Origin: a virus
Taxonomy: Duplodnaviria > Caudoviricetes
Reading direction: 5' to 3' (one strand)
Length of the DNA stretch: 64,000 nucleotides
IMG/VR virus record: IMGVR_UViG_3300027762_000009
Location: 474-64,473 of that record
In this document: positions 1 to 64,000 of the stretch, in pieces
Layout of the letters: each line of letters starts with the position of its first letter
Numbering within the stretch: position 1 is the first letter of the stretch
Notes under the pieces: generated by a model
Database searches by the model: none
Told to the model about the DNA's origin: nothing
Seen by the model: only the letters and a program-made list of their open reading frames with translations
Made by a program: the position numbers and the translations under genes

Positions 1-3
1 CCA

Positions 4-285
4 TTGATTAATACTTATCTATCAGCTACTACATTTACATCAACTAATGATAATGCCGCTTTAGCCATTGACGATACAACAATGGAAGCTGGCGGATGTT
101 GGGTTAATTTAGACGAGCAAAATTCTACAGCTAGTAATAGTAGAGTAGCAAAAAGTAATCTTAATGCTCCAATGATTTTAGCTGCTAACGACACTAAATT
201 GTATGGGACATTACAAGCAGCCAATGCTTATACTCCAGTAAGTGGAGAAAAATTTACAATAATAATTTGGGTTGCCTTATTGTAG
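4..285 (+). CDS. Hypothetical protein, probably 5'-truncated by the window edge (virion-associated?)
   Basis: Open frame from the window start to TAG at 285; the next gene has RBS GGAGG. Confidence 0.55.
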   Translation: MINTYLSATTFTSTNDNAALAIDDTTMEAGGCWVNLDEQNSTASNSRVAKSNLNAPMILAANDTKLYGTLQAANAYTPVSGEKFTIIIWVALL

Positions 286-300
286 AAGGAGGACACAAAA

Positions 301-2346
301 ATGTATTTCTTTTTTAATAGCGTACGTGAGCGAAAATTAATTTTAGATGATGTATCTGTATCTTCTAGTGTAGCATATAGTTTGCGTAAACTAAAAAATA
401 ACTATGCGGGCAGTGCCATTAAGGTGAGAAGGTCAAGCGACAATGCCGAACTAGACATAGGTTTTGTAAATGGAGAATTAGACACACAAGCTATAACTAA
501 TTTTTTAGAAAGTAATGTAATTACAAGTCCATTAGGTGTAGACGTAAATACAAATGGTGTGTCTGATAATTGGGGGAGTTATGCGGGAGCAACCACCACA
601 ACTTTTCAAGTTGCAAATAGTGAACAGATAATTTCTATTGAAAATGCAAGTAATAAAAATGGTTCGGTAGTTGAAACACCTTATATTAGTATGACAGCAG
701 GTGTTGGTTTAAAACTTAGTATTACATTTAGAAAAACAGGAGATGTAAAAGGTGGTATTTATGTTAACTGTTTTAATTCCTCGAATGGATATTTAAGTAC
801 GATTGCTTATACCGAGTCTACATCGGAAACAGATACAATATTAATTGAAACAGGTACTACACCAGTAGATACAGCAAAAATACAAGTTGGAATGGGAATA
901 AATGCACTTCAAATAGGAAATAGTGGTAGCGTTTATTTTTCAAATGTAGTATTATCACAAACTAATGTTAGTGCTTATGTAAGAACTTGGTACGATCAAA
1001 GTGGCAATGACAAAAATGCTATTCAAACAGAAGTAGAATTTCAACCGAGAATAGTTAATGAAGGAACTATTGAAACGGGATTAAACTTTTTACAAGCTTC
1101 AAATTGTGCTATGACAATTACTGGATTTACTAGTTTACCAAATAACGATGATTTTACAACATACATTAAAGCAAAAGCTGTAACGGGAGAAGGTCACATA
1201 CTATATTTTGGTGATAAATGGTTTAATAAGAATATGTTTTTGATTGGTTACGACCAAGATAATACTAGGTTTGTATTTGATTTTAATACTGAAGGTGGAA
1301 TGGTAAAAAGCAAACCATCAGGTGATATTATTATTAAAAGTGGATTGAACAAAAATCTTGCTAACAATAAATATATAGAAGTTAATAATAATATTAACGA
1401 AACAACAACAGAAGAAACTATGGACAATATAACCTCTAGTTATATAGGTAGGGCAAGTTGGGGCAATGATGAAAACTTTGGTGGCATATTAACTGATATT
1501 ATTATATTTAATAGTTCTTTATCTGAAAGGGATGATGAATTAGTAAAAAATAATTTAGAATTAGTTGAAAATCCACCACTACTACTAGATATTGTAAGTG
1601 ATTCTGTTTTAGCTTATGGATTGAAAAAATTTAGAACTGCCTATACCGGTAACTGTATACAAGTAAGAAGGTCGAGTGACAATAGCTTACTAGATATAGG
1701 CTTTGACTCCAACGGCAATTTAGATACAACAGCGTTAAGTTCTTTTGTAGGTGAAGGGTCTGGATTTGTAAGAACTATATACGACCAAAGTGGTAATGGT
1801 ACGAACGCAGTACAAACGGCAGCTAACAACCAAGCCTTAATAGTAGATGCAGGAACTTACCTTGAAACAATGTATTTTTGGCCTTCTGCAAATCCAAGTT
1901 TTTATACAATTGGGGAAATAGCAAAAATAATAAAAGAAACCGATTATACAATATATAACACATACCCTGCAATTTACGATACAAGTGCTAGAGGTATGAA
2001 TGTATATCTAAATAATGCTACACAAGTTTGTATATTGAGGACATCGGGTACTAATTTTGAATTTAGAACACAAGACACTACATCAAGAACCTTTAGCTAT
2101 GAAACATTAACAAAAGTAAAAGCAGGGCTAAATAGTGGACAAAGAGTATTAGAATTAAACGGAAGTTCAGTAACAGCAGGTTCTTCTGTTCCTCAAATGT
2201 CACAGTTAACAGAAGGATATGTAGGCAGACCTTCTTATGGGGCTTTATCTGAAAATGGGAAGTTTAAACTAGATAATTTAATTATCTTTAATAAATATTT
2301 ATCAAGTGGTGACGACACAATAGTTAAAAACAAACTAGGTTGGTAG
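301..2346 (+). CDS. Lectin/ConA-like protein with two internal repeats (AbfB-catalytic-like; possible tail-fibre or accessory virion protein)
   Basis: Duplicated motifs AYSLRKL..YAGSAIKVRRSSDNAELDIGF / AYGLKKF..YTGNCIQVRRSSDNSLLDIGF and WYDQSGN / IYDQSGN; a CBM-like insert in the first copy. Confidence 0.6.
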   Translation: MYFFFNSVRERKLILDDVSVSSSVAYSLRKLKNNYAGSAIKVRRSSDNAELDIGFVNGELDTQAITNFLESNVITSPLGVDVNTNGVSDNWGSYAGATTTTFQVANSEQIISIENASNKNGSVVETPYISMTAGVGLKLSITFRKTGDVKGGIYVNCFNSSNGYLSTIAYTESTSETDTILIETGTTPVDTAKIQVGMGINALQIGNSGSVYFSNVVLSQTNVSAYVRTWYDQSGNDKNAIQTEVEFQPRIVNEGTIETGLNFLQASNCAMTITGFTSLPNNDDFTTYIKAKAVTGEGHILYFGDKWFNKNMFLIGYDQDNTRFVFDFNTEGGMVKSKPSGDIIIKSGLNKNLANNKYIEVNNNINETTTEETMDNITSSYIGRASWGNDENFGGILTDIIIFNSSLSERDDELVKNNLELVENPPLLLDIVSDSVLAYGLKKFRTAYTGNCIQVRRSSDNSLLDIGFDSNGNLDTTALSSFVGEGSGFVRTIYDQSGNGTNAVQTAANNQALIVDAGTYLETMYFWPSANPSFYTIGEIAKIIKETDYTIYNTYPAIYDTSARGMNVYLNNATQVCILRTSGTNFEFRTQDTTSRTFSYETLTKVKAGLNSGQRVLELNGSSVTAGSSVPQMSQLTEGYVGRPSYGALSENGKFKLDNLIIFNKYLSSGDDTIVKNKLGW

Positions 2347-2459
2347 AAATCAAAGTAAGGTGGTAAGCTATGTTGTTTAAAATTTTTGCTTACTTTGTAT
2401 TCATAGTAGGCATGTTGTACGAAAAGTTTTTCCAAAAAAATTAAAGAGGAGTGGTACAA

Positions 2460-3266
2460 ATGAAAACATTGAAATTTGTAATTGCAACAATGTTATGCAT
2501 TACACTTTGTTTCTCAGTTTTTACACTCGCAACTGCACAAGAGGTTAGAAGAACAGGGTTAGATATTACCAAAGCCCCATCTGTTAGGGTATCATCACAA
2601 GATATAAGTTTAAGTGATGATGGGCGAGCATTGCCGCGCAGACATGATTGGAGAGAACTAGATGGTGTGACTCCTGTTAGAGACCAAGGTGATGCGGGTA
2701 CTTGTTGGGCATTTGCTACCACGGGACCTTTGGAACATGCAATTAAAATTAAAGATAGGGTAGATGTTGATTTATCAGAACAGTTTCTTGTAGCTTACAA
2801 TGAAGAGGGATATGGCGTAGATGGTGGTTGGTTCGCACATGATTATCATAAAAAACCTGGGGCTGTTTTAGAATTTGATTTCCCTTATACGGCTAATGAA
2901 ATACCTGTATGGAATAATCCAGAATATAATCACCCATATAAGATTAAAAAATGGAGTTACAACTCCTTTTATACTATGTCTGTAGCTACTTCGCGTAGTA
3001 TGAAGAAAGCAATTTACAAACATGGTTCTGTTGCCGCTGCTGTATATGCTGATAATACATTCATAAGATACAAGGGCGGAATATATAAAGGAGTTAAAAA
3101 CAGTGAGCAAATTAATCATGCCGTAATGTTAGTTGGTTGGGATGATTTACAAGGTGTGTGGATCCTTAAAAACTCATGGAGTACTGATTGGGGCGAAAAG
3201 GGTTATATGAGAATTAAATATGGTGCTAATAAGATTGGGTTCGCCGCGAACTACGTTGTGTACTAA
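2460..3266 (+). CDS. Secreted papain-family (C1A) cysteine protease
   Basis: N-terminal signal peptide; DWR..VTPVRDQG, Q..GTCWAF (catalytic Cys), NHAVMLVGW (His), WILKNSW..WGEKGY (Asn). Confidence 0.92.
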   Translation: MKTLKFVIATMLCITLCFSVFTLATAQEVRRTGLDITKAPSVRVSSQDISLSDDGRALPRRHDWRELDGVTPVRDQGDAGTCWAFATTGPLEHAIKIKDRVDVDLSEQFLVAYNEEGYGVDGGWFAHDYHKKPGAVLEFDFPYTANEIPVWNNPEYNHPYKIKKWSYNSFYTMSVATSRSMKKAIYKHGSVAAAVYADNTFIRYKGGIYKGVKNSEQINHAVMLVGWDDLQGVWILKNSWSTDWGEKGYMRIKYGANKIGFAANYVVY

Positions 3267-3313
3267 TTGTTTAGCCGATAAAAAAAAAATCAAATTAAGG
3301 GAGGTAATTTAAT

Positions 3314-3505
3314 ATGCAAAAAACCTTAACTATGAAAAAATGGTACAGCTCTAAAACACTTTGGGCAAATGGTCTTGCTTTCGCTGCTATTGTTTTTCAG
3401 TTAATTTTAGACCAGGAAGTTATAGGTGCTGAGGCACAAGTAGCAATACTTAGTTTACTTAATGTTATACTACGTATAATAACAAAAGAATCTATTGAGT
3501 GGTAA
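3314..3505 (+). CDS. Small two-TM membrane protein, holin-like
   Basis: KKWYSSKTLWAN followed by two hydrophobic segments; RBS GGGAGG. Confidence 0.6.
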   Translation: MQKTLTMKKWYSSKTLWANGLAFAAIVFQLILDQEVIGAEAQVAILSLLNVILRIITKESIEW

Positions 3506-3521
3506 TTAATCACTTAATTGT

Positions 3522-3551
3522 AAACCCTCTATTATAGAGGGTTTCTTTTTT
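3522..3551 (+). terminator. Rho-independent terminator
   Basis: AAACCCTCT-attat-AGAGGGTTT followed by a T-run. Confidence 0.85.
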
Positions 3552-3644
3552 ATGGTTTTTAGAGATAGGCGATAGATCGCCCGCCTGTTTGTTCCTTATA
3601 AAGTTAGTTCATTTGGATGACAAGATACAAAATAGGGTTTCTTG

Positions 3645-3674
3645 GAATAATTTGAGCGCATTTGGGAAATAATA
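3645..3674 (+). promoter_or_regulatory. Forespore sigmaF/sigmaG-type promoter of the SASP gene
   Basis: GAATA-N15-GGAAATAATA fits the sigF -10 (GGnnAnAnT); GAATA-N18-AATAATA fits sigG. Confidence 0.6.
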
Positions 3675-3721
3675 ATAATAGATGATAAATTCATCAATCT
3701 TATTATCAGGAGGATATAAAT

Positions 3722-4030
3722 ATGCCAAGACGTGGAGGAAGACATTACGTATTAGTTAAAGGAGCGGAACAAGCTTTAGATAAGTTTAAGATGGAAATTG
3801 CAGCAGACCTAGGATTAGATCATAAAGTAGATGCTGATGGAACATTTAAAAACTTCTCAACTATTGAAGTAGGTAAAATAGGTGGAGAAATGGTAAGAAG
3901 AATACAAGCAGCAGGTGAATATGCTATTATGGAAAGATATCGTAAGGGTGAATTAAGATTAATGCCTGAGGATGTATTACCCGATCCAAAGAACGTACGT
4001 GAAGTATCTAACAATGGTAATAAAGTATAA
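3722..4030 (+). CDS. Alpha/beta-type small acid-soluble spore protein (SASP) with C-terminal extension
   Basis: LVKGAEQALDKFKMEIAADLGL and VGKIGGEMVRRI match the two SASP signatures. Confidence 0.88.
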   Translation: MPRRGGRHYVLVKGAEQALDKFKMEIAADLGLDHKVDADGTFKNFSTIEVGKIGGEMVRRIQAAGEYAIMERYRKGELRLMPEDVLPDPKNVREVSNNGNKV

Positions 4031-4077
4031 AAAAAAAAAGACACTGGAAATTAATCCGGTGTCTTCTTTTTTTTTTA
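4029..4077. terminator. Bidirectional terminator between convergent SASP and nrdJ
   Basis: A-run, AGACACTGGA..TCCGGTGTCT stem, T-run. Confidence 0.85.
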
Positions 4078-4086
4078 CGCAAAACA

Positions 4087-7000
4087 CTAACATTTACTAA
4101 AACCACAATTATAACAAACAACACAACCCTCAGCTCTTATAATTGACTCTTTACACTCAGGACACACCGTTCCCATTTCAATAAACTCGTCGGATTCTTC
4201 CATAGGAATAATAGAATCTAATTCTACAGAGTCTCTCGATAATTGAGTTAAACACTCTAAACCATCAGTAGTTTCTTCTGTTATATCCTCACTAAGCAGA
4301 TTAACTACATCTTTTAATACACGCCCTATTACATCTGGACATGATTTACCCTTTAATGTTGAATCCTTCCCAGCCTGATGTCTAAAATTATCACAACGTA
4401 CAGAATTAAGCTGATCTATGATCTCCTCTGCAGGAACTCCATAGCGCAATGCAATAGAAATCAATCGTGCCATACCATCAGCATATCCGGCACACCCACC
4501 ACCTGATAATCTTAATAGAGTCTCATACGGACGATCACCTACAGTATTCACAGTAATCAACATCTTACCACAGCCTGTAGATACCTGTTTTGTAATCCCA
4601 GTTAATTCCTCAGGTCTTTTAAGTGGCTTAATTTCCTTTTGAGGCTCCATCAAAGCGGATTGGCGGTATTCACAATCACCACACACTGGTACGTCCGCAG
4701 ATTCAGACGTATCTGCTTTTTCTTTGTTATTTTCACCCTTAGAAAGAGGTTGACTATTTCTTGAACCATCTCTATATACTGTAATACCTTTACAACCTAA
4801 TTTATAGGCAAAGAGAAAAGATTCTTGTATTTCTTCAGGCGACACGCCATTATCAAAGTTGATGGTCTTTGATACTGCATTATCTGTATATTCTTGAAAA
4901 GCTGCTTGCATACGAATATGTTCAAACGGATGTATTTCATTAGATATCTTAAATACCTCAACTAATTCAGGCATAATAGCATTAGCTCTTTGTACAGAGC
5001 CTGTTTCTTTAACTAAATCTAATATATGCTGTTTCACATCGGTACCTAAATTAAAATTCTCTAATGCTTGTAAGAAACAGCTATCATACATAGTCATCGT
5101 ATCTCCATCGGCAAGAGTTTTAGTTGTTAATAAGCCAAACAACGGTTCAATACCGCTTGATACACCCGCAATAATGCTTAACGTACCAGTGGGTGCGATT
5201 GTTGTCGTAGTAGCATTCCGAATTGACACACCCTCAGATGCCCATACTGAGTATTCCCAATTAGGAAATACCCCTTTAGTTTGTGCTAATAGCATAGAAG
5301 TTTCTTTAGATACGTCGTCTATAAAATGCATTATTCTTTCCGCCAATAAAAGAGCTTCTGCGGAATCATAAGGGATGCCTAATTTGAATAACATATTAGC
5401 CCAACCCATTACACCTAAACCAATTTTTCTATTCTTTTTAACTTGTATTTCTATTTGGGGTAGTGGATATTTATTGATGTCAATTACGTTGTCTAGAAAA
5501 CGCACAGCTATTTGAGTAACCGTTTTCAAGCGACTCCAATTAATACTTAAATCTGCTTCTCCTTTTACGACATAATCTAAAACCATATTTGATAAATTAA
5601 TTGACCCTAAGTTACAAGCCTCATAAGGTAATAAAGGTTGTTCGCCGCAATTATGAATTAAAACATAATTAGCAAAGAAATTATGGCACTCTTCTACTTC
5701 CATATCATAAACATCTTCAGTATAGTCTAAGGGTACCACAGAAAGAAGACGCATATTAGCTCCTACAGGATGTACTCCCAATTTATTAGACCAATTTTTA
5801 TCTTCTTTTATATTGGGTAGCCATCTACCTGTAGAGGGATCATGTTGCATCCAATCAATATGACCCTTATTGCTTAAAACAGAATGATCTCCATGATTTA
5901 ACACTTCTAAATTACTAAAGGCATTGTTTTTTCTATTATTGTCTTTATGATGTACATCCTTACCAGCCATATCTCCATAATAATGCTGAGCAATAAAAAT
6001 ATGTTCAGCAGGTACACTAGACCCAGTTCCAGTTAAATACACTTTAGTATATCTTTGATTTTTGGGTGCTACATTTAAAGCTACTAATTTATCAGTAGGT
6101 AGTAAATATTGAGCTTCTATATAACCTCTATTACGTGTATAAAATTTATGATCCGGTGTACAAATAACATTACCTTTAGTTGTAGATACTTTTAGCAATT
6201 TAGCATTCATCTTAGTTAGACGAATATTTTTTGCTTTACGTATAGTCAATTGATATTTATCATTTACGCAATAAACATCAATCTCCTTTCCAACTAAATC
6301 TTTAATAGCAATCATACCCTCAACTGTTTTAATTAATGTATCACCAACTACGCAAGGATTAGTACTTTCTATATCTCCTAATGCAGGAAGTGTATTGTGT
6401 TTATTTATTTCATCTATGAAAATAACTCCAGGTTCTCCTGTGGTCCAGGCGCGTGTACTTATTTTATCCCATATTAATTTAGGATCTATTTTAGCATAGT
6501 CAATATTACCAAATTTTAAAGTAAAAGGGGTGTTATTTGAGAGGCATTGCATAAATTCTTCAGTTATAGCTACAGACATATTAAAATTAGTGAGTTGCTC
6601 TAAGTCTGCCTTAGCATCTATAAATTCCAATATATCAGGATGATCTATACGCATAACAGCCATATTAGCTCCACGACGGGCTCCTCCTTGTTTTACTTCT
6701 TCAGTTGCGGCGTTGAATACTCGCATAAAGCTTAATGGACCACTTGCCTCACCCACTGTACTTGTAACTGGATCTTCCTTAGGACGCAATCTACTAAAGT
6801 TAAATCCAGTTCCTCCCCCTGTTTTCTGAATAAGGGCCATATCTTTGATTGCTTGAAAGATACCTTCCATTGAATCCTCTACAGGTACAACAAAACATGC
6901 AGCCAATTGTCCTAGAGGTCTTCCTGCATTCATTAATGTAGGTGAATTGGGTAAAAAATCTAATGAAGCCATGATATTGTAGAATTGTTTGGTTAATTTG

Positions 7001-7194
7001 TCTACAGCTTTATCTATTTCTTCTCGATTATATTTAGCTTCCTGTAAATAAACTATCTCCGCTTTGGCAACACACTCAGCAACACGTAAAAACATTTCTT
7101 CCGGTGTCTCACCTCTTAAATATCTCTTCTTTAATACACGAAATGCATTTTCAGTTAACGCTTTTACTGGTTGAAATTGTATTTCTGAATACAT
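4087..7194 (-). CDS. nrdJ: Class II (B12-dependent) ribonucleotide reductase containing an intein
   Basis: [79 protein letters not shown]-terminal Zn-ribbon. Confidence 0.95.
5650..6354 (-). mobile_element. Intein (235 aa) with HNH homing endonuclease, inserted at the RNR active-site NPC/GE motif
   Basis: Begins CVVGDTLI after STNP; block B CTPDHKF; [22 protein letters not shown]; ends VYDMEV..HNFFAN..IHN before C+1 of CGEQ. Confidence 0.93.
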
Positions 7195-7206
7195 TTTAAC
7201 TCCTCC

Positions 7207-7770
7207 TTAGTTATTTATATTTTCACGATATTTCAATAAAATCTGCTGGTATTTCTCTGTTTTGAAATATCCGCAGGAATTAAACTCAAAACACCATCCA
7301 CGATAGACACATTCCGGGACACATACACTAACTAATTCAGGTTCAAAATCCTTGATAGAAGATAAAAAAGCAGTCCAAGTGACAACTGTCTCAGGTGCTG
7401 CGCAGCCAGTGCACAATCTTCTACGCGAAATGTTAATAATTGCCTGTGCATTTACTTCGATTTCATGTTCGACAAAATTACTTTGAGGTAAATCATCACG
7501 AGCAATTCCAGTACGATCAGATCTTTGTGTACGAACAAAATGCAGGATACCTACCCAATGTCTTACTAAATGGACAGAAATCCATGATTTAAGTTCATAC
7601 CATTTAGCTTTGAAGATAAGTTGACGTATAGGTGAATGTTCACACAGCAATACCTGTTTTTTCCATCTAGGAGAGGGCTCTCGCTTGCCCTCAGCCTTGT
7701 TTACGGTAGTTCTCGCGGAATTAAGAACCTCTTTCCACGTTCCTTTACTTCCCAAGAATCTTATAAACAT
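7207..7770 (-). CDS. thyX: Flavin-dependent thymidylate synthase (ThyX-like)
   Basis: EHSPIR, ISVHLVRH, TQRSDR, INISRRRLC, PECVYRG motifs of phage ThyX. Confidence 0.8.
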   Translation of the reverse strand: MFIRFLGSKGTWKEVLNSARTTVNKAEGKREPSPRWKKQVLLCEHSPIRQLIFKAKWYELKSWISVHLVRHWVGILHFVRTQRSDRTGIARDDLPQSNFVEHEIEVNAQAIINISRRRLCTGCAAPETVVTWTAFLSSIKDFEPELVSVCVPECVYRGWCFEFNSCGYFKTEKYQQILLKYRENINN

Positions 7771-7779
7771 AGTAACCTC

Positions 7780-8100
7780 CTATTTGAATTCAAATTCAAG
7801 AGCCAGTTCGGTTTTAACCCATTTCTTCATATCGTTAATAGTTACTAAACCTTCTTTCGCGCAAATCAAATCATTTTGTACACGTTTAACTACATCATTT
7901 ATCTTCGTCTTGTCTAGTTGTGCCACGTCATGCAGTGATATGCAGAAGAGATAAGACATCCTTTCAATCACTTCTTTTTTAAGTATTTCCTTTTGTGCTT
8001 CTATTGCTGCTCTTAATAGATGTTCAAACTGTGGTTCAGTTATAGTTACCTTCTTTGATACAACACCATTCTTTCTTCTATCAGCCCTATTCATCGACAT
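7780..8100 (-). CDS. Hypothetical protein
   Basis: RBS GGAGGG before ATG 8100; MNRADRR N-terminus common in phage proteins. Confidence 0.65.
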   Translation of the reverse strand: MSMNRADRRKNGVVSKKVTITEPQFEHLLRAAIEAQKEILKKEVIERMSYLFCISLHDVAQLDKTKINDVVKRVQNDLICAKEGLVTINDMKKWVKTELALEFEFK

Positions 8101-8417
8101 GCATAACCCTCCCTGTACGTATATAGTTCGAAGACATAAAATCACACATCCTATTTTCTTTTGCCCAAAATTCGAAAGTATTCTCTTTATGTTCAATCCG
8201 AAGATATAACATATAAAGATAGACTAAAATTGGTATTCTTTTCTTTTCACCATTTTCGTAATACTTAAAATGTAAATTAGAATGCTTTGTTACGCAATAA
8301 TGACACCAATTTTTCTTTAGGGGAAATAACTTAATAAAACGAATTAAATTTACTCTCTGTAAATACTTCGGTGGTTCAACACTAGTCATATCATCCATAT
8401 CAACTATATTAATCTCC

Positions 8418-10889
8418 TTATAAGTTAGCTTGATACCATTCGTAGAATTCTACAGTAGTATCATTTTCTTCTTTATATACTGTTCCTGTATCATAATTAA
8501 ATGTAATTAATTCACCCCAACTTAAACCTATTTCAAAGTCAGTTTTAAAAGGCACTGGACAATCAAATCTTTCAACTGGCTCAGTTACCATTATATTGTT
8601 TGCATAACTACCTACAGCCATAATAGTTTCTACTTTTGCAGGTATTTCCAATAATAATGAATCATGCACAAGATTCAAGATACGTGTATCGTACTCATCT
8701 AATAAATGTTTTTCCATCTTCATAGCACTTACCAATAGCAAATCGGATGAGGAAGATTGTATAGGAAAGTTTCTTGCTTCATTTTGAAGAGCATGTAAAG
8801 ATTCAGGCGTTACTAATCCAAATCTACGTCTCCTACCAAATGGAGTTTCAAGAAAGTTTCCAGCAACCACTTGATCAGCGCACCATTTCAGGTAGTCTCG
8901 CGCACCAGGGTATTTGTTAAGCCATCCGCTTATCATTTCGGAAGCTTCTTCTTTGCCAATTTGGTACTCATCTACGAATGATTGTGCCTCTCGCCCATAA
9001 GGTATACCAAAATTAACCGCTTTAGCCCGCATCTTTTGTTGTTTAGTGTAATTTTCACCAAATAAGGCTTTAGCAGTCTCATCATGTAAGTTTCTTCCTT
9101 TAATAAAAACATCCATAAGTACCGGACACTTACTGAGAAATGCAAGCCATCTAAGTTCTGCGCCCGAATAATCGATTTCAGCCAATACATATCCGGGTCT
9201 TGCTACAAATGCTTTTCGGATATTTCCAATTCCATTTGCACTAGGTTGATTTTGAACATTTGGCTCTTTTGAACTAAGTCTTCCCGTGGCTGTAACATGT
9301 AGATTGAATGTTGTTCTAACTCTACCGTCTTCATCTTGGGCATCCAATAAACCAACAACATAGGTCGACTTTTCTTTCTGTACTGTCCTGTACTCTAGTA
9401 CCTTACTTATTAGTTGTGGTTTAGGTGCAATCGAATTAAGAATTGTTTTATCTGTACTACGCCCCTTTTTAATTCGGGGTTTTAATTTCATTCTATCGAA
9501 CACTAGCCAAGCCATCTGTTGGGGCGAACCCGGATTAAATATCTTAGGAGCTGACTTAGCACCCGATTCAGCCACATATATCTCTGTATCCCAAATTGGT
9601 GCCGCAAGTTCTTGTATTTCATCCATTATCTGTGCTAAAAGAATCTCATACTTAACATTCAGCTCTTCTAAATATTCAGGATTAATTAAGATACCATTCT
9701 GTTCTACTCTCGATAAGAAGTTCGCAGCAGGAATTAAAAGTTCCTCATATAGGCTCCTCAATCGCGGATCCTTATCAAGTTCCTCTCCAATAGCACCCAC
9801 CAACTGGTACGTGTAGTCGCAGTCAACTGCAACACGCTCACATAAGGCTTCAAAGAAAGCTCTATATGAATCTAAGTTAACTGCTTTCCAATTTTGATTC
9901 ATTTTATACTTATATTCTTCCGCTTGTAAAAATACTTTGGAAAGATACCCTAAATTATGTTCAGATGTTTCATCTAACACATAGTGCATATACATAGTAT
10001 CGCCACCGATATCAACTGTGGCAAGTTTTCTACGCCATAATACTTTTTTATCATACTTCCCGTGTTGTAAGATACATTTCCAAGGAACCTCATCAGTGAA
10101 GTTATGAAATTGTTCTTTCATCTCACGAGGAACAACGTACACTTTGTTTTTTGCATAACACATACCACCAACTAAAAATTCTGCCTCACGATAATCTAAT
10201 GAAGTTGTCTCTACATCATATGCTACATAAGGTAATTGTCCCTGGTTATGCAAAGTCATTAAGTCTTGCAAAGCAACATGACACTTTTCTTTGGTGTCTA
10301 AAATAGTCCATTGAGTTTCTCCAGTATCATTATTCCCTTTACCCCCGTATAGACTAGACACGAATTGTAACATAGTTAGAAATGGTTTATAATCATTAGG
10401 TGCCCGTAGGATTAAGCCGGGATTCATTATAGGAATAACAAGGGCATCACCACAATAACTATATTCTCGAGCACGGCCGTATTCTGCTGTGACTTTAATG
10501 TTGTGTTCTCCTGTAAGGGTTTGCATTGCGACTTTTCCACAAACAAGTATAAATTTAGGTTTAATAGCTTGAATTTCTTTGAGTAATCTGTCTCTGCAAT
10601 TATTAATAGCATCCTTAGGAAAAGTATTATTACCCTTGCGTTTAGGTATAGCACATGCAACAGCTGTTGTAAATGCTATTGATTTAGCGTCGATCGGTAA
10701 TCCTACTTTCTGCATTGTTTGTTTTAATATGTTTGCTCCTGGACCAGTCATTATTTCACCCTTTTTAGCTTCAATGGCTGTAGGTGTTTCCCCAATGACT
10801 AATATAGGCCGATGACTTACATCAACCGGCCTACTTAGTTGTGGGTATAAACTGCAAGAACATCCTTTACAATTTATACATATATTCAT
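8418..10889 (-). CDS. polA: Family A DNA polymerase with N-terminal uracil-DNA-glycosylase-like domain (SPO1-type)
   Basis: N-terminal VIGETP..G.....G..G and INNCR (UDG fold); exonuclease DVETT; TGRLSS..PNVQN, DYSGAELR, RAKAVNFGIPYG, LVHDS. Confidence 0.95.
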   Translation of the reverse strand: MNICINCKGCSCSLYPQLSRPVDVSHRPILVIGETPTAIEAKKGEIMTGPGANILKQTMQKVGLPIDAKSIAFTTAVACAIPKRKGNNTFPKDAINNCRDRLLKEIQAIKPKFILVCGKVAMQTLTGEHNIKVTAEYGRAREYSYCGDALVIPIMNPGLILRAPNDYKPFLTMLQFVSSLYGGKGNNDTGETQWTILDTKEKCHVALQDLMTLHNQGQLPYVAYDVETTSLDYREAEFLVGGMCYAKNKVYVVPREMKEQFHNFTDEVPWKCILQHGKYDKKVLWRRKLATVDIGGDTMYMHYVLDETSEHNLGYLSKVFLQAEEYKYKMNQNWKAVNLDSYRAFFEALCERVAVDCDYTYQLVGAIGEELDKDPRLRSLYEELLIPAANFLSRVEQNGILINPEYLEELNVKYEILLAQIMDEIQELAAPIWDTEIYVAESGAKSAPKIFNPGSPQQMAWLVFDRMKLKPRIKKGRSTDKTILNSIAPKPQLISKVLEYRTVQKEKSTYVVGLLDAQDEDGRVRTTFNLHVTATGRLSSKEPNVQNQPSANGIGNIRKAFVARPGYVLAEIDYSGAELRWLAFLSKCPVLMDVFIKGRNLHDETAKALFGENYTKQQKMRAKAVNFGIPYGREAQSFVDEYQIGKEEASEMISGWLNKYPGARDYLKWCADQVVAGNFLETPFGRRRRFGLVTPESLHALQNEARNFPIQSSSSDLLLVSAMKMEKHLLDEYDTRILNLVHDSLLLEIPAKVETIMAVGSYANNIMVTEPVERFDCPVPFKTDFEIGLSWGELITFNYDTGTVYKEENDTTVEFYEWYQANL

Positions 10890-11081
10890 TTAACCCTCCT
10901 TATTTAATATTTCACGATTCCTTCTCATTACTTCATTTAACCTGTCTATTAATTTAATGCCCTTTACTTTTTGATTATAATAATATTCTTCAAATAAATT
11001 CTCTTGCTCTTCAGATACTTTCCTAGACTTATTTAGTATATTAATAACCCTTTCTAAGTCTTCTAATGTTATTTCTTTCAT
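10890..11081 (-). CDS. Hypothetical protein
   Basis: RBS GGAGG, tightly packed in the operon. Confidence 0.55.
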   Translation of the reverse strand: MKEITLEDLERVINILNKSRKVSEEQENLFEEYYYNQKVKGIKLIDRLNEVMRRNREILNKEG

Positions 11082-11082
11082 T

Positions 11083-11853
11083 TTATTCCTCCATAGGTAA
11101 ATCAGAGTATTTCGGTACTGCGCAAGCATCTTTCCATTTACAAATATTAGTTGCCAATAGTAAATGATTTACCACTGTTTCATCAAAAGTAAATTTAAGA
11201 TCTGGTCGATCATCTGAATCTACCTTAATACCTGCTTTAGAATATACGTATGCTATAGCACTATCAATACCACGTACTTTTGGAATAATCTCATCCCTTA
11301 CAGCACATTCAATGAGGGTAGCTTCTAAAGGAGTTTTCCAACAACCCAACATATGAATATCCAAGCCTCTTAATCTATTACCCAATATTTCTAATACTTC
11401 AATTCGTGCATCACGTCCCCCAATATCTGTTAACACTTTAGGAACACCTATGACGTCAATATCCATCATAATCATAGTTTCTGCGCATTGAATCCATTCA
11501 TCAATAGTTTCACCTTGCGGTACCCCCATTAATTTAAAAGGGAAATTTCCTTTAACATAACGAATAGCTTCATATGTTTTTTCTAAAGTAGCTAACATAT
11601 TTTTATATACATCCGGAAGAACAATTTCATTAGCCTTTATCATTAATGCTTTTTTCACTATTTCTTCAATTGGTCTAGGATCTCCCTCAATCACACCATT
11701 ATCCATGATAACATAACGTCCTTTTTGTGCCATCTTAGAATAAAAGCGTGTGTAAGTATCATCCTTCCCTATTAGATGGGCTAAACACATATGATACTCT
11801 TCATCTTCTATTATAGGAAGAAATTTTGTTGGTAAAATCGTTGCAGCTAACAT
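11083..11853 (-). CDS. TGT-fold transglycosylase, divergent DpdA-like 7-deazaguanine exchange enzyme
   Basis: TGT-like motifs VIMDNG, VLPD, GVPQG, IHMLG, RGIDS; adjacent to queC. Confidence 0.7.
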   Translation of the reverse strand: MLAATILPTKFLPIIEDEEYHMCLAHLIGKDDTYTRFYSKMAQKGRYVIMDNGVIEGDPRPIEEIVKKALMIKANEIVLPDVYKNMLATLEKTYEAIRYVKGNFPFKLMGVPQGETIDEWIQCAETMIMMDIDVIGVPKVLTDIGGRDARIEVLEILGNRLRGLDIHMLGCWKTPLEATLIECAVRDEIIPKVRGIDSAIAYVYSKAGIKVDSDDRPDLKFTFDETVVNHLLLATNICKWKDACAVPKYSDLPMEE

Positions 11854-11868
11854 TAGGTAACCTCCCTA

Positions 11869-12564
11869 TTATTTATAATATTCTAAAGGATCATTTATTC
11901 CGTTGGCAAGGAAAGCAGCTTTCCTATCAATACAGGTAGCACAAATACCACAAGCCTTTAATCCACCTTCATAACAACTCCATGTTTTTGTGAAATCTAC
12001 ATCTAATGATATACCTTCAGCTACTATCTCACTTTTTATCTTATACATAAAGGGTGCTATCAAATGTACTAAGCCTCCAGTGCCTAAATGTATAGCCTCT
12101 TGCATAGACGCAATAAAATAGGAAGTACAATCAGGATAAGCATTACCAGCTGCATCGTCAGCATGAGCCCCGTAATAAATAGTATCTGCATCTTTCTGTA
12201 ATGCTATTGCTGTAGCATAGGATAAAAATAAACCATTTCTAAAAGGTACATAGGTTTTAACTGTACCTGTACCACCTATCTTATCTAATTGCTCTTTATA
12301 AGATTCGTGTGGAATATCTTCATCACTACCATGTAATAAGGGGCAACTCGTATCAAACTTAAATACATCAGCTAGATCTGCTTGTATTAGTTCTACATTA
12401 CAGTGTTCTACTTGCTTAACAGCACAAAATTGTTCTTTTTGATGTTTTTGACCATAAAATAAATTTAAAGCAATAACATTTTCCGCACCATATTTAGCTA
12501 CGATATCAGCTAATAAAACAGAACTATCTAAGCCACCACTAACTAATACTAATTTTTTATTCAT
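11869..12564 (-). CDS. queC: 7-cyano-7-deazaguanine synthase
   Basis: SGGLDS, YGQKH, TYVPFRN, YPDC, TWSCY..CGICATC. Confidence 0.95.
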   Translation of the reverse strand: MNKKLVLVSGGLDSSVLLADIVAKYGAENVIALNLFYGQKHQKEQFCAVKQVEHCNVELIQADLADVFKFDTSCPLLHGSDEDIPHESYKEQLDKIGGTGTVKTYVPFRNGLFLSYATAIALQKDADTIYYGAHADDAAGNAYPDCTSYFIASMQEAIHLGTGGLVHLIAPFMYKIKSEIVAEGISLDVDFTKTWSCYEGGLKACGICATCIDRKAAFLANGINDPLEYYK

Positions 12565-12576
12565 ACTCCCTACCTC

Positions 12577-12795
12577 CTATAATGTTGTATCTTGCTTTTC
12601 TTTGATTAAACGATCTAAATACCAACGAGCCTTTTTCAAATCTTCTAGACCATTCTTAGCTTGATATCTACAAACATATTTAATTACATTGCCTGCGCGA
12701 AAATCAAGTTTTTGATCTTCGATGAAATCAATTACCTCTATCTTACCTTGATTATAATGTCCAGGATTATTCACCATATCATTGGGAACAGTCAT
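12577..12795 (-). CDS. DUF3310 family protein (T7 gp1.7-like nucleotide kinase)
   Basis: VNNPGHY..GKIEVIDFI..GNVIKYVCRY..KNGLEDLKKARWYL. Confidence 0.85.
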   Translation of the reverse strand: MTVPNDMVNNPGHYNQGKIEVIDFIEDQKLDFRAGNVIKYVCRYQAKNGLEDLKKARWYLDRLIKEKQDTTL

Positions 12796-13204
12796 CAGAT
12801 TCTTCCCCCTCCATAATAGCTTTTTTGAGAACTTGATACAATTCTGTATTTTCGAAACATTTTTCTTTTGTATGCCGTGAAGCACTATCTGTTGTATTGA
12901 AAGTTTTATTATTATACCTATGTCTTAATTTGCTAATATTAAGAGCCAATATCGTATCCATATTAATACGATTCGTTTTAGCTATGGCACTTATATACCA
13001 CAACACATCTCCTAATTCTTTAGCTAACTTCATTTTATCCAACTGTTCTTCATGAAATATATGATGTTTAAGTAATTCACATACTTCACCAGCTTCACCG
13101 GCTAAACCCAAAGCCCAATCCAACAATTCAGCTTGCTTTGTGGTTAATTCCTTATGATCTTTAAATGTCCTACAGGCCTCTTTCTGGTATTCATTTGGGT
13201 GCAT
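12779..13204 (-). CDS. MazG-like nucleotide pyrophosphohydrolase
   Basis: NEYQ..A.RT, ALGLAGEAGEV, KELGDVLWY, NISKLRHRY. Confidence 0.9.
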   Translation of the reverse strand: MHPNEYQKEACRTFKDHKELTTKQAELLDWALGLAGEAGEVCELLKHHIFHEEQLDKMKLAKELGDVLWYISAIAKTNRINMDTILALNISKLRHRYNNKTFNTTDSASRHTKEKCFENTELYQVLKKAIMEGEESDDCSQ

Positions 13205-13275
13205 AATAAACCTCCTTGGTTATAAATGGAAAAGGAAGATGAACCACGGTGCCAGTTATCCCCCTCTCCATAAGA

Positions 13276-13458
13276 CTAATTATTTAACTTTAAATCCATA
13301 CGAATCACAGGGTTATTACCACCCATATGATATACTTTCACTGTTCCTACCCTAACCTGAATTTCTGCTGAATACTTCATATTATCTTTTTTGTGATCAA
13401 TACCACACTCCAATAGATGTTGAATTCTAACTAATTCTTCCTGACTAAACAAATCCAC
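13276..13458 (-). CDS. Hypothetical protein within the deazaguanine cluster
   Basis: RBS GGGGG before GTG; 60 aa. Confidence 0.55.
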   Translation of the reverse strand: MDLFSQEELVRIQHLLECGIDHKKDNMKYSAEIQVRVGTVKVYHMGGNNPVIRMDLKLNN

Positions 13459-13476
13459 CTTAGTACCCCCTACTAG

Positions 13477-14106
13477 CTATTTTATTAAATTCATCAACTC
13501 AGTTCGTGCATTATTATGCTGTTCTAAAAAAACTCCCCTCATAGCGGATGTAACTGTTTTCGCCCCAAATTTTTGTACCCCACGCATAGTCATACAAAGA
13601 TGTTCAGCTTCAATAATTACAGCAACCCCTCTAGGATTCAACACCTGTTCAATAGTATCTGCTATTTGTGAAGTCATCCTTTCTTGTATTTGTAATCGCT
13701 TTGCAAAACAGTCTACTAAGCGTGCTAACTTACTGATACCCACTACTTTGCCATTTGGTATATAAGCCACATGAGCTATACCATGAAAAGTTACCATATG
13801 ATGCTCACAATGACTATAAAACGGAATATCTTTTACAAGTACTAATTCTTGATGTTTTTCATCTTCAAATGTAATACCTAAAATATCTTTAGGAACTTGA
13901 CTATAACCAGCAAAAATCTCATCGTATAGGCTGGTTACTCTTTCTGGTGTTTCTAATAACCCCTCACGATGAGAATTTTCTCCAATACTTTCAAGCATTA
14001 AATTTACAGCTAACATTCTCTTAGCCAAATTACTTAACTCTTTTGTCCTTTGTAGATTTTCATGTATGGTAAGTGCTTCTTCTTTACTTATCTTGGCTTT
14101 AGCCAT
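13477..14106 (-). CDS. folE: GTP cyclohydrolase I
   Basis: [41 protein letters not shown]. Confidence 0.96.
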
Positions 14107-14121
14107 CTTAACCCCTCCACA

Positions 14122-14748
14122 TTATTTTAGATTGAATATCTTATGCATCTGTACTCCTAAACGAAGTATCCCTGCATGTTTATTACCTTCTGCCATTATG
14201 AAAGTATACGCCCTCATCGCGGAAGTCTGCATATCAAATCCATCTGGCTGCAACCACACTGGTACGATAAGACCTGTATTTAATAAAGTAATAATGTGTT
14301 TATCAAAATCTAACTCTTCTGTTACTACATATTTTAGTTCATCAAATCTACATCTTGGATGTATTACATAATGAGGAGGCTTTGGTGAAGCTACAACCCA
14401 GTCTACATCCTCTGGTGTAGGCATAGTCGCATTTGTTTCTAAACAAACAATAAAATCATTTTGCCTAAGCTCTCGTACCAGTTGGGGTAAAAAAGGACTG
14501 ACACATGGTTCCCCACCAGTAATTGTAACCATATCGATATTTGCCGCTTTACATATACCAATTATTTCAGTTGTGGTCATCCTTGTGCCACCACTATGTC
14601 CCCATGATTCTTTTGTATCACACCAAGGGCAAGCTAAATTACAACCTCCTAGACGTATAAATGTTGTAGGTTGTCCTAGCATAGATCCTTCACCCTGAAT
14701 GCTGGAAAAAATTTCTATTATATAAGGTCCTGTATTATTTTGATTCAT
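14122..14748 (-). CDS. queE: 7-carboxy-7-deazaguanine synthase (radical SAM)
   Basis: EIFSSIQGEG, CNLACPWCDT, TITGGEP, ETN, SPK, QMHK. Confidence 0.95.
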   Translation of the reverse strand: MNQNNTGPYIIEIFSSIQGEGSMLGQPTTFIRLGGCNLACPWCDTKESWGHSGGTRMTTTEIIGICKAANIDMVTITGGEPCVSPFLPQLVRELRQNDFIVCLETNATMPTPEDVDWVVASPKPPHYVIHPRCRFDELKYVVTEELDFDKHIITLLNTGLIVPVWLQPDGFDMQTSAMRAYTFIMAEGNKHAGILRLGVQMHKIFNLK

Positions 14749-15188
14749 CTTATTACCTCCGCAAATGAACTAGGAGTTTCCCATAATCGTAAAACACTAA
14801 TACGAAAAGGATAAGTGTGTTGTTTAAGATACTTGTTTAACTTTTCAATAAAATATTCTGCCATGCGCTCCGCTGTCGGTTTATAAGGAAAAGCATATGT
14901 CTTACGCCCATTTGATTTCAAAATATTTGCTATTTCATATTCGACTACATCTGTTGTTTGCGCCCAATACATAAAAGCATGATCAAGAGGGGCCACTACA
15001 ACTTGATTTACTACCTCTTTTAACTGTTTAAAATCTACAACCATATCCATATCATCTAATATGGTGTTATACCTCGCTGCAGTTACTGTCATTTTGTAAG
15101 TATGTCCATGAATGTTAATACACAAACCTTTATGGTCTGCTAACATGTGGGCCATATCCCATGTAAATTCTTTCGTAATAGTAATCAT
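14745..15188 (-). CDS. queD: 6-carboxytetrahydropterin synthase
   Basis: AHML..HKGLC..IHGHTY, VVDF, LDH, PTAE, LWETP. Confidence 0.95.
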   Translation of the reverse strand: MITITKEFTWDMAHMLADHKGLCINIHGHTYKMTVTAARYNTILDDMDMVVDFKQLKEVVNQVVVAPLDHAFMYWAQTTDVVEYEIANILKSNGRKTYAFPYKPTAERMAEYFIEKLNKYLKQHTYPFRISVLRLWETPSSFAEVIR

Positions 15189-15222
15189 AACCTTCCTCCC
15201 TTTCTCTCCATATTTGCTTAAA

Positions 15223-15252
15223 AATTAAGGTGCCCTTGCGAGCACCTTAAAT
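15223..15252 (-). terminator. Terminator or attenuator hairpin between ssb and queD
   Basis: TTAAGGTGC..GCACCTTAA inverted repeat with a T-run on the minus strand. Confidence 0.65.
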
Positions 15253-15276
15253 TATACGAGGGAACATGAGAATCTC

Positions 15277-15759
15277 TTAAAGAAATGCTCCATTATTTTC
15301 AGGTGATAATATATCAGCCACATTATTACGCTTTTCGCCCTTATATTCCCCAGCTTTCTGTGTTTGAATCTTAACCATTACTCTACATTCTCTTCCAATC
15401 GCATGCCCTTCATCCGAGAAAGCCTGTGGATTAAAGTTTGATAAATCAACATCTGGACATACCCTTACTAAGAACTTCTTAAGCTTTGTTAAACCAAATT
15501 CCGCTCCGTCACCTTTAAGAACCATCCAGTCAAATAACTTTCTGTTTTCGTACTCGGCATCAGTAATGGTATAACATACAGTGATCATTGGGTTTCCTTT
15601 CTTTGAATCACCGAAGTTAAATGTATCAACAACCGCGTTGTACGTGCCTTTTGGTAATAGCTCAAAAGACATTTCTTTTTCTTCGACGTTGTTCAAATTA
15701 AAAACCATACCACCTTCATCCTGTGACGCCCCAACACTACCTAAATTAAATTCTGTCAT
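15277..15759 (-). CDS. DUF669-like single-stranded DNA-binding protein
   Basis: FELLPKGTYNAVV, SKKGNPM, C.V.VK..Y.GE.RN.V pattern; neighbours an AAA recombinase and exonuclease. Confidence 0.8.
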   Translation of the reverse strand: MTEFNLGSVGASQDEGGMVFNLNNVEEKEMSFELLPKGTYNAVVDTFNFGDSKKGNPMITVCYTITDAEYENRKLFDWMVLKGDGAEFGLTKLKKFLVRVCPDVDLSNFNPQAFSDEGHAIGRECRVMVKIQTQKAGEYKGEKRNNVADILSPENNGAFL

Positions 15760-15809
15760 ATTAACCTCCAACTCCATCCATTCGCGCCGTCCTCCACCCT
15801 CATAATATT

Positions 15810-16150
15810 TATATCATGCTTTCGCTTGATACCCTGAAACAATCCAATAATGTCCTTGCGGACCCTATTGTTATTATTGGATTGTATCTCAGCATCGTTC
15901 TATTCCGATGAGTCACCTGCATTACTATTTAATAAGAGTCAAGCATGCAGTAAAATCAAGACTCTAATGGTCACGAGAATAGGACTCCCACCTACAATTC
16001 TTGCCCGGCCTAGGCTCAACCTTATAAATTCAGTCATCTCGTGATAATTAGGGGATGAGTTACAGCCGTGGAGCTCCACTCATCCCAATTATAAATTCCA
16101 TAGAAGGTCACGCACCTATGTGACATATAAGAAAATGATTTTTCTTATAT
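15810..16150 (-). ncRNA. Unidentified highly structured RNA (~330 nt)
   Basis: At least seven helices (e.g. perfect 13-bp 15839-15851/15873-15885); GCAA and GAAA tetraloops read on the minus strand; directly downstream of a phage promoter; no credible ORF. Confidence 0.7.
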
Positions 16151-16184
16151 TAATATAATATTAAAATAAAAAATATTTTTAACG
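16145..16184 (-). promoter_or_regulatory. Phage-specific promoter, copy 1
   Basis: CGTTAAAAATATTT-N10-TATTATATTAATATAA. Confidence 0.75.
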
Positions 16185-16227
16185 AGGAATTAAAATTTAT
16201 TTTTTACCAAATATATTGCTTCCATGA

Positions 16228-17139
16228 TTAAGCATTATCTAATGCATAAAGGGTAGTCATGGTAGGATTATCAATCCATAAACCCTTTAAGGCACTTCCA
16301 AATCTATGTTTAGCTGCAATATGCGCTCCTCCGTAAAAACCTCCTTCAAGATATAAACGACGAATAATAGTACCGCCATCCTGAGGTATTTTATCTAAAT
16401 AACCAACTACGTCAACTAAACCCCGCACATCTCCTGAAAGTTTACCAGGTAACATAGGTTCATAGTGAAATTGCTTTCTAGCATCCTGTTCAAAATCTCT
16501 ACCGCAGATAAATAAACTATTTACAGGAAGATCACGATACCTTCTTACTAAGAATTGAATCATCTCTCTAGATTTACCCCACTCTGAAAATTGTGCTGCA
16601 TCTGGCTCCGCATCTAATTTCTGTTTCAACGGATCAATACCTAATAATTGATACATACAATATTTTTGTGCTTCTGTAAGGGAATCAGTAATAACAGTTC
16701 TAAATTTCTTAGGCTCGGGAATTAGCGCGGCCATTTTCTTTTCATCTTGCAAATCACCTGGTGCGAAACCCTTAATTTGTCCTTCTAATTTACGTAAACT
16801 AACTAAATCATTACTGTCTCTAAATTGTACATGAAGTTTCATAAATTCATAGATATAACTATATTGCTTGTAGTTTTGTACTGGAATAACTAAAATATGC
16901 TTATTAGGGTTAATATCCATCTTTTTACATAACTTAGCAATCTCGCGCAAACTTTTTTCTCCCCCTTCAAGGGATATATACAATATGTCGCGCATTTCTT
17001 CAGCTAATACAGCAGAACCAGCTAACCAAGTCTTACCTACTCCAAAATCGCCATAAAATAAAGCATTCATCCAACTAAAAGATTCTTCAATATCTCTACC
17101 TAAAATTAAAGGTATTGCTGTTGGTGTTGTCATATTCAT
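16228..17139 (-). CDS. AAA_24 / Sak4-like ATPase (recombinase)
   Basis: FYGDFGVGKT Walker A, VITDSLTE Walker B, VDVVGYL, AKHR. Confidence 0.85.
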   Translation of the reverse strand: MNMTTPTAIPLILGRDIEESFSWMNALFYGDFGVGKTWLAGSAVLAEEMRDILYISLEGGEKSLREIAKLCKKMDINPNKHILVIPVQNYKQYSYIYEFMKLHVQFRDSNDLVSLRKLEGQIKGFAPGDLQDEKKMAALIPEPKKFRTVITDSLTEAQKYCMYQLLGIDPLKQKLDAEPDAAQFSEWGKSREMIQFLVRRYRDLPVNSLFICGRDFEQDARKQFHYEPMLPGKLSGDVRGLVDVVGYLDKIPQDGGTIIRRLYLEGGFYGGAHIAAKHRFGSALKGLWIDNPTMTTLYALDNA

Positions 17140-17543
17140 ACTGTTTCCTCCTGTTTGTTATTTTTGTGTATGGTAATACATTTTTGTATCCAATCTTGAT
17201 ACACATCCTTCGCTCTCTTACCCGATCTGAGATCTAGTATGAATCCCGCGATTTCATTATGAAATTCATAAATAAATTCTTTATATGGATCCAATAACAC
17301 AGTAGGTTTAGTCATTAGCTTTGTTTCAGATACCATAGTGGGGTGTATTATTTGTCCATCACATAAAGATACACGTAATCCTTTAGTAATATCTTCCAAA
17401 AACCCAAGTAATGCATTACTATCATCTATTAATGCATTGTGCATAGTTACTAAAGAATTATATGCTTTAACTTCTTTTCCATATTTACCTCTTACCTCAC
17501 ATACAGCACATGCGGGAATACTTCCCATAACTTCTTTTTCCAT
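17136..17543 (-). CDS. Hypothetical protein
   Basis: ORF with RBS, overlapping the next gene. Confidence 0.6.
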   Translation of the reverse strand: MEKEVMGSIPACAVCEVRGKYGKEVKAYNSLVTMHNALIDDSNALLGFLEDITKGLRVSLCDGQIIHPTMVSETKLMTKPTVLLDPYKEFIYEFHNEIAGFILDLRSGKRAKDVYQDWIQKCITIHKNNKQEETV

Positions 17544-17546
17544 TAT

Positions 17547-17687
17547 CTATTCCTCCTCTACATTATTTTCTTTTATGTTTTCACTTTCACATATCACACA
17601 AGTTGGTATTTCATGTTCCCCAAAATATTCAAACCATTCTTGTTTACACTCTTTACATATCCATCCATTACTTGGTAAATATAACAT
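17547..17687 (-). CDS. Small Zn-ribbon protein (46 aa, absent from the ORF track)
   Basis: MLYLPSNGWICKECKQEWFEYFGEHEIPTCVICESEN..; RBS GGAGGAG. Confidence 0.7.
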   Translation of the reverse strand: MLYLPSNGWICKECKQEWFEYFGEHEIPTCVICESENIKENNVEEE

Positions 17688-17689
17688 AA

Positions 17690-19051
17690 CTACTCCTCCT
17701 TAGTCTTATTATCATCAGGTAATATAATATTTATACCGTCAAAATCAATATCAAAATCATCTTCTATTACTACGCCCTCTTTTATCATTTCATTGATTTT
17801 CATTCGCCACTCTTCTTTTTGCCCATCTTCTTGTCTTGGTCTTGCTTCGTATTCATTATCAAGAATTAAAGCTACTTCACTATTACGACCATCATCAATA
17901 GCTAAACAAACGTGACGTAAAGGACAGTCCCAAATACAATCTCTGGTAGGATTCGGATATAAATATAAATCAGAATTAAGCATTAATTGAAGTTCTCCCA
18001 TTATATGTCTATATGTGGCTTCTAATTGTTCTTTATTACGTTGAATAAAATCCCATCTAATAAATCTATCACCCTCAGGAGTTTCCTGCTCAGCTAGATG
18101 GTTTAAAAAATCTATATATTTCATAGGGGCTTTCTGCACAGAACCAAATTCATTAATTAATTCTTGTCTAACAAGATAATGTGTAGTCTTTTGTTTCTTA
18201 TCCACACTTAATTCACCGCTTTTTAGCCGTTTAGGTTTTTTAGCAATATCTTTAGTTAGTTGCAAATAAACAAAGCCATATATAGGATGCCCAAACCATT
18301 TTTCCGCTGCCCATAAATAAGCACTAATCTGGTCATCTGTGTCTAATTTATTTGTATCTGCTCCTTTAGCGGTCTTATAGTCAAGAATCCACCAGCGTCC
18401 ATAACGATCTATTACAAGTCTATCCATAGTACCATGATAATAAATAGGTACTATCTTAATAGGTATTTCTTTTCCTTTATGCATATAAGTATATTCTGGT
18501 TCCTGATCAGCAAGCCTAAACATATCAAAGGCATTCTGGTTTATTAACTGTGGATCTCCTTCCTTATATTCACAGATAATTTCTTCTGTCTTAGCATTTA
18601 CTATTACTTTAATATCCAGGTCAATAAAAAAACGTTGCTCTACTGCAGGCTTAGCTCCTTCACTGAAAGGAACACAAGGTTTATTATTTTCGTTTAACCA
18701 TAGTGTTTGGAAATCCCATTGTTTGTTATATCGTGGATACCAATCTAAGAAGTATGTTAACATTGCTATTCCCAAATCATATGCGTCTTCCGCTCCATCA
18801 GGTAATGTATCCTTATCAAATGCATTGTAATATGCCTTGAATGCTTTTCTTGGATCACCAAAATAATTATAACTAAAATAGTCTTCCATAGCGAAATGTA
18901 TCGCGGAACCGAACCAAAAATGTATATTCTGTTCAGTCCCTTTTCTTTGTAAGTTTCCTTTAAGAGACGATTGCCATCCCCATTTACGTAAACAACGTCT
19001 AAAAACACGTCTATCTGAAGTTCTTATAGTAAATTTACTTAAATTGTCCAT
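17690..19051 (-). CDS. PD-(D/E)XK exonuclease (Cas4/RecB-like)
   Basis: RCLRKW, FGSAIH, GTMDRL..WILDYKT, QISAYLWA, C-terminal CIWDCPLRHVC. Confidence 0.88.
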   Translation of the reverse strand: MDNLSKFTIRTSDRRVFRRCLRKWGWQSSLKGNLQRKGTEQNIHFWFGSAIHFAMEDYFSYNYFGDPRKAFKAYYNAFDKDTLPDGAEDAYDLGIAMLTYFLDWYPRYNKQWDFQTLWLNENNKPCVPFSEGAKPAVEQRFFIDLDIKVIVNAKTEEIICEYKEGDPQLINQNAFDMFRLADQEPEYTYMHKGKEIPIKIVPIYYHGTMDRLVIDRYGRWWILDYKTAKGADTNKLDTDDQISAYLWAAEKWFGHPIYGFVYLQLTKDIAKKPKRLKSGELSVDKKQKTTHYLVRQELINEFGSVQKAPMKYIDFLNHLAEQETPEGDRFIRWDFIQRNKEQLEATYRHIMGELQLMLNSDLYLYPNPTRDCIWDCPLRHVCLAIDDGRNSEVALILDNEYEARPRQEDGQKEEWRMKINEMIKEGVVIEDDFDIDFDGINIILPDDNKTKEE

Positions 19052-19084
19052 AAATAATTTTCCCTCCCCTAATTTGATTTGTAT

Positions 19085-19124
19085 TCATATTATTATAATA
19101 TTGAAATAAAAAAGATTTTTAACG
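19085..19124 (-). promoter_or_regulatory. Phage-specific promoter, copy 2
   Basis: CGTTAAAAATCTTT-N10-TATTATAATAATATGA. Confidence 0.75.
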
Positions 19125-19131
19125 AGGTTAA

Positions 19132-20538
19132 TCATTTTAATTTTAGTTCCTGCCTGCGATTTATTTTAAAACGATTCAATAGCATTGTATATTGTTCCTC
19201 ATTACCTATAGCCCAGTTACTAGCATCTTGTTTGTCATTTAATCTCTGCGCCACATCTTCATCAACAGTATTTCTATGCATGAAATAATAAATATTGACA
19301 AAATGTTTTTGTCCAAAACGATGAAGTCTATCTTCAGATTGTACATTTTGATTAAAGTCCCATTCATATCCTAAGAAAAAGGCATGCGATGCCTCCGTAG
19401 CATGAAAAGATGCACCACTCTTAATAACACATATAAGTATTTTTTTGTTACTTTTATTCTTTTGAAATTCCTGCCACTCATCAGCAAATTTTTGTGCCGT
19501 CATACCACCCGATATTGTATATACTTTAATATCTTTCATACTCTTATGGATAGCTTCTTGGATATGTGGTATTACTTTCCTAAAAGGCGTAAATACTACA
19601 AATGATTGACCAGATTCAATTAAATCCTTACCCATGATAATTAATTGTTCCAAAGCAGCTCCGGTCGATTTTAAACCCAACATAGCAGGACAAGTAAGCA
19701 ATTGACGTAGTCTTAAAATTAAAGACATCATATTGGGTGTAATTAAAGCGGAATCCTCTAACTCTAAATACATATTTGTAACTAAATTGTTATATGCTTT
19801 TTCTTGTTCTTCATCCATGTCAACATATATAATCTGCCTTTGCTTTCCGGGTAAATCTTTAAGTACTTCATCTTTTGTTCTACGCAACATGTATTCTTTA
19901 AGCATATTACGAAAAGACTCTATATTCTTTGGTCTTCTTTCAATACTCTTACCAAAAGGAGTATCAATCGTAATACAATATTTATTAACAAACTGCCAGT
20001 AACTTTTAAAATTAGCCTTATCAATCATGGACAAAGGTGCATATAAATCAATCACACCTTGACGGATTGGCGTACCAGTGAGTAGATAAACATAAGGAAT
20101 ATTCCGCGCGAATTTTTCGAACGCCGTGTAAGTTTGCGATTTATGGTTAAGCAAACCGGATACGTGTATTTCATCTGCCACTAACCCATGTATATTTGGA
20201 TCAAGCTTTACAATTTCGTCGAGCATACCATACGTTGTAATTAAATAACCACCCTGGTACGATTCCCAAAGCTTTGCTCTTTTGGCTAATGTTCCAGAAT
20301 AAACAATACTGTCTTTTCCAAACCATTTCATAATTTCTTCTTTCCATACATATAAAGCAAACTTAGGACAGAAAATTACACAATTAAAGTCTTTATCTTC
20401 CCATATTATTTCTAAAGCGGTTAAAGTTGTTACGGTTTTACCTAAGCCCATTTCATCATATACAAGACATTTTTGTTTATTACGTAAAAAATGAACCCCA
20501 TCAATTTGATAGGGCCTAAGTTTATCAGATATTACCAT
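19132..20538 (-). CDS. SNF2-family helicase
   Basis: LRPYQ, DEMGLGKT, ADEIH, LTGTPI, MLRRTK, QSEDRLHRFGQ. Confidence 0.93.
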   Translation of the reverse strand: MVISDKLRPYQIDGVHFLRNKQKCLVYDEMGLGKTVTTLTALEIIWEDKDFNCVIFCPKFALYVWKEEIMKWFGKDSIVYSGTLAKRAKLWESYQGGYLITTYGMLDEIVKLDPNIHGLVADEIHVSGLLNHKSQTYTAFEKFARNIPYVYLLTGTPIRQGVIDLYAPLSMIDKANFKSYWQFVNKYCITIDTPFGKSIERRPKNIESFRNMLKEYMLRRTKDEVLKDLPGKQRQIIYVDMDEEQEKAYNNLVTNMYLELEDSALITPNMMSLILRLRQLLTCPAMLGLKSTGAALEQLIIMGKDLIESGQSFVVFTPFRKVIPHIQEAIHKSMKDIKVYTISGGMTAQKFADEWQEFQKNKSNKKILICVIKSGASFHATEASHAFFLGYEWDFNQNVQSEDRLHRFGQKHFVNIYYFMHRNTVDEDVAQRLNDKQDASNWAIGNEEQYTMLLNRFKINRRQELKLK

Positions 20539-20888
20539 CTTTTACCTCCTTTTACCTCCATATAATTCATAAGGAACTTAATTATATCTTTTCTATCAGT
20601 ACACAATTGCATTGTGGTACCATCTTTAAAATAAATATCGCAATCCAATTCTATTGATTTACGATTCATGAGTGCCATAGTAATAGCTCCTCCCACACCT
20701 GCAACAACAGCACCTACTAAGGATGAAGAACATGAACTATAGAAACTGGATCCATTACTACTAACTTTTATTATCTTTACTCCGACAATCTTATCATTAA
20801 GATCGTCATACTTAAATAAACCAGTAACGCCTATTAAATCTCCTCCCATTAACATTACTTTACTGTATTTACCTTTTACGTCTAACAC
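20532..20888 (-). CDS. Hypothetical protein with glycine-zipper hydrophobic segment
   Basis: SLVGAVVAGVGGAITMAL; RBS GGAAGGAG; overlaps the helicase start. Confidence 0.6.
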   Translation of the reverse strand: MLDVKGKYSKVMLMGGDLIGVTGLFKYDDLNDKIVGVKIIKVSSNGSSFYSSCSSSLVGAVVAGVGGAITMALMNRKSIELDCDIYFKDGTTMQLCTDRKDIIKFLMNYMEVKGGKRW

Positions 20889-20913
20889 AGCAACAGCTCC
20901 TTCCTATTTTGAA

Positions 20914-20963
20914 ATGTCCTCTGTATTTCCTCGGGCTTGGAACCGACCTCGGCTACATTACAT
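20914..20963 (-). ncRNA. Twister self-cleaving ribozyme (type P1)
   Basis: RNA AUG-UAA-UGUA-GC-CGAGG-UCGG-UUCCAAGC-CCGA-GGAAA-UACA-GAGGA-CAU maps element by element onto the twister consensus (P1, UAA cleavage site, P2, P4 loop AAGC, GAGG). Confidence 0.85.
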
Positions 20964-21019
20964 AGAGGAATGAGTTTGATGATAGGAAGCCGCGCGAACT
21001 CATCCCTCTCTCTATTATC

Positions 21020-21277
21020 CTAATCTATTGAAACGATATACTTCTCTAAAATTATCTTTTCAATTCTTTGTCTAACTGCACTGTTGATAGGATGTGCTAC
21101 ATCTCTATATTCTCCTTCTGGCGTTTGTCTGTTAGGCATTGATATAAATAACTCTCCATTATTTTCAATTATCTTAATATCACGTACTACAAATTCATTA
21201 TCAATTGAAATAGATACCACTGCCTTCATTTTATGCCCATTTTCTATTTTCCTGATTCGTACATCTGTAATTTCCAT
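21020..21277 (-). CDS. spoVG: SpoVG family regulator
   Basis: [46 protein letters not shown]. Confidence 0.93.
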
Positions 21278-21278
21278 T

Positions 21279-21515
21279 TTATTGACCTCCTCTACGTATT
21301 TGGTATGCTCGCTTTACTGCTTTGAATTCTGGATCATTTAACTTTAAATCACATACGCAAGTCAATGCAAATGCAAGACCCTTCATTTCATATTGGAGCG
21401 ACATAAATCTTTCTGACTTCCTTGTAGGATCTAAACTCCTTTGTATCTCTATCAGGACATTCAGTCGTTCATGAATACGCTCTTTTGCATTTTGACCCGC
21501 TACATATTTTCTCAC
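21279..21515 (-). CDS. Hypothetical protein
   Basis: ORF with RBS GGAGG in a tight operon. Confidence 0.55.
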
Positions 21516-21690
21516 GCATGTCTTCCTCCTTTGCCTGTTTCGTTAAAGTATCAACGAGTACTTGAGCGGTAGCCATACGGGCTATAGCATAGTCTATTAA
21601 ATGCTCTTCTGCAATACTAAAGTACGATTGTGCTTGTTGTAATTCTTTAATAGCTTCTTGTAATCCTTCTTTAATGCTTACTTTACGCAC
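21469..21690 (-). CDS. DUF2508/YaaL-like small protein
   Basis: EAIKELQQAQSYFS.AEEHLIDYAI..M..A resembles the YaaL pattern. Confidence 0.5.
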   Translation of the reverse strand: MRKVSIKEGLQEAIKELQQAQSYFSIAEEHLIDYAIARMATAQVLVDTLTKQAKEEDMREKICSGSKCKRAYS

Positions 21691-21912
21691 CTAAATTCCT
21701 CCCCTCTTGTTCCAATATTCTATTTCGACATATAAAATTAAAAGTAATACTATACTTAATATAGGTATCCATAAAAAAGAGAATACCCATAACCAAGTCC
21801 AGGTAATAATATTACCCAATTTTAAGCCTATAAAAACTATTTGTAATAAACCAAGCAAAAGACATAGTATAGCGCCACAACCCCTTCTTGGATTATCATC
21901 ATTATCATACAT
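21691..21912 (-). CDS. Small membrane protein
   Basis: LQIVFIGLKLGNIITWTWLWVFSFLWI, a common phage membrane-protein motif. Confidence 0.7.
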   Translation of the reverse strand: MYDNDDNPRRGCGAILCLLLGLLQIVFIGLKLGNIITWTWLWVFSFLWIPILSIVLLLILYVEIEYWNKRGGI

Positions 21913-21914
21913 AT

Positions 21915-22184
21915 TTATTCCTCCAACATCTTTAATAAATTAAAAATACCTCTACCTTTTTGTTTAGTACTCGGATAACCCTTCCCCAAACACCAATATC
22001 CTGTACTTGGCCAGAAATGATAATTTATTCCTGTTTTAGAATAGACACGTACAAAACCATTTACACCTTCTTCAAAACGTATATCATTCTGTATTAACTT
22101 TTGTATGGATGCATCATAATTACGTTTTTTCTTGTCCCTAGAATATTCACGCATAACTTTAAAAGTTTCAGATGAGCTACTCAT
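21915..22184 (-). CDS. Hypothetical protein
   Basis: FWPSTG..GRGI..LL motif typical of small phage proteins. Confidence 0.65.
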   Translation of the reverse strand: MSSSSETFKVMREYSRDKKKRNYDASIQKLIQNDIRFEEGVNGFVRVYSKTGINYHFWPSTGYWCLGKGYPSTKQKGRGIFNLLKMLEE

Positions 22185-22672
22185 AAGATATCTTCACCTC
22201 TTTTGTAAAATAACAAAAAATATAGTCCATGCCTTATAGCATCACGTGAATGCTTCATACCCTCTTTCCAAAAACCCCATTCTTTTAATTTTCGATCAGT
22301 TACGAATGCTTTTGCTTGAGAAGCCATTTGATATTGCACTGGCCTATGATGCTTCCAACAATGATAATCTATAGCACCAATTAATCTTAAAGTAGGTATT
22401 GCACTAAAACTATGTCTATCTAATTTATGTTGGTATACTCTGTAATTTTCACATACTACGAAGTCATGTTCTTGACTCATTAATATTTCTTCTAAGTTAT
22501 TCCAAAGTAAATCATCTTTGTTTACGGTCGCAGTCTGTCCCCAACTAGTTAATTTAGACCCATGAAAAATAGCATATCCAGTTGTTTCACCTGGATCTAA
22601 ACATAATAAACTAACTGGTACCTTATCATCTTTACGTGAGAGATTAAATAATTCTTCCCATTTAATCGACAT
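22181..22672 (-). CDS. RuvC-like Holliday junction resolvase
   Basis: LCLDPGETTGYA, VVCENY, HSRDAIRH (RNase H fold acidic residues). Confidence 0.8.
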   Translation of the reverse strand: MSIKWEELFNLSRKDDKVPVSLLCLDPGETTGYAIFHGSKLTSWGQTATVNKDDLLWNNLEEILMSQEHDFVVCENYRVYQHKLDRHSFSAIPTLRLIGAIDYHCWKHHRPVQYQMASQAKAFVTDRKLKEWGFWKEGMKHSRDAIRHGLYFLLFYKRGEDIL

Positions 22673-23366
22673 AATATCCCATCTCCTCACACTTTTCTTT
22701 AATTTTTTGTATTACCCTTTGATGTCTTGTTCTTACATTTTGTATAGACATTCCTAAAATATCCGCCATTTGACTCATATTAAAGCGGGTTTTTTGTGAT
22801 ACTTCTCTAGCAGACTCAGACAAATAACGTAATTCAAGCAAAGTCCATTTCTCTAAATCAATCTTAGTATTTTGTCCCTTAGTTGCATTAGCTATCTCCT
22901 TTATGCAAGGTTGAATTACCACATCAAATAAACTAACCAAATCATTCTCTTCAATAATATTATTGAACTGTTCTTCGGAAAGTAAATCAGCAACAAGATC
23001 TGCATTACTAATTTCATGGCCATCTACTAATATAAATGCATTAAGATATACCATCTTATCATTCAATATATTTTCGATCAATGTAGATGCATATCTATGT
23101 TGCCTATGCAATTCCCGTTCAATACAAAAACATGCGTAGGATGCAAAAGGCACCCCACGCTCTTCTTTGAATGTATCAACCGCAACTATTAACCCCATAC
23201 AGCCTGCTTGATACTGATCATCAGAATAAGGTCTCCATTTCTTTAACACATGGGAAACTAACTTCAAATTTTCTTCAACTATCGTATTACGATATAACAG
23301 TGCCTTTTCTTCTTCAGCCTTCATCCTTCTAAATAAATTCAATGTTCTTTCCTGGTGCAAATTCAT
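22662..23366 (-). CDS. RNA polymerase sigma factor (sporulation sigK/sigE-like region 2)
   Basis: IVEENLKLVSHVLKK, DDQYQAGCMGLIVAVDTF, FASYACFCIERE; C-terminal HTH MSQMADILGMSIQNVR. Confidence 0.88.
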   Translation of the reverse strand: MNLHQERTLNLFRRMKAEEEKALLYRNTIVEENLKLVSHVLKKWRPYSDDQYQAGCMGLIVAVDTFKEERGVPFASYACFCIERELHRQHRYASTLIENILNDKMVYLNAFILVDGHEISNADLVADLLSEEQFNNIIEENDLVSLFDVVIQPCIKEIANATKGQNTKIDLEKWTLLELRYLSESAREVSQKTRFNMSQMADILGMSIQNVRTRHQRVIQKIKEKCEEMGYYVD

Positions 23367-23392
23367 AATAGATTCCCGCCTCCTCCGTATAA

Positions 23393-23629
23393 TTACTTGT
23401 GCCGTATCCAAATTAAAGATATTTCTGCCAATAATGCCATTAAATCATTATCAATCGAATCTGCAAATTGATCCGCAATCAAATCCAGTTGATTGGATAA
23501 AGCTGCTAAACGATTTATCTGTACCTCCTTAAGATAAATTAAATGAAATTCATTTAAACAAAAATCATCTAACATATCCGCCAATTTTGTTGCCTCTTGC
23601 CATGATAGTTTCGCTTTAGTATTTTCCAT
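23393..23629 (-). CDS. Hypothetical protein
   Basis: ORF with RBS, downstream of a promoter-like AT-rich tract. Confidence 0.55.
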   Translation of the reverse strand: MENTKAKLSWQEATKLADMLDDFCLNEFHLIYLKEVQINRLAALSNQLDLIADQFADSIDNDLMALLAEISLIWIRHK

Positions 23630-23725
23630 AAAGAACCCCCTTCCTAAGGAACTAAAATTTAAAAAGTTATCTATTAATATTATATCATAAAAATATAAAA
23701 AATAACAGCTATTTTGAAAAAAATA

Positions 23726-24472
23726 TTAAGAAAAAAGTTCTGGATGACTATCAACATATTTCTCAGCCTTTTTTATTACTTCTTCAACTTGTTGCGCAGA
23801 TAAATTTCGTGCATCTTTCTCTTTACGTAAATTACAAAGGGTGTGTGTGCACGCAATATTGGTAAAACAATCGCTTCCGCCCAACACCACTGGTACGACA
23901 TGGTCTAATTGTAAATTCTTTAGTACTGTAATTGATTCACCACAAAGATAACATATAGGATGTTCACCTACTCTATCCCTATCAATAACCCAATCTCTTT
24001 CATATTTGATTCCTTTATTAGTAGCTAATAATTGTCGTCTTTTTTTGTGTGCCTTTCTCATTACTTTTTTACCTACTTTAGAATTATTATACTTTTTTTG
24101 TTTTTCCAATATAGTTTCTTTATTTTTCTGATAGTATTGTCGTCCTACTTCTTGCTTTCTTTCCTTATTTTGTTCATAATACTGCTTATAATCACGTTTA
24201 TGTTTAGTTCTTTCATAAGATAATTGTGCCGTATTCTTTTGACACTGTTTGCAATTACCTGTACATTTATTCTTGGCATTGTTATTAACATTAAATAGGT
24301 AAAATTTCAATATTTGATGACAGCGTCCACATCTTTTGTAGCCCTCAGGAATTTCTGCATTTTCTGTTAATTCTAGAAAATCAGGGGACTGTAAATAAGC
24401 ATCATTGTTGAGTACAATTTCCGCAATTTCAAGTCGCTTTAATTGTTTTGCTTGTTCTTCTGTATAATGCAC
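23726..24472 (-). CDS. HNH endonuclease
   Basis: N-terminal CxxC Zn motifs; CYLCG..QLDHVVPVVLGGSD..NIACTHTLCN. Confidence 0.9.
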   Translation of the reverse strand: MHYTEEQAKQLKRLEIAEIVLNNDAYLQSPDFLELTENAEIPEGYKRCGRCHQILKFYLFNVNNNAKNKCTGNCKQCQKNTAQLSYERTKHKRDYKQYYEQNKERKQEVGRQYYQKNKETILEKQKKYNNSKVGKKVMRKAHKKRRQLLATNKGIKYERDWVIDRDRVGEHPICYLCGESITVLKNLQLDHVVPVVLGGSDCFTNIACTHTLCNLRKEKDARNLSAQQVEEVIKKAEKYVDSHPELFS

Positions 24473-24583
24473 ATGCTTATCCTCCTATACTATTATTCTC
24501 TCCGCATATACGTCAAAATATAGCTGGCCCTTATGAACCAGCTATATTTAAAAGAAACAATATTATAAAAATTAATTTATTAT

Positions 24584-25429
24584 TTATTCTGTAACTTCTG
24601 TTTCTGTTATCTTGTCGGCTTCATCTGATTTAATTTGCATACCCTCAAGAACTTTAAGCGCATTAGTAAGTAAATCAGGATTTTCCACAGCATCAATGAA
24701 TTTTTCAAGTGCTTTAACGGCGTCAACAAATTTTTCTTCTATTGTTTTCATCTTCTTAGTTGCTTGCCATACTACTGAATATTCAACACCAAGTTCTTTA
24801 GCAATGTCTCCTTTGGTAACACCTTCAGCAACTCTTTTACGAATATATTCACTTCTTGAAATTTTTGTACCATCTACAAGTTCAACTTCATATTTTTGTC
24901 TTGTACCATCAGCATCTTTAGTTAATCCATAAACAACTCCATAAGAAAGGTCAAGCATTTTTGCTATATCCCCACGACTAAGGCCTGCTTCAATTTGTCT
25001 CTTGATCCATTCATTTCTATCACTTTCCATAGTATCAGGAACTCCGGCTCCCTCAGGTTGTTCTTCTCCATTAATAAAAACTTTACCATCTTTAACGAAA
25101 AGAACTTTGTCTTCTTCCGTAATTTGGATTTTACTAAAAGTAACTCCTCTTCCTCTTGAAGTAGGTTCCGCTTCATTTTCCATGTTTACAGTTGCACCAT
25201 AAACAGTTCTATAAGGAATTGCATAATCTTCAGAAATCTGTTTTCGGCTTTTATTAAATGAAGAAAATTGTTCTCTGATGAAAGCACTTTTGGAACATAG
25301 AGTTCCATCTGCTAATCTCCACTCCTGTTCTTGTGTATCTTCTTCAACTGTAGGTACTTCTGTGTCTAATATCTCGTTGTTGTTCATTTCGTCCATTGTT
25401 TCTTCCTCCTGATTAAAATATTCGTTCAT
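24584..25429 (-). CDS. DNA-binding protein with three tandem HTH repeats
   Basis: Repeats SKSAFIRE..SRKQIS..IPYRTVY / DRNEWIKR..SRGDIAK..LSYGVVY / SRSEYIRK..TKGDIAK..VEYSVVW. Confidence 0.75.
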   Translation of the reverse strand: MNEYFNQEEETMDEMNNNEILDTEVPTVEEDTQEQEWRLADGTLCSKSAFIREQFSSFNKSRKQISEDYAIPYRTVYGATVNMENEAEPTSRGRGVTFSKIQITEEDKVLFVKDGKVFINGEEQPEGAGVPDTMESDRNEWIKRQIEAGLSRGDIAKMLDLSYGVVYGLTKDADGTRQKYEVELVDGTKISRSEYIRKRVAEGVTKGDIAKELGVEYSVVWQATKKMKTIEEKFVDAVKALEKFIDAVENPDLLTNALKVLEGMQIKSDEADKITETEVTE

Positions 25430-25468
25430 GATTCTTCCTCCTTCTAGATTGTAATTAATTTATAATTG

Positions 25469-25508
25469 TTATATTAATATAATATTAAAATAAAAAAGAT
25501 TATTAACG
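25469..25508 (-). promoter_or_regulatory. Phage-specific promoter, copy 3
   Basis: CGTTAATAATCTTT-N10-TATTATATTAATATAA. Confidence 0.75.
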
Positions 25509-25683
25509 ACGAAAATCAAAAAAAATTTAAAAGACCCCTATTTGAAATTTAACCATAAATGTGTGTAGCCTGAAAGAAGGACGCCGGTAGCATCTTATGC
25601 CCTTCTCTTATAAACCTTTTGTATAAATTATGCTTCCTTCAGGTATTAATTAATTGTGGAGCCTTATTTTGAAGAAATTTCCC

Positions 25684-25723
25684 CGTTAATAATCTTTTTA
25701 TTTTTAATATTATAATAATATAA
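25684..25723 (+). promoter_or_regulatory. Phage-specific promoter, copy 4 (divergent from copy 3)
   Basis: CGTTAATAATCTTT-N10-TATTATAATAATATAA. Confidence 0.75.
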
Positions 25724-25784
25724 AAATATTTATCGTAATAATACTTTAAGTGAAGGGAAAATATTCATTAGAGGAGGTAAGTAC

Positions 25785-25964
25785 ATGTCACAAAATGATA
25801 AAAAACAGGGAAACAAAAAGAAAATGCTTGGCGGTTTCGTACCGGCGGAAATTTATTGGGCATTTAAAGAAATGGCTGCTATTAGAAAAGAATCAATGAC
25901 TGAAGCTTTAACTAATGCCATATTAATGTATATTGATGTAGAAGAAGAAAAAACACAAGAATAG
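25785..25964 (+). CDS. Ribbon-helix-helix-like small DNA-binding protein (59 aa, absent from the ORF track)
   Basis: RBS GAGGAGG; KKMLGGFVPAEIYWAFKEMAAIRKESMTEALTNAILMYI fits the strand-helix-helix RHH pattern. Confidence 0.7.
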   Translation: MSQNDKKQGNKKKMLGGFVPAEIYWAFKEMAAIRKESMTEALTNAILMYIDVEEEKTQE

Positions 25965-25973
25965 GAGAAATTT

Positions 25974-27008
25974 ATGGATATTACACAAGAAACTTTGTAT
26001 GGTTTGGTTTCAAAATTAGCTGTAATGAAACCTTTCTCTGTTAAGGAGGATAATACGAAACAGAAAATTAAATTAAATGAATTTTTTGCATCTAATGAGT
26101 ATATTGCTGAAGATAAAATAGATGGTTGTCATTATCTAATGGTAGCCTGTCGTTTCTTTAGTACAGAACATGTAGAAAAAACAAATAATTTCCCACATCT
26201 TAGAGATTTCTTTATTAAATTGGCGATGCCTAATCTTATTCTAGATGGAGAAATAAATTATCCTGGAAAGACTAGTCAATACTGCACTAGAGTAACCGGC
26301 GCAGATGCTTCTACGGCAGTATCTTTTCAAAATACTAACGGTCCTATTAATTATACTATTTGGGATATCTTAAGAACTCCTAAGGGTACTTGGTTAGTTA
26401 ATGAACCTTTATATAAGAGAAGACAAATACTTGAATATTGGTATGAACATTATGTCAAAGGTACTGTACTAGAATCCTATATAAAACTAACTAAATGGGT
26501 TGAATCAGATAAAATGTCTTTTAAAGAGGAAATCATTAATGGTGGTGGAGAAGGTATCATTTTAAAGAAAAAAAATAGCCTATACGTAATGGGTAAAAAA
26601 CCCGCCTGGATGTGGATAAAAATTAAAATACATGATACGGCCGATTTATTTATTACCGGATTTGAAAAACCTAAAGTAGAATATACTGGAAAGGACTATG
26701 ATGGATGGTCTTATTGGATGGATATTAATGGAATTACAACTCCCGTAACAAAATATCATTATTTGAATTGGATAGGTGCCATTGAATTATCTGCCTATGT
26801 TAATAACCAAATACACAAAGTTTGTACATGTTCAGGGATTACAGAAGAAGTAAGGAAAAATATTTCTGAAAATCCTGAAGCCTTTCTAAATAAGGTAGTT
26901 AAGATTTCTTATATGGAAAAAACAGAAGCAGGCATACCAAGACATCCAAGATTCGAAGAATTTCATGAGAGTAAAACAGCCCAAGAATGTACTTGGAATT
27001 TTGATTAA
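25974..27008 (+). CDS. ATP-dependent DNA ligase
   Basis: EDKIDG, ILDGEI, WDIL, EGIILK, WIKIK, C-terminal PRHPRF. Confidence 0.93.
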   Translation: MDITQETLYGLVSKLAVMKPFSVKEDNTKQKIKLNEFFASNEYIAEDKIDGCHYLMVACRFFSTEHVEKTNNFPHLRDFFIKLAMPNLILDGEINYPGKTSQYCTRVTGADASTAVSFQNTNGPINYTIWDILRTPKGTWLVNEPLYKRRQILEYWYEHYVKGTVLESYIKLTKWVESDKMSFKEEIINGGGEGIILKKKNSLYVMGKKPAWMWIKIKIHDTADLFITGFEKPKVEYTGKDYDGWSYWMDINGITTPVTKYHYLNWIGAIELSAYVNNQIHKVCTCSGITEEVRKNISENPEAFLNKVVKISYMEKTEAGIPRHPRFEEFHESKTAQECTWNFD

Positions 27009-27024
27009 ATAAGGAGGGAGCAAA

Positions 27025-29403
27025 ATGTTAAAAACAGCTAAAAAGTTAATACAATTAGGTCTCCCTATAATTCCATTATGTTCTCATAATCATGCTTATG
27101 CAACACCTAAACACATACAAATGTGTAAATGCGCTGGTAAATTACCTCTTATAAAAAACTGGACCTTAAAAACTATTACAACAGAAGAGGATTTAGATAA
27201 TTGGCATAAACAATTTAAAGAATTTAACATAGGCTTGCCATTAGGAAATGCGTCAGGGTATTGCGGTATTGATATAGATGGAGAACAAGGGGAATTATAC
27301 CTGCAACAGATGAGTGCTGGAGAGATCCCAGATACGTGGGAATTTTCAACAGGTGCAGGCAGGCGGCTACTTTATTTAATACCCACTGGTACGAAAACGA
27401 AGAAATTTAAAAAAGCTGATAAAGATGGAGGACACCAAGAGTGTGCTTTATTGTGTGAGGGGCAACAAACAGTATTACCACCATCGATACATTATACAGG
27501 AAAGAATTACGAATGGGTTGATGATCATAGTCCATGGGATATAGATTGTGCTGAAGCTCCTAAATGGTTAGTTGATTTAATTAAAATAGACGAACGTACC
27601 AGTGGGGTGGTTGACTTTAATTCAAATGAGTCCGCGTATGTTGACCCTCTTTCGGATTTAGATGCTGAATTTGAACAGGATTTAGACTTTGAAGATACTA
27701 CACCTCCTGGACTCATCTTAAGTGAGACCACTGTAAAGGGGCAGAAAGGTAAAACTGGTCATTCTATTACAGTTACCGAAGAGTTATTGACATCGCCTAT
27801 ACAGGAGGGGCAGCGCGACAATACCATGACAGCTATAGTAGGTCATTATTGTGCTAATCGTGATTTACGTCGTTTGGGTAAGGATATGATCTTGCAAGTG
27901 TGTCAAAATCATAATCTTAAATATTGTAATCCTCCCTTAGAGGCTATATCTATTGAACAAAAAGTAAATTATTTCTTTGAAATGGAACAAATGAAAGAAG
28001 CTAAGTTCAAAGATAATAAAAAAGATAAACCTCAATTTGAACCTTCAAGGATGGCTGAAGTAGTATATGCCCGCTTAAAAGAAGAAAAGTTATTATTACA
28101 TTTTGATCAACATTCAAAAATGTATTATTTTACCAAGCCTGAAAAAGGTCCTTGGCAATATTGTAGAAATATTACAATAATTAATAAACTAATACGTAAG
28201 TATATAATTAATCCTCAATATGGTCATTCTTCTTGGGATAAGCAAAGTTACATCGATGAAACACGTAAAGCTCTTGAAGAAATGTTTACGGATCCTTTTA
28301 GTATACATGATTTATTTGATATTGGAGCATATGCTAATAAATTGTGTCAGTATATAGTAGTTAATAATGGTATGTTAGATTGGAAAGAAGGGCAGATAAT
28401 TCCATGGGATTCAAATTATCATACCACAGTTTCCTTTGATGTAAATTATAATCCTACGGCGGATTGTCCGAGATTTGAAAAGTATTTAAAGGAATGGTTG
28501 CCTGATCCTAAGACACGTGCACTAATTCAAGAATATCTAGGTTATTGTCTAATCCCTAATACCAAGTTTAGGAAAGCTTTATTCTTATATGGTAAGGGAA
28601 AAAATGGTAAGTCTATGTTATTAGAATTTCTACAGCACTTCTTCGGTGAAAATAAGTCAGCTCTTTCATATGATGGGTTATTTACACGATTTGGTCCTGC
28701 TAATTTAAAAGGGAAGTTAATTAACATCTTTGACGATACAACAGTTTCTTTTGCTAAAGATACGGGAATAGCTAAGAATCTTATTGCCGGAGGTACGATC
28801 TCAGCCGAATTTAAGGGTAGAGATCATTTTGAATTTACCAATGTAGCAAGATTTATCTATAGTGCTCAGGAAACTCCTAGAACAGCAGATCATTCAGATG
28901 CTTGGTATGATAGGTGGTTTTTTATACAATTTCCTAATAAGTTTAGACCATCTAATCAAATGAAGATTGCTATAGAAACTGCTATGGAAGAGGAAAAAGA
29001 AGGTATCTTTAATTGGATGGTAAAGGGATTGAAACGATTAATGGAAAATGATAGCTTTACTGATAGTGTAGAAGTTGTAGATTCCTCAGTCCACTACAGA
29101 CAATCAAACGATGTGGTTGCTTCATTTATTGGTAACATGTGTTGCAATGATGTTAATCGTAAACCAACACCTATTAATACTTTATATAAATTGTATACTG
29201 TATGGGCAGAAAAAGAGGGTAATAGGTCTGTCAGTAAGAAAACTTTCATTGAAAGAACATTAAATCTAGGCTATGTTAAAAAGTCTATCATTATGGATAA
29301 ACAAGGAACTAAGGCTTGTTTCGAAGGATTATCTATTGATACGACTAGTGCCGCTTATACAGAAGATACCTTAGACTATGTACTTGCAATGCAGAGCTTA
29401 TAA
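27025..29403 (+). CDS. Bifunctional primase-polymerase / PriCT / D5-P4-type SF3 helicase
   Basis: NIGLPLG..GIDID, TVLPPSIH, EGQRDNTM, YGKGKNGKS, C-terminal winged helix. Confidence 0.92.
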   Translation: MLKTAKKLIQLGLPIIPLCSHNHAYATPKHIQMCKCAGKLPLIKNWTLKTITTEEDLDNWHKQFKEFNIGLPLGNASGYCGIDIDGEQGELYLQQMSAGEIPDTWEFSTGAGRRLLYLIPTGTKTKKFKKADKDGGHQECALLCEGQQTVLPPSIHYTGKNYEWVDDHSPWDIDCAEAPKWLVDLIKIDERTSGVVDFNSNESAYVDPLSDLDAEFEQDLDFEDTTPPGLILSETTVKGQKGKTGHSITVTEELLTSPIQEGQRDNTMTAIVGHYCANRDLRRLGKDMILQVCQNHNLKYCNPPLEAISIEQKVNYFFEMEQMKEAKFKDNKKDKPQFEPSRMAEVVYARLKEEKLLLHFDQHSKMYYFTKPEKGPWQYCRNITIINKLIRKYIINPQYGHSSWDKQSYIDETRKALEEMFTDPFSIHDLFDIGAYANKLCQYIVVNNGMLDWKEGQIIPWDSNYHTTVSFDVNYNPTADCPRFEKYLKEWLPDPKTRALIQEYLGYCLIPNTKFRKALFLYGKGKNGKSMLLEFLQHFFGENKSALSYDGLFTRFGPANLKGKLINIFDDTTVSFAKDTGIAKNLIAGGTISAEFKGRDHFEFTNVARFIYSAQETPRTADHSDAWYDRWFFIQFPNKFRPSNQMKIAIETAMEEEKEGIFNWMVKGLKRLMENDSFTDSVEVVDSSVHYRQSNDVVASFIGNMCCNDVNRKPTPINTLYKLYTVWAEKEGNRSVSKKTFIERTLNLGYVKKSIIMDKQGTKACFEGLSIDTTSAAYTEDTLDYVLAMQSL

Positions 29404-29419
29404 AGGGATTATTTCTCTC

Positions 29420-29448
29420 TTGAAATTTTTTCATATTTGTTATATAAT
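29420..29448 (+). promoter_or_regulatory. SigmaA-type promoter
   Basis: TTGAAA-17 bp-TATAAT. Confidence 0.7.
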
Positions 29449-29492
29449 ATTAGTATAAATAAACAAATAAAATTATTATAGGAGGTACCACT

Positions 29493-29876
29493 ATGACTAA
29501 GAATGAGCAAATGGACAAAATATTCAATACTGTTGGATTATCATATTTATCTAATCTTTATGAAGAAGCTAAACAAAATATCGAAGAAATGGATGAAGCT
29601 ACGGTAAATCAATATGCGGAAAAAATTACTTTAGAAGAATTGATTAAGGTATCTTTCAATAAAGCCAAGAAAATTGTTGAAGGTATGACATTAAAAAGAA
29701 GAATAAAAATGTTAAGTGAATTAGATGAACATCTTTTATACTTGTATCAAGAGACTAAAGGATATAATGATGCATTATTTGGCAAAGCTAGGTATGGTCC
29801 TAAAGAATTTCAAAAGATAATGGGTAAGATTAAACATTTAGAAATATTGCAAAATTGGTTATACGGAATAGATTAA
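29493..29876 (+). CDS. Hypothetical protein
   Basis: RBS GGAGG, downstream of a promoter. Confidence 0.65.
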   Translation: MTKNEQMDKIFNTVGLSYLSNLYEEAKQNIEEMDEATVNQYAEKITLEELIKVSFNKAKKIVEGMTLKRRIKMLSELDEHLLYLYQETKGYNDALFGKARYGPKEFQKIMGKIKHLEILQNWLYGID

Positions 29877-29900
29877 ATGTAAATATAAAGGAGGATAACA

Positions 29901-30188
29901 ATGTCTAAGTTAGATTGGGAACAATTATATTTCGGTAGATTAAGTCGCCAGGAAATACAACGGGCAGTTGTAGAAGAAGAATGGCAAATAGTTAGGATTA
30001 AGATGAAGGGTGTTGCCTTACAGATGAAGTATGACATGTTAAGACACTGGTTGATTAAAAATAAGTACTCAAGAAAAGCTAAGGTACAAGTAACAAATTA
30101 TGTAACAGCATTGAGTAGAGGGGGTTTGATTAAACCGGAACAGTATTTAGTAAAAACAAACGTACCAGTGGTGGGGCAAGACGCATAG
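29901..30188 (+). CDS. Hypothetical protein
   Basis: RBS GGAGG; conserved-looking QVTNYVTALSRGGLI. Confidence 0.65.
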   Translation: MSKLDWEQLYFGRLSRQEIQRAVVEEEWQIVRIKMKGVALQMKYDMLRHWLIKNKYSRKAKVQVTNYVTALSRGGLIKPEQYLVKTNVPVVGQDA

Positions 30189-30327
30189 CCGTTTAGAAAG
30201 CCCTATTTGGAATTACACCCAACTGGTACGATGCCAAGAGCTCGCCTCAAACGATAGGGGTGGGCTTTCTTAGGCGATATTGTCGGGATACTTGATTTAA
30301 AATATTTTGATTTCCCGAAGAAAAAGT

Positions 30328-30367
30328 CGTTAAAAATCTTTCAGAGACAACTATTATAATAATATAA
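30328..30367 (+). promoter_or_regulatory. Phage-specific promoter, copy 5
   Basis: CGTTAAAAATCTTT-N10-TATTATAATAATATAA. Confidence 0.72.
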
Positions 30368-30393
30368 GCAAAACTAAAAGGAGGAATTGATTT

Positions 30394-31485
30394 ATGGAAT
30401 GTGTATTTAAAAAGGAAGAAGAGTTAAAGGTAAGAAAAAAGTGTATTGATTGGTTTGATAAAACCTTTACCAACGATATGGTGCAAATTCATAATAGTTT
30501 GTCTTTGGATTCAATATGGGAAACTTATGAAAGATTGCGTAAGTCTGGTTTATCTCTTGAAGAGTTTAGACAGATACTTTATTGGAGCGGGAGGATTAAT
30601 GGTGGGTTAAGTAATTCCGGATACATTGTGGATAAAGTAGCAGTAAGTAGCAAGTCAATAGAAGAGATGGAAATACTAATGTCTATATGTCCAATGGAGA
30701 TGCGTGGAACTATTCAAAAAATGATTACACGTAAAGCGAACAAGATTGCAACCCCGAATTATGTTGAACAAGAGATTCAATGTTTTGGTTATTCCCATTT
30801 AGAACTGTTCTTTCATATGTGGTGTATTAACGCGACATCAGAAAAGGGTAAGAAATTTGTGGAGTCATGTGGATTAACAAGAAAACAAACTGGTACATCA
30901 TTGAAGGCCCTGAAAAGTGCTTATACTTGTTTCTGTGAAACGTTTACTGTTCCTATGAGATTTAATGCTTCCCAATTAAAACATTATTTTGAACAAAAGG
31001 GATTCGAAATTAAGAAGGGTTATGTTTGCGGAGTAGCAGGACAGACATACTTTGATAATCTTATTGTGCCTGGATGGCTTTCACAAGATGCATTCGATCT
31101 ACCTATCAGCATTACGTGTAAGAATGGAATAATCTTCAAAGCAGGGGTCTATTGGGATATCACTTTAGGACAAAGCTTTATAGACTCAGACTTATGTACA
31201 AGATTTTCTACGTTACAATCTGCAGCGGATTACTATTTACAATTTATACATCCTAAGGAAGAGGCTAAGATAACATTATTAGCTAATCAACAAGGGTTGG
31301 ATAAACATTGTGGAGTTGAGCGTACCAGTGTGGGTTTGACAAATAGAACCGCGCCATCTGCGCCATCTGCTCCATCTACGCCATCTGTACCCGTTGAATC
31401 TCCATCTGTTGAATTAGACTTATGTAAAGATTGCGATAAGGAGGCTGACAATTGTATGTCTTGTCCTCATGGTTTGTCGGTTTGA
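30394..31485 (+). CDS. Hypothetical protein with a possible winged-helix domain
   Basis: RBS GGAGG; segment LKALKSAY..FCE..KHYFEQKGF..YFDNL resembles D5/P4 C-terminal wHTH; PS-rich linker; Cys-rich tail. Confidence 0.6.
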   Translation: MECVFKKEEELKVRKKCIDWFDKTFTNDMVQIHNSLSLDSIWETYERLRKSGLSLEEFRQILYWSGRINGGLSNSGYIVDKVAVSSKSIEEMEILMSICPMEMRGTIQKMITRKANKIATPNYVEQEIQCFGYSHLELFFHMWCINATSEKGKKFVESCGLTRKQTGTSLKALKSAYTCFCETFTVPMRFNASQLKHYFEQKGFEIKKGYVCGVAGQTYFDNLIVPGWLSQDAFDLPISITCKNGIIFKAGVYWDITLGQSFIDSDLCTRFSTLQSAADYYLQFIHPKEEAKITLLANQQGLDKHCGVERTSVGLTNRTAPSAPSAPSTPSVPVESPSVELDLCKDCDKEADNCMSCPHGLSV

Positions 31486-31507
31486 TCCTCATGGTTTGTC
31501 GGTTTGA
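31464..31507 (+). repeat. Perfect 22-bp tandem duplication at the gene end
   Basis: TCCTCATGGTTTGTCGGTTTGA x2. Confidence 0.95.
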
Positions 31508-31519
31508 TGTTGATGTTTT

Positions 31520-31553
31520 ACCCAGTAGATTTATTTGGTCTATTGGGTTTTTT
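31520..31553 (+). terminator. Rho-independent terminator
   Basis: ACCCAGTAGAT..GTCTATTGGGT followed by a T-run. Confidence 0.75.
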
Positions 31554-31714
31554 ATTGCCTAAAAAATGGGTTTCCGAGTGCAATTTTTCTGATCCTTGTT
31601 GATTACGATTTTTTCTGTCGGGATTTAGGGAAATCTTATCTCATCATTCTAATAAGTGGTTTTCGTGGATAGGTTATAAAAGTACTATTTTTTCTTAATA
31701 TTCTATATGAAAAA

Positions 31715-32053
31715 TAAAATATATTATATATATTATATGGGGATATATATGGGGATATAATATATAATATATAATATATAATATATAATATATATATATA
31801 TAAGGTAACCAAGTTGGTTGCACAAAAATAAACGGATCTCAAAACATTGATTTTAGTAATGGAGATAAATTAACCCAGTGTCTCGAGAAAAAAAAACTAA
31901 AAAGACAAGGTTCAGATTTTTTCACACGGGATCCCTAACTATTCAAAATTTTATGTGGTTAACTGGTTTTTTATGTGGTTTGTAGGGATTTTATGTGGGT
32001 TGTGGGGGATTTTATGTGGTTAACTGGTTTTTTATATGGGTTGTAGGGGATTT
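31715..32053. repeat. AT-dinucleotide tract followed by ~21-bp degenerate tandem repeats (candidate replication origin)
   Basis: (AT)n/ATATAAT run 31715-31802; TTTTATGTGG-initiated units x5 at 31949-32053. Confidence 0.6.
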
Positions 32054-32468
32054 AATCGATATAAATATGTTTCCCGGACTTCTTATTGGGTTATTCTCGA
32101 AACTGAGGAGATCGATACGAGATTTAGGGATTCTCTGGACTTAAACAAATTTGCCGGACGTTTTAAGGGCTGCAGTGATTGTTTTACTTAAACTGTGGAA
32201 TATCCAGTAAGGGATTCAATCTTACGGACTTGCTCAAACGGTGTTAGTTTTAATAGGTTCTATGGAGACGGGCCGGGGAGGCCACCGATGACCTTCTTCC
32301 GCAAGTTTGATCCTCTTGCAGGTTGCCAGGTTCCGGCCCGACCAGTTAAAGTCGTGCGACCAAGCGGCCCACTGGCCCATCTCCTACTATACATTTATTT
32401 TATTACCCACCCATCTCCTACTATATATTTATTTTTATCGCCCGTCTATTAGGTCCTCTTATAAGTAG

Positions 32469-32500
32469 AAAAAAAGAAGCCTTTATTTGGCTTCCTTTTT
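32469..32500 (-). terminator. Terminator of the minus-strand early operon
   Basis: GAAGCC..GGCTTC stem flanked by A- and T-runs. Confidence 0.7.
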
Positions 32501-32551
32501 CCTATAGTAAGTTATTCAAGAAAGGAGTTATTAGGCTCCTGCGCAACGAGT

Positions 32552-32704
32552 CTAACTAGTTAAGATACGCCATCCTTCTTTGTTCCACTTCCTATTTTTT
32601 CGTAACATGGCTTCGTCTGAATCTACATGACATAAGGCACATATTTCGGGATCCGTGTTCTTGCATCCTGCGCAAGTGTTGATCCACTGGAATTGTTCAA
32701 CCAT
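32552..32704 (-). CDS. Small Cys-rich protein (50 aa, absent from the ORF track)
   Basis: MVEQFQWINTCAGCKNTDPEICALCH..; overlaps the stop of the upstream gene. Confidence 0.55.
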   Translation of the reverse strand: MVEQFQWINTCAGCKNTDPEICALCHVDSDEAMLRKNRKWNKEGWRILTS

Positions 32705-32978
32705 CTTTTTGATCTTCTTCATCCTCACTTACCACCCTTCCTTCGTAATCATGAAATGTACCGCCAATTAGAATCATTGTTCTCGCAGTTCCATCATTGT
32801 GTACGTAACTTTGGATCCAGTATCCAGACCCCTTAACATCTGCCACATGTGTTTTTCCTAAGAACATAAATTTTATAGTCATACTTTGAAACTGGTCTTC
32901 CTTCAGATGTTTTCTTGCCACTAACATAGTATTCCTAATAAGTAGCTGTTTTACTGCTCCAGTACTCATAAAATGCAT
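32697..32978 (-). CDS. Hypothetical early protein
   Basis: RBS AAGGGG. Confidence 0.65.
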   Translation of the reverse strand: MHFMSTGAVKQLLIRNTMLVARKHLKEDQFQSMTIKFMFLGKTHVADVKGSGYWIQSYVHNDGTARTMILIGGTFHDYEGRVVSEDEEDQKDG

Positions 32979-33003
32979 AATTGTTAACCCCTTTCGGGCT
33001 CCA

Positions 33004-33444
33004 TTATTTGGAGCCCTTTGTTGTTTTAGTCTTTTTAGCCACTGCTTCGATCACTTCCACAGCTTCTTGAACTTCTTCCGCAGTGACCACCGGGTTCATT
33101 TCCTTTTTAACCTTCCACACTTGACTATAGTCACATTTTAGTTCTCTTTGTATGTCGATGATTTTCATCCCGTCGGCTAACATCGCCTTAATCTGATTCT
33201 TTCTTTCGTTGTTGCCGTGAGACCTGATTGATTTTTCAATTTCGATTCCGTTTTTGATCACGTAATTACTGATCACATTATATGCATGATTATAAATTAC
33301 GCCTACCATCTGATGAATGTCCTTCACTTCGTATCCTGCATCGAATAATGTTTGGATCCTTTTGCTCTTGGACAATGTTTCATCCTTTGCTACCGCCATT
33401 GCCTCTTCCGTAGTCATTGTTACTTGTTTGTTAACTATTTTCAT
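33004..33444 (-). CDS. Tandem-HTH DNA-binding protein (paralog of 24584..25429 and 35766..36146)
   Basis: SKSKRIQTLFDAGYEVKDI..VIYNHAYN / ERKNQIKAMLADGMKIIDI..CDYSQVW. Confidence 0.75.
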   Translation of the reverse strand: MKIVNKQVTMTTEEAMAVAKDETLSKSKRIQTLFDAGYEVKDIHQMVGVIYNHAYNVISNYVIKNGIEIEKSIRSHGNNERKNQIKAMLADGMKIIDIQRELKCDYSQVWKVKKEMNPVVTAEEVQEAVEVIEAVAKKTKTTKGSK

Positions 33445-33846
33445 AATAGTCCACCTTTCTGCCCTTACTGCCGGGCCAGCTAAAATGTTATTGGTAGAAA
33501 TTAAATGTTTGTTTAATTTCTATATTATTATTATATCATATATTATAAAAAATATCACGTTATTTTTAAAATAAATTTTCCCTTGCCCCATTAGACCATG
33601 AATCAGGTAAACGCCCTCCAGGTTCGTATCCTACAGTGTGTCGTTGTGTAAACGGTTACTCGGGCGCGGCAAATGTGTTTAGGGGTTTAAAACACCACAC
33701 TGGTACGCGGGGAATCCTGGAACAGGTTAATCCGGGAAACGGGTAACTGGGGAACGTTTTAAAGGGTGGGCGGAGACGGGCCAATGTGCGCACGGCAGAA
33801 CGTTTTAAACGTTGGGCAAGGACAACCCAGCCGGGCGATCGCTGGC

Positions 33847-33900
33847 CCCTCTCCCTCATACCATTTAATTGATAGCTCCCTCTCCGTCATACCATTTAAT
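33847..33900 (+). repeat. 23-bp direct repeat with one mismatch
   Basis: CCCTCTCC(C/G)TCATACCATTTAAT at 33847 and 33878. Confidence 0.9.
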
Positions 33901-33946
33901 AACTTTTGTAACAGGAGTAAGGAACTTAAAAGTTTTTAAAAAGGAG

Positions 33947-33975
33947 TTGAAAAGGATACAATTTTAATATATAAT
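33947..33975 (+). promoter_or_regulatory. SigmaA-type early promoter
   Basis: TTGAAA-17 bp-TATAAT. Confidence 0.75.
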
Positions 33976-34030
33976 ATAAATATAAAAATTTATTTTAAGT
34001 ACCATCCGGTACAGAAAGGGGATATTAATA

Positions 34031-34366
34031 ATGAAACAGGATAAAGTAATGAAGTATTTAAAAAAGAAGGGAGTGGAGGATAAAATATTTGAAATCTTGT
34101 TTGTAACGTGTTCTAAGGACTATATACATCCGAAGGAACAGTTGGAATGGGGGAAAGAGCATGTAACTAATAAAATGAATGAGATGGATGATATTATATG
34201 TGCATACTATGATGAACTAATAAACTTACCTTGTACTATGGAACTTATTCAAAGAGATTTAATAAAGGTTAAGGAAATTAGGGATATATACTTTGAGGCA
34301 AAAAAAAGGGCTCTTGCAAATGGAGTTAATTTTACAGATGAGGGAGGTAAAATAAATGGAATCTAA
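34031..34366 (+). CDS. Hypothetical early protein
   Basis: RBS AAAGGGG after a promoter. Confidence 0.7.
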   Translation: MKQDKVMKYLKKKGVEDKIFEILFVTCSKDYIHPKEQLEWGKEHVTNKMNEMDDIICAYYDELINLPCTMELIQRDLIKVKEIRDIYFEAKKRALANGVNFTDEGGKINGI

Positions 34367-34604
34367 TAATGTTTTAAAGATGAGTGATTGTGACTTTGAT
34401 TGTAGTTGGGAAGATAGGATAAGGATTACGAAGGATGATGTATCGATAATAGATGTGGAACTGAGTGAATTAACTACTATTATGTTGAAGGAAGATGTAG
34501 TACAGTTACATCTATTTGGTGTTACGTACTTGGAAATAACTCATGAGGATGCGAAGGGGATGTTGGAATCCCATGCTGAGAATTGGGTAGAGAAAGAAAA
34601 TTAA
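34356..34604 (+). CDS. Hypothetical acidic early protein
   Basis: RBS GGAGG. Confidence 0.65.
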   Translation: MESNNVLKMSDCDFDCSWEDRIRITKDDVSIIDVELSELTTIMLKEDVVQLHLFGVTYLEITHEDAKGMLESHAENWVEKEN

Positions 34605-34734
34605 TAGGTTAGATGGAGAGTGGGATTATTTAATTATAATCCCACTCTTGATTTCCATACGGACCTTATTATATAATATTATTATAATAAAAATATATTT
34701 GATGTACCCTCTGAGGTACAGGAAGGAGTAAGTT

Positions 34735-35160
34735 ATGAAAAAGATGGAGTTAAATGTAGGAGGTACTAAGTTAGTGGAGAGTGTGGTATATTATGGGATG
34801 AGTCAGATGGATTGGACTATAAGATGGTTTTATGGGGATGATCTTAGAGAAAGGGAGTTAAGTGAGACGAGGAAGACGATGTTCTTAGAAGTAGGTTTTA
34901 CGGAAGATTATGTGGAGAAGATAACGGAAATGAGAGTTGGTAAATTTTATGATACATTGAAGATGATGAAGGAATTGGAAGAGAAATTAAGGAATATTGC
35001 GGGAACAGGTCAAGGGGATCTGGAAGATTTATATTGTATCGTAACGGAATTATTAAGATCTCAGGAGGGATTAGTGGAGATGATGAACTGGTGTGAGGAT
35101 GAGGAAGAGTTGGACCTATTAATAGATTTGATCGAAGGACTAGGGTGGGAAGTCGCGTAG
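34735..35160 (+). CDS. Hypothetical acidic early protein
   Basis: RBS GGAAGGAG; own promoter TTGATT-18-TATAAT. Confidence 0.7.
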   Translation: MKKMELNVGGTKLVESVVYYGMSQMDWTIRWFYGDDLRERELSETRKTMFLEVGFTEDYVEKITEMRVGKFYDTLKMMKELEEKLRNIAGTGQGDLEDLYCIVTELLRSQEGLVEMMNWCEDEEELDLLIDLIEGLGWEVA

Positions 35161-35168
35161 TTTTAAGA

Positions 35169-35192
35169 AGGAGTCCGAAAGGACTCTTTTTT
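35169..35192 (+). terminator. Rho-independent terminator
   Basis: GAGTCC-GAAA-GGACTC followed by a T-run. Confidence 0.88.
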
Positions 35193-35462
35193 ATGGGGTT
35201 TTATGGGCAGGGGGCGACGGAGATGGGCCGGCGAGGCTTCTGGCTTTTAGGTCTTTGAGGACGGGCCGGCATGAAGTAATAAATTAAAAATATAGACGTT
35301 TTAGGGACGTTTTAGACGGAATGACGACGTTTTATGGGCGTTTTATGGGCCGACGGAGACGGGCCAAGGATGCTCGTGGGGTGACGTGCCGGCCACCTCC
35401 ATTGACAAAGGTTTTTTACAAAAAATTGCCCGAGGGTTTTACGGTATTTTTGGGGGGAACAA

Positions 35463-35546
35463 CACGTTACCACGTTACCCTACTAAACACTTTACCACTT
35501 TACCCTACTAAACACCTTACCACGTTACCACTTTACCACTTTACCC
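35463..35546 (+). repeat. CAC(G/T/C)TTAC 8-mer array with CCTACTAAA spacers
   Basis: About eight copies in 85 bp. Confidence 0.9.
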
Positions 35547-35685
35547 GACTAACCCATTAAATCACTAACCCCCCTAAAATAATTATATATTATAAAATTA
35601 TAATATTATTCGATATAAAAAAAGTTGTTCGTGGTATTATAATAAAAGGTAATAAAAAAATAATTAAAATAATTAATAAAAAGTA

Positions 35686-35714
35686 TTGACCTTATATATA
35701 ATATATGTTATAAT
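35686..35714 (+). promoter_or_regulatory. Strong sigmaA promoter with extended -10
   Basis: TTGACC-17 bp-TATAAT with TG at -15 and an A-rich UP element. Confidence 0.85.
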
Positions 35715-35765
35715 ATAAATATAGTAAGTAATTAAAAAATAAATTAAAGAAAGGAAGTATTTACT

Positions 35766-36146
35766 ATGATTATTAAAAAAGAGTTTATTAAAAAAATAAA
35801 TGAAAAGGAGGAAAATATTTTATTAGAAAATTATTTTAATAATAAAATTAGTAAAAAAGATATTATAATTAAATTATTTTATAATGGTTATAATATAAAA
35901 GAAATTAGTAATAAATTAAATATTATATATAATATGGTATATAATTATATTAAAGAAAATAGTTTAAAATTAGGTTTTTATAACGATATCGATTTTAGTA
36001 AAAATAATAATAATAATGGTAAAAGTAATTTAATAAAAAAATTATTTTTAGAAGGTAAAAATGTTATCGAAATTTGTATCGAATTAAAAATAGGTAGTAA
36101 TTATTGTAACAAAGTTATTAAAGAAATTAAAGAAGGTAAAAGGTAA
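35766..36146 (+). CDS. Tandem-HTH protein encoded by an almost C-free gene
   Basis: SKKDIIIKLFYNGYNIKEI..IIYNMVYN / GKSNLIKKLFLEGKNVIEI; own promoter, RBS AAAGGA and terminator. Confidence 0.75.
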   Translation: MIIKKEFIKKINEKEENILLENYFNNKISKKDIIIKLFYNGYNIKEISNKLNIIYNMVYNYIKENSLKLGFYNDIDFSKNNNNNGKSNLIKKLFLEGKNVIEICIELKIGSNYCNKVIKEIKEGKR

Positions 36147-36155
36147 AATTAATAT

Positions 36156-36194
36156 AAAAGTTATTATATAGAAATATATAATAACTTTTTTTTT
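36156..36194 (+). terminator. Rho-independent terminator
   Basis: AAAAGTTATTATATA-GAAA-TATATAATAACTTTT followed by a T-run. Confidence 0.85.
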
Positions 36195-36332
36195 GTAAAA
36201 TTTTGGAAATTTTCCTTCGGAAAATTTCTTTTTAACCCTAAAGGGTTTTCATTGTTTTATCCTTTTTTAGTTTTAAGTCTACTCGTTTTATAAAGCATCC
36301 AGTTCTCCCACACCGGTACTTTTTCCTCTAGT

Positions 36333-36408
36333 GGCATGGCAATCTGGAGGGCATGGCAATCTGGAATCTGGAATCTGTATGGCAATCTGGATGGCAATCT
36401 GACAATCT
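36333..36408 (+). repeat. (GGC)AATCTG(G) repeat cluster upstream of terS (candidate pac/cos region)
   Basis: About seven AATCT copies, with ATGGCAATCTG x4. Confidence 0.8.
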
Positions 36409-36522
36409 AAAAAATACACACACAGGGAAAATTTGAAACATGGGTCAAACGTAATTCCAGAAGGCTCTACAGGGCGGCAAGACTGAAGGCCTTAAAAAAT
36501 TTAAAAATTTATTTGTCTCCCT

Positions 36523-36562
36523 CGTGCAAAATCTTTATAAAAATACTATTATATTAATATAA
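36523..36562 (+). promoter_or_regulatory. Phage-specific promoter, copy 6 (late operon)
   Basis: CGTGCAAAATCTTT-N10-TATTATATTAATATAA. Confidence 0.7.
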
Positions 36563-36587
36563 GACTAATTAAACCATAATCATAAGC

Positions 36588-36654
36588 AAATAAATAAATA
36601 AATAAATAAATAAATAAACAGGATGATAAATAAATAAATAAATAAATAAATAAA
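36588..36654 (+). repeat. (AAAT)n microsatellite, duplicated, in the late leader
   Basis: Two (AAAT)n-AAACAGGA blocks. Confidence 0.9.
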
Positions 36655-36674
36655 CAGGAAGGGAGGAAACACGT

Positions 36675-37691
36675 ATGCAGCCAACACAAGCAACAACAAC
36701 TACAGCTATAGCGGCCCTAGACTGGGATGCTAAAGGAATAACTTGTTATCAGAAGAAACTGGGAGATTTTGTACAAACATTACAACAAGATTGCGAAGTA
36801 AATAATATTGGGATGCCCTTAACTTACGTGGATCCAACCGTCATTGCGGAAACCACCCACTGGTGCGCAAGTCCTGACGATATACCGGATGACAAATTTA
36901 ATGCTTCAATTGTCCCTATAGAATTTGAAGACGGTCTGCCCACCGTAAATGGGTTACCCTTTTGGGAACGGCTAGATGGCGAAACGCTCCCGTACTATAA
37001 TGTGTTCAAGCAATATAGGGACATGAAGTATTACAACAATACACATCTTAACACTCGTTCCATTGCGCGTTTAGGTGAGGAAATAGGAGTTCCTGGGAGA
37101 TTTCTTTCAATCCTCGGAAGGATCTATCATTGGTCACCGAGATGCAAGGCATTCGACATGTATCGAGAAAGAGAACTTCAACTTAGAAGACAAAGGGATA
37201 TGGAACAATTAGAAAATAAGCACTCTAAATATGCAATGGATCTCTTAGAACAGGCAATCGCCTATTTGAAAGATAATCCAAAGCAGCTGAATCCTAAGAC
37301 GGCTTTGGATATGGTAGAGTTAGGAATGAAATATGGGCGTGTTTCAGCAGGCCTACTAGGTGATAAGCCTGGGCAAACAGCAGCTTCTTCCGTTCATCAA
37401 ACAAACATTGCAATTCAGTCCAATTCAAACACCCAAATGGATCATTCCCAAAATGGGGTTGTGCTGAATAACGGAACTGGTTCCAATAGTCCTGCTGGGC
37501 GGAAGTTAGCTGATAATTTAAAAGACAATGGTACTTTGGCAAGTATCTTACATGTCCTGAATAGATCTGGTGCCCTCTCCACAGCGGCACCAGAAACCCC
37601 TATTGAAACTACTATGGATGAGACTCCAATCGTCGATGTTATAGATATAACACCAATTGAAACAAATAGCAAAGAAGGTGAAAATGTATGA
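36675..37691 (+). CDS. terS: Putative terminase small subunit
   Basis: WERLDGET..Y..F..YRD..RS..W..R..AFD pattern; immediately upstream of terL. Confidence 0.7.
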   Translation: MQPTQATTTTAIAALDWDAKGITCYQKKLGDFVQTLQQDCEVNNIGMPLTYVDPTVIAETTHWCASPDDIPDDKFNASIVPIEFEDGLPTVNGLPFWERLDGETLPYYNVFKQYRDMKYYNNTHLNTRSIARLGEEIGVPGRFLSILGRIYHWSPRCKAFDMYRERELQLRRQRDMEQLENKHSKYAMDLLEQAIAYLKDNPKQLNPKTALDMVELGMKYGRVSAGLLGDKPGQTAASSVHQTNIAIQSNSNTQMDHSQNGVVLNNGTGSNSPAGRKLADNLKDNGTLASILHVLNRSGALSTAAPETPIETTMDETPIVDVIDITPIETNSKEGENV

Positions 37692-40132
37692 GTACATTCT
37701 TACGCAGTAATTCGCAAAAGGCTCCAAATCGTAGCGAAGAGAAACCTTCGGCAATAAACCCACCTGGTACGTTAAACGATTTGCTAAATAGTTTAAATGT
37801 TGCCAATATTGATTTTAATGCCTTGCCCAGATCTGAATTAGCAGTCCTCCAACAGCTGCTTACGCCTAAAATGACTCAGTATATCCCACATGTGCCAACA
37901 CCTAAACAAGCAGCCTTCCTCCTTTTGGACTGCAAAGAGGCTTTTTATGGCGGAGCCGCTGGTGGGGGTAAGAGTGATGCTCTACTTATGGGAGGTTTGC
38001 AGTATGTAGATACTAAGGGATATGCTGGAATCATTTTTCGTAAATCGTATGCAGATTTAACAAAGCCTGGTGCTTTGATAGATAGAAGTAAAGAATGGTT
38101 ATTTAAGTTTAATGATGTACGATGGGTTGAAAAAGATAAGAAATTTGAATTCTTTAAAAAATATGGACCCCATACAGAAGTGTGGTCAATCCTTCAATTC
38201 GGATATTTGGAAACAGCTAATGACAAGTACAACTATCAGGGTCAACTTATTCACTGCCCTCCAGAGTAGTTGTATTACATAACCGGTATATGAGACGGTA
38301 TCTGGTATTGCGTGAACGCATGTAAAAGCGGTGTGCAAAAGACAAGAAGAGTAAACGGAGGTTGAAGAGTATGTCTTTTAAAGTAAATGAAATCCTAGGT
38401 GATATGCAAATTCTAAAAATTGATACAAAAAACAAAGCCCGACCTAAAGTCGTATTAAAATGTCAGATTTGTGGTTATGTAAGAACAATTGGCCAATCTG
38501 CTTTATATAGGGGTGTAGGTAGAACACATCAAGCCTGTATCCAGGCAATTCAAAAGAATTGTGTTCCCGAAGATAAAGATAAACTAGAACGTTTTAGACT
38601 AGTTTATCATCAGGCAGAACAACGTTGTAATAACCCAAACATAAGTAATTATATGAATTATGGTGGGCGGGGTATAAAAATGTTATTTAAAGATTATGCA
38701 CATTTTTATTGTGTTATGTGGTCCTCTTACAGAGAAGGTTTAACACTAGAAAGAAAAGACAATGAGGGACATTATACACCAGAGAATTGCTGTTGGGTAA
38801 CACGTAAAGAACAGGCTGTTAATAGGCGTACTAGTATAAAAATAATAGCTACTAAAGTAGCTACAGGTTATACTAAATACTATGCCACCATCACTGATTT
38901 TTTACAGGAAAACCAAATGTCTTTAAATATAGGTGGAAATATTAAAAATTGTATCGATAAACCAAATAGAACCTATCTAGGATGGAAATTTATAAGTGCT
39001 AACGGGGAACCCCCAAAGATGGAATCCCGTGCCAAGCCTATATAATAGGAAGGTGTAGAGACTAATTGTACACTAGGGATTAACACTAGTGGAAGTGCGC
39101 AAAGTAAAAAGAGATAGTCCGTACTAGGGTGAATATCAATTTGTAGGCTTTGATGAGTTAACACATATTGATATGAGTAATTATTTATATATGTTTTCTC
39201 GTATGAGAAGACTCAAGGGATCTAATGTACCATTGCGTGTTAGAGGGGGAAGTAATCCTCCTGACGATGATCAAGGTATTTGGGTTTATAATCGTTTTGT
39301 TAATCCAGAAACAAAGAAAGATGGTTTAATTTTTATTCCGGCAGGTATGGATGACAATCCATATCTTGATTCAGAAGAATATGAAAAGTCTCTTGAAGAA
39401 TTAGATCCCGTAACAAGGGCGCGTCTTCGCGACGGTGACTGGACTATTACACGTAAAGGCAATATGTTTAAACGAGGTTGGTTTGAAATAGTGGATAGTG
39501 CTCCTACTTATAGACGTAAAGTGCGTTTTTGGGATATGGCCGCTTCTGATGAAGAAAAGGCTAAAAAACGCAATAAGTCAAATGAACCGGATTATACGGT
39601 TGGGTTACTGATGAGTGAAGCAGCTGGAATTTATTACATAGAAGATATTATTCGTGTAAGAAAAAGGCCGGCTGAAACAGAACAATTACAAAAGATTACT
39701 TCGGTAACTGATGGGCATAATGTAGCTATTAGAGAAGAACAGGAGCCTGGTTCTTCTGGAATAACTACTATTGATATGAAGGCAAGAAATATTTTTGTTG
39801 GTTTCAACTATCAAGGAATTCGTTCTACAGGATCCAAGATTCTTAGAGCACAAGGATTTAGTGCCGCGGCAGAAAGAGGACAAGTTAAAATAGTAAGAGG
39901 CTGTAGACACATTGAGGAATTTTTTAATGAATTAGAAAGCTTCCCAGGCGGACTGCACGATGATATGGTTGATTCGGCCAGTGGAAGTTTTTCCGAATTA
40001 AAATTTATCCCTCAGGATACCGCTCCTTTGACTATAGAAAATTATGAAGGTTCTTATTGGGCTGATGAAGACACATTGGGCTCTGGTTATTTTAGAGATA
40101 TAAAATCTTTTGTTAGAAGGGAGGTTAGTTGA
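37688..40132 (+). CDS. terL: Terminase large subunit, two exons (37688-38242 and 39128-40132)
   Basis: [10 protein letters not shown] Walker A; splicing restores [16 protein letters not shown] (Walker B); RFWDMAAS and HDDMVDS nuclease motifs. Confidence 0.93.
38243..39127 (+). ncRNA. Group I self-splicing intron
   Basis: P1 AGGGU/GCCCU with U.G at the 5' splice site; P10 UAUUCAC pairs with exon 2 GUGAAUA; core ACGGG/CCCGU (P4), GUAGAGACUA / AUAGUCC (P7); terminal G. Confidence 0.9.
38371..39045 (+). CDS. Intron-encoded HNH homing endonuclease
   Basis: [41 protein letters not shown]. Confidence 0.88.
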
Positions 40133-41526
40133 TGGAAAATAAAATAAATAATGAAAAGGATATAAAACAAGCTCTCCCTAAAAAAGATTCTACTACATTT
40201 GCTGAATTCGGTACAACCGGTTTAAATAAATGGGGCGGCGATGTTTATGAAGAATTTCTTACTAATTTGCGCTGGCCACGAGCTGCTAAAGTATATAAAG
40301 AAATGAGCAGCAATGATCCAGTTGTAACGGCTATCTTATTATGTGCACGACAACTTATCAGAAAAGTTACTTGGACTGTTAAACCAGCATCCGATAAGAG
40401 AGCTGATAAGAAAGCGGCAGAGTTTTTAGATAGTTGTCGTTTGGACATGTCAATGACTTGGGAAGACTTAGTAGATGAAATAATTTCTTACTTTGAGTAC
40501 GGATGGTCTTTTCATGAAATAGTTTATAAAAAAAGAATGGGCTATCAAAAAGAAACCTCTAAAAATAGTAAATTTGATGATGGTTATATTGGTTGGCGTA
40601 AAATTGCCGGAAGATCACAAGAATCATGGGCCAAATGGTCTTTTAGTGCTGATGATGGTAATGTTGATGGATTATATCAAGATGTAGATAATAGACAGAT
40701 ATTTATCCCAATTGAAAAAGGACTTTTATTCAGAACTACAGCCGCCAGAGGTAATCCTGAAGGAAAATCTTTTCTACGTGGAGCTTATCGTCCCTGGTAT
40801 TTTAAAAAACATATAGAAGAAATTGAAGGTATAGGTATTGAAAGAGATTTAGCTGGGTTACCTGTACTGAAAACACCTGAAAATGTTGATATCTGGGATA
40901 CAGAAAATCCAAAAGCACGTCAAGCTAAGATAGCATCCGAGACCTTAGTACGAAGTATCCGAAGGGACAAAAATGAAGGAGTCGTTTTGCCATTCGGATG
41001 GGAATTACAATTATTAGCTTCTGGTAGTAGCAGACAATTTGATACGAGTACAATTATAAATAGATATGATCAACGTATTGCAATTACATTACTTGCTGAT
41101 ATTGTTATGTTAGGGGCAGATAAAGTAGGAAGTTTTGCTTTAGCTAATGTTAAGAAGAGTCTATTAGCAGCTGCTTTAGATGCTCAAGTGCAAAGTACTG
41201 TAAGTATATTTAATCGTTATGCAATTCCAAGATTATTTGCATTAAATCCTTTTGTAGGTTTATCAGGATTACCTGAATTACAAGCTTCTTCAGTTGAATC
41301 ACCTGACTTAAAAGATCTTGGAGATTATATCCAAAAATTATCCGGATCTAAAATGCCATTATTTCCAAATGTTAATCTTGAAGATTATCTTCTTACTGTG
41401 GCTAATTTACCTAAACCCACTGAGGAAGAAAGAGTTAAACAAGATAAATTAAGAGAAGCGGGTTTAGCCCCTAAAGAAGCAGACAAAGAAGAAGATAATA
41501 ATTCTAAGAAGGAGGATGATAAATAA
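40132..41526 (+). CDS. Portal protein
   Basis: Follows terL; GWSFHEIVY, NPEGKSFLRGAYRPW, IEGIGIERDLAGLP (DUF935-like). Confidence 0.88.
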   Translation: MENKINNEKDIKQALPKKDSTTFAEFGTTGLNKWGGDVYEEFLTNLRWPRAAKVYKEMSSNDPVVTAILLCARQLIRKVTWTVKPASDKRADKKAAEFLDSCRLDMSMTWEDLVDEIISYFEYGWSFHEIVYKKRMGYQKETSKNSKFDDGYIGWRKIAGRSQESWAKWSFSADDGNVDGLYQDVDNRQIFIPIEKGLLFRTTAARGNPEGKSFLRGAYRPWYFKKHIEEIEGIGIERDLAGLPVLKTPENVDIWDTENPKARQAKIASETLVRSIRRDKNEGVVLPFGWELQLLASGSSRQFDTSTIINRYDQRIAITLLADIVMLGADKVGSFALANVKKSLLAAALDAQVQSTVSIFNRYAIPRLFALNPFVGLSGLPELQASSVESPDLKDLGDYIQKLSGSKMPLFPNVNLEDYLLTVANLPKPTEEERVKQDKLREAGLAPKEADKEEDNNSKKEDDK

Positions 41527-42905
41527 TGACTGATAAATATGTACGACAGATATTAAGATATTTAGTAGGCGATGGTGGTCCATCGGTAACGGCTAATGCT
41601 ACGGGTAATTTATTTCAAAGACTAGAAGCCGTATTATCAGGCGATGGAACAGAAAGTGCCAAATTAGATGCAATAAAAGTAGTAGCAGACCTTATTTCTA
41701 GTAAAATAGGTATTCCTACTGGATCTAGTTTAGCGGCGGATTTAGGTAATGCATTAGCTAATATCTTAGGAACACCCACATCAGGGACATTAGCAGATGG
41801 CATTGAAGCGCTACAAACAAACTTGGATGTAATTGAAGGTGATGTGTCTCTTGGGAATATAGCTACTAGTGGTACTACTTCTACGATAGTAAATTCAACT
41901 GCCCCTTGGGTACCTAATGAGCATGTAGGTAAAATGTTAAAGTTTAGTGTTATGGATCAAATTGCTGATGTTCCTTTTACCAGAACGGTTCTTAGTAATA
42001 CAGCAGATACCATTACGTTTGCCCCAAGACTTCCCGGATCTGTTGCTACAGCAGTAGTAGGTGAAATATTAGCAGGTCAAGTAACAATAGCTACAGTAGC
42101 TGAATCTTTTGCGGCTAATGATTATGTTGTAGAATTCGTTGCTGGTGTTGGAAACAATATACCTTTATCAGCTGCTTTTGCAAATGATGTATTGACTGTT
42201 ACTTTAGCTACTGACGGAGCTGGAGCACTTGATGCTGGAGTTAATACGGCTACAGCAATAGCAGCTGCTATTGATCTTTTGCCCGAATTTAGTGCAACCA
42301 TGACTGGCGCTGGAGGTCCAATGATAGCCACTGTGGTGCCAATAGAGTTTAGTGGTGGTGTAGATACAATGGTAGTTGCTGGGGCAACTAGTTTTACTAT
42401 TGTAAAAACTCCAGACTATTATTTCCTAAATACTATAAAAACTATATTAGGGGCAACTAATGATTTTGCTGTAGATAAAACCGTTTTAGGATATTTTAAT
42501 AGTCTTTATCAACACGTACACAATAAGGCAATAGTTTTCCCAACTTTGGCAGCTGGAAAAGTTGTAACAGGCGGAGTTGCCGCATGGGCGGAAGGTGCGG
42601 CAGTTGAAATAATTGGAACTGCCACAGCGCCCTTTGCGACGAATGCATTTGATATTCATTGGATTAATTTTGAAGCGGCTTCGGCAAATGATACATATGA
42701 ATTATCTTTGTATTCTGGCGCCGATGCTTCAGTTGAAATCGGAAGAGTTAGAACCACTAAATATTCAAACACAGATGGCGTTGTAAGTGTACCAATTCAG
42801 ATTCCAGCGCAAGCAGCAGGAACTAAAATATCCGCAAAAGTAGCTTCTGCTGGTGGCGGAGAAGATACTGTTACTATTTCTGTTTATGCTCATTTATATA
42901 GTTAA
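41526..42905 (+). CDS. Ala/Gly/Thr-rich putative virion structural or decoration protein
   Basis: Lies between portal and protease; beta-rich low-complexity composition. Confidence 0.55.
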   Translation: MTDKYVRQILRYLVGDGGPSVTANATGNLFQRLEAVLSGDGTESAKLDAIKVVADLISSKIGIPTGSSLAADLGNALANILGTPTSGTLADGIEALQTNLDVIEGDVSLGNIATSGTTSTIVNSTAPWVPNEHVGKMLKFSVMDQIADVPFTRTVLSNTADTITFAPRLPGSVATAVVGEILAGQVTIATVAESFAANDYVVEFVAGVGNNIPLSAAFANDVLTVTLATDGAGALDAGVNTATAIAAAIDLLPEFSATMTGAGGPMIATVVPIEFSGGVDTMVVAGATSFTIVKTPDYYFLNTIKTILGATNDFAVDKTVLGYFNSLYQHVHNKAIVFPTLAAGKVVTGGVAAWAEGAAVEIIGTATAPFATNAFDIHWINFEAASANDTYELSLYSGADASVEIGRVRTTKYSNTDGVVSVPIQIPAQAAGTKISAKVASAGGGEDTVTISVYAHLYS

Positions 42906-42918
42906 GGAGGTGAATTAA

Positions 42919-44250
42919 TTGGCTAAAAAAGTAAAGATTAAAGGGGTCATCATTTCAAATGAATGGAAAGGTATATATGATTGGTTCGGTTATGATTCTA
43001 CATGTCCAAAAGATATAGAAGATGCATTAGATATCGCGCAAGGAGCTGATATCGAAATGGATATTAACTCTGGTGGAGGGGATGTTTATGCCGGATCTGA
43101 GATATATTCCTTACTTAAAAGCTATAAAGGTAACATCACCGGTAGAATAGTTGGAATTGCTGCTAGTGCAGCAAGTGTTATAGGTATGGGATGTACTAAA
43201 TTAGTTATGGCTCCTACAGCACAAATTATGATTCACAATGTATCCTCCGGGGCATATGGAGATTATAGAAATTTACAACATAATGCGGATGTTCTTAAAG
43301 GCTGGAATACAAGTATCGCCAATGCCTATCAGTTAAAAACGGGGATGGAACAAAAAGATCTTCTAAAGCTTATGGATAAAGAAACATGGATGACTGCCCA
43401 ACAAGCTTTAGAGAGTAAGTTCATTGATGAAGTAATGTTTGATCAAAGTAATCGATTAGCTGCCTCTTTTGGTTCAGCAGCTTATGATGAAATGATTCCT
43501 ACTAAAATTTTAGATAAGCTACGTAATAGTGGCTTACTGAAAGATAAAATGCAATTCATTTTAGAAAATAATGTACAGGAAGGAGTGAAAGGTGTGAATT
43601 TTGAGGATATTTTGGCAAAATTGTCGGATGAAGAAAAACAATTTCTTCAAGATCATATTGCAACGACTGTAAGTAATACTGTTACCACAAGTACAGCTAC
43701 ATTACAAGAGGAAAAGACAACTTTAGAAAATTCAAATGCTGAACTTCAAGCTAAGTTAGAAGCTATTCCTCAGCCGGAACCAACACAAGATGATGTTCTT
43801 GCAAATGCTTCCCCAGAAATAAAAGCATTGTTAGACGATGCTAATAGGAAAGCAATGGAAGCTGAAGCAAATCTTCAGCAAATGCAGGATGAAAAAGAAC
43901 TTAGTACATTCGTGGCAGAGGCTCAGGCATATGACAAACTTCCCATTAATGCTACAGAATTTGGGCCAGTACTTAGAAATTTTGCTAAGGCTGATTCAGA
44001 GGGATTTGAAAAATTACGTGCGTTACTAACAGCTGTAAATAACGCTACAGAAACAGGTGCTATATTTAGTAATAAAGGAAGTAACAAACCTGTTGAAGGT
44101 AATAATGCTTGGGAAAAAATTCAATCGTTAGTTAAAACAGCTATGGAAAATAATTCTAAAATAAGTCAACCAGATGCAATGCTAAACGTAATCAAAGAAA
44201 ATCCTGAGCTATATCAGGAATATTTAAAAGAAATGGAGGGTGATGAATAA
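42919..44250 (+). CDS. ClpP-type prohead protease fused to a scaffold domain
   Basis: INSGGGDV, GIAASAASVI, IMIHN, ETWMTAQQA; coiled-coil C-terminus. Confidence 0.9.
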   Translation: MAKKVKIKGVIISNEWKGIYDWFGYDSTCPKDIEDALDIAQGADIEMDINSGGGDVYAGSEIYSLLKSYKGNITGRIVGIAASAASVIGMGCTKLVMAPTAQIMIHNVSSGAYGDYRNLQHNADVLKGWNTSIANAYQLKTGMEQKDLLKLMDKETWMTAQQALESKFIDEVMFDQSNRLAASFGSAAYDEMIPTKILDKLRNSGLLKDKMQFILENNVQEGVKGVNFEDILAKLSDEEKQFLQDHIATTVSNTVTTSTATLQEEKTTLENSNAELQAKLEAIPQPEPTQDDVLANASPEIKALLDDANRKAMEAEANLQQMQDEKELSTFVAEAQAYDKLPINATEFGPVLRNFAKADSEGFEKLRALLTAVNNATETGAIFSNKGSNKPVEGNNAWEKIQSLVKTAMENNSKISQPDAMLNVIKENPELYQEYLKEMEGDE

Positions 44251-45017
44251 TGAAAGGTGATATGCCTGTACAAAACATTACATTGTTAGCTGATGCTAAT
44301 TGCTCAGCTAAAAGATATTACGCTGTTAAAGTTGCAGCTGATGGGCAATTTGAGGTAGCCGGAGCTGGTGACAATGCTATAGGTATCCTACAGAATACAC
44401 CAGAAGCAGGCCAAGCAGGACAAATTATGTGCTTAGGTGTTTCTTATGCAGTTTATGGTGGTATCGTAACTGCGGGACAAAATCTAAAAGCAGATGCGGC
44501 TGGAAAATTAGTTACAGCAGGTGGCACTGATGCTGTTGTTGCCGTAGCTCTTGAATCTGGTGTAGAAAATGATATACATCCAGTAGTTCTTGTTACAAGA
44601 ACAGCTTGTGGTGTAGCGGGAATTTCCGCTGGTTATACTACATTAGCTTTCCCTGTAACTCTCAGTGAAATGGATAATGTGGCAATTGTTACAAATTACG
44701 TACCAGGGTTTGCAGGCCAAATTGTAAAAACTGCTTACGTAGCTAATGTACCTACAACTGATGCAGCTGATAGTAATTTTACAATTACTCCGTCCGTTGT
44801 AGGAGTTGGTAACGTAACAGGGGGTGTTGTTACTCTTGACGTAGGTGCAGCTGGAACAGACCCTGACACTAAAGGTAAAGTTATTAACGGGACAGCTATT
44901 ACAGCTACTAATACCTTTACAAATGTACAAGGTATTACATTAACTGTTAATAACACATCTAATGCATTTGCTGATGGTACTGGTACAGTACTAGTTACTT
45001 TAAAAGTAACCGCTTAA
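44250..45017 (+). CDS. Capsid cement/decoration protein (DUF2190-like) with an extra domain
   Basis: Position before the MCP; AIGIL..G..V.G..LKADAAGK..VALE pattern. Confidence 0.75.
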   Translation: MKGDMPVQNITLLADANCSAKRYYAVKVAADGQFEVAGAGDNAIGILQNTPEAGQAGQIMCLGVSYAVYGGIVTAGQNLKADAAGKLVTAGGTDAVVAVALESGVENDIHPVVLVTRTACGVAGISAGYTTLAFPVTLSEMDNVAIVTNYVPGFAGQIVKTAYVANVPTTDAADSNFTITPSVVGVGNVTGGVVTLDVGAAGTDPDTKGKVINGTAITATNTFTNVQGITLTVNNTSNAFADGTGTVLVTLKVTA

Positions 45018-45047
45018 TAAATAATAATTGAGAGGAGAGTGAAGGAT

Positions 45048-46025
45048 ATGCCAACTAGGCAACAAACACATATTGATAGAGCGTTAACAAATATCAGTAT
45101 TAAATATATGAATGAACCTTCAGCATATATTGCAGATAAGGTATTTCCGGTAGTACCTGTTAATAAACAGTCAGATAGATACTTCATGTATAAGAAAGAG
45201 GATTGGTTCAGAGATGATGCAGAAGAAAGAGCATTAGGAACTGAATCAGCTGGCGGCGACTATGATATCGATAATACACCTACTTATTTTTGTAGGAAGT
45301 ATGCATATCATAAAGATGTGTTCGAAGAAGATAGAACAAATTCAGATGATCCATTAACTCCTGATACAGATGCAACTGAGTTTGTATCCGACAAATTGTT
45401 ACTAAGAAGAGAAATCCACTGGGCTTCTAGATTCTTTGTAACTGGTGTTTGGGGAAATGAATTCACTGGTGTTTCAGCCGGACCTAACGCATCACAAGTT
45501 CTTCAATGGAATGATGCAAATTCAACTCCAATTGAAGATATCACAAATAAAGCAACTTTAATCCAGTCAACAACAGGAAAAAGACCTAACAAATTGGTTA
45601 TTAGCCAATATGTATTTGACCAATTGAAAAATCACCCTGATATACTTGATAGAATCAAGTATACACAAAAAGGTGTGGTAACTTTAGATCTTTTAGCTAT
45701 GTTGTTCGAAGTAGAACAAGTTCTCGTTGCTGGAGCAATTAAAAATTCAGCTAACAAAGGACAAAATGCGTCTATGGATTTCATCATGGGTAAACATGCA
45801 TTACTTTGCTATACTGTAGCTAGTCCATCATTAAAGAAAGCAACGGCAGGATATACATTCGCATGGAAAGGCTTACTGGGAGCCAATGCTGTGGGTGGAA
45901 GAATCCTTAGAATTCCTGTGCCTCTATTAGGTGAAGGAACAGAAAGAATCGAAGGCGAAATGGCTTGGGACATGAAAATTGTTGCAGCTGACCTTGGTAC
46001 TTTCTTTAAGGATGTTGTAGCTTAA
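45048..46025 (+). CDS. Major capsid protein
   Basis: LTNISIKY..IADKVFPVVPV, LKNHPDILDRIKY; 325 aa. Confidence 0.9.
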   Translation: MPTRQQTHIDRALTNISIKYMNEPSAYIADKVFPVVPVNKQSDRYFMYKKEDWFRDDAEERALGTESAGGDYDIDNTPTYFCRKYAYHKDVFEEDRTNSDDPLTPDTDATEFVSDKLLLRREIHWASRFFVTGVWGNEFTGVSAGPNASQVLQWNDANSTPIEDITNKATLIQSTTGKRPNKLVISQYVFDQLKNHPDILDRIKYTQKGVVTLDLLAMLFEVEQVLVAGAIKNSANKGQNASMDFIMGKHALLCYTVASPSLKKATAGYTFAWKGLLGANAVGGRILRIPVPLLGEGTERIEGEMAWDMKIVAADLGTFFKDVVA

Positions 46026-46339
46026 TGCCGCAACGTTATCAAGTAGCAAGAAAATACGTCAGACATAAAGGTAAGATATATTCCGAAGGAGATCTCCTTC
46101 CTGAGAATTTTACAGAAAGAGATCGAATGAGGAATCTATATTCAAGAAGGCTCACTCTAATAGAAATATTAGATGGGCCTTTAGGCTTACCTAATATTGT
46201 ATCAGAATTAAATACAGAAGATGTGCCCAATAAAGAAACAGCGGTAGATAGTTCCGAAATTCAAAGCGAAAAGACTTCTGTATTAAAAAACCCAACTGGT
46301 ACGAAGGGCGTAGCTAGTAGATTCCCAGTAAAAAAATAG
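46025..46339 (+). CDS. Head-associated hypothetical protein
   Basis: HKGKIYSEGD motif directly after the MCP. Confidence 0.6.
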   Translation: MPQRYQVARKYVRHKGKIYSEGDLLPENFTERDRMRNLYSRRLTLIEILDGPLGLPNIVSELNTEDVPNKETAVDSSEIQSEKTSVLKNPTGTKGVASRFPVKK

Positions 46340-46351
46340 GAGGTGATATTC

Positions 46352-46741
46352 ATGGCTTGGACATACGTTCCAGCACAGCTAAGTACTAGTCAGTTATATC
46401 AAGTAAGATTTCTGATTGGCGACACTGATACTAATGATCAACTTTTACAAGATGAAGAGATTAATTTTCAAATTAGTCAAATAGGTTCGGTTAATGGAGC
46501 AGCTGTTGCATGCTGTGAGAATATTGCTTCTAAATTTGCACGACAAGCTGATTATTCATTAGGGCCTTATGCAATTAAAGCTAGTCAGAAAGCAATGAGA
46601 TATTTAGAACTTTGTGACAAATTAAAAAGAAATAGTATTGCATGTAACAGTCCTTATTTTTATGATCCAAGTAGAATAATCTTCGATGTAGATATGATGA
46701 ATTATGATGGAGTGGATGAACATGATGATGGGGAGGTATAA
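46352..46741 (+). CDS. Head-tail adaptor
   Basis: VRFLIGDTD..LLQDEEI. Confidence 0.8.
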   Translation: MAWTYVPAQLSTSQLYQVRFLIGDTDTNDQLLQDEEINFQISQIGSVNGAAVACCENIASKFARQADYSLGPYAIKASQKAMRYLELCDKLKRNSIACNSPYFYDPSRIIFDVDMMNYDGVDEHDDGEV

Positions 46742-46743
46742 GT

Positions 46744-47073
46744 ATGGATGCTCAAGTTAGACGAAGCATGTTACGATTCCCTATCCAATGGCAATCACTT
46801 ACAAGTGTAAATGGGGCAGGCGAGAAGACATATGCGACAGCTGTAACATTGAATAGTTATCCAGTAGGAAAAATAGTTATGTTAACTAATCGATTCGGTG
46901 ATAAGGTCGTATCAACCAAACACTTTTACATTGATGCTTCAAATGTGTCTCAAATTAAAGTTGATGATTTAATTCAAGCTAGTGATTCATCATTAAAATA
47001 TCCTATTTTAGCTATAGAATTATTTTACAAAGAAAATAATATGCTAGATTATGGGGTGGTGTATTTAAAATGA
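46744..47073 (+). CDS. Head closure protein
   Basis: Synteny, size, NGAGEKTY motif. Confidence 0.65.
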   Translation: MDAQVRRSMLRFPIQWQSLTSVNGAGEKTYATAVTLNSYPVGKIVMLTNRFGDKVVSTKHFYIDASNVSQIKVDDLIQASDSSLKYPILAIELFYKENNMLDYGVVYLK

Positions 47074-47711
47074 AAGCAATGGATCTTAGGTTTGAATGGA
47101 GTCCTAAAATGACCCAAGATATGATGAAAAATATCTTGGCTACACGTGAATTGGCTTTATTAGGGGCATATGTAGGTATTGATTATTTGATGGAAGATGT
47201 TTATCTTAAAGCTAAAATGAGTTGTCCTATAGATACAGGAGCATTGTTGGCTAGTTTGTATAAAGAAATTGAGGTAGATGGTTTTGTTGCAAATGCTCAT
47301 GTAGGGCATGGAGGAAAATATGATCAGCGAAATCCTGATACGGGTATGCTAACAGATGCTTATGCGATAGAAAGACATGAATTTCTTGGAACATCTGCCA
47401 AAGCTCGTAGGAGTGGGGGTACTTCTAAATGGCTAGAAAAAGCTTTTAATAACATCAAGCCTTATGGTATGATGGTATTAAAAGAACATATAGCAGCTGC
47501 TTTAGAAGGTAAAAGTAATGATACATTAACAGGAAACATTAGAATAGGATTGCGGTCTATAGCAAAGCGTAAAATAGCTAAATCTTATAGACAACCAAGA
47601 TTTAATAATGCAGGAAAAAGTGGGATAGAAAAAGCCAATGCTAAAACTCTTAATACCTTAAAAAAGATTGAACGTAGAATGAAAGATTATTATGGGAAGA
47701 AAGGGAGGTAA
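47070..47711 (+). CDS. HK97 gp10-like tail completion protein
   Basis: CPIDTGALLAS, YAIERHE, KWLEKA. Confidence 0.75.
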   Translation: MKAMDLRFEWSPKMTQDMMKNILATRELALLGAYVGIDYLMEDVYLKAKMSCPIDTGALLASLYKEIEVDGFVANAHVGHGGKYDQRNPDTGMLTDAYAIERHEFLGTSAKARRSGGTSKWLEKAFNNIKPYGMMVLKEHIAAALEGKSNDTLTGNIRIGLRSIAKRKIAKSYRQPRFNNAGKSGIEKANAKTLNTLKKIERRMKDYYGKKGR

Positions 47712-47716
47712 TATCT

Positions 47717-48109
47717 ATGGGATTATTACAAGACATACAAACTTATATAATAGCAGCACATTATGCTACGGCTGATGGGACTGATATTTTTAGAGATTAT
47801 ACTCCTGATGAACCTGATAATATAATCATTCTTAATGAGTATGATTCAGTTCCTTCTTTTTATCGTGGTGTAATGATGGGAATTAGGTATGTACAAATTG
47901 TAGTACGCAATACTTCAGCAACTACTGCTAAAACAAAGGCAGATGCTCTGTATCATTTATTCAATGATTCAGAGGAAAATATATTAAATATTACTGCTAG
48001 TAGACCAGCAGTAATTACACCAAAGCAAATGCCTTTTAAGATAACAGTAGATGAACGACAAAGAGTTTTATATGGTTTTAATTTAGCAATAATGACAAAA
48101 ATAGATTGA
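47717..48109 (+). CDS. Tail terminator
   Basis: PDEPD, VQIVVR, DERQR; precedes the tail tube gene. Confidence 0.75.
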   Translation: MGLLQDIQTYIIAAHYATADGTDIFRDYTPDEPDNIIILNEYDSVPSFYRGVMMGIRYVQIVVRNTSATTAKTKADALYHLFNDSEENILNITASRPAVITPKQMPFKITVDERQRVLYGFNLAIMTKID

Positions 48110-48122
48110 GAGGAGTGTTTAT

Positions 48123-49010
48123 ATGGCGGTACAAGTAGGTTTAAAAGATTTATATTATGCACTATTAAATACTGACCCTGTTGGAGGTACGCCTACCTAT
48201 GCAGCACCAGTAAGAATAGTAGGTGCAATTAAAGCAAGCATAAACCCAAATACATCATCTGAAACTTTATATGCTGATGATGGTCCATCAGAAACAGCAA
48301 CTACATTAGGTAAAATTGATTTAGAGTTAAATGTTGTTGATGTAGATTTAGATACACAAGCAACTCTTTTAGGACATACTCTTGCAGGAGGAGTGCTTAT
48401 CAGAAAATCAGCTGATACACCTCCTTATGTAGCAATAGGTTTTAGAACATTAAAATCTAATGGAAAATACAGATACACTTGGTTAGCTAAAGGTAAGTTT
48501 GAACTTTCTGAACAAGCTAACGAAACAAAAGGTGAATCAGTTAATTTCCAAACACCAACATTAAAGGGATCTTTTGTTAAAAGAGATGCGGATGATGAAT
48601 GGGAAAGACATATTGATGAAGATCATGTAGATTATATCGCAGCTATGGGAAGCGCTTGGTTCACTAGTCCATTACAATCAGGTGATACTACACCACCTAC
48701 AATTTCTTCTTACTTACCTATAGATGGAGCAGTAGGACAAGCCGTTGATGTAAATATGGTTATCACTTTCAGTGAAGCTATGGCTCTTTCTACACTAACT
48801 ACAGATAATATCTTCATCACCAAGGTATCTGATGGAGCTCCTGTGGCAGCCGCATTAACAGTTAATGCAGGTAGAACAGAAGTAACAGTTAACCCAACTA
48901 ATAATTTAAGTGGCGGTACAGAATATCGTGTTAATATCACCACAGCGGTTAAAGATGTTTATGGTAATAAATTGGCAGCACATGCACATAGTGAATTTAC
49001 TACTACTTAG
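48123..49010 (+). CDS. Major tail protein (phi13-like) with C-terminal Ig-like domain
   Basis: GLKDLYYA, LYADDG, PPYVAIGFR, KGKF; DTTPPTI..ITFSE..VKDVYGN. Confidence 0.9.
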   Translation: MAVQVGLKDLYYALLNTDPVGGTPTYAAPVRIVGAIKASINPNTSSETLYADDGPSETATTLGKIDLELNVVDVDLDTQATLLGHTLAGGVLIRKSADTPPYVAIGFRTLKSNGKYRYTWLAKGKFELSEQANETKGESVNFQTPTLKGSFVKRDADDEWERHIDEDHVDYIAAMGSAWFTSPLQSGDTTPPTISSYLPIDGAVGQAVDVNMVITFSEAMALSTLTTDNIFITKVSDGAPVAAALTVNAGRTEVTVNPTNNLSGGTEYRVNITTAVKDVYGNKLAAHAHSEFTTT

Positions 49011-49050
49011 TAGTTAGCAATACTTTAAAAAATAAAAGGAGGAAGGCTGT

Positions 49051-49512
49051 ATGGCACATTTAAAGGATATAAGACCAGAACCAGTTAAAATTGAATTAGG
49101 CGGAAAAGAAAGGATCATTAAGTATGACCTTAACGCCTTTGCTGAATTAGAAAAAAGATTTGGCTCAGTTGAAATAGCTATGACTGATCTGCAAAAGGGT
49201 AGCTTAGCCAGTATTAAAATGATTTTATGGGTAGGTTTAATACATGAAGAAGCTACTATAGATGAATTCACAGGAGATGTAATTAGTTATGGCATCACTC
49301 CGTACCAGGTGGGTGGTTGGATTACCCCTTCTATGTTACCTATGGTGTCAGAAAAATTAGGTGAAGCTATTACAGATGGTTCTCCAGAAGTAAAAACGGT
49401 AATGGGTGTAGAAAATAATGATAGTCCAGATATTGATACATCAAAAATGGCTAAAGTAGTGTTAACAGAAGAAGAAAAGAAAAAGGAAGCTGAAGAATTA
49501 AAAAACGATTAG
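49051..49512 (+). CDS. Tail assembly chaperone (gpG)
   Basis: IELGGKER.IKYDLNAFAELE; lies between the tail tube and tape measure genes. Confidence 0.85.
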   Translation: MAHLKDIRPEPVKIELGGKERIIKYDLNAFAELEKRFGSVEIAMTDLQKGSLASIKMILWVGLIHEEATIDEFTGDVISYGITPYQVGGWITPSMLPMVSEKLGEAITDGSPEVKTVMGVENNDSPDIDTSKMAKVVLTEEEKKKEAEELKND

Positions 49513-49736
49513 ACCACGTTGTTAATGAGGCAATGCCTCATGATGATGCGTGGGATTGGGTTTTATTATATTATACAGGCACTATTATTTTAAAAATGCC
49601 TATGATACAATTTTGGAAATGCACACCAAGAAAATTACAGAAGTTAGTTGATATGTATATATACATTAACTCAAGTAATAATAAAGATAAAAGTAAGCAA
49701 AGTAAGCCAGGATATATTGACCAAGTTTGGAAATAG
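49500..49736 (+). CDS. -1 frameshift extension of the tail chaperone (gpGT)
   Basis: Slippery A AAA AAC at 49500-49506; the -1 frame is open into MPHDDAW..FWKCTPRKL; hairpin ATGAGGC-AAT-GCCTCAT downstream. Confidence 0.85.
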   Translation, partial: KKRLDHVVNEAMPHDDAWDWVLLYYTGTIILKMPMIQFWKCTPRKLQKLVDMYIYINSSNNKDKSKQSKPGYIDQVWK

Positions 49737-49749
49737 GGGGTGAGGAAAC

Positions 49750-52700
49750 ATGTCATTAAATGTGGGTAGTTTATGGGGTAATCTAACATTAAATGTTACT
49801 GGTTTCGTTACAGGACTAACACAGGCAGTTTCCGCCGCCAATACAGCCAGTTCACAAATAACACAAGCCGGCAATAGAATGCAGGGGGCCTTCAAAGGAG
49901 GCTCTCTTACTGGTTTAAACCAAATGTCGACTCAGATGAACCAGGCTGCTCGGGCGGCAAGAACAGCTACAAAACAAGTAAGTAACAGTACTAAAGAAAT
50001 GGGAGACAATTTTAATACAGCACAAAACAAGATACGAGAGAGTTCCCAGAATACACAAAAGGCAGTAGGTGGTCTTACAGGGGCTTTTGGTAAGTTAGGC
50101 AGAGAAACGGGTAATATAGTTAGAGGTATATTGATTGCACAAACCTTCTACGAAATAACAAATCGTATACAGCAAACAATAAGGGACGTAATAACATTTC
50201 AAACCCAAATAGAACAAGCTGAAATATCGTTAAAAGCTTTTTTGGGTAGTCAAGCGGCGTCACAAGCTTTTATAGCTAATGTAAAAGATTTTGCCGCTTA
50301 CACACCTTTCACATTTCAATCAGCTTTAAGTCAATATCGTAAACTAGCCGCTGTTGGATTTGATCCACGTGAAGTTAATTCTATAATGGAAATAGTAACT
50401 GATGCTGGTATAGCTTATGGGTTACAAGCAGATGAAATAGATAGAGTTATTATTGCTTTAGGGCAAATGCGTAATTCTAGTAAAATATCAGCCCAAGAAA
50501 TAAGACAGTTAATAAATGCGAATATTCCTGCAGCTCGAATTTTAAGTGAACAATTGGGTTTAACAGCAGATCAAATACAAAATATAGGTGAGTTAGCTAT
50601 TCCAGGTGAAAAGGGTGTAGCAGCTCTTATAAAAGGATTTGCCAGATTTAAGGGGCTTTCTAAAGAAATGGCTAATACCTTACCAGGTATCTTGTCTACG
50701 ATATCAGATTCCTTTAAATTTATAGGAGAACAGATATTTAATGCCCCTTATGAGGGATTGAAAAACTTTTTACAACGTATCAGAGATACTATGGAAAAAG
50801 TTCGAGCTGCTTTGGATAAAGGTGGTCTACGAGCGGCTTTCCAAGCTTTAATTCCGCCAGAATTACAAGGACCTATTTTACGTATTATGACAGCTTTTAA
50901 TATGTTGGGTAAAGCTATAGGAAATATAATTAAAGCCATAGGACCTACAGTTATAACATTCTTTACTGGGCTAATTCAAATATTAGGAACAGTATTACCT
51001 CCTATTACTTCCTTGATCTTCTGGTTAAGTGAATTATTCAGAATTATTATGTTAACCGTACCGGGAATACAATACTTAGTAACAGCTATTTTAACTTTAT
51101 TATTTGTAGAGAAGGTATCGGCGTTGCTTGCTACATTTTGGGGTGTAATGAGAGGGGCATCGTTGGCGCTGTATGCTGCCAAAGCGGTTAACACCTTAAA
51201 AAATGCTATCTTAACTTTAACGGCAGCGACCAAGAAAAACCCTATAGGAGCTCTTGTCACTATGATGCTAGCTTTAGCATTGACCTCTAATGCAGCACAA
51301 AGTGCCATTGGTGGAGTAATGGATAGATTAGGCAAACTTATGGGTTTTAAGGGTGTAGATATATTACCTGATGGCGGAATCGATGAACAAACAAAAAAAT
51401 TACAGGAAGAATTACAGAAACCTTTTGCCGGATTAAATGAAAATTTAAAAGATATCGGAAAAGGCTTCGGTGATGCGGCTGATAAAGGTAAAAAAGCGGG
51501 CAAAAAAATCAAAGATACCTTCTTAGCCTCTTTTGACGAAGTTTTTCAAGTGCCGGATAATTTAGATAAAGCTGGTGATAGTGCCGAAGATATGGCAGAT
51601 AAACTTAAGGGTATTTCAGATATTTCTATACCAGATGTAAAGTTTAAGCCAGGTGAACTCATAGATACTACAGGAGACATAGATAATTTTAATCCTTTCG
51701 AAGACATGTTCCCATTTGGGGCTGAAAATAAAGAAGGGTTTAAATTTCCGCCAATCGATTTCGGTACTGCAGTAGCAACAGTTACAGATGCCTTTGCGTT
51801 AATTGCCGATAGTATTCTTAAGAGTCTGGACAGAGTGTCTAAAGAATTACAAAGGCAGGTAAAAGATTGGTTAGATAAACTTAGGGATTTGGGCCAACCA
51901 TGGAGTATACCAGTAGGCATTCCGTTAGGACAGGTAGTTACAGATTGGTTAAGGGATACTTGGGAGCGCTTAAAAGATTTAGCGCGAGACTGGACAATAA
52001 CTATTAGAGTAAGTATTCCAGATTTTGCACCCGCTTTCCAAACAGTTAGTGATTTTTTTGCAATAACTATGCCCGAAACGTTTATGAATTTTGTTTATTG
52101 GTTACAAGAGAATTGGCAACCCGTTCTGCTCGGTACTTTAGCAGCAACAGCAGCGGTAGTTATAGCAATATTTGGAGGACAAATAGTAGGGGCTATTGGA
52201 GCGGCTGTTGGTGTTGTAGCAGAATTCTTAGCAGGTTTAGGATTATCTGGAACTGCTGTAGCCGCGGCTGCCGGAAGTATTCAAGCGGGTTTGGCAGTAG
52301 CATTAGGTGCTATAGGTGTATTTAGTTTAGGTGCTTGGGGGATCTTCCAACAATTTGGATTAGATGTAGGCAGGGTGTTTGGTGACTTAGGAACTAATAT
52401 TTTAACTTGGAGTACTAGTACCTGGAGCACTATTACTACATGGGCAACCAACACCACCACCAGTATTGGAACCTGGGCAACTAATACCGGAAATATTATA
52501 AATAATTGGGTTACTAGTGGATGGAATTCTGTTACGGCTTTCACAACCAATACAGCAAATAACATAACTAGCTGGATCGGTACTACATCTAGTAATTTTA
52601 ATACCTGGGCAGTTAATACAGGAACAACTGTTAGAAATTGGGCCATGGGTGTATCCAAAGGGATATATCAATGGGCAGTGAATACTAGTACCAATATAGG

Positions 52701-53496
52701 TAATTGGATAACCACAACAACTAATAATTTTGGTACTTGGAGTAAAAATACAGCGGGTACTTTTAGTAACTGGTTAAACGGAGTAGCAGGGGGAGTTAAA
52801 AACTGGGTAAATAGTACAAGTAGTATGTTTGCCCAATGGTGTAATAATGCAACACAAAATATTAGTGCCTGGGCTAGATCTTCTTGGTCCTCATTTGGCA
52901 ATTGGATTAGTGGTACTTCTAGTGGTATTTATAGATGGGCTAAAAGCACATTAAGTACTATAGGGGATTGGGCACGGAGTGCCTGGGGAGCCATTTCTAA
53001 TTTAGCCAAAGCAGCTGGAGAAGCTTTGGGAGGTACATTTAACGGAATTAATAGATCTATTACAAATGCTAGTTCCAGTATTGGTAGTTGGTATGATAGT
53101 AATAAATCATGGGCCGTACCAGTTGCGGCGGGTGTAGCAGCACTGGGTGTTGCAGCGGCAATATATTTTTCAGGAGGTGTAGCAGCTCCAGCACTAGCTC
53201 CCTTATTAGCCCTAGAAAGAGGCGGAATAGTTGATCGAGAACAATTAGCTCTCGTAGGTGAAGGAAATAAACGAGAGGTTATGATCCCTCTACAAAATCC
53301 GACCTATATGAGACCATATGCCCAAGCTGTCGCGGAAGAACTAAAAGCGTTGCAAGGAAACACCACCACTGGTACGCAGCAACCTGTATATTTACAGATA
53401 GGAACATTAATAGGTGATGAGCGTAGTATAACCGAACTTGAAAGAAGATTAAATGCGGTAAGACTTAAAGAAAATTTAAGGAGGGGGTTGGTATAG
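49750..53496 (+). CDS. Tape measure protein
   Basis: 1248 aa; FAAYTPF..ALGQM domain; 11-residue Trp periodicity; LERGGIV..VGEG..EV. Confidence 0.93.
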   Translation: MSLNVGSLWGNLTLNVTGFVTGLTQAVSAANTASSQITQAGNRMQGAFKGGSLTGLNQMSTQMNQAARAARTATKQVSNSTKEMGDNFNTAQNKIRESSQNTQKAVGGLTGAFGKLGRETGNIVRGILIAQTFYEITNRIQQTIRDVITFQTQIEQAEISLKAFLGSQAASQAFIANVKDFAAYTPFTFQSALSQYRKLAAVGFDPREVNSIMEIVTDAGIAYGLQADEIDRVIIALGQMRNSSKISAQEIRQLINANIPAARILSEQLGLTADQIQNIGELAIPGEKGVAALIKGFARFKGLSKEMANTLPGILSTISDSFKFIGEQIFNAPYEGLKNFLQRIRDTMEKVRAALDKGGLRAAFQALIPPELQGPILRIMTAFNMLGKAIGNIIKAIGPTVITFFTGLIQILGTVLPPITSLIFWLSELFRIIMLTVPGIQYLVTAILTLLFVEKVSALLATFWGVMRGASLALYAAKAVNTLKNAILTLTAATKKNPIGALVTMMLALALTSNAAQSAIGGVMDRLGKLMGFKGVDILPDGGIDEQTKKLQEELQKPFAGLNENLKDIGKGFGDAADKGKKAGKKIKDTFLASFDEVFQVPDNLDKAGDSAEDMADKLKGISDISIPDVKFKPGELIDTTGDIDNFNPFEDMFPFGAENKEGFKFPPIDFGTAVATVTDAFALIADSILKSLDRVSKELQRQVKDWLDKLRDLGQPWSIPVGIPLGQVVTDWLRDTWERLKDLARDWTITIRVSIPDFAPAFQTVSDFFAITMPETFMNFVYWLQENWQPVLLGTLAATAAVVIAIFGGQIVGAIGAAVGVVAEFLAGLGLSGTAVAAAAGSIQAGLAVALGAIGVFSLGAWGIFQQFGLDVGRVFGDLGTNILTWSTSTWSTITTWATNTTTSIGTWATNTGNIINNWVTSGWNSVTAFTTNTANNITSWIGTTSSNFNTWAVNTGTTVRNWAMGVSKGIYQWAVNTSTNIGNWITTTTNNFGTWSKNTAGTFSNWLNGVAGGVKNWVNSTSSMFAQWCNNATQNISAWARSSWSSFGNWISGTSSGIYRWAKSTLSTIGDWARSAWGAISNLAKAAGEALGGTFNGINRSITNASSSIGSWYDSNKSWAVPVAAGVAALGVAAAIYFSGGVAAPALAPLLALERGGIVDREQLALVGEGNKREVMIPLQNPTYMRPYAQAVAEELKALQGNTTTGTQQPVYLQIGTLIGDERSITELERRLNAVRLKENLRRGLV

Positions 53497-53865
53497 TTGG
53501 CTTCAAATTATCCGATAACAATTAATGGGGTTGTTATCAAAACCCCTTCAACATTTAAAATTAGTCATTATAATCTGACAAAAAGTGGTCGTGTTGCGTC
53601 AGGTAAAATGACTATGGAATTAGTAGCCAAAAAGAAGAAACTTTTCTTAACTTATTCTGCCTTATCTGGGGCAGACCTAAAAAATATATTAGATTTAATC
53701 GATGGTACTGAAATGTTTTTTACTGTAGGTTTTTATGATGTAACTAATCAATACAGAACAATTACAGCTTATGTAGGGGAAATACCAATGCCACTACATA
53801 GAAGAACTTCAATAGAGGATAATACAGTATGGAAGGATATAGATTTTAATTTAATTGAACAATAG
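53497..53865 (+). CDS. Distal tail (Dit-like) protein
   Basis: INGV..KTPS..SGRVASGKM..DFNLIEQ; follows the TMP. Confidence 0.75.
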   Translation: MASNYPITINGVVIKTPSTFKISHYNLTKSGRVASGKMTMELVAKKKKLFLTYSALSGADLKNILDLIDGTEMFFTVGFYDVTNQYRTITAYVGEIPMPLHRRTSIEDNTVWKDIDFNLIEQ

Positions 53866-53875
53866 GAGGTGACCT

Positions 53876-56800
53876 ATGTTAGATACCAGTTCAGCTTATA
53901 GAGAAGCCATTAAAGGAAAAGTACGTAAGACAATGGGATTTGCATATCTTAACTTCTTGACTGAAATTGATGTACCTTTAGCTACCGTGACGGCTTCTGG
54001 TACTAATAAAGAGCAACTCGTAGATGGGCGTTATAAAGAAACAGCATTGTATTTAGATTCTTTAGAAGCCTTTCCCGAAGTTTGGAAAACTCCTTCTATT
54101 GGCTGGGTAGGAGATACTACTTCAGATGGAGCAGGAGTATTAAATACAGCAGAGATAATTACGTTAGATTATGGTCAATTGGTAAGAACATCTAATATTT
54201 GGCTAGTCGGTAAAGAAACTAATTTTCCAACAGATTTTGTAATAGAAATTTATGTTGATGAAGCTTGGATTACCTTAACTACTAATACAAATAACACTGA
54301 TTATTTATATGTATACAAATCCTCATATATTATGACTTTTGATAAGGTGCGTATTACTATTAATAAGATTTCAACTCCCGGAGCACACCCATCTTTATAT
54401 GAAGCAGGAGCTATACTAGGAATTATGTTGGATGAAGAAGATTTAGAAAGCATTGATATTTTAGAAGAAATCTCTGCTGAAGATGCTAACCCATTTGGAT
54501 TAGTATCGGCTAATGCATGTAATATTAGTGTAAAGAATAGAAACGCTCTATTCACACCAATTAATAAAGATGGTATATTTTTTAATTTATTCAAACCACG
54601 CATGCGTTTTAAACCTTATCTAGGTGTTTATCGTAAAATAACCGGATATAATTTATCTCTAGATGACGGTGATTTTACTATGGAATGTTGGGTTAAAACA
54701 ACACAAGTAGTGACCTCAAAGAGATTAGGTATTATGGGGCAATTCCATAGTACTTCTTTACGTGCATGGGCTCTTTGTATTGGTAGTACTTTACCTGCCC
54801 ATGATGGTATGTTAGGTTTTGTTGTGTGGAATCCCTATATTAGTAAATATGTTTCTTGGTATAATGAAGACACTGTAATTAATGATGGGGTTTGGCATCA
54901 TATTGCAGTATGCAGAAGTGGTACTAGTATTAAATTGTTTATTGATGGGATTGATAAAACAATAGTTAAATATCATGATGCTGTGGCACAAGCAGATATA
55001 ATCTTCTTAAAATCTTTATATGTAGGTACTACTACTGAATTATATATAGGAAAACATGGGAATTATTCAACTAGTTCTTTTGCTAAATTTGAAGGTCTTA
55101 TTGATGAGATACGTATTACAAGAGGAGTACCTTTATATAGAATTAATTTTACTCCATCTACTGAAGCTTTAATACCTGATGTTAATACCATAGTATTATT
55201 ACATTTTGAGAATTGGTTTGATAACAGCTCCTATAAAAGTAATAATATGGCACAAAGATATAATAGTTTGGAGGGTTTACCCGCTATACCATATAATATA
55301 ACAACTTCTTCTATGTATAAAAAATATGGTACATATAGTGGAGACTATACTAGTGGCTTGAATAGAAGTCTAGGATATCCCTTTACAGATGAACTTAAAT
55401 TAGGTGCCGATGATTTTACTTTTGAATGCTGGCATTATAGCACATACACATCAGTTGGAACAAGTTTTTTTCTTTGCTATACTGCTGATAATTCTACTAA
55501 TAGAAATTTATCATTAGGTTATCAATATGGAGGGTTTACAAATATAAATGGAGTTAACACAAATTACTATAGATTAAATGTTACAGTAAATAATCCAGCA
55601 TATAACCACTTTGTATTTAGTCAAGCAGGCGATCCTAGGTTTTATCCTGATCAATGGTATCATTTCGCTTTTGTACGTGAAGGAAATAGAGTATACGGTT
55701 ATATTAATGGTATTAAATCCGTTTCCTATGCCGATCTTACAGGATTTGATTTACCAGTAACTAATTATCCTGTATACTTAGGCGCGGCTACTGCAGGGGG
55801 AGCCAATTGTCTAAAAGGTTATTTAGATAGTGTACAATTAAGTAAAGGTATTGCAAGATATCTAAATTCTTTTTCACCTCCTACTATTGAACCTATACAA
55901 GATAATTATTCAGTTTTAACAGTTACTTTCGAAAATCATGGGTTACATGATCATATAATACCTATTAATTTTAATACTCTATATTCTAGTGATTCTAAGT
56001 TTGGAATACAATCCTTGCAATCTACCAGTACAGGTTACGGAATAATAAACCTAACTGCGGAACGTTATCTAGATCCTGATTTAGATTTAATTGAACTTTA
56101 TGAAATGTTACCACAAGGAGATTATTGGACAGAAGATTGGAAAGTACCTTCTACGGGACTAGTTTTTAATATTACAGGATACGACCGTTTAGTTACTTTA
56201 GGAGAAACATTATTACCTATGTTAAGAATACCTTTAAATACTACGTTAGACAACTTAATAGTTAAAGTATTCAATAAATTAGCTATTCCGAGTAATACTT
56301 ATGAGACAGATATAATAACACCTCTTAGTATAGATTATGGTTATTTACCCCAAGGGACATTGAAAAATTTCTTAAAATATATTACACAAACTGGTAATTG
56401 TTCAGTATATATGTCTAAAAAGAATATACTTAAAATTAAAGATGATAAAACTGCTGTAACAGGTGTACTTTGGACTGATGATGATATGATTATTGATATG
56501 GATAATCCTTTTACCTTTAATAAAATATATTCTAAAATACAAGCCAAGTTGTACAATACATCGGTAAGTAGTATAACAGAAGTATTGTCTGCAAATAAAA
56601 TGAATATTACTGCGGGGTTAAATGCAGTAGAAAATCTTGCTTTTACTAAAGCTCCTGTTTATTTCGTAAGTAGTATAAGTATATTGGATTCAAAAGATGT
56701 GCAGATTATGGGTATGTCCTATGGAATGAACAATATATCAATATCTTTATACAATAGTGGAGCAGCAACCACTATCGACATCGTGGTCAAAGGAGTGCTT

Positions 56801-57625
56801 ATTGATTTTATTGATCAGGACGTGGAGATAGCGAATGTTAATACAGATTTTGATAAAGTACTGAAGGTAGATAACAAATTATTTCAAAATAGTGTAGAAA
56901 TGACATCCCAATTACAAAATATTTTAGCCATATTGCAGCGTCCTAATAGAGAAGCATTTGGATCCTTCCGTGGAGATCCTAGTTTAGAATTAATGGATAA
57001 GGTAGGTTTGGATGATGCTACAGATAAAATTAAAACATTAGGCCACATCATAAGAAATCAATTAATTTGGGATGGTACTTTAACAGCACAAATGGCCTTT
57101 TTAGGACAACCTTATTATCTGGTATATATGTCTTTTGATAAAGACATAATAGATGATATGGGTAATCCAACTACTTATTCTGGGGCCATTGCACAAACAA
57201 ATGCCTTTTATTATAGTGGTGGAGGTAGCGCGCATATTACAGACAATTGCCAAGTCTTCATAACTGGTGATTTTACTGTAGGTACAGGTAACTATTGTTT
57301 TGATATATGGTTTTATCCTGAAAGTACTTTAGGCCATCCACAGGCATTGTTTAAAATAGGTAACTTTTTCTGGCATATTACTACAGGTGGTTATATTTCC
57401 TATACAGGGGCAGATCTAAATGTATCCAGTACAACCCCTATGGTACTAAACAAATGGCAACATCTTGTTTGGGAAAAACAAGATGGTATACTAAGTGCTT
57501 ATGTTGATGATGTGTTGCACTGGACTCGATCTACAAATGATTACGTACAGGGTGATTGGATTAAATTAGGTGATGGAGGACATATTTTAGGTTACGTAGA
57601 TGAACTAAAATTTGAAATTTTATAG
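53876..57625 (+). CDS. Baseplate hub/Tal-like protein with inserted LamG domains
   Basis: DFTMECW..WHHIAV..G.IDEIRI repeats; RGDPSLELMD. Confidence 0.8.
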   Translation: MLDTSSAYREAIKGKVRKTMGFAYLNFLTEIDVPLATVTASGTNKEQLVDGRYKETALYLDSLEAFPEVWKTPSIGWVGDTTSDGAGVLNTAEIITLDYGQLVRTSNIWLVGKETNFPTDFVIEIYVDEAWITLTTNTNNTDYLYVYKSSYIMTFDKVRITINKISTPGAHPSLYEAGAILGIMLDEEDLESIDILEEISAEDANPFGLVSANACNISVKNRNALFTPINKDGIFFNLFKPRMRFKPYLGVYRKITGYNLSLDDGDFTMECWVKTTQVVTSKRLGIMGQFHSTSLRAWALCIGSTLPAHDGMLGFVVWNPYISKYVSWYNEDTVINDGVWHHIAVCRSGTSIKLFIDGIDKTIVKYHDAVAQADIIFLKSLYVGTTTELYIGKHGNYSTSSFAKFEGLIDEIRITRGVPLYRINFTPSTEALIPDVNTIVLLHFENWFDNSSYKSNNMAQRYNSLEGLPAIPYNITTSSMYKKYGTYSGDYTSGLNRSLGYPFTDELKLGADDFTFECWHYSTYTSVGTSFFLCYTADNSTNRNLSLGYQYGGFTNINGVNTNYYRLNVTVNNPAYNHFVFSQAGDPRFYPDQWYHFAFVREGNRVYGYINGIKSVSYADLTGFDLPVTNYPVYLGAATAGGANCLKGYLDSVQLSKGIARYLNSFSPPTIEPIQDNYSVLTVTFENHGLHDHIIPINFNTLYSSDSKFGIQSLQSTSTGYGIINLTAERYLDPDLDLIELYEMLPQGDYWTEDWKVPSTGLVFNITGYDRLVTLGETLLPMLRIPLNTTLDNLIVKVFNKLAIPSNTYETDIITPLSIDYGYLPQGTLKNFLKYITQTGNCSVYMSKKNILKIKDDKTAVTGVLWTDDDMIIDMDNPFTFNKIYSKIQAKLYNTSVSSITEVLSANKMNITAGLNAVENLAFTKAPVYFVSSISILDSKDVQIMGMSYGMNNISISLYNSGAATTIDIVVKGVLIDFIDQDVEIANVNTDFDKVLKVDNKLFQNSVEMTSQLQNILAILQRPNREAFGSFRGDPSLELMDKVGLDDATDKIKTLGHIIRNQLIWDGTLTAQMAFLGQPYYLVYMSFDKDIIDDMGNPTTYSGAIAQTNAFYYSGGGSAHITDNCQVFITGDFTVGTGNYCFDIWFYPESTLGHPQALFKIGNFFWHITTGGYISYTGADLNVSSTTPMVLNKWQHLVWEKQDGILSAYVDDVLHWTRSTNDYVQGDWIKLGDGGHILGYVDELKFEIL

Positions 57626-57636
57626 GAGGTGAAATT

Positions 57637-60600
57637 ATGCCTAACTACAGATATACAGATAATAAGGTGTTTAATGGGGACGCTTCCATGGAATTAGACT
57701 GGTGGAATGATATTGGTGATGTTGAGGTAGTTGATGGAGGAATAAGTGGGAGTAATGGGCGTTTATTTAGAATAGGGCCCAATTCCTCTATGTGGCAAAC
57801 CTTTGATGATCCTAATTTTACTCCATCTGATATTCGTGTAAGTGGTTATGTGTATTTAAATAATAATGAACAGGAACTTGTAGAAGCTTTGATTAAATAT
57901 ACTATCTACTACTTAGACGGTACTAAAGGAAGATATGCTGTACCTTTAAGAATCAATTTAGCAAACACAGTACAGGGTACAATTGAAGGTACTTCAGTAA
58001 CATTTTATTATTTTGAAGATACCTTAGCATGTGATGAAGATAAAAAGATAGATTACTTACGTATTGATATAGAAGTTGGTGATATGTCTAATGGAGATGA
58101 AATTGATGATCCGTATACAGTGTTATTATTACACATGAATGGAGCCCAAGACTCAACAGATTTTATTGATTCTAGTCTATCTGAACATATTTTTACACCA
58201 AATGGTGCTGTTAAGATAGATACTTCCTTTTATCGTTTTGGAGGTGCCAGCGGATCCTTTGGCACTAGTAAAAATATTTCAACTCCTGACAGTGATGCTT
58301 TTCATTTAGGAGCAGATGATTTTACTATCGAATGTTTTTTATTTCCTACATCACTGGGAGGCTATCAGGGAATAATGAGTCATAGAACATCAGCTTCTAG
58401 TAATCATGGATGGGCAGTTGGCTTATATAATAGCAAATTATTTTTTAGTTATACTACAGATGGAACAACTAACAAAGAATATACTTTTGATACAGTATTG
58501 TTAACCAACCAATGGTACCATTTGGCTTGGGTGCGTAGAGGCGATACCTTATATGGCTATGTAAACGGATTACAACAATTAACCACAGTAAATATAGGAA
58601 CAGACACAATTTTTAATTCTTCCGAAGATTTTTATGTAGGAAAATTTAATGGAGGAAATCAACCTATTACGGGATATTTAGATGAAATTCGCCTTTCCAA
58701 GGGAATAGCAAGATGGGGTGAAGATTTCATTCCTCCTGTGCGAGAATACAATACTAAGATAACAGACCCCATAACCAATACCAATTATATGTTTCTAGAC
58801 GACATAGCTGTCAATTTTAATTTAGGAACAACTAAGTCTTATGGTAAAAATAGTGAAGCATTAATTATAGATGAATATGGTTTAAATACCAACTATTTGA
58901 AGAACTTTAAAAATATGGTACACAATTCGCAATTTGAAGCATATGATGCAGATACCTTACAGCCATTTTATTGGACTTGTTCTGATGCTCTTGTTAAAAC
59001 AACAGCAAGCGCAGCTTTCTTTGCAACACGTAGTTTACAAATACCAGCTGGTCAGCACGCTATTTACGATGGCACAGGGGTTATAGACCCACACTGGTAC
59101 GATTCACAACTCACAAGAGTATCTTTCTATGCACGTTCTGGAACAGTTCGTGTAGAGTTGTGGGATTATTCAAATCCAGGTACTCCTGTTCGTTTTACTT
59201 TAACAGATGAGGCAGGTTATACAGGCTTGTATAAAGATTATACATTTGCTGATTGGCATGCAGGTACGGGTAATAGTGCTTCGAGAGCTACTGTTAGTTT
59301 TAATCCGGGTTCTTCTACAGATGTACGTATCAAATTTAGTAATGTAGGCGTAGCAATGTCTTATATAGATGGTGTAATACTTGAGCCAGATTTTACTAAA
59401 GCTTGGCCTTCTATGTATACTGATGGACCTTATAGTTTATCAGCTGCTGGTATAGGAATTTATGTTCAAGATGATGAACCTACTGGATATATCATTAAAA
59501 AAGGAACATTATGGCTTAAAACAAGTACTAAAAGGTGGTATTTCTGGGACGGCAGTGGCTGGCAAATAACAGCGGGTGGTGGGGGGGAGGGTGTTCCTGG
59601 ATTATATTCAGGTGAACCTTGCGTTGTTTCAGAAGTTGTAGATTATTCTGATATGGATACTAGTGTAATAACAACAAATGATTTGGTAGATACTGCAGTA
59701 GTTTCTGCAATATCTTTGAATAACTTAATAGTTTTACTATTACATTTTAACGGAAATAATTTTACACAATTCTTTACAGATAGTAGTACCTATCCTAAGA
59801 ACATACAGGGAATCTCTAATCCTTATACTATGGGTAATCTAAGCAAATATGGAGCGGGTAGTATTTACTTAGACGGGACGGGAGATTATATTACTACACC
59901 GGATCATGCTGATTTTGACTTTGGTGCAGGAGATTTTACGATAGAGACTTGGATCTATCCTTGGACCAATTTACTTAGTAGTAGGCATTTATATAATCAA
60001 TATGGGGCTTCTGGCACCTATTGTTGCTACTGGACTATAGATGAAACTTCTGGAGTATATACTATGCTCTTTCGATTATCTACAAGTGGCGCTAACGCAA
60101 CATCTTATTCTTGCACTATTCCAGTATTATTGCCTAACACTTGGTATCATTTAGCCGTAGTACGTAAAAGCAACTTCTTATATTTCTTTGTAGATGGTAA
60201 TTTATATGGCTACTCCAATATAGGGGCGGTTACACTATTTAATTCATCTCAAACAATTGTTATAGGGGCAAATACGGGAGGTACGGAAGCTTTTGGTGGG
60301 TGGCTAGATGATTATCGTGTAACTAAAGGCTTAGCCAGATATTTTCCTAATGCACCTTCTAGTACTGAAGATTTCGAAGATACAGATTATACTCCATGGA
60401 GCATTACAGGTGACTGGGATAGAACCACGGTAGATAAGTATGCAGGAACCTATTCTTTTGCCAGCACCAACCAGGGACAACATAATACCTCTAGTTCGGC
60501 CTATTTTGCCATAACACTAACTACAACTAAGTGGATATCATTATGGTATAAAGTAAGTTCAGAAACGGCAGACAAATTATATATCTATTTAGATGGTGTG

Positions 60601-61467
60601 GTAGTAGTTAACGGTGTTGGAGGAGCAGGTAGCTGGGCACAAGTATACATGCAATTATCCACAGGGGATCATACGATTGAGTGTAGGTATACTAAAGATG
60701 GTAGCATAAACACTGCAGCAGATACTGCTTATATAGATAATATAGAAGTGTATGATGCCTCGTTTACACCAGCAAGTGAATTAACATCGGATGCTAATAC
60801 ATCTTTATTGCTATCAGGTAATGGTACACATGGTAGTAATACAATCAGTGATTCAAGTGGTACAACAAAAACTATGACATCTGTAGGAAATACTATTAAT
60901 TGGAATAGTCCACAAAAATTTGGTACTGGCTGCTTATGGTTAACTGCTGGAGCTTATTTGCAAATAGCACATACTACTGACATGGATTTTGCCGCCAACA
61001 ACTTTACTATCCACTGCTGGATTACTCCAAGTGCATTACCTGCTGCTAGTGCATATATGACCATTTTAGGTAAATGTTACACCACAACCGCTGGCCTATC
61101 CTGGTTAATAGAGATATATAATAATGCCGGTACTTACCGCTTTAGTATAAGATGGTCATATAATGGAACTACCACACAGCAACAAATTACAAACTATGCC
61201 TTCACCATAGGAACTAGATATCATATAGCAGTAGTAAGAAACGGAACTAATCTAGTAAGTTATGTTAATGGAGTTACATTAGCTACTACCGCTATAGGAA
61301 CTAATGCCATATTTAGCCAAACAGACGCCAGACCATTACTTATTGGTGCTTTTTTTAATGGAACTAGTGCACCTAACCAAAAATTTGCCGGTTGGCTAGA
61401 TGAATTAATTATTGAACGAAGTGCTTTATGGACAGCCGACTTTACGCCACCTGTGGCCGAATATTAA
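57637..61467 (+). CDS. Tail fibre / receptor-binding protein with multiple LamG/ConA domains
   Basis: Three LLLH..DSS..FG..DFTIE..WYHLA..GYLDE repeats plus CBM-like domains. Confidence 0.8.
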   Translation: MPNYRYTDNKVFNGDASMELDWWNDIGDVEVVDGGISGSNGRLFRIGPNSSMWQTFDDPNFTPSDIRVSGYVYLNNNEQELVEALIKYTIYYLDGTKGRYAVPLRINLANTVQGTIEGTSVTFYYFEDTLACDEDKKIDYLRIDIEVGDMSNGDEIDDPYTVLLLHMNGAQDSTDFIDSSLSEHIFTPNGAVKIDTSFYRFGGASGSFGTSKNISTPDSDAFHLGADDFTIECFLFPTSLGGYQGIMSHRTSASSNHGWAVGLYNSKLFFSYTTDGTTNKEYTFDTVLLTNQWYHLAWVRRGDTLYGYVNGLQQLTTVNIGTDTIFNSSEDFYVGKFNGGNQPITGYLDEIRLSKGIARWGEDFIPPVREYNTKITDPITNTNYMFLDDIAVNFNLGTTKSYGKNSEALIIDEYGLNTNYLKNFKNMVHNSQFEAYDADTLQPFYWTCSDALVKTTASAAFFATRSLQIPAGQHAIYDGTGVIDPHWYDSQLTRVSFYARSGTVRVELWDYSNPGTPVRFTLTDEAGYTGLYKDYTFADWHAGTGNSASRATVSFNPGSSTDVRIKFSNVGVAMSYIDGVILEPDFTKAWPSMYTDGPYSLSAAGIGIYVQDDEPTGYIIKKGTLWLKTSTKRWYFWDGSGWQITAGGGGEGVPGLYSGEPCVVSEVVDYSDMDTSVITTNDLVDTAVVSAISLNNLIVLLLHFNGNNFTQFFTDSSTYPKNIQGISNPYTMGNLSKYGAGSIYLDGTGDYITTPDHADFDFGAGDFTIETWIYPWTNLLSSRHLYNQYGASGTYCCYWTIDETSGVYTMLFRLSTSGANATSYSCTIPVLLPNTWYHLAVVRKSNFLYFFVDGNLYGYSNIGAVTLFNSSQTIVIGANTGGTEAFGGWLDDYRVTKGLARYFPNAPSSTEDFEDTDYTPWSITGDWDRTTVDKYAGTYSFASTNQGQHNTSSSAYFAITLTTTKWISLWYKVSSETADKLYIYLDGVVVVNGVGGAGSWAQVYMQLSTGDHTIECRYTKDGSINTAADTAYIDNIEVYDASFTPASELTSDANTSLLLSGNGTHGSNTISDSSGTTKTMTSVGNTINWNSPQKFGTGCLWLTAGAYLQIAHTTDMDFAANNFTIHCWITPSALPAASAYMTILGKCYTTTAGLSWLIEIYNNAGTYRFSIRWSYNGTTTQQQITNYAFTIGTRYHIAVVRNGTNLVSYVNGVTLATTAIGTNAIFSQTDARPLLIGAFFNGTSAPNQKFAGWLDELIIERSALWTADFTPPVAEY

Positions 61468-61478
61468 AGGAGGATATC

Positions 61479-62864
61479 ATGCCGAGAGAGATTATTAGAA
61501 CAGATACTATACATTCTAAAAATGAAATTACTTTATTTGGACATAAAAATAAGCCGAAGCAATTAATGAAAAATAAATATACAGTGCAGCTAATTGATGC
61601 CCTTACAGGAAAAATACAAGAACAGATGGAAGCAGAAAATATGATAAGTAGTCACCATAATCTAATGTCAATTCAAGATCAATTTTTTCGCCCCCCATTT
61701 AGTAACAGTACTGGAAGAGTACCCGATGTTAAAGGGTGGAATCATATTATATTAACTGACTGGACTGGGCCAGAAGATACTAATCTTAGCTACATGAAAG
61801 GGGATATAATAGGATATGCTTGGCGGGATAAGTCGCATGCAGGCCTAAGTATATGGGAAGGTACTATAAACGACGCTGAATGTACCAAAGATGGACACTT
61901 TAATGTCACCCTAGTATTTGATTGGCCTACTCATGCAGCCAATGGTTCTTTTCAATCTATTTTTTGGTATCCTGCACAAACGGGCATTATAGATAATTAT
62001 CAATATTTACCCACAGGGGCAAAAGGTACTTATATTGCTCAAAGTGTACCTAACAGCCCCGGGAGTGATGGGGGCACCATTCATTTTGATGGAGATTGGA
62101 TGTATTATACAAAAGGAGGTTATGTATATCGTTCCAAGAATACTACAGTTACTTCCTTTCAGCGTAGTATTACCGACTATGTAGAAACTTTAGCAAATTT
62201 AACTGCTACGGATAATACCCTCAAGGGTATCGGTAAAAGTGGCGATTATTGGTATGTATATGGTGATCAAAATGATAAAATATATAAATTTGACGCTAAT
62301 TGGACCTTAATTACTTCTTGGAGTTTATCCAATACTTATTTAAACTCTAGTTATCGTCCCTGGATTATGTTTAATGACAAAATACACACAATTAAATATA
62401 ACTCAGCTACTGACTATACACTACATCGTTTTGCCTTAGATGGCACTCTTGAAAAATCAACTAATCTTTACAGAGCCGCAGGAGGTTTTTATAATTGGGG
62501 AGGTAAAGGTGACACACAGATAGGCTTAGTGGCTGATAGTACTAATTTAATAGTAGCAACTACACAGGCTGCTCCTACGAACTACACCTCCTACAGCCAA
62601 ACAAAACAAATATTAGTGGTCGACCCTACTACACATAATGTAATTTCGGATATGCCCGCCACTCTTGAAGGCGAAGCATACCCTTATGGTTTTACCTGGA
62701 ATCCGAAACTAAAAATGTTCGAAGGACCCCGACATGTAAGCTACCCCCAATTGTGGCCACAATCACACATAGTACTCCCATCAGCAATAACTAAAAATAA
62801 TACACAGCTACTTAAAATAAGCTATAATATTACATTGGATCCCACAGATTTACCAACAATATAA
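61479..62864 (+). CDS. Tail-associated protein (beta-propeller-like)
   Basis: FDWPTHAANG, ITKNNTQLLKISY baseplate-anchor pattern. Confidence 0.65.
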   Translation: MPREIIRTDTIHSKNEITLFGHKNKPKQLMKNKYTVQLIDALTGKIQEQMEAENMISSHHNLMSIQDQFFRPPFSNSTGRVPDVKGWNHIILTDWTGPEDTNLSYMKGDIIGYAWRDKSHAGLSIWEGTINDAECTKDGHFNVTLVFDWPTHAANGSFQSIFWYPAQTGIIDNYQYLPTGAKGTYIAQSVPNSPGSDGGTIHFDGDWMYYTKGGYVYRSKNTTVTSFQRSITDYVETLANLTATDNTLKGIGKSGDYWYVYGDQNDKIYKFDANWTLITSWSLSNTYLNSSYRPWIMFNDKIHTIKYNSATDYTLHRFALDGTLEKSTNLYRAAGGFYNWGGKGDTQIGLVADSTNLIVATTQAAPTNYTSYSQTKQILVVDPTTHNVISDMPATLEGEAYPYGFTWNPKLKMFEGPRHVSYPQLWPQSHIVLPSAITKNNTQLLKISYNITLDPTDLPTI

Positions 62865-62886
62865 ATTAATCAAAGGGAGGGAGCAT

Positions 62887-63252
62887 ATGCAAGAAACGGG
62901 AGCGCAGTCGATAAATGAATTAATTAACAAAACCAATAGTGAAATTATCTTGTTCTTTATCATTATTGCCATACTATTTCTTATTCTAGCAATTCCATTA
63001 TCAAGAATCTTAATGGATAATAAAAGAAAAGGCAAAGAACAAGATATAAAAGCACAAAAATTACTTATTGATGTTATCAAAGGTAACTCTGATGTGATGA
63101 GTCAATTGAAAACTGTTCTAGAATCAACAAATTCTAATTGTGCTAAATGTAAGGCAGAACAACTTATGTGCTTTAAAAGAATAGAGGATAAACAGAATGC
63201 GAACATGATTATACTAACTAAAATAGAAAATAGATTAGAACCAAAATTATGA
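62887..63252 (+). CDS. Holin-like single-TM protein
   Basis: N-terminal TM segment plus coiled coil, immediately before the endolysin. Confidence 0.6.
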   Translation: MQETGAQSINELINKTNSEIILFFIIIAILFLILAIPLSRILMDNKRKGKEQDIKAQKLLIDVIKGNSDVMSQLKTVLESTNSNCAKCKAEQLMCFKRIEDKQNANMIILTKIENRLEPKL

Positions 63253-63266
63253 AAGGAGGTAATAAC

Positions 63267-63986
63267 ATGAAACATCGAGTGTACATTGCCGCATCGACTC
63301 AAAAGGAAAATGTTGGTGTAGGACAATACGGTAATGAGCAGGATAGGATGCAATTTCTAGCTAATAGAATTGTTTATTGGCTGAGTACACAAACAGGAAA
63401 ATTTACAACCTTTAGAAATCAACCAGGTTGGTCTTTACAACAAACTATTAATGATTGCAATAAATTGGCTTGTCAGATCTTTATTGACAATCATACAAAT
63501 GCGGGTCCATCAGGAGCGGACGGAACTGAAGTCTATTACCACCGCACTGGTACGGGAGGAGGTAAAAAACTTGCTGAATGTCTTTTTACCCAAATTGGTC
63601 CCTTATCACCCGGATCTGATCGTGGAGTATTAAGTGATCTTACTCTTTACACAAATGGCTTAGCCGTTTTAAGACAAACTACACCTCCAGCAGCTTTAAT
63701 TGAGCATATTTATCACTCTAATATTAAAGAAGTACAGCACTACTTAAATAATATCGAAGCATATGCAAAGGCAACCGCAATTGGTATATGCAATTATTTC
63801 GGTGAAAAATGGATAGAACCTTCTAGTGATTCTCGTACCAGTGTGTTTTCTCTGGTTGACGAAATGTTCCGCGATGGATTAATCACTGATAAAGGATATT
63901 GGTATAAGGTCTTGCAAGGAGAAATTCCGCCAAAACCTGAATACTTACAAATCTTATTTGGTCGTATGGTATCCAAAATAGGCTAA
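63267..63986 (+). CDS. Endolysin, N-acetylmuramoyl-L-alanine amidase (Amidase_3)
   Basis: HTNA..ADGTEVYY, LAVLRQT..PAALIE..YHSN. Confidence 0.9.
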   Translation: MKHRVYIAASTQKENVGVGQYGNEQDRMQFLANRIVYWLSTQTGKFTTFRNQPGWSLQQTINDCNKLACQIFIDNHTNAGPSGADGTEVYYHRTGTGGGKKLAECLFTQIGPLSPGSDRGVLSDLTLYTNGLAVLRQTTPPAALIEHIYHSNIKEVQHYLNNIEAYAKATAIGICNYFGEKWIEPSSDSRTSVFSLVDEMFRDGLITDKGYWYKVLQGEIPPKPEYLQILFGRMVSKIG

Positions 63987-64000
63987 TAAAAAAAAAGGGG

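What the first reader, a model, noticed from the sequence alone, without database searches (positions are those of the whole stretch)
20899..21012. Twister ribozyme wired into a possible translational switch between spoVG and the helicase genes
Seen: a canonical P1 twister at 20914-20963 (minus strand), predicted to cut between U20960 and A20959. Just upstream is a long hairpin (GAGAGGGAUGAGUU...AACUCAUUCCUCU). Its loop contains CUUCCUAU (20982-20989), exactly complementary to AUAGGAAG (20900-20907), which overlaps the Shine-Dalgarno of the next gene. The hairpin 3' arm UCCUCU can alternatively pair with the ribozyme's AGAGGA, which would block folding, and the hairpin starts a few nt after the spoVG stop codon. 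Inference: self-cleavage, possibly gated by ribosome position or by the RNA-binding SpoVG, releases an anti-SD and licenses translation of 20532..20888 and the coupled SNF2 helicase.
Basis: partly seen in the sequence, partly recalled or inferred. Interest (0 to 1): 0.8.

Follow-up and report, generated by a model that had tools for sequence, protein, structure and literature searches.

The report
Phage twister ribozyme between two genes
A genuine self-cleaving twister ribozyme, with its known optional upstream hairpin, sits between two genes of a phage operon and most likely just cuts the messenger RNA there; the proposed translational switch rests on a single 8-base match that nothing else supports.

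Summary
A type-P1 twister lies at 20913-20964 (minus strand). It scores 47.8 bits against RF03160 and is the only Rfam hit in the window at E <= 0.5 (E 1.6e-7). It misses the curated cut-off of 67.2 bits because it lacks the optional P3 stem. All core helices and both pseudoknots are present. T1 is kept by a compensatory U-A pair, which also covaries across 93 phage twisters. The upstream hairpin (20964-21009), the 8-nt loop/SD complementarity and the UCCUCU/AGAGGA complementarity are all at the stated coordinates.

The switch interpretation is not supported. The hairpin matches the known optional P0 stem. A hairpin of this kind abuts the cleavage site in 48 of 55 dereplicated phage twisters, and 32 of 55 have an SD-led gene start within 60 nt downstream. 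The 8-nt anti-SD match arises in about 1% of shuffles. It has no relatives to test, and no counterpart in 35 other loci. The alternative pairing is at chance level and 5.1 kcal/mol worse than the P0 fold.

Best reading: constitutive intercistronic mRNA processing. This is a new member of a known kind, of modest interest.

The parts
21020..21277 (-). spoVG-like gene (85 aa), the cistron upstream of the ribozyme; stop codon TAG at 21022-21020
   Evidence: Pfam PF04026 SpoVG, E 5.3e-34, 116.7 bits; ORF list; sequence
20964..21009 (-). P0 hairpin: 13-bp stem (21009-20997 with 20976-20964, one G.U pair) and a 20-nt loop. It abuts P1 with no unpaired base. After cleavage it would sit 4 nt from the 3' end of the upstream RNA
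   Evidence: MFE folds (-16.7 kcal/mol for the 50 nt before the site). Matches the position of the optional P0 stem named in review text. The same arrangement occurs in 48 of 55 phage twisters
20982..20989 (-). CUUCCUAU in the P0 loop, complementary to the SD region (candidate anti-SD; not shown to function)
   Evidence: Duplex energy -8.6 kcal/mol. A match of 8 nt or more in 65 of 5000 shuffles. Loop opening cost 0.6 kcal/mol
20913..20964 (-). Type-P1 twister ribozyme lacking P3 and P5. P1 is 20963-20961 with 20916-20914 (3 bp). P2 is 20957-20954 with 20925-20922. P4 is 20946-20944 with 20933-20931. T1 is 20941-20939 with 20919-20917. T2 is 20953-20952 with 20936-20935
   Evidence: RF03160 47.8 bits, E 1.6e-7 in the window. 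Pair counts on 28 P3-less twisters
20959..20960 (-). Predicted scissile U20960-A20959 step. The expected products are a 2',3'-cyclic phosphate on the upstream RNA and a 5'-OH on the downstream RNA
   Evidence: Position of the conserved UAA in the cmscan alignment. U-A cleavage site of twisters in review text. End chemistry in the abstract of PMC8782182 (listing). Cleavage itself not tested
20897..20907 (-). AUAGGAAGGAG: the SD (AGGAAGGAG, 20905-20897) plus the two bases that complete the 8-nt complement of the loop. It starts 6 nt after P1 and ends 8 nt before the GTG start
   Evidence: Sequence
20532..20888 (-). ORF118: small protein of unknown family with a GTG start, first cistron after the ribozyme. 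Its stop overlaps the SNF2 start
   Evidence: No Pfam or PHROG hit. Finds only itself in the 5.8-billion-protein search. 30% identical (E 2e-15, pairwise) to the ORF at the same place before the SNF2 gene in L002
19132..20538 (-). SNF2-family helicase (468 aa). Its start overlaps the ORF118 stop by 7 nt
   Evidence: PF00176 E 1.7e-38; phrog_62 DNA helicase E 4.9e-90; ORF coordinates

Best explanation
This is an active-looking type-P1 twister ribozyme of the minimal build (P0-P1-P2-P4, T1 and T2; no P3 or P5). It lies in the only sizeable gap between spoVG and the ORF118-SNF2 helicase-exonuclease-Sak4 genes of a phage replication and recombination operon. It most likely works as a constitutive, self-contained intercistronic processing site.

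The operon is transcribed through the P0 hairpin and the ribozyme. The ribozyme folds and cuts between U20960 and A20959. The upstream RNA (spoVG and the small genes before it) is left ending in a 13-bp hairpin, 4 nt and a 2',3'-cyclic phosphate. The downstream RNA begins with a 5'-OH buried in the compact twister fold, 6 nt ahead of the SD region of ORF118. The two halves of the transcript can then have different lifetimes and translation rates.

Shown here: the identity and completeness of the motif, its placement, and that hairpin-twister-SD-start is the usual layout of phage twisters. Inferred: cleavage in vivo, the protective role of P0, and the effect on expression.
For: Identity:
- RF03160 full-length match at 47.8 bits. 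It is the only Rfam hit in the window at E <= 0.5, with E 1.6e-7.
- The window shares every invariant column of 28 aligned P3-less twisters. This includes C15, G19, C21, G23 and T24, which neither my search pattern nor my parser forced.
- In that alignment 92.9% of pair cells are standard pairs, and 0 of 500 shuffles reach that value. P1, P2, the outer P4 pair and one T1 pair all show changes on both sides.
- The window's UUCC...GAGGA keeps T1 by a U-A pair where the consensus has C-G. Over 93 parsed phage twisters this pair is T/A in 61, C/G in 31 and T/G in 1.
- P3-less twisters are common: 42 of 80 unique ones have the same 11-nt segment between GC and CCAAG as the window.
- Review text states that P0, P3 and P5 are optional (21%, 78% and 1% of annotated twisters), that P1 is dispensable for cleavage, and that the site is the U-A step.

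Layout, in 55 dereplicated loci:
- A hairpin (MFE <= -10 kcal/mol) ends within 10 nt of the site in 48 of 55, against 375 of 1046 random positions.
- An upstream ORF stops within 200 nt in 46 of 55, at a median of 30.5 nt.
- An SD-led start lies within 60 nt in 32 of 55, against 417 of 2200 random positions. The median is 28 nt and the window's is 28 nt.
- P0 stems differ in sequence beside identical ribozyme cores, for example GGGAGGC/GCCUCCC against GGGCGGC/GCCGCCC. The hairpin shape is therefore what is kept.
- There is no room for a promoter between P0 and P1, and no U-tract follows P0. Hairpin and ribozyme must be on one RNA.

Literature:
- Processing of polycistronic mRNAs into parts of different stability or translation has been suggested for bacterial twisters and hammerheads (review section 13).
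- The 5' end of the twister 3' fragment is described as buried in the fold.
- Hatchet ribozymes likewise carry a P0 stem upstream of P1 in 90% of environmental sequences, and it does not contribute to cleavage.
Against: - No cleavage or expression data exist for this element, and no RNA run could be listed.
- The score is below Rfam's curated cut-off.
- P1 has only 3 base pairs (window row).
- The hairpin control is not clean: 36% of random positions also pass the criterion.
- The set of 55 loci was collected with one fixed core pattern (4-bp P2, no P5) from one collection, and gene starts were called by a crude rule.
- The window's P0 is atypical. Its loop is 20 nt where the others mostly have 3-8 nt, and that loop carries the 8-nt anti-SD (about 1% by chance). 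Simple processing does not explain this.
- In Bacillus, the 5'-OH made by the glmS ribozyme marks the downstream RNA for RNase J1 decay (recalled, not read here). The downstream half could therefore be destabilised rather than protected.
- In E. coli reporters, cleavage by a twister in a 5'-UTR did not by itself change expression.
- Related phages run the same ORF118-like/SNF2 pair without any ribozyme. The element is therefore dispensable for these genes.
Confidence: 0.6

Rival explanations
1. One reading: a cleavage-released translational lock. In the uncut RNA the P0 loop (CUUCCUAU) pairs with AUAGGAAG and masks the SD of ORF118. Self-cleavage lets the P0 fragment leave, which frees the SD and, through coupling, SNF2 translation. 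Ribozyme folding might itself be gated by UCCUCU:AGAGGA pairing, ribosome position or SpoVG.
For: - A perfect 8-nt complement lies in an unpaired 20-nt loop and covers half of the SD.
- A match of 8 nt or more occurs in only 65 of 5000 dinucleotide shuffles and 26 of 5000 loop shuffles.
- The duplex energy is -8.6 kcal/mol, against opening costs of about 0.6 kcal/mol for the loop and 1.2 kcal/mol for the SD.
- The loop is unusually large for a P0.
- With only 3 bp in P1, the cut fragment could dissociate.
- The principle works when engineered: a twister with the SD masked in P1 or P3 gave 5-fold and about 100-fold higher reporter output when active.
- The ORF118 stop overlaps the SNF2 start.
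Against: - It rests on a single sequence, and no relative of the junction was found in viral, genome or metagenome collections.
- None of the 35 other phage twisters with a nearby start has an anti-SD in the P0 loop. Their matches of 7 nt or more are P1 or lie outside the loop.
- By duplex energy the window is unremarkable (z -1.5, 9% of shuffles).
- The match was chosen after reading 64 kb, so the true chance level is above 1%.
- The UCCUCU:AGAGGA alternative is 5.1 kcal/mol worse than the fold that keeps P0. It would also need the 13-bp stem, which is made first, to open.
- Such complementarity is at chance level across loci: mean 3.62 nt observed against 3.62 nt shuffled, with 1 of 55 loci at p <= 0.05.
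- A ribosome stopping at 21022-21020 is 10 nt from the stem.
- The SD would have to reach a loop 13 bp away through a 6-nt linker while P1 is formed (inference from the geometry).
- The ORF118-like/SNF2 pair in L002 is translated from an ordinary 17-nt junction.
Confidence: 0.1
2. Down-tuning element. Cleavage exposes a 5'-OH that makes the downstream ORF118-helicase-recombination RNA a substrate for 5'-end-dependent decay, as with the glmS ribozyme in Bacillus. The ribozyme would lower the downstream genes relative to spoVG rather than protecting both halves.
For: - The cut geometry is the same as in the best explanation.
- glmS ribozyme cleavage strongly reduces glmS expression (review text). 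The RNase J1 route to that effect is recalled, not read here.
- A low-GC phage carrying spoVG suggests a Bacillota host, where such decay exists (inference).
Against: - The 5' end of the twister 3' fragment is described as buried in the fold and poorly accessible even to a ligase.
- In E. coli reporters, twister cleavage in a 5'-UTR left mRNA level and expression unchanged.
- 32 of 55 phage twisters sit directly before an SD-led start, which would be an odd place for a purely destructive element.
- The host is not known.
Confidence: 0.15
3. Passenger or relic. The twister with its P0 is a horizontally spreading or decaying motif with no role in expressing the flanking genes. The complementarities are coincidences.
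For: - The twister is absent from all 6 SNF2-related loci, from the SpoVG-related locus L111 and from the phage record L112.
- Identical ribozyme-plus-P1 cores turn up beside unrelated flanks.
- P1 is only 3 bp here.
Against: - Every conserved position and both pseudoknots are intact, with a compensatory T1 pair.
- Placement is not random: it lies in a gap between genes on the coding strand, like most phage twisters.
- An intact ribozyme in an operon transcript will cut that transcript whatever its origin.
Confidence: 0.1

Closest known systems
Type-P1 twister ribozyme (Rfam RF03160), minimal form as in the Oryza sativa Osa-1-4 structure 4OJI
   Same: It has P1, P2 and P4, the T1 and T2 pseudoknots, the conserved UAA, GCC, AAGCCCG, AAA and GAGG elements, and a U-A scissile step. 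Review text describes the basic P1 form as lacking P0, P3 and P5.
   Different: P3 is absent, so the Rfam score (47.8) is below the cut-off (67.2). T1 uses U-A instead of C-G. P1 is only 3 bp. P0 is present. Activity was not measured.
Optional P0 stem of twisters, and the analogous P0 of hatchet ribozymes
   Same: It is a hairpin immediately 5' of P1, and so immediately before the cleavage site. Review text puts P0 in 21% of annotated twisters. For hatchet it is in 90% of environmental sequences and is not needed for cleavage. A hairpin of this kind is present in 48 of 55 phage twisters here.
   Different: The window's P0 has an AU-rich 13-bp stem and a 20-nt loop, where the others mostly have a short GC-rich stem and a 3-8 nt loop. 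I could not read the original definition of P0 (Roth et al. 2014 is not held). Equating this hairpin with P0 therefore rests on its position and on the review's wording.
Engineered SD-masking twister and hammerhead switches (Felletti et al. 2016, PMC5052635)
   Same: An active twister gave 5-fold (P1 format) to about 100-fold (P3 format) more reporter than an inactive one.
   Different: In those constructs the SD is built into P1 or P3. Here it lies 6 nt outside P1 and would have to pair with a distant hairpin loop. There is no evidence that this natural element switches anything.
Proposed role of bacterial twister and hammerhead ribozymes in processing polycistronic mRNAs (review PMC6765202, section 13; Felletti et al. 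2017 RNA Biol, not held)
   Same: The placement is intercistronic in an operon near phage genes. The expected outcome is transcript parts with different stability or translation.
   Different: That role is a suggestion in the literature, not an established mechanism. Nothing here adds experimental support. The 2017 paper's statements about protective 3' structures are recalled only (one search failed).
RNase III processing sites between phage T7 early genes
   Same: The logic is analogous: a cut between cistrons leaves a hairpin at the 3' end of the upstream RNA (recalled textbook knowledge, not checked here).
   Different: There a host protein enzyme cuts within a hairpin. Here the RNA cuts itself next to the hairpin. 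The resemblance is in how it works; it is not membership.

Membership tests
Twister ribozyme, type P1 (RF03160) | Covariance-model score at or above Rfam's curated gathering cut-off (67.2 bits) | tested here: not met
   The score is 47.8 bits. The loss comes from the deleted P3 positions in the alignment. P3 is optional according to review text. The cut-off is an operational threshold, not a structural feature. E is 1.6e-7 for the whole window.
Twister ribozyme, type P1 (RF03160) | Helices P2 (4 bp) and P4 enclosing the conserved L4 loop | tested here: met
   P2 is UGUA/UACA and P4 is UCG/CGA, both fully paired in the window. P2 is paired in 100% and P4 in 98.8% of cells over 28 sequences, with changes on both sides. 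P2 pairing was required by my parser, so it is not independent evidence.
Twister ribozyme, type P1 (RF03160) | Pseudoknot T1 (L4 with the 3' GAGGN) and pseudoknot T2 (GC after P2 with the GC of AAGCC) | tested here: met
   In the window T1 is UCC/GGA. The variable T1 pair is UA in 22 and CG in 6 of 28 sequences, with none unpaired. Over 93 twisters it is T/A in 61, C/G in 31 and T/G in 1. The T2 pairs are invariant, partly because the search pattern fixed them.
Twister ribozyme, type P1 (RF03160) | Conserved core nucleotides, including the U-A-A at the cleavage site | tested here: met
   The window has every invariant column of alignment A1. The UAA is at 20960-20958.
Twister ribozyme, type P1 (RF03160) | Stem P1 closing the motif | tested here: inconclusive
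   Only 3 pairs form (AUG/CAU); the outer two positions are mismatched. Review text says P1 is dispensable for cleavage.
Twister ribozyme, type P1 (RF03160) | Site-specific self-cleavage giving 2',3'-cyclic phosphate and 5'-OH ends | not testable with these tools
   There is no assay here, and no RNA sequencing run could be listed.
Twister with optional P0 stem | A hairpin directly 5' of the P1 strand | tested here: met
   The stem at 21009-20997 with 20976-20964 abuts A20963 of P1. P0 is named as optional in review text. The original description was not readable.
Ribozyme-released SD mask (translational switch) | The SD is paired in the uncut RNA and free in the cut RNA | tested here: inconclusive
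   An 8-nt loop/SD complement exists. It would be a pseudoknot, which the folding tools cannot score. In nested models the SD opening energy is 1.16 kcal/mol before cleavage and 1.47 kcal/mol after.
Ribozyme-released SD mask (translational switch) | The masking pairing is conserved or covaries in related elements | tested here: not met
   No relatives of the junction were found. None of 35 other phage twister loci has a loop anti-SD.
Ribozyme-released SD mask (translational switch) | Expression of the downstream gene depends on cleavage | not testable with these tools
   This needs reporter or phage mutants.

The most novel reading that the evidence does not exclude
The enlarged P0 loop of this twister is a natural anti-SD. 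In the uncut operon RNA it holds the ribosome-binding site of ORF118, and through coupling that of the SNF2 helicase, shut. Self-cleavage is the licensing step that lets the hairpin fragment leave. This would make it the first natural self-cleaving ribozyme that turns translation on in a bacterial virus. A milder general form also remains open: in the phage twisters whose SD abuts or overlaps the 3' strand of P1 (for example L026, L092, L094, L096), cleavage could free the SD directly.
Probability: 0.1. Interest if true: 0.75.

Novelty: new member of a known kind. Interest (0 to 1): 0.3.

Why it matters
What twister ribozymes do in bacteria and phages is still open. Reviews offer only the suggestion that they process polycistronic mRNAs. 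This locus is a clean, compact test case. It has one intact minimal twister with P0 in a single gap of a phage replication operon, a defined upstream cistron (spoVG) and a defined downstream SD.

The survey done here shows that stop codon, P0 hairpin, twister, about 28 nt, then an SD-led start is the normal layout in phage contigs. That points to intercistronic processing as the general job. It also points to P0 as the part that stays on the upstream product.

As a single instance the element is ordinary. It would matter more only if the loop/SD pairing proved functional.

Tried and rejected
1. Rfam at gathering thresholds over the window returned nothing. The E-value mode was needed.
2. Relatives of the junction:
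- The ORF118 search in viral contigs and in genome contigs confirmed none.
- An exact 19-nt core stretch in viral contigs gave 0 hits.
- ORF118 against 5.8 billion proteins found only itself.
- The SNF2 search gave 6 loci with no Rfam hit at E <= 0.1.
- The SpoVG search gave 1 locus with no twister.
- blastn of 1 kb against phage records gave 7 short fecal-phage records that match only inside spoVG. I fetched only H1 (L112), and it has no twister.
- A P2-specific pattern in metagenome contigs gave 2 loci (L109, L110). Both have a hairpin before the twister but unrelated genes.
3. Promoter and terminator scan of 19000-26000: counts were at shuffle level and nothing lay at the junction.
4. The whole-RNA MFE of 20880-21030 is not more stable than shuffles (z 0.11). 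This was expected, because pseudoknots are not scored.
5. Duplex-energy test of upstream region against SD region over 36 loci: median z -0.57, and 1 of 36 at p <= 0.05. The excess of long exact matches I first saw there turned out to be P1 pairing.
6. I tested whether upstream hairpins carry a decoy or complement of the ribozyme's CAGAGGN. There is no enrichment. CCTC counts were 9 against 9.75 expected, and GAGG counts 14 against 13.07.
7. My first start-codon rule could count the ribozyme's own GAGG as an SD, so I replaced it. One search used wrong P2 coordinates and was redone; only one search's loop-opening value is used.
8. RNA evidence: no RNA holder was listed.
10. Papers:
- Roth et al. 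2014 and Felletti et al. 2017 are not held. What I say of them is recalled or taken from reviews.
- Searches for a natural twister/SD switch or for work on twister P0 listed no paper describing a natural twister-controlled SD in phages. This covers the held library only.
- No supplementary files were opened. The supplements of the original twister paper may define P0 and its statistics more exactly than the review text I used.
11. Rows dropped:
- Of 109 pattern matches, the L001 copy of the window was removed, and matches that did not parse as N-AA-P2-GC with a 4-bp P2 were dropped. That left 93.
- 80 of these were unique.
- 25 more were dropped for short flanks or for flanks more than 80% identical to a kept locus. 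That left 55.
Full report
WHAT IS THERE. The window is almost all of a 64,473-bp IMG/VR virus record rated 99% complete. From about 25.4 kb down to about 4 kb the genes run on the minus strand, tightly packed. Around the finding they are:
- small ORFs;
- a SpoVG homologue at 21020-21277 (PF04026, E 5.3e-34);
- a 131-nt gap;
- ORF118 at 20532-20888, with no family hit;
- an SNF2 helicase at 19132-20538;
- a PD-(D/E)XK exonuclease at 17690-19051;
- a Sak4-like annealing protein at 16228-17139.
This is a phage replication and recombination module.

THE RIBOZYME. Rfam's default thresholds give nothing. In E-value mode the twister-P1 model RF03160 matches 20913-20964 on the minus strand, end to end, at 47.8 bits. 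It is the only hit at E <= 0.5 in the whole window, with E 1.6e-7. The alignment shows why it misses the 67.2-bit cut-off: the positions of stem P3 are deleted.

A review states that P0, P3 and P5 are optional (21%, 78% and 1% of annotated twisters). It also states that the crystallised rice twister lacks all three, that P1 is dispensable for cleavage, and that the scissile step is U-A. In the window the U-A-A is U20960 A20959 A20958.

To judge the P3-less build I scanned IMG/VR for the core pattern and got 101 stretches. Of the pattern matches, 93 parsed as twisters and 80 were unique. Of the 80, 42 have the same 11-nt segment between GC and CCAAG as the window.

An alignment of 28 distinct P3-less twisters is gapless apart from a one-base offset in two rows. 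The window shares all its invariant columns. On the P1/P2/P4/T1/T2 structure, 92.9% of cells are standard pairs, and 0 of 500 shuffles reach that. Eleven of 17 pairs show changes on both sides.

The window's departures from the Rfam consensus (UUCC for UCCC, GAGGA for GAGGG) compensate each other in T1. Over 93 twisters that pair is T/A in 61, C/G in 31 and T/G in 1. The window's P1 has only 3 pairs. I rate the identification as a twister at about 0.9. Activity is untested.

THE HAIRPIN. The 13-bp stem (21009-20997 with 20976-20964) and its 20-nt loop are real. The stem begins 10 nt after the spoVG stop codon and stacks directly on P1. This is the position of the optional P0 stem.

In 55 dereplicated phage twister loci, the 50 nt before the cut fold to -10 kcal/mol or better, with the hairpin ending within 10 nt of the cut, in 48 loci. 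Among random positions of the same loci, 375 of 1046 pass. The median MFE is -15.1 kcal/mol, against -9.8 for shuffles.

Next to identical ribozyme cores the P0 stems differ in sequence but stay paired. No U-tract follows P0, and there is no space for a promoter between P0 and P1. The hairpin is therefore transcribed with the ribozyme and ends up 4 nt from the 3' end of the upstream product. Hatchet ribozymes have an analogous P0 in 90% of environmental sequences, and it is not needed for cleavage.

THE CONTEXT IS TYPICAL.
- An upstream ORF stops within 200 nt of the cut in 46 of 55 loci, at a median of 30.5 nt.
- An SD-led start of an ORF of at least 40 codons follows within 60 nt in 32 of 55, against 417 of 2200 random positions.
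- The median distance among the 36 starts found is 28 nt, and the window's is 28 nt.
The two metagenome twisters with the window's P2 sequence also have a hairpin just upstream. One of them has a GGAGG-ATG 20 nt downstream.

THE SWITCH MODEL. The 8-nt complement (20989-20982 with 20907-20900) is exact and lies in the loop. Its chance level is as follows:
- 8 nt or more in 65 of 5000 dinucleotide shuffles of the upstream 60 nt;
- 8 nt or more in 26 of 5000 loop shuffles;
- 2 of 102 SD-bearing starts of the window at the same spacing, this site included.
By duplex energy the window is not an outlier (z -1.5).

In the 35 other loci with a nearby start, the matches of 7 nt or more are P1 strands or lie outside the hairpin loop. 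None is a P0-loop anti-SD.

The model cannot be tested by covariation, for these reasons:
- ORF118 finds only itself in 5.8 billion proteins.
- No relative was confirmed in viral or genome contigs.
- The six SNF2-related loci and the SpoVG-related locus have no twister.

ORF118 does have a 30%-identical counterpart directly before the SNF2 gene of L002 (E 2e-15 pairwise; 1 of 7 loci by tblastn). This supports the GTG start and the gene's reality. There the junction is an ordinary 17-nt SD spacer, so this gene pair does not need a ribozyme.

The proposed competing pairing UCCUCU:AGAGGA gives a best structure of -20.8 kcal/mol. The fold with P0 intact reaches -25.9 kcal/mol, before counting the pseudoknots. 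Complementarity between upstream regions and the ribozyme's 3' element is at chance level: 3.62 nt against 3.62 nt, with 1 of 55 loci at p <= 0.05.

With the ribozyme helices enforced, opening the SD costs 1.16 kcal/mol in the precursor and 1.47 kcal/mol in the 3' product. Any masking would therefore have to come from the loop pseudoknot alone.

The model is not excluded. The principle works in engineered twisters, and the large loop is unexplained. I put the switch model at about 0.1.

BEST EXPLANATION AND RIVALS. The best explanation is constitutive intercistronic self-processing. P0 caps the upstream product, and the folded twister with its buried 5'-OH heads the downstream product. This fits the suggestion in the literature.

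Whether the downstream half is protected or, as with glmS in Bacillus (recalled), exposed to decay is open; that is the second rival. A passenger or relic reading is the third. No expression data could be obtained.

NOVELTY. The class, the P3-less form, P0, and the association with phage genes are all in print. This locus is a new member. The layout statistics are a modest addition, from one pattern-limited sample. Searches of the held library listed no natural twister/SD switch in phages. Subscription papers and supplements were not visible.

VERDICT. Interest is 0.3.

Noticed in passing
L043:974-1963 (+): Three twisters lie in tandem within about 1 kb of one viral contig. Each has an upstream hairpin and nearly the same P1, and each is followed by GGGAAGAGG-type purine runs and short ORF starts. 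This looks like a repeated ribozyme-gene cassette.
   Followed up: no
L012, L016, L019, L025, L028, L035, L074, L087, L091, L093 (contigs of 76-148 kb): A family of large-phage twisters shares a conserved downstream stretch with hairpin potential instead of an SD-led start, and a weak AU-rich hairpin upstream. The ribozyme may flank a non-coding RNA there.
   Followed up: no
L026, L092, L094, L096, L097 (downstream of GAGGN): In several phage twisters the SD abuts or overlaps the 3' strand of P1, with the start codon 14-19 nt after the core. Cleavage could free the SD directly, as in engineered P1-format switches.
   Followed up: partly
L110:3870-3965 (+): The stop codon of the upstream ORF lies in the loop of the hairpin before the twister, and a GGAGG-ATG follows 20 nt after the core. 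Translation of the upstream gene would have to melt that hairpin.
   Followed up: no
window 20532-20538 and L002:2140-2511: ORF118 and the SNF2 helicase overlap (ATGGTAA). A 30%-identical small ORF sits in the same place before the SNF2 gene of a 56%-identical relative. This is a conserved small partner of the helicase, of unknown function, with a Gly/Ala-rich hydrophobic stretch.
   Followed up: partly
55 dereplicated viral loci: A hairpin in the P0 position is far more frequent in this phage sample (48 of 55) than the 21% quoted for all annotated twisters in review text. The two figures use different criteria, so the comparison is rough.
   Followed up: partly
window 21020-21277 and L111:47-289: Phage-encoded SpoVG homologues occur in this phage, in a 48%-identical viral contig, and in seven short fecal-phage records that match the gene at 69-81% DNA identity. 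The role of SpoVG in phages was not examined.
   Followed up: no

Follow-up and report, generated by a model that had tools for sequence, protein, structure and literature searches.

The locus analysed here raises the question of why 865 nt of a phage genome should hold no GC dinucleotide at all. In the window, by which we mean the whole 64,000-nt stretch of DNA that was analysed, GC is not rare elsewhere (2175 occurrences, observed/expected 1.10), and the longest GC-free gap, 867 nt from position 35428, is followed by a runner-up of 424 nt. Our recount of positions 35430–36294 (A385 C73 G92 T315) gave 0 GC and 14 CG, in agreement with the earlier note on this DNA, in which the run was first reported. 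The elements of the locus are as follows.

33004..33444, minus strand: paralog A, 146 aa, of ordinary composition and divergent from gene B (BLASTP; Pfam HTH_23)
33947..33975, plus strand: promoter-like sequence ahead of the upstream operon, TTGAAA, 17 nt, TATAAT (promoter scan)
34031..35160, plus strand: putative early operon upstream of gene B, C-poor and G-rich, three small ORFs (34031–34366, 34356–34604, 34735–35160)
35161..35440, plus strand: GC-rich non-coding element; contains repeats of the GTTTTA(T/A)GGG type as well as the motif GGAGACGGGCC (repeat families D7–D13)
35429..36294, no strand: GpC-free run (dinucleotide count)
35441..35570, plus strand: array of direct repeats rich in C and poor in G, with the unit TTACCAC(G/T)TTACC, located before the gene B promoter (repeat family D3)
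35575..36213, plus strand: C-poor zone that takes in the promoter region, 5' UTR, gene B and the first of the terminators; its 639 nt contain 11 C, of which 6 belong to CpG
35686..35714, plus strand: predicted sigmaA/sigma70-type promoter of gene B, TTGACC, 17 nt, TATAAT, with extended -10 TG (11/12 matches)
35750..35757, plus strand: Shine-Dalgarno-like AAAGGAAG, with the ATG 8 nt downstream (read from the sequence)
35766..36146, plus strand: gene B, 126-aa predicted tandem helix-turn-helix (HTH) DNA-binding protein (ORF and composition; PHROG 10300; AlphaFold2)
36156..36194, plus strand: first intrinsic terminator of gene B, a 15-bp stem, all A-U but for one G-C pair, and a nine-U run (fold)
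36205..36247, plus strand: two more terminator-like hairpins (one at 36234–36247), where C reappears (fold and terminator scan)
36675..37691, plus strand: terminase small subunit gene (terS), conserved neighbour of gene B in relatives (PHROG 6299, E 3e-11)

The GpC-free run and the C-poor transcription unit

Zero GC was reached in 1 of 20,000 plain shuffles of the run and in 0–3 of 5,000 block shuffles, so the permutation test upholds the rarity of the void; its force is reduced by the origin of most of the expected GC in non-independent repeats. Of the 7.8 GC expected in the run, 5.1 come from the repeat array (35430–35570), whose copies inflate the GpC expectation, and composition outside the array predicts only about 2.7. 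The residual C of gene B is preceded by A or T, in NAY or NTY codons, and the GpC deficit both in the window and in the orthologous locus L011 follows from leftover C sitting behind A or T. GpC as the avoided unit was rejected, since the orthologous loci L005 and L013 show no GpC depletion (19 versus 14.7, 2 versus 1.4 and 14 versus 10.2 expected). The GpC-free island, the headline feature of the earlier note, is thus a side effect: GpC is absent because the sense strand of a transcription unit is nearly without C, and the missing GpC itself exceeds chance only in part.

Gene B itself (381 nt) consists of A195 C5 G45 T136. Four of the five C precede G, and Ala, Pro, Thr, Gln and His account for 0 of 125 residues, exactly as had been described; the five C fall without exception on third codon positions, in two AAC and three ATC codons. 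Given the amino-acid sequence of the gene and the codon usage of the window, 19.9 ± 3.9 C would be expected, and none of 3,000 simulations gave a count as low as 5; the joint absence of the five C-requiring residues has a binomial P of 4e-15. All six Gly codons are GGT, and the NNY codons end in T. These data demonstrate that C avoidance in gene B is beyond chance and acts on the nucleotide and not just on the protein. A sense strand almost without C makes for a template strand almost without guanine, and on this point too the composition bears out the original description.

The proposal that gene B has a consensus sigmaA promoter and a terminator of its own also held: beside the promoter match, the fold of 36144–36262 reaches a minimum free energy of -29.4 kcal/mol (z -4.57), 0 of 200 shuffles fold as well, and the hairpins are built of A-U pairs. 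With -35 and -10 boxes at proper spacing, a ribosome-binding site and an intrinsic terminator, gene B appears to form a SigmaA-dependent unit. The upstream genes, previously called C-poor, contain 8.0, 7.6 and 5.9% C versus 9–20% in the other 54 tabulated ORFs, and C in the window rises in a gradient away from terS, from 1.3% in gene B through 5.9 and 7.6 to 8.0%. In this operon Arg is encoded by AGR in 12 of 12 cases, G is in excess (P ≤ 0.002) and 90 C remain; two of the products, encoded within 34356–35160, are acidic (pI 4.28 and 4.34), as is the product of a 47-aa ORF in L095, and no homologs of the operon's ORFs were found in relatives. Besides the GC-rich element at 35161..35440 the window has two more of the same kind; the element at 35161..35440 shares a 35-nt match with the equivalent position in L011. 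The Rfam scan gave nothing at gathering score, its one miRNA row being at chance level (E 0.47), and a search for tRNAs found none.

The tandem-HTH family and C exclusion in relatives

The product of gene B matches the PHROG 10300 'transcriptional regulator' family (E 3.3e-7), and its Pfam matches stay below the gathering cut-offs (Terminase_5, 19.3 against 20.3; HTH_23, 17.6 against 24.6). The AlphaFold2 model, made with 70 relatives in the input, has a pLDDT of 86.8 and predicts two domains of 3–4 helices. In Foldseek searches the single domains gave best rows of E 0.13–2, with about 43 residues aligned at 2 Å to RcsB, DosR and GerE, and no full-length structural match was found at E ≤ 0.001. 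Paralog A, which the earlier note had already contrasted with gene B in composition, contains 15% C and 21% C-requiring residues; it is 35% identical to gene B over 98 aa (BLASTP, E 4e-12), falls into the same profile family and passes the Pfam HTH_23 cut-off (28.3 bits against 24.6).

A profile built from A and B collected 266 representatives at E ≤ 1e-3. We define this tandem-HTH family by two HTH units, an SKS...G...Y-N-x-x-Y-N pattern, a length of about 110–160 aa and a gene beside terS; near-invariant positions are K30, S31, G41, Y55, N56, Y59, N60 and G97. Gene B shows the pattern, the predicted fold and the terS neighbour, and we conclude that it is a real, conserved protein whose relatives and model identify it as a probable tandem-HTH DNA-binding protein. 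A family gene adjoins terS in the window, in L095 and in genomes G001, G002, G003, G004, G005, G007, G008, G009 and G010. A tblastn search of 50,697 cultured-phage records found no homologs of A or of normal-composition B, no near match to the window was found among cultured phages, single-sequence locus scans gave no matches, and a word-index protein search with gene B returned its own cluster only (1 of 117 candidates). MAG bins assigned to Herbinix and Eubacteriales and a SASP gene in the window hint at the hosts, which are probably Clostridia.

A sequencing or assembly artefact is unlikely, given an uninterrupted ORF, the presence of a 99%-identical variant on another contig and the origin of orthologs from many samples. 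At least half of the sequence words occur in each of two sequencing runs, one a probable source run and one from another study. An RNA run holds a 0.06 share of these words, which is not informative on expression.

The C-free trait is scattered over the family tree and recurrent in relatives. Among the best 150 of the 266 representatives, 7 lack all five C-requiring residues and 12 have at most one, as judged at the protein level. When the C-free label is mapped on a tree of 123 rows, 21 of which bear it, the best tree requires 13 changes and the well-supported branches at least two, and the gene B of L013 is the sister of its own normal-composition paralog (support 95). In C-free members Ser or Cys stands where the HTH has conserved alanines, which suggests that protein function has been retained.

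The L095 ortholog has 0 C in 360 nt (25% G), that of L005 4 C in 372 nt, and that of L013 8 C in 324 nt (2.5% C, 38% G, in a genome of 48% GC). Drift towards AT, or transfer from a very AT-rich donor, was rejected because the orthologs with 38% and 25% G are equally C-free. The exclusion is most extreme in L095, where positions 4872–6745 (1,874 nt) hold 5 C versus 483 G, four successive ORFs draw on no amino acids beyond the 15 that can be encoded without C, the longest absolute C-free run reaches 1,184 nt and three (GGGT)4 motifs replace hairpins between the cistrons. In the other direction, the L011 protein has 3 C-requiring residues out of 115, yet third-position C has returned (12/33).

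The choice among synonymous codons is equally one-sided. In the four C-poor orthologs the six-fold codons divide into Ser AGY/TCN 26/2, Leu TTR/CTN 33/4 and Arg AGR/CGN 13/1. In L013 Leu is TTR/CTN 9/0 in a genome that uses TTR for only 19% of its Leu, 1 of 17 NNY codons has C as its last base versus 58% genome-wide, and C occupies 0 of 28 four-fold sites versus 26%, G taking 36% versus 10% and T 39% versus 35%. Third-position C is found at 1 of 124 codons in L005 and 1 of 108 in L013, a few Ala, Thr and Gln codons being kept at conserved sites. Selection on tRNA or amino-acid usage was rejected, since synonymous third-position C has been removed in L005 and L013 and the non-coding spacers are C-free too.

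The trait is also sharply bounded. Gene B is the lowest-C ORF among the 68, 61 and 67 ORFs of G000, G002 and G003, and in a comparison over 746 kb, in which 1,383 ORFs reach 90 aa or more, none but the four B genes had a C content of ≤ 4% or a share of C-requiring residues of ≤ 3%. A metagenome scan of 61 loci returned in L031 the same sequence as in L005; L033 (6.9% C) and L019 (8.3%) came next, and the other 58 ranged over 9.2–34%. Genomes G005, G006, G009 and G010 have normal-composition B genes (13–21% C). In all four loci that were read (window, L005, L011 and L013) the 3' border of the C-poor zone is the terminator, and the 5' border lies 150–330 nt above the mapped promoter (about 250 nt in L005); no consensus promoter was found in L013. 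Promoter strength as the determinant was rejected because the normal orthologs also match at 9–11 of 12 positions. These observations show that a strand-specific, nucleotide-level exclusion of C follows one transcription unit.

Such a pattern might be ascribed to mutational bias, C being lost by deamination on the non-template or single-stranded strand, under strong transcription or near a replication or packaging site, spontaneously or through a host or phage deaminase, with the proteins drifting into the C-free alphabet. This would account for a bias that is strand-specific and regional and that extends to non-homologous neighbour genes and non-coding spacers, for the near-consensus promoters, for the GGT and T-ending codons of gene B, and for leftover C standing preferentially before G (window, 4/8 versus 1/55; L011, 8/15 versus 6/27), as a neighbour-preferring deaminase could leave. 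Deamination, however, yields T and not G, whereas the four-fold C of L013 was replaced by G and not by T, and G is also raised in the upstream operon of the window. Other highly expressed genes are ordinary (14–17% C in the ORFs of the major capsid region), there are orthologs whose promoters are just as good but which show no depletion, the change of conserved Ala to Ser or Cys needs transversions, Val not being the replacement, and a stretch of 1,184 nt devoid of C in which four ORFs stay intact needs selection too. We therefore regard this origin as improbable.

The constant vicinity of terS and of repeat arrays, which are possible packaging signals, brings to mind another alternative, suggested in the earlier note, namely first-entering DNA or a genome end from which restriction sites containing GC have been removed, as a C-free strand cannot hold a palindromic site that contains G:C pairs. 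Several related contigs end about 0.2–0.6 kb from a family member, and in the window the C depletion weakens away from terS. Contig ends near repeats may nevertheless be mere assembly breaks, and the contig of the window, which is linear without end repeats, ends elsewhere. Moreover, four of the five C of gene B form palindromes (TCGA three times, once within ATCGAT, and GATATC), and the terminators of L005 and L011 are made of similar ones. Gene B may stand on either side of terS, co-oriented with it (window, G001, G002) or divergent (G003, L095), and is C-free or C-poor in all of them, so that orientation to terS was rejected as a determinant. Finally, site avoidance requires neither strand asymmetry nor the loss of all C, and the claim of a purged genome end can hardly be credited.

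Template guanine or transcript cytosine as the possible liability

The 1,184-nt absolute C-free run fits a cost paid at every position better than a threshold effect, and the composition of the cassette points to a strong selective pressure on how the first genes are read. A source of such a cost may be sought in the 7-deazaguanine genes of the phage, the presence of which was confirmed by Pfam.

11083..15188, minus strand: 7-deazaguanine (preQ0) module, comprising a 256-aa candidate transglycosylase, QueC, a nucleotide-kinase-like ORF, MazG, FolE, QueE and QueD (Pfam; FolE/QueD/QueE/QueC at 11869–15188)

With QueC (E 4.5e-49), GTP cyclohydrolase I (E 1.5e-73), radical SAM (E 5e-13) and PTPS (E 7.6e-29), the set FolE, QueD, QueE and QueC for preQ0 synthesis is complete in the window. 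QueC was found in the window and in all six related records of at least 36 kb, and the gene next to QueC in all seven genomes. Matches to the QueF family in these seven fall inside FolE. PF01702 had no match in five of five genomes and PF23859 none in seven of seven (E ≤ 1); without a DpdA or TGT match the insertion of the base into DNA can only be inferred, and we take the DNA of these phages as presumably modified. The 256-aa neighbour of QueC resembles Atlas clusters, one of them with 17% DpdA-annotated members, which gives a lead only; it has no PDB sequence match, and its single-sequence structure model has a pLDDT of 32.5. The module alone does not predict the C-free trait: G005, G006, G009 and G010 carry the same module with orthologs of ordinary composition, and no differences in que gene content between C-free and normal-ortholog genomes were found among the seven. 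The association is moreover confounded by common descent, because all checkable phages with this gene family carry the module.

According to the available part of PMC4838386, 7-substituted 7-deazaguanines hamper bacterial RNA polymerases at initiation, with no pausing and no slower elongation. The accessible text of a recent preprint (bioRxiv 10.1101/2025.10.29.685425) describes bacterial glycosylases that excise 7-deazaguanine bases, with DNA breakage proportional to modification density, which would mean a host-dependent cost per modified G. Interference of the modification with transcription has been raised as a question in the discussion of PMC6884629, as far as that text was available.

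We tentatively favour, at distinctly less than even confidence, the explanation that the cassette is immediate-early and that its template strand is kept clear of guanine that could be modified. The que module would make a 7-deazaguanine base that replaces guanines in the phage DNA, and on a G-free template host RNA polymerase would meet no modified base. More importantly, such a template would carry no abasic sites or nicks left by putative modification-dependent host defences, and with guanines on one strand only the cassette would be safe from breakage of both strands. Synthesis of the first regulator and of the adjoining small accessory proteins from the incoming genome would thus still be possible, and the four-letter remainder would be expressed after them. 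Both the immediate-early timing and the role of modified template guanines as the liability are what we infer, and a link of the C-free cassette to modified guanine is plausible. The earlier proposal that RNA polymerase is spared modified guanines is supported in part, by the G-free template and the que genes; the normal orthologs in four que genomes, the missing DpdA/TGT match and the restriction of the in vitro effect to initiation stand against its simple form. The gene B promoter keeps G:C pairs in its -35 box, which also counts against the reading based on template guanine. The same may be said of the C-free zone of L005 above its promoter and of the C left in the upstream operon of the window, and paralog A has a good sigmaA-type promoter yet ordinary composition.

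Alternatively the target may be the RNA. A C-less transcript would escape a host factor dependent on CTP or on the presence of C in RNA (Rho, chain termination by CTP analogues, C-site endoribonucleases or CTP shortage), and the cassette would be that part of the early operon which can be made before a phage-encoded remedy acts. Rho loads on C-rich, G-poor RNA, and defence enzymes produce CTP analogues. This explanation accounts equally for a strand-specific exclusion confined to the transcription unit, and for the keeping or raising of G (48% versus 23% in NNR codons of the window operon, besides the four-fold sites of L013). The patchy, repeated gain and loss fits a host-dependent agent, L011 still lacking the residues while third-position C has returned, and the normal-composition, co-oriented genes that follow the L095 cassette with no recognised terminator between form the layout expected if a product of the cassette lifts the block. 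No DNA modification has to be assumed, which fits the failure of the que module to separate C-free from normal orthologs. Each variant meets its own difficulty, however. Since Rho depends on numerous C within some tens of nucleotides, depletion to a few percent should suffice, and the length at zero C in L095 exceeds the need; a chain terminator would require the host's own polymerase to be sensitive; and a nuclease with fixed sites would select against motifs and not against every C. The extension of the C-free zone in L005 about 250 nt above the mapped promoter is not expected of an RNA target either. We consider this alternative possible, though doubtful.

Returning to the favoured template-guanine explanation, its broadest form would state that a clade of uncultured phages of Clostridia type with a guanine-modification module has repeatedly evolved C-free immediate-early operons. 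These would reach 1.9 kb in length, their template being G-free and their proteins limited to 15 amino acids, and A-U hairpins or G-quadruplex motifs would take the place of G-C stems. Such operons would serve as counter-defence, being transcribable and safe from breakage of both strands while host enzymes attack modified guanines elsewhere in the incoming genome, and would encode a regulator together with small acidic inhibitors by which the remaining genome is rescued. In this full breadth the proposal is rather unlikely.

Significance and relation to known systems

A natural coding region that excludes one base over several genes, repeated in independent lineages, shows the reach of genome recoding, and 15 amino acids evidently suffice for functional DNA-binding proteins. 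The selective agent would charge per C in the transcript or per G in the template; lesions at modified guanines, C-dependent termination or nuclease action and nucleotide-analogue defence are the candidates, and identification of the agent would expose a new layer of phage–host conflict. Long runs that are C-free on one strand and contain G may serve as a signature of immediate-early or anti-defence genes in uncultured phages. The cassette also makes the interference of 7-deazaguanine with transcription, a question posed in the available text of PMC6884629, testable.

A limited literature search found no work on C-free phage genes. In its model gene B resembles the bipartite HTH domains (paired/Tc3 type) and the single HTH of LuxR/GerE or resolvases, with two predicted linker-joined units of 3–4 helices; unlike these known families, it remains below Pfam cut-offs and has neither a full-length structural match nor a cultured-phage homolog.

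Phage 7-deazaguanine modification (que genes with DpdA) protects from restriction, and counter-defence acts at each modified G, according to the available portions of PMC6884629, PMC10516641 and bioRxiv 10.1101/2025.10.29.685425; in these portions we found no mention of strand-asymmetric guanine or C-free genes. The window and six larger relatives resemble such systems in encoding FolE/QueD/QueE/QueC-type genes and differ from them in that no DpdA was recognised in the window and these relatives.

Avoidance of restriction sites and other motifs is a feature of first-entering phage DNA such as the first-step-transfer region of T5 and the leading end of T7. The cassette would be similar to these as an early, strongly promoted segment whose composition is shaped by host action on incoming DNA. 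In contrast to them, it excludes a whole nucleotide from one strand, even at the amino-acid level, and keeps TCGA. Host editing and sensing likewise deplete viral genomes, as seen in APOBEC footprints and in the CpG depletion of vertebrate viruses, and in both cases a composition-based evasion recurs in independent lineages; that depletion, however, is genome-wide, partial and defined by context, whereas the phage cassette is local (0.6–1.9 kb), near-absolute and limited to one transcription unit. The closest formal likeness may be with the G-less and C-less cassettes that serve in-vitro transcription, in which a transcription unit is equally readable with one nucleotide absent. Those are laboratory constructs, while the phage cassette occurs in nature, codes for proteins and confines these to a 15-letter amino-acid alphabet.

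Cytosine shortage in gene B and its surroundings

The window covers bases 474-64473 of an uncultured virus record of 64,473 bp (completeness 99% by CheckV). It belongs to a tailed phage that encodes both terminase subunits, a sigma factor, a cell-wall amidase and a set of replication genes (family A polymerase with a UDG-like domain, primase-helicase, ligase, SNF2 helicase and PD-(D/E)XK nuclease). No cultured phage was close to it by DNA-level comparison. The features relevant here are the following:

3722-4030 (+), gene for an alpha/beta-type small acid-soluble spore protein
4087-7194 (-), ribonucleotide reductase large subunit gene containing an intein with an HNH domain
8418-10889 (-), family A DNA polymerase with a uracil-DNA-glycosylase-superfamily domain at the N-terminus
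33004-33444 (-), A, the paralog of B
34031-35160, three small ORFs upstream of B
35766-36146 (+), B, a tandem helix-turn-helix (HTH) regulator
36675-37691, terminase small subunit gene (terS)
37688-40132, terminase large subunit in two ORFs (37688-38269, 39173-40132) with an HNH endonuclease ORF (38362-39045) between them

The spore protein gene points to a spore-forming Firmicute as the probable host, and the HNH insertion in the large terminase gene has the appearance of an intron or some other mobile element.

B is a real gene, with a long open frame, a paralog, a confident fold and its own expression signals. The chance of a 126-codon open frame at this AT-richness is about 1e-8 by our own estimate from composition, the identity to A is 35% (E 4e-12), and a structure prediction made with 70 relatives yields two HTH domains at a mean pLDDT of 86.8. 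The consensus sigmaA promoter and the terminator that the earlier note had ascribed to B were both located: TTGACC and TATAAT are separated by a 17-nt spacer with TG upstream, the Shine-Dalgarno-like AAAGGAAG lies ahead of the ATG, and the transcript ends in a hairpin, whose 15-bp stem has a single G-C pair, and nine U. Two further hairpins follow this first terminator, and there C returns.

The gene consists of 195 A, 5 C, 45 G and 136 T, with every C in the third codon position, and its protein lacks Ala, Pro, Thr, Gln and His, the five residues that cannot be encoded without C (binomial P 4e-15); base and residue counts thus bear out what had been read from the sequence. Serine is always AGT (6/6), leucine TTA (10/10) and glycine GGT (6/6). 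From its own amino-acid sequence and the codon usage of the window, 19.9 ± 3.9 C would be expected, and none of 3,000 simulations had five or fewer. The three upstream ORFs, also described earlier as C-poor, measured 5.9–8.0% C and show a milder form of the same tendency, with AGR for all 12 arginines and third-position G raised to 40%; the four plus-strand 300-nt segments lowest in C all lie within 33894-36064. Among the minus-strand genes, the most C-poor stretch is 17517-17816 (plus-strand G 5%, skew -0.66), where ORFs 17136-17543 and 17690-19051 meet, but its bias is much weaker than that of the B cassette.

The earlier note had placed at the centre of its reading an island at 35430-36294 with 14 CpG and no GpC. 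A recount agrees (no GC and 14 CG dinucleotides in 35429-36294), and the GC-free gap of 867 nt is twice the second-longest in the window. The absence is real, but it does not hold as the headline feature: 5.1 of the 7.8 GC expected from composition fall in the C-rich, G-poor direct repeats at 35441-35570, whose copies are not independent trials, and for the promoter region, B and its 3' flank only about 2.7 are expected. The GpC gap is therefore secondary, and the feature that goes beyond composition is the shortage of C itself.

Recurrence, gain and loss among relatives

A profile of A and B run against 1.84 billion representative proteins gave 266 relatives at E ≤ 1e-3. In the best 150 of these 266, where the median share of C-requiring residues is 18%, seven have none of the five and five more have exactly one; the relatives with zero or one share less than 50% pairwise identity, and in many of them E, V, G, M and S abound instead of K, N and I. 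DNA was recovered by scans for 11 viral, 61 metagenome and two genome-bin loci, and in related phages two or three family members adjoin terS. The B-type genes hold 4 C in 372 nt at locus L005, 8 C in 324 nt at L013 (38% G in a genome of 48% GC), 24 C in 357 nt at L011 (with just three C-requiring residues) and no C in 360 nt at L095. B is the most C-poor ORF in three related genome records (G000, 68 ORFs; G002, 61; G003, 67), and in a 746-kb scan that predates L095, whose genes are outside the count, four B genes alone among 1,383 ORFs of at least 90 aa had less than 4% C or less than 3% C-requiring residues. The avoidance of C around B is a trait and not an accident.

Its extreme form was found at L095, on a contig that binning assigns to a Herbinix MAG, although such an assignment is no proof of host. 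Positions 4872-6745 (1,874 nt) contain 5 C and 483 G, with a longest C-free run of 1,184 nt, in a locus whose remainder has 20% C; four successive ORFs (104, 47, 119 and 83 aa), 357 codons in total, do without all five residues. Three G-quadruplex-type (GGGT)4 motifs (5825, 6320 and 6686) lie exactly between the cistrons and are confined to the sense strand. Strong acidity (pI 4.0–4.3) marks the 47-aa L095 protein and two of the three window upstream proteins; it calls to mind small DNA-mimic inhibitors, a resemblance that we treat as a lead and not as evidence.

In a quick maximum-likelihood phylogeny (123 members, 129 columns), C-requiring residues make up no more than 3% in 21 rows. The best tree explains these rows with 13 changes, and at least two changes are forced by well-supported branches. 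Since composition bias should cluster C-poor rows, their scatter is a conservative result. The L013 B gene is sister to its own normal-composition paralog (support 95), and the trait thus appears from the tree to have been repeatedly gained and lost. The L011 lineage (record G002) seems to be relaxing: at 9962-10309, C-requiring residues are 3 of 115 and C ends 12 of 33 NNY codons against 20% in the genome, which would fit a recently lifted constraint. The three small upstream genes of the window have no homologs in the relatives (tblastn, E ≤ 1e-4), and the small genes beside B, among which one weak homologous pair was found (G001 and G002), differ between phages but have the C bias in common.

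Two side observations concern other members. In L096 (Eubacteriales MAG, 65% GC), 5962-6717 encodes a 251-aa protein of ordinary composition in which the first HTH unit of the family is fused to an Ala/Gly-rich C-terminal part. Five records (G005–G009) have contig ends about 0.2–0.6 kb from a family member, and these may mark the physical termini of the genomes or places where assembly broke off at repeats or modified DNA.

A pressure on one strand and its possible agents

The pressure targets nucleotides within a transcription unit, on one of its strands, and the protein stays functional. In the four orthologs with DNA, C-avoiding codons outnumber C-containing ones in all six-fold families (Ser 26/2, Leu 33/4, Arg 13/1). 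Each HTH has one conserved small residue, which is Ala or Ser in normal members (29/13 at one site, 21/22 at the other), whereas C-free members have 13 Ser and 2 Ala, and 8 Cys, 7 Ser and 2 Ala, respectively. Untranslated leaders, spacers and 150–330 nt upstream of mapped promoters are C-poor too, and in the window, L005, L011 and L013 the terminator marks the end of the zone. Structures paired by G and C are substituted by a long A-U hairpin in the window and by the (GGGT)4 motifs in L095. Selection at the tRNA level was rejected, since conserved Ala, Gln and Thr codons are kept while synonymous C is gone and spacers are affected as well; the trait is also independent of promoter quality and of gene orientation relative to terS.

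In L013 B, C ends 1 of 17 NNY codons against 58% genome-wide, and at four-fold sites C falls to 0/28 (genome 26%) while G rises to 36% (genome 10%). Both the replacement of the lost C by G rather than T and the unremarkable composition of other genes with high expression make a purely mutational origin improbable. Drift to AT or import from an AT-rich donor is ruled out by the G-rich C-free orthologs (38% G in L013, 483 G in L095). Residual C is preferred before G at codon junctions (4/8 against 1/55 in the window, 8/15 against 6/27 in L011), opposing the overall CpG deficit of the genomes (observed/expected 0.61–0.66). In 35984-36080 of the window and in L011 B it mostly occurs as NNC followed by GA(A/T), that is (A/T)CGA(A/T). 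The suggestion that the segment had been purged of restriction sites fails, as four of the five C of B build TCGA, ATCGAT and GATATC, and an explanation by restriction or a putative genome end is very improbable.

To account for these facts, an agent is needed that reads a single strand and charges each sense-strand C or template-strand G, and its presence must differ between hosts or phages. We tentatively favour a link to a putative guanine modification. FolE, QueD, QueE and QueC are all encoded in the window, QueC occurs in 6/6 related genomes large enough to judge, and a conserved QueC-neighbour gene in 7/7 genomes. In known 7-deazaguanine phages the base is inserted after replication by a DpdA-type enzyme, whose subfamily sets the modified share of G from <0.1% to 100% (PMC10516641). 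According to one recent preprint, bacterial glycosylases excise such bases, DNA breakage scales with base density, and phages escape solely by abandoning the modification (bioRxiv 10.1101/2025.10.29.685425). A template strand free of modifiable G would remain readable, and a cassette with G on a single strand would not be cut through. The earlier idea that polymerase would thereby avoid modified template guanines keeps the que module in its favour, but B is of normal composition in four relatives that share this module. Family-profile searches recognised no DpdA in 7/7 genomes, a look-alike being a lead only, and synthetic 7-deazaguanine adducts are reported to hamper initiation and not elongation in vitro (PMC4838386). 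About equally good, if rather unlikely in itself, is an effect at the RNA level, where a C-less transcript would evade Rho, a CTP-analogue chain terminator, C-dependent nucleases or CTP shortage. No modification has to be assumed, but Rho, the best-known candidate, does not require the absolute exclusion of C seen in L095.

Flanking repeats and comparison with known systems

Three GC-rich non-coding elements stand in the AT-rich region of the window (32130-32460, 33575-33900 and 35161-35440). GTTTTA(T/A)GGG-type repeats and GGAGACGGGCC are motifs common to all three; both also occur upstream of L011 B (L011 9200-9490), and Rfam gave no match for the elements. The elements may be bound by HTH proteins or terminase, or may serve as a signal for packaging or replication. 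Just upstream of terS, the window carries GGCAATCTGGA direct repeats and a long (ATAA)n tract (36333-36400, 36582-36660), and L095 has three copies of a GGATTGTACGCCA repeat beside terS; both are candidate terminase recognition sites.

To judge from sequence and structure searches, B represents a tandem-HTH family known from uncultured phages alone: there was no tblastn match in 50,697 cultured-phage records and no solved structure matching the whole protein. A limited literature search found no paper describing C-free operons of this kind, and the 7-deazaguanine literature, in the portion available, raises possible interference with sigma and transcription factors and not strand asymmetry (PMC6884629). 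The nearest known phenomena are the avoidance of motifs in the phage DNA that enters first and the evasion through base composition known from animal viruses, and the B cassette is unlike both in its near-total loss of one base, on one strand, in a small operon.
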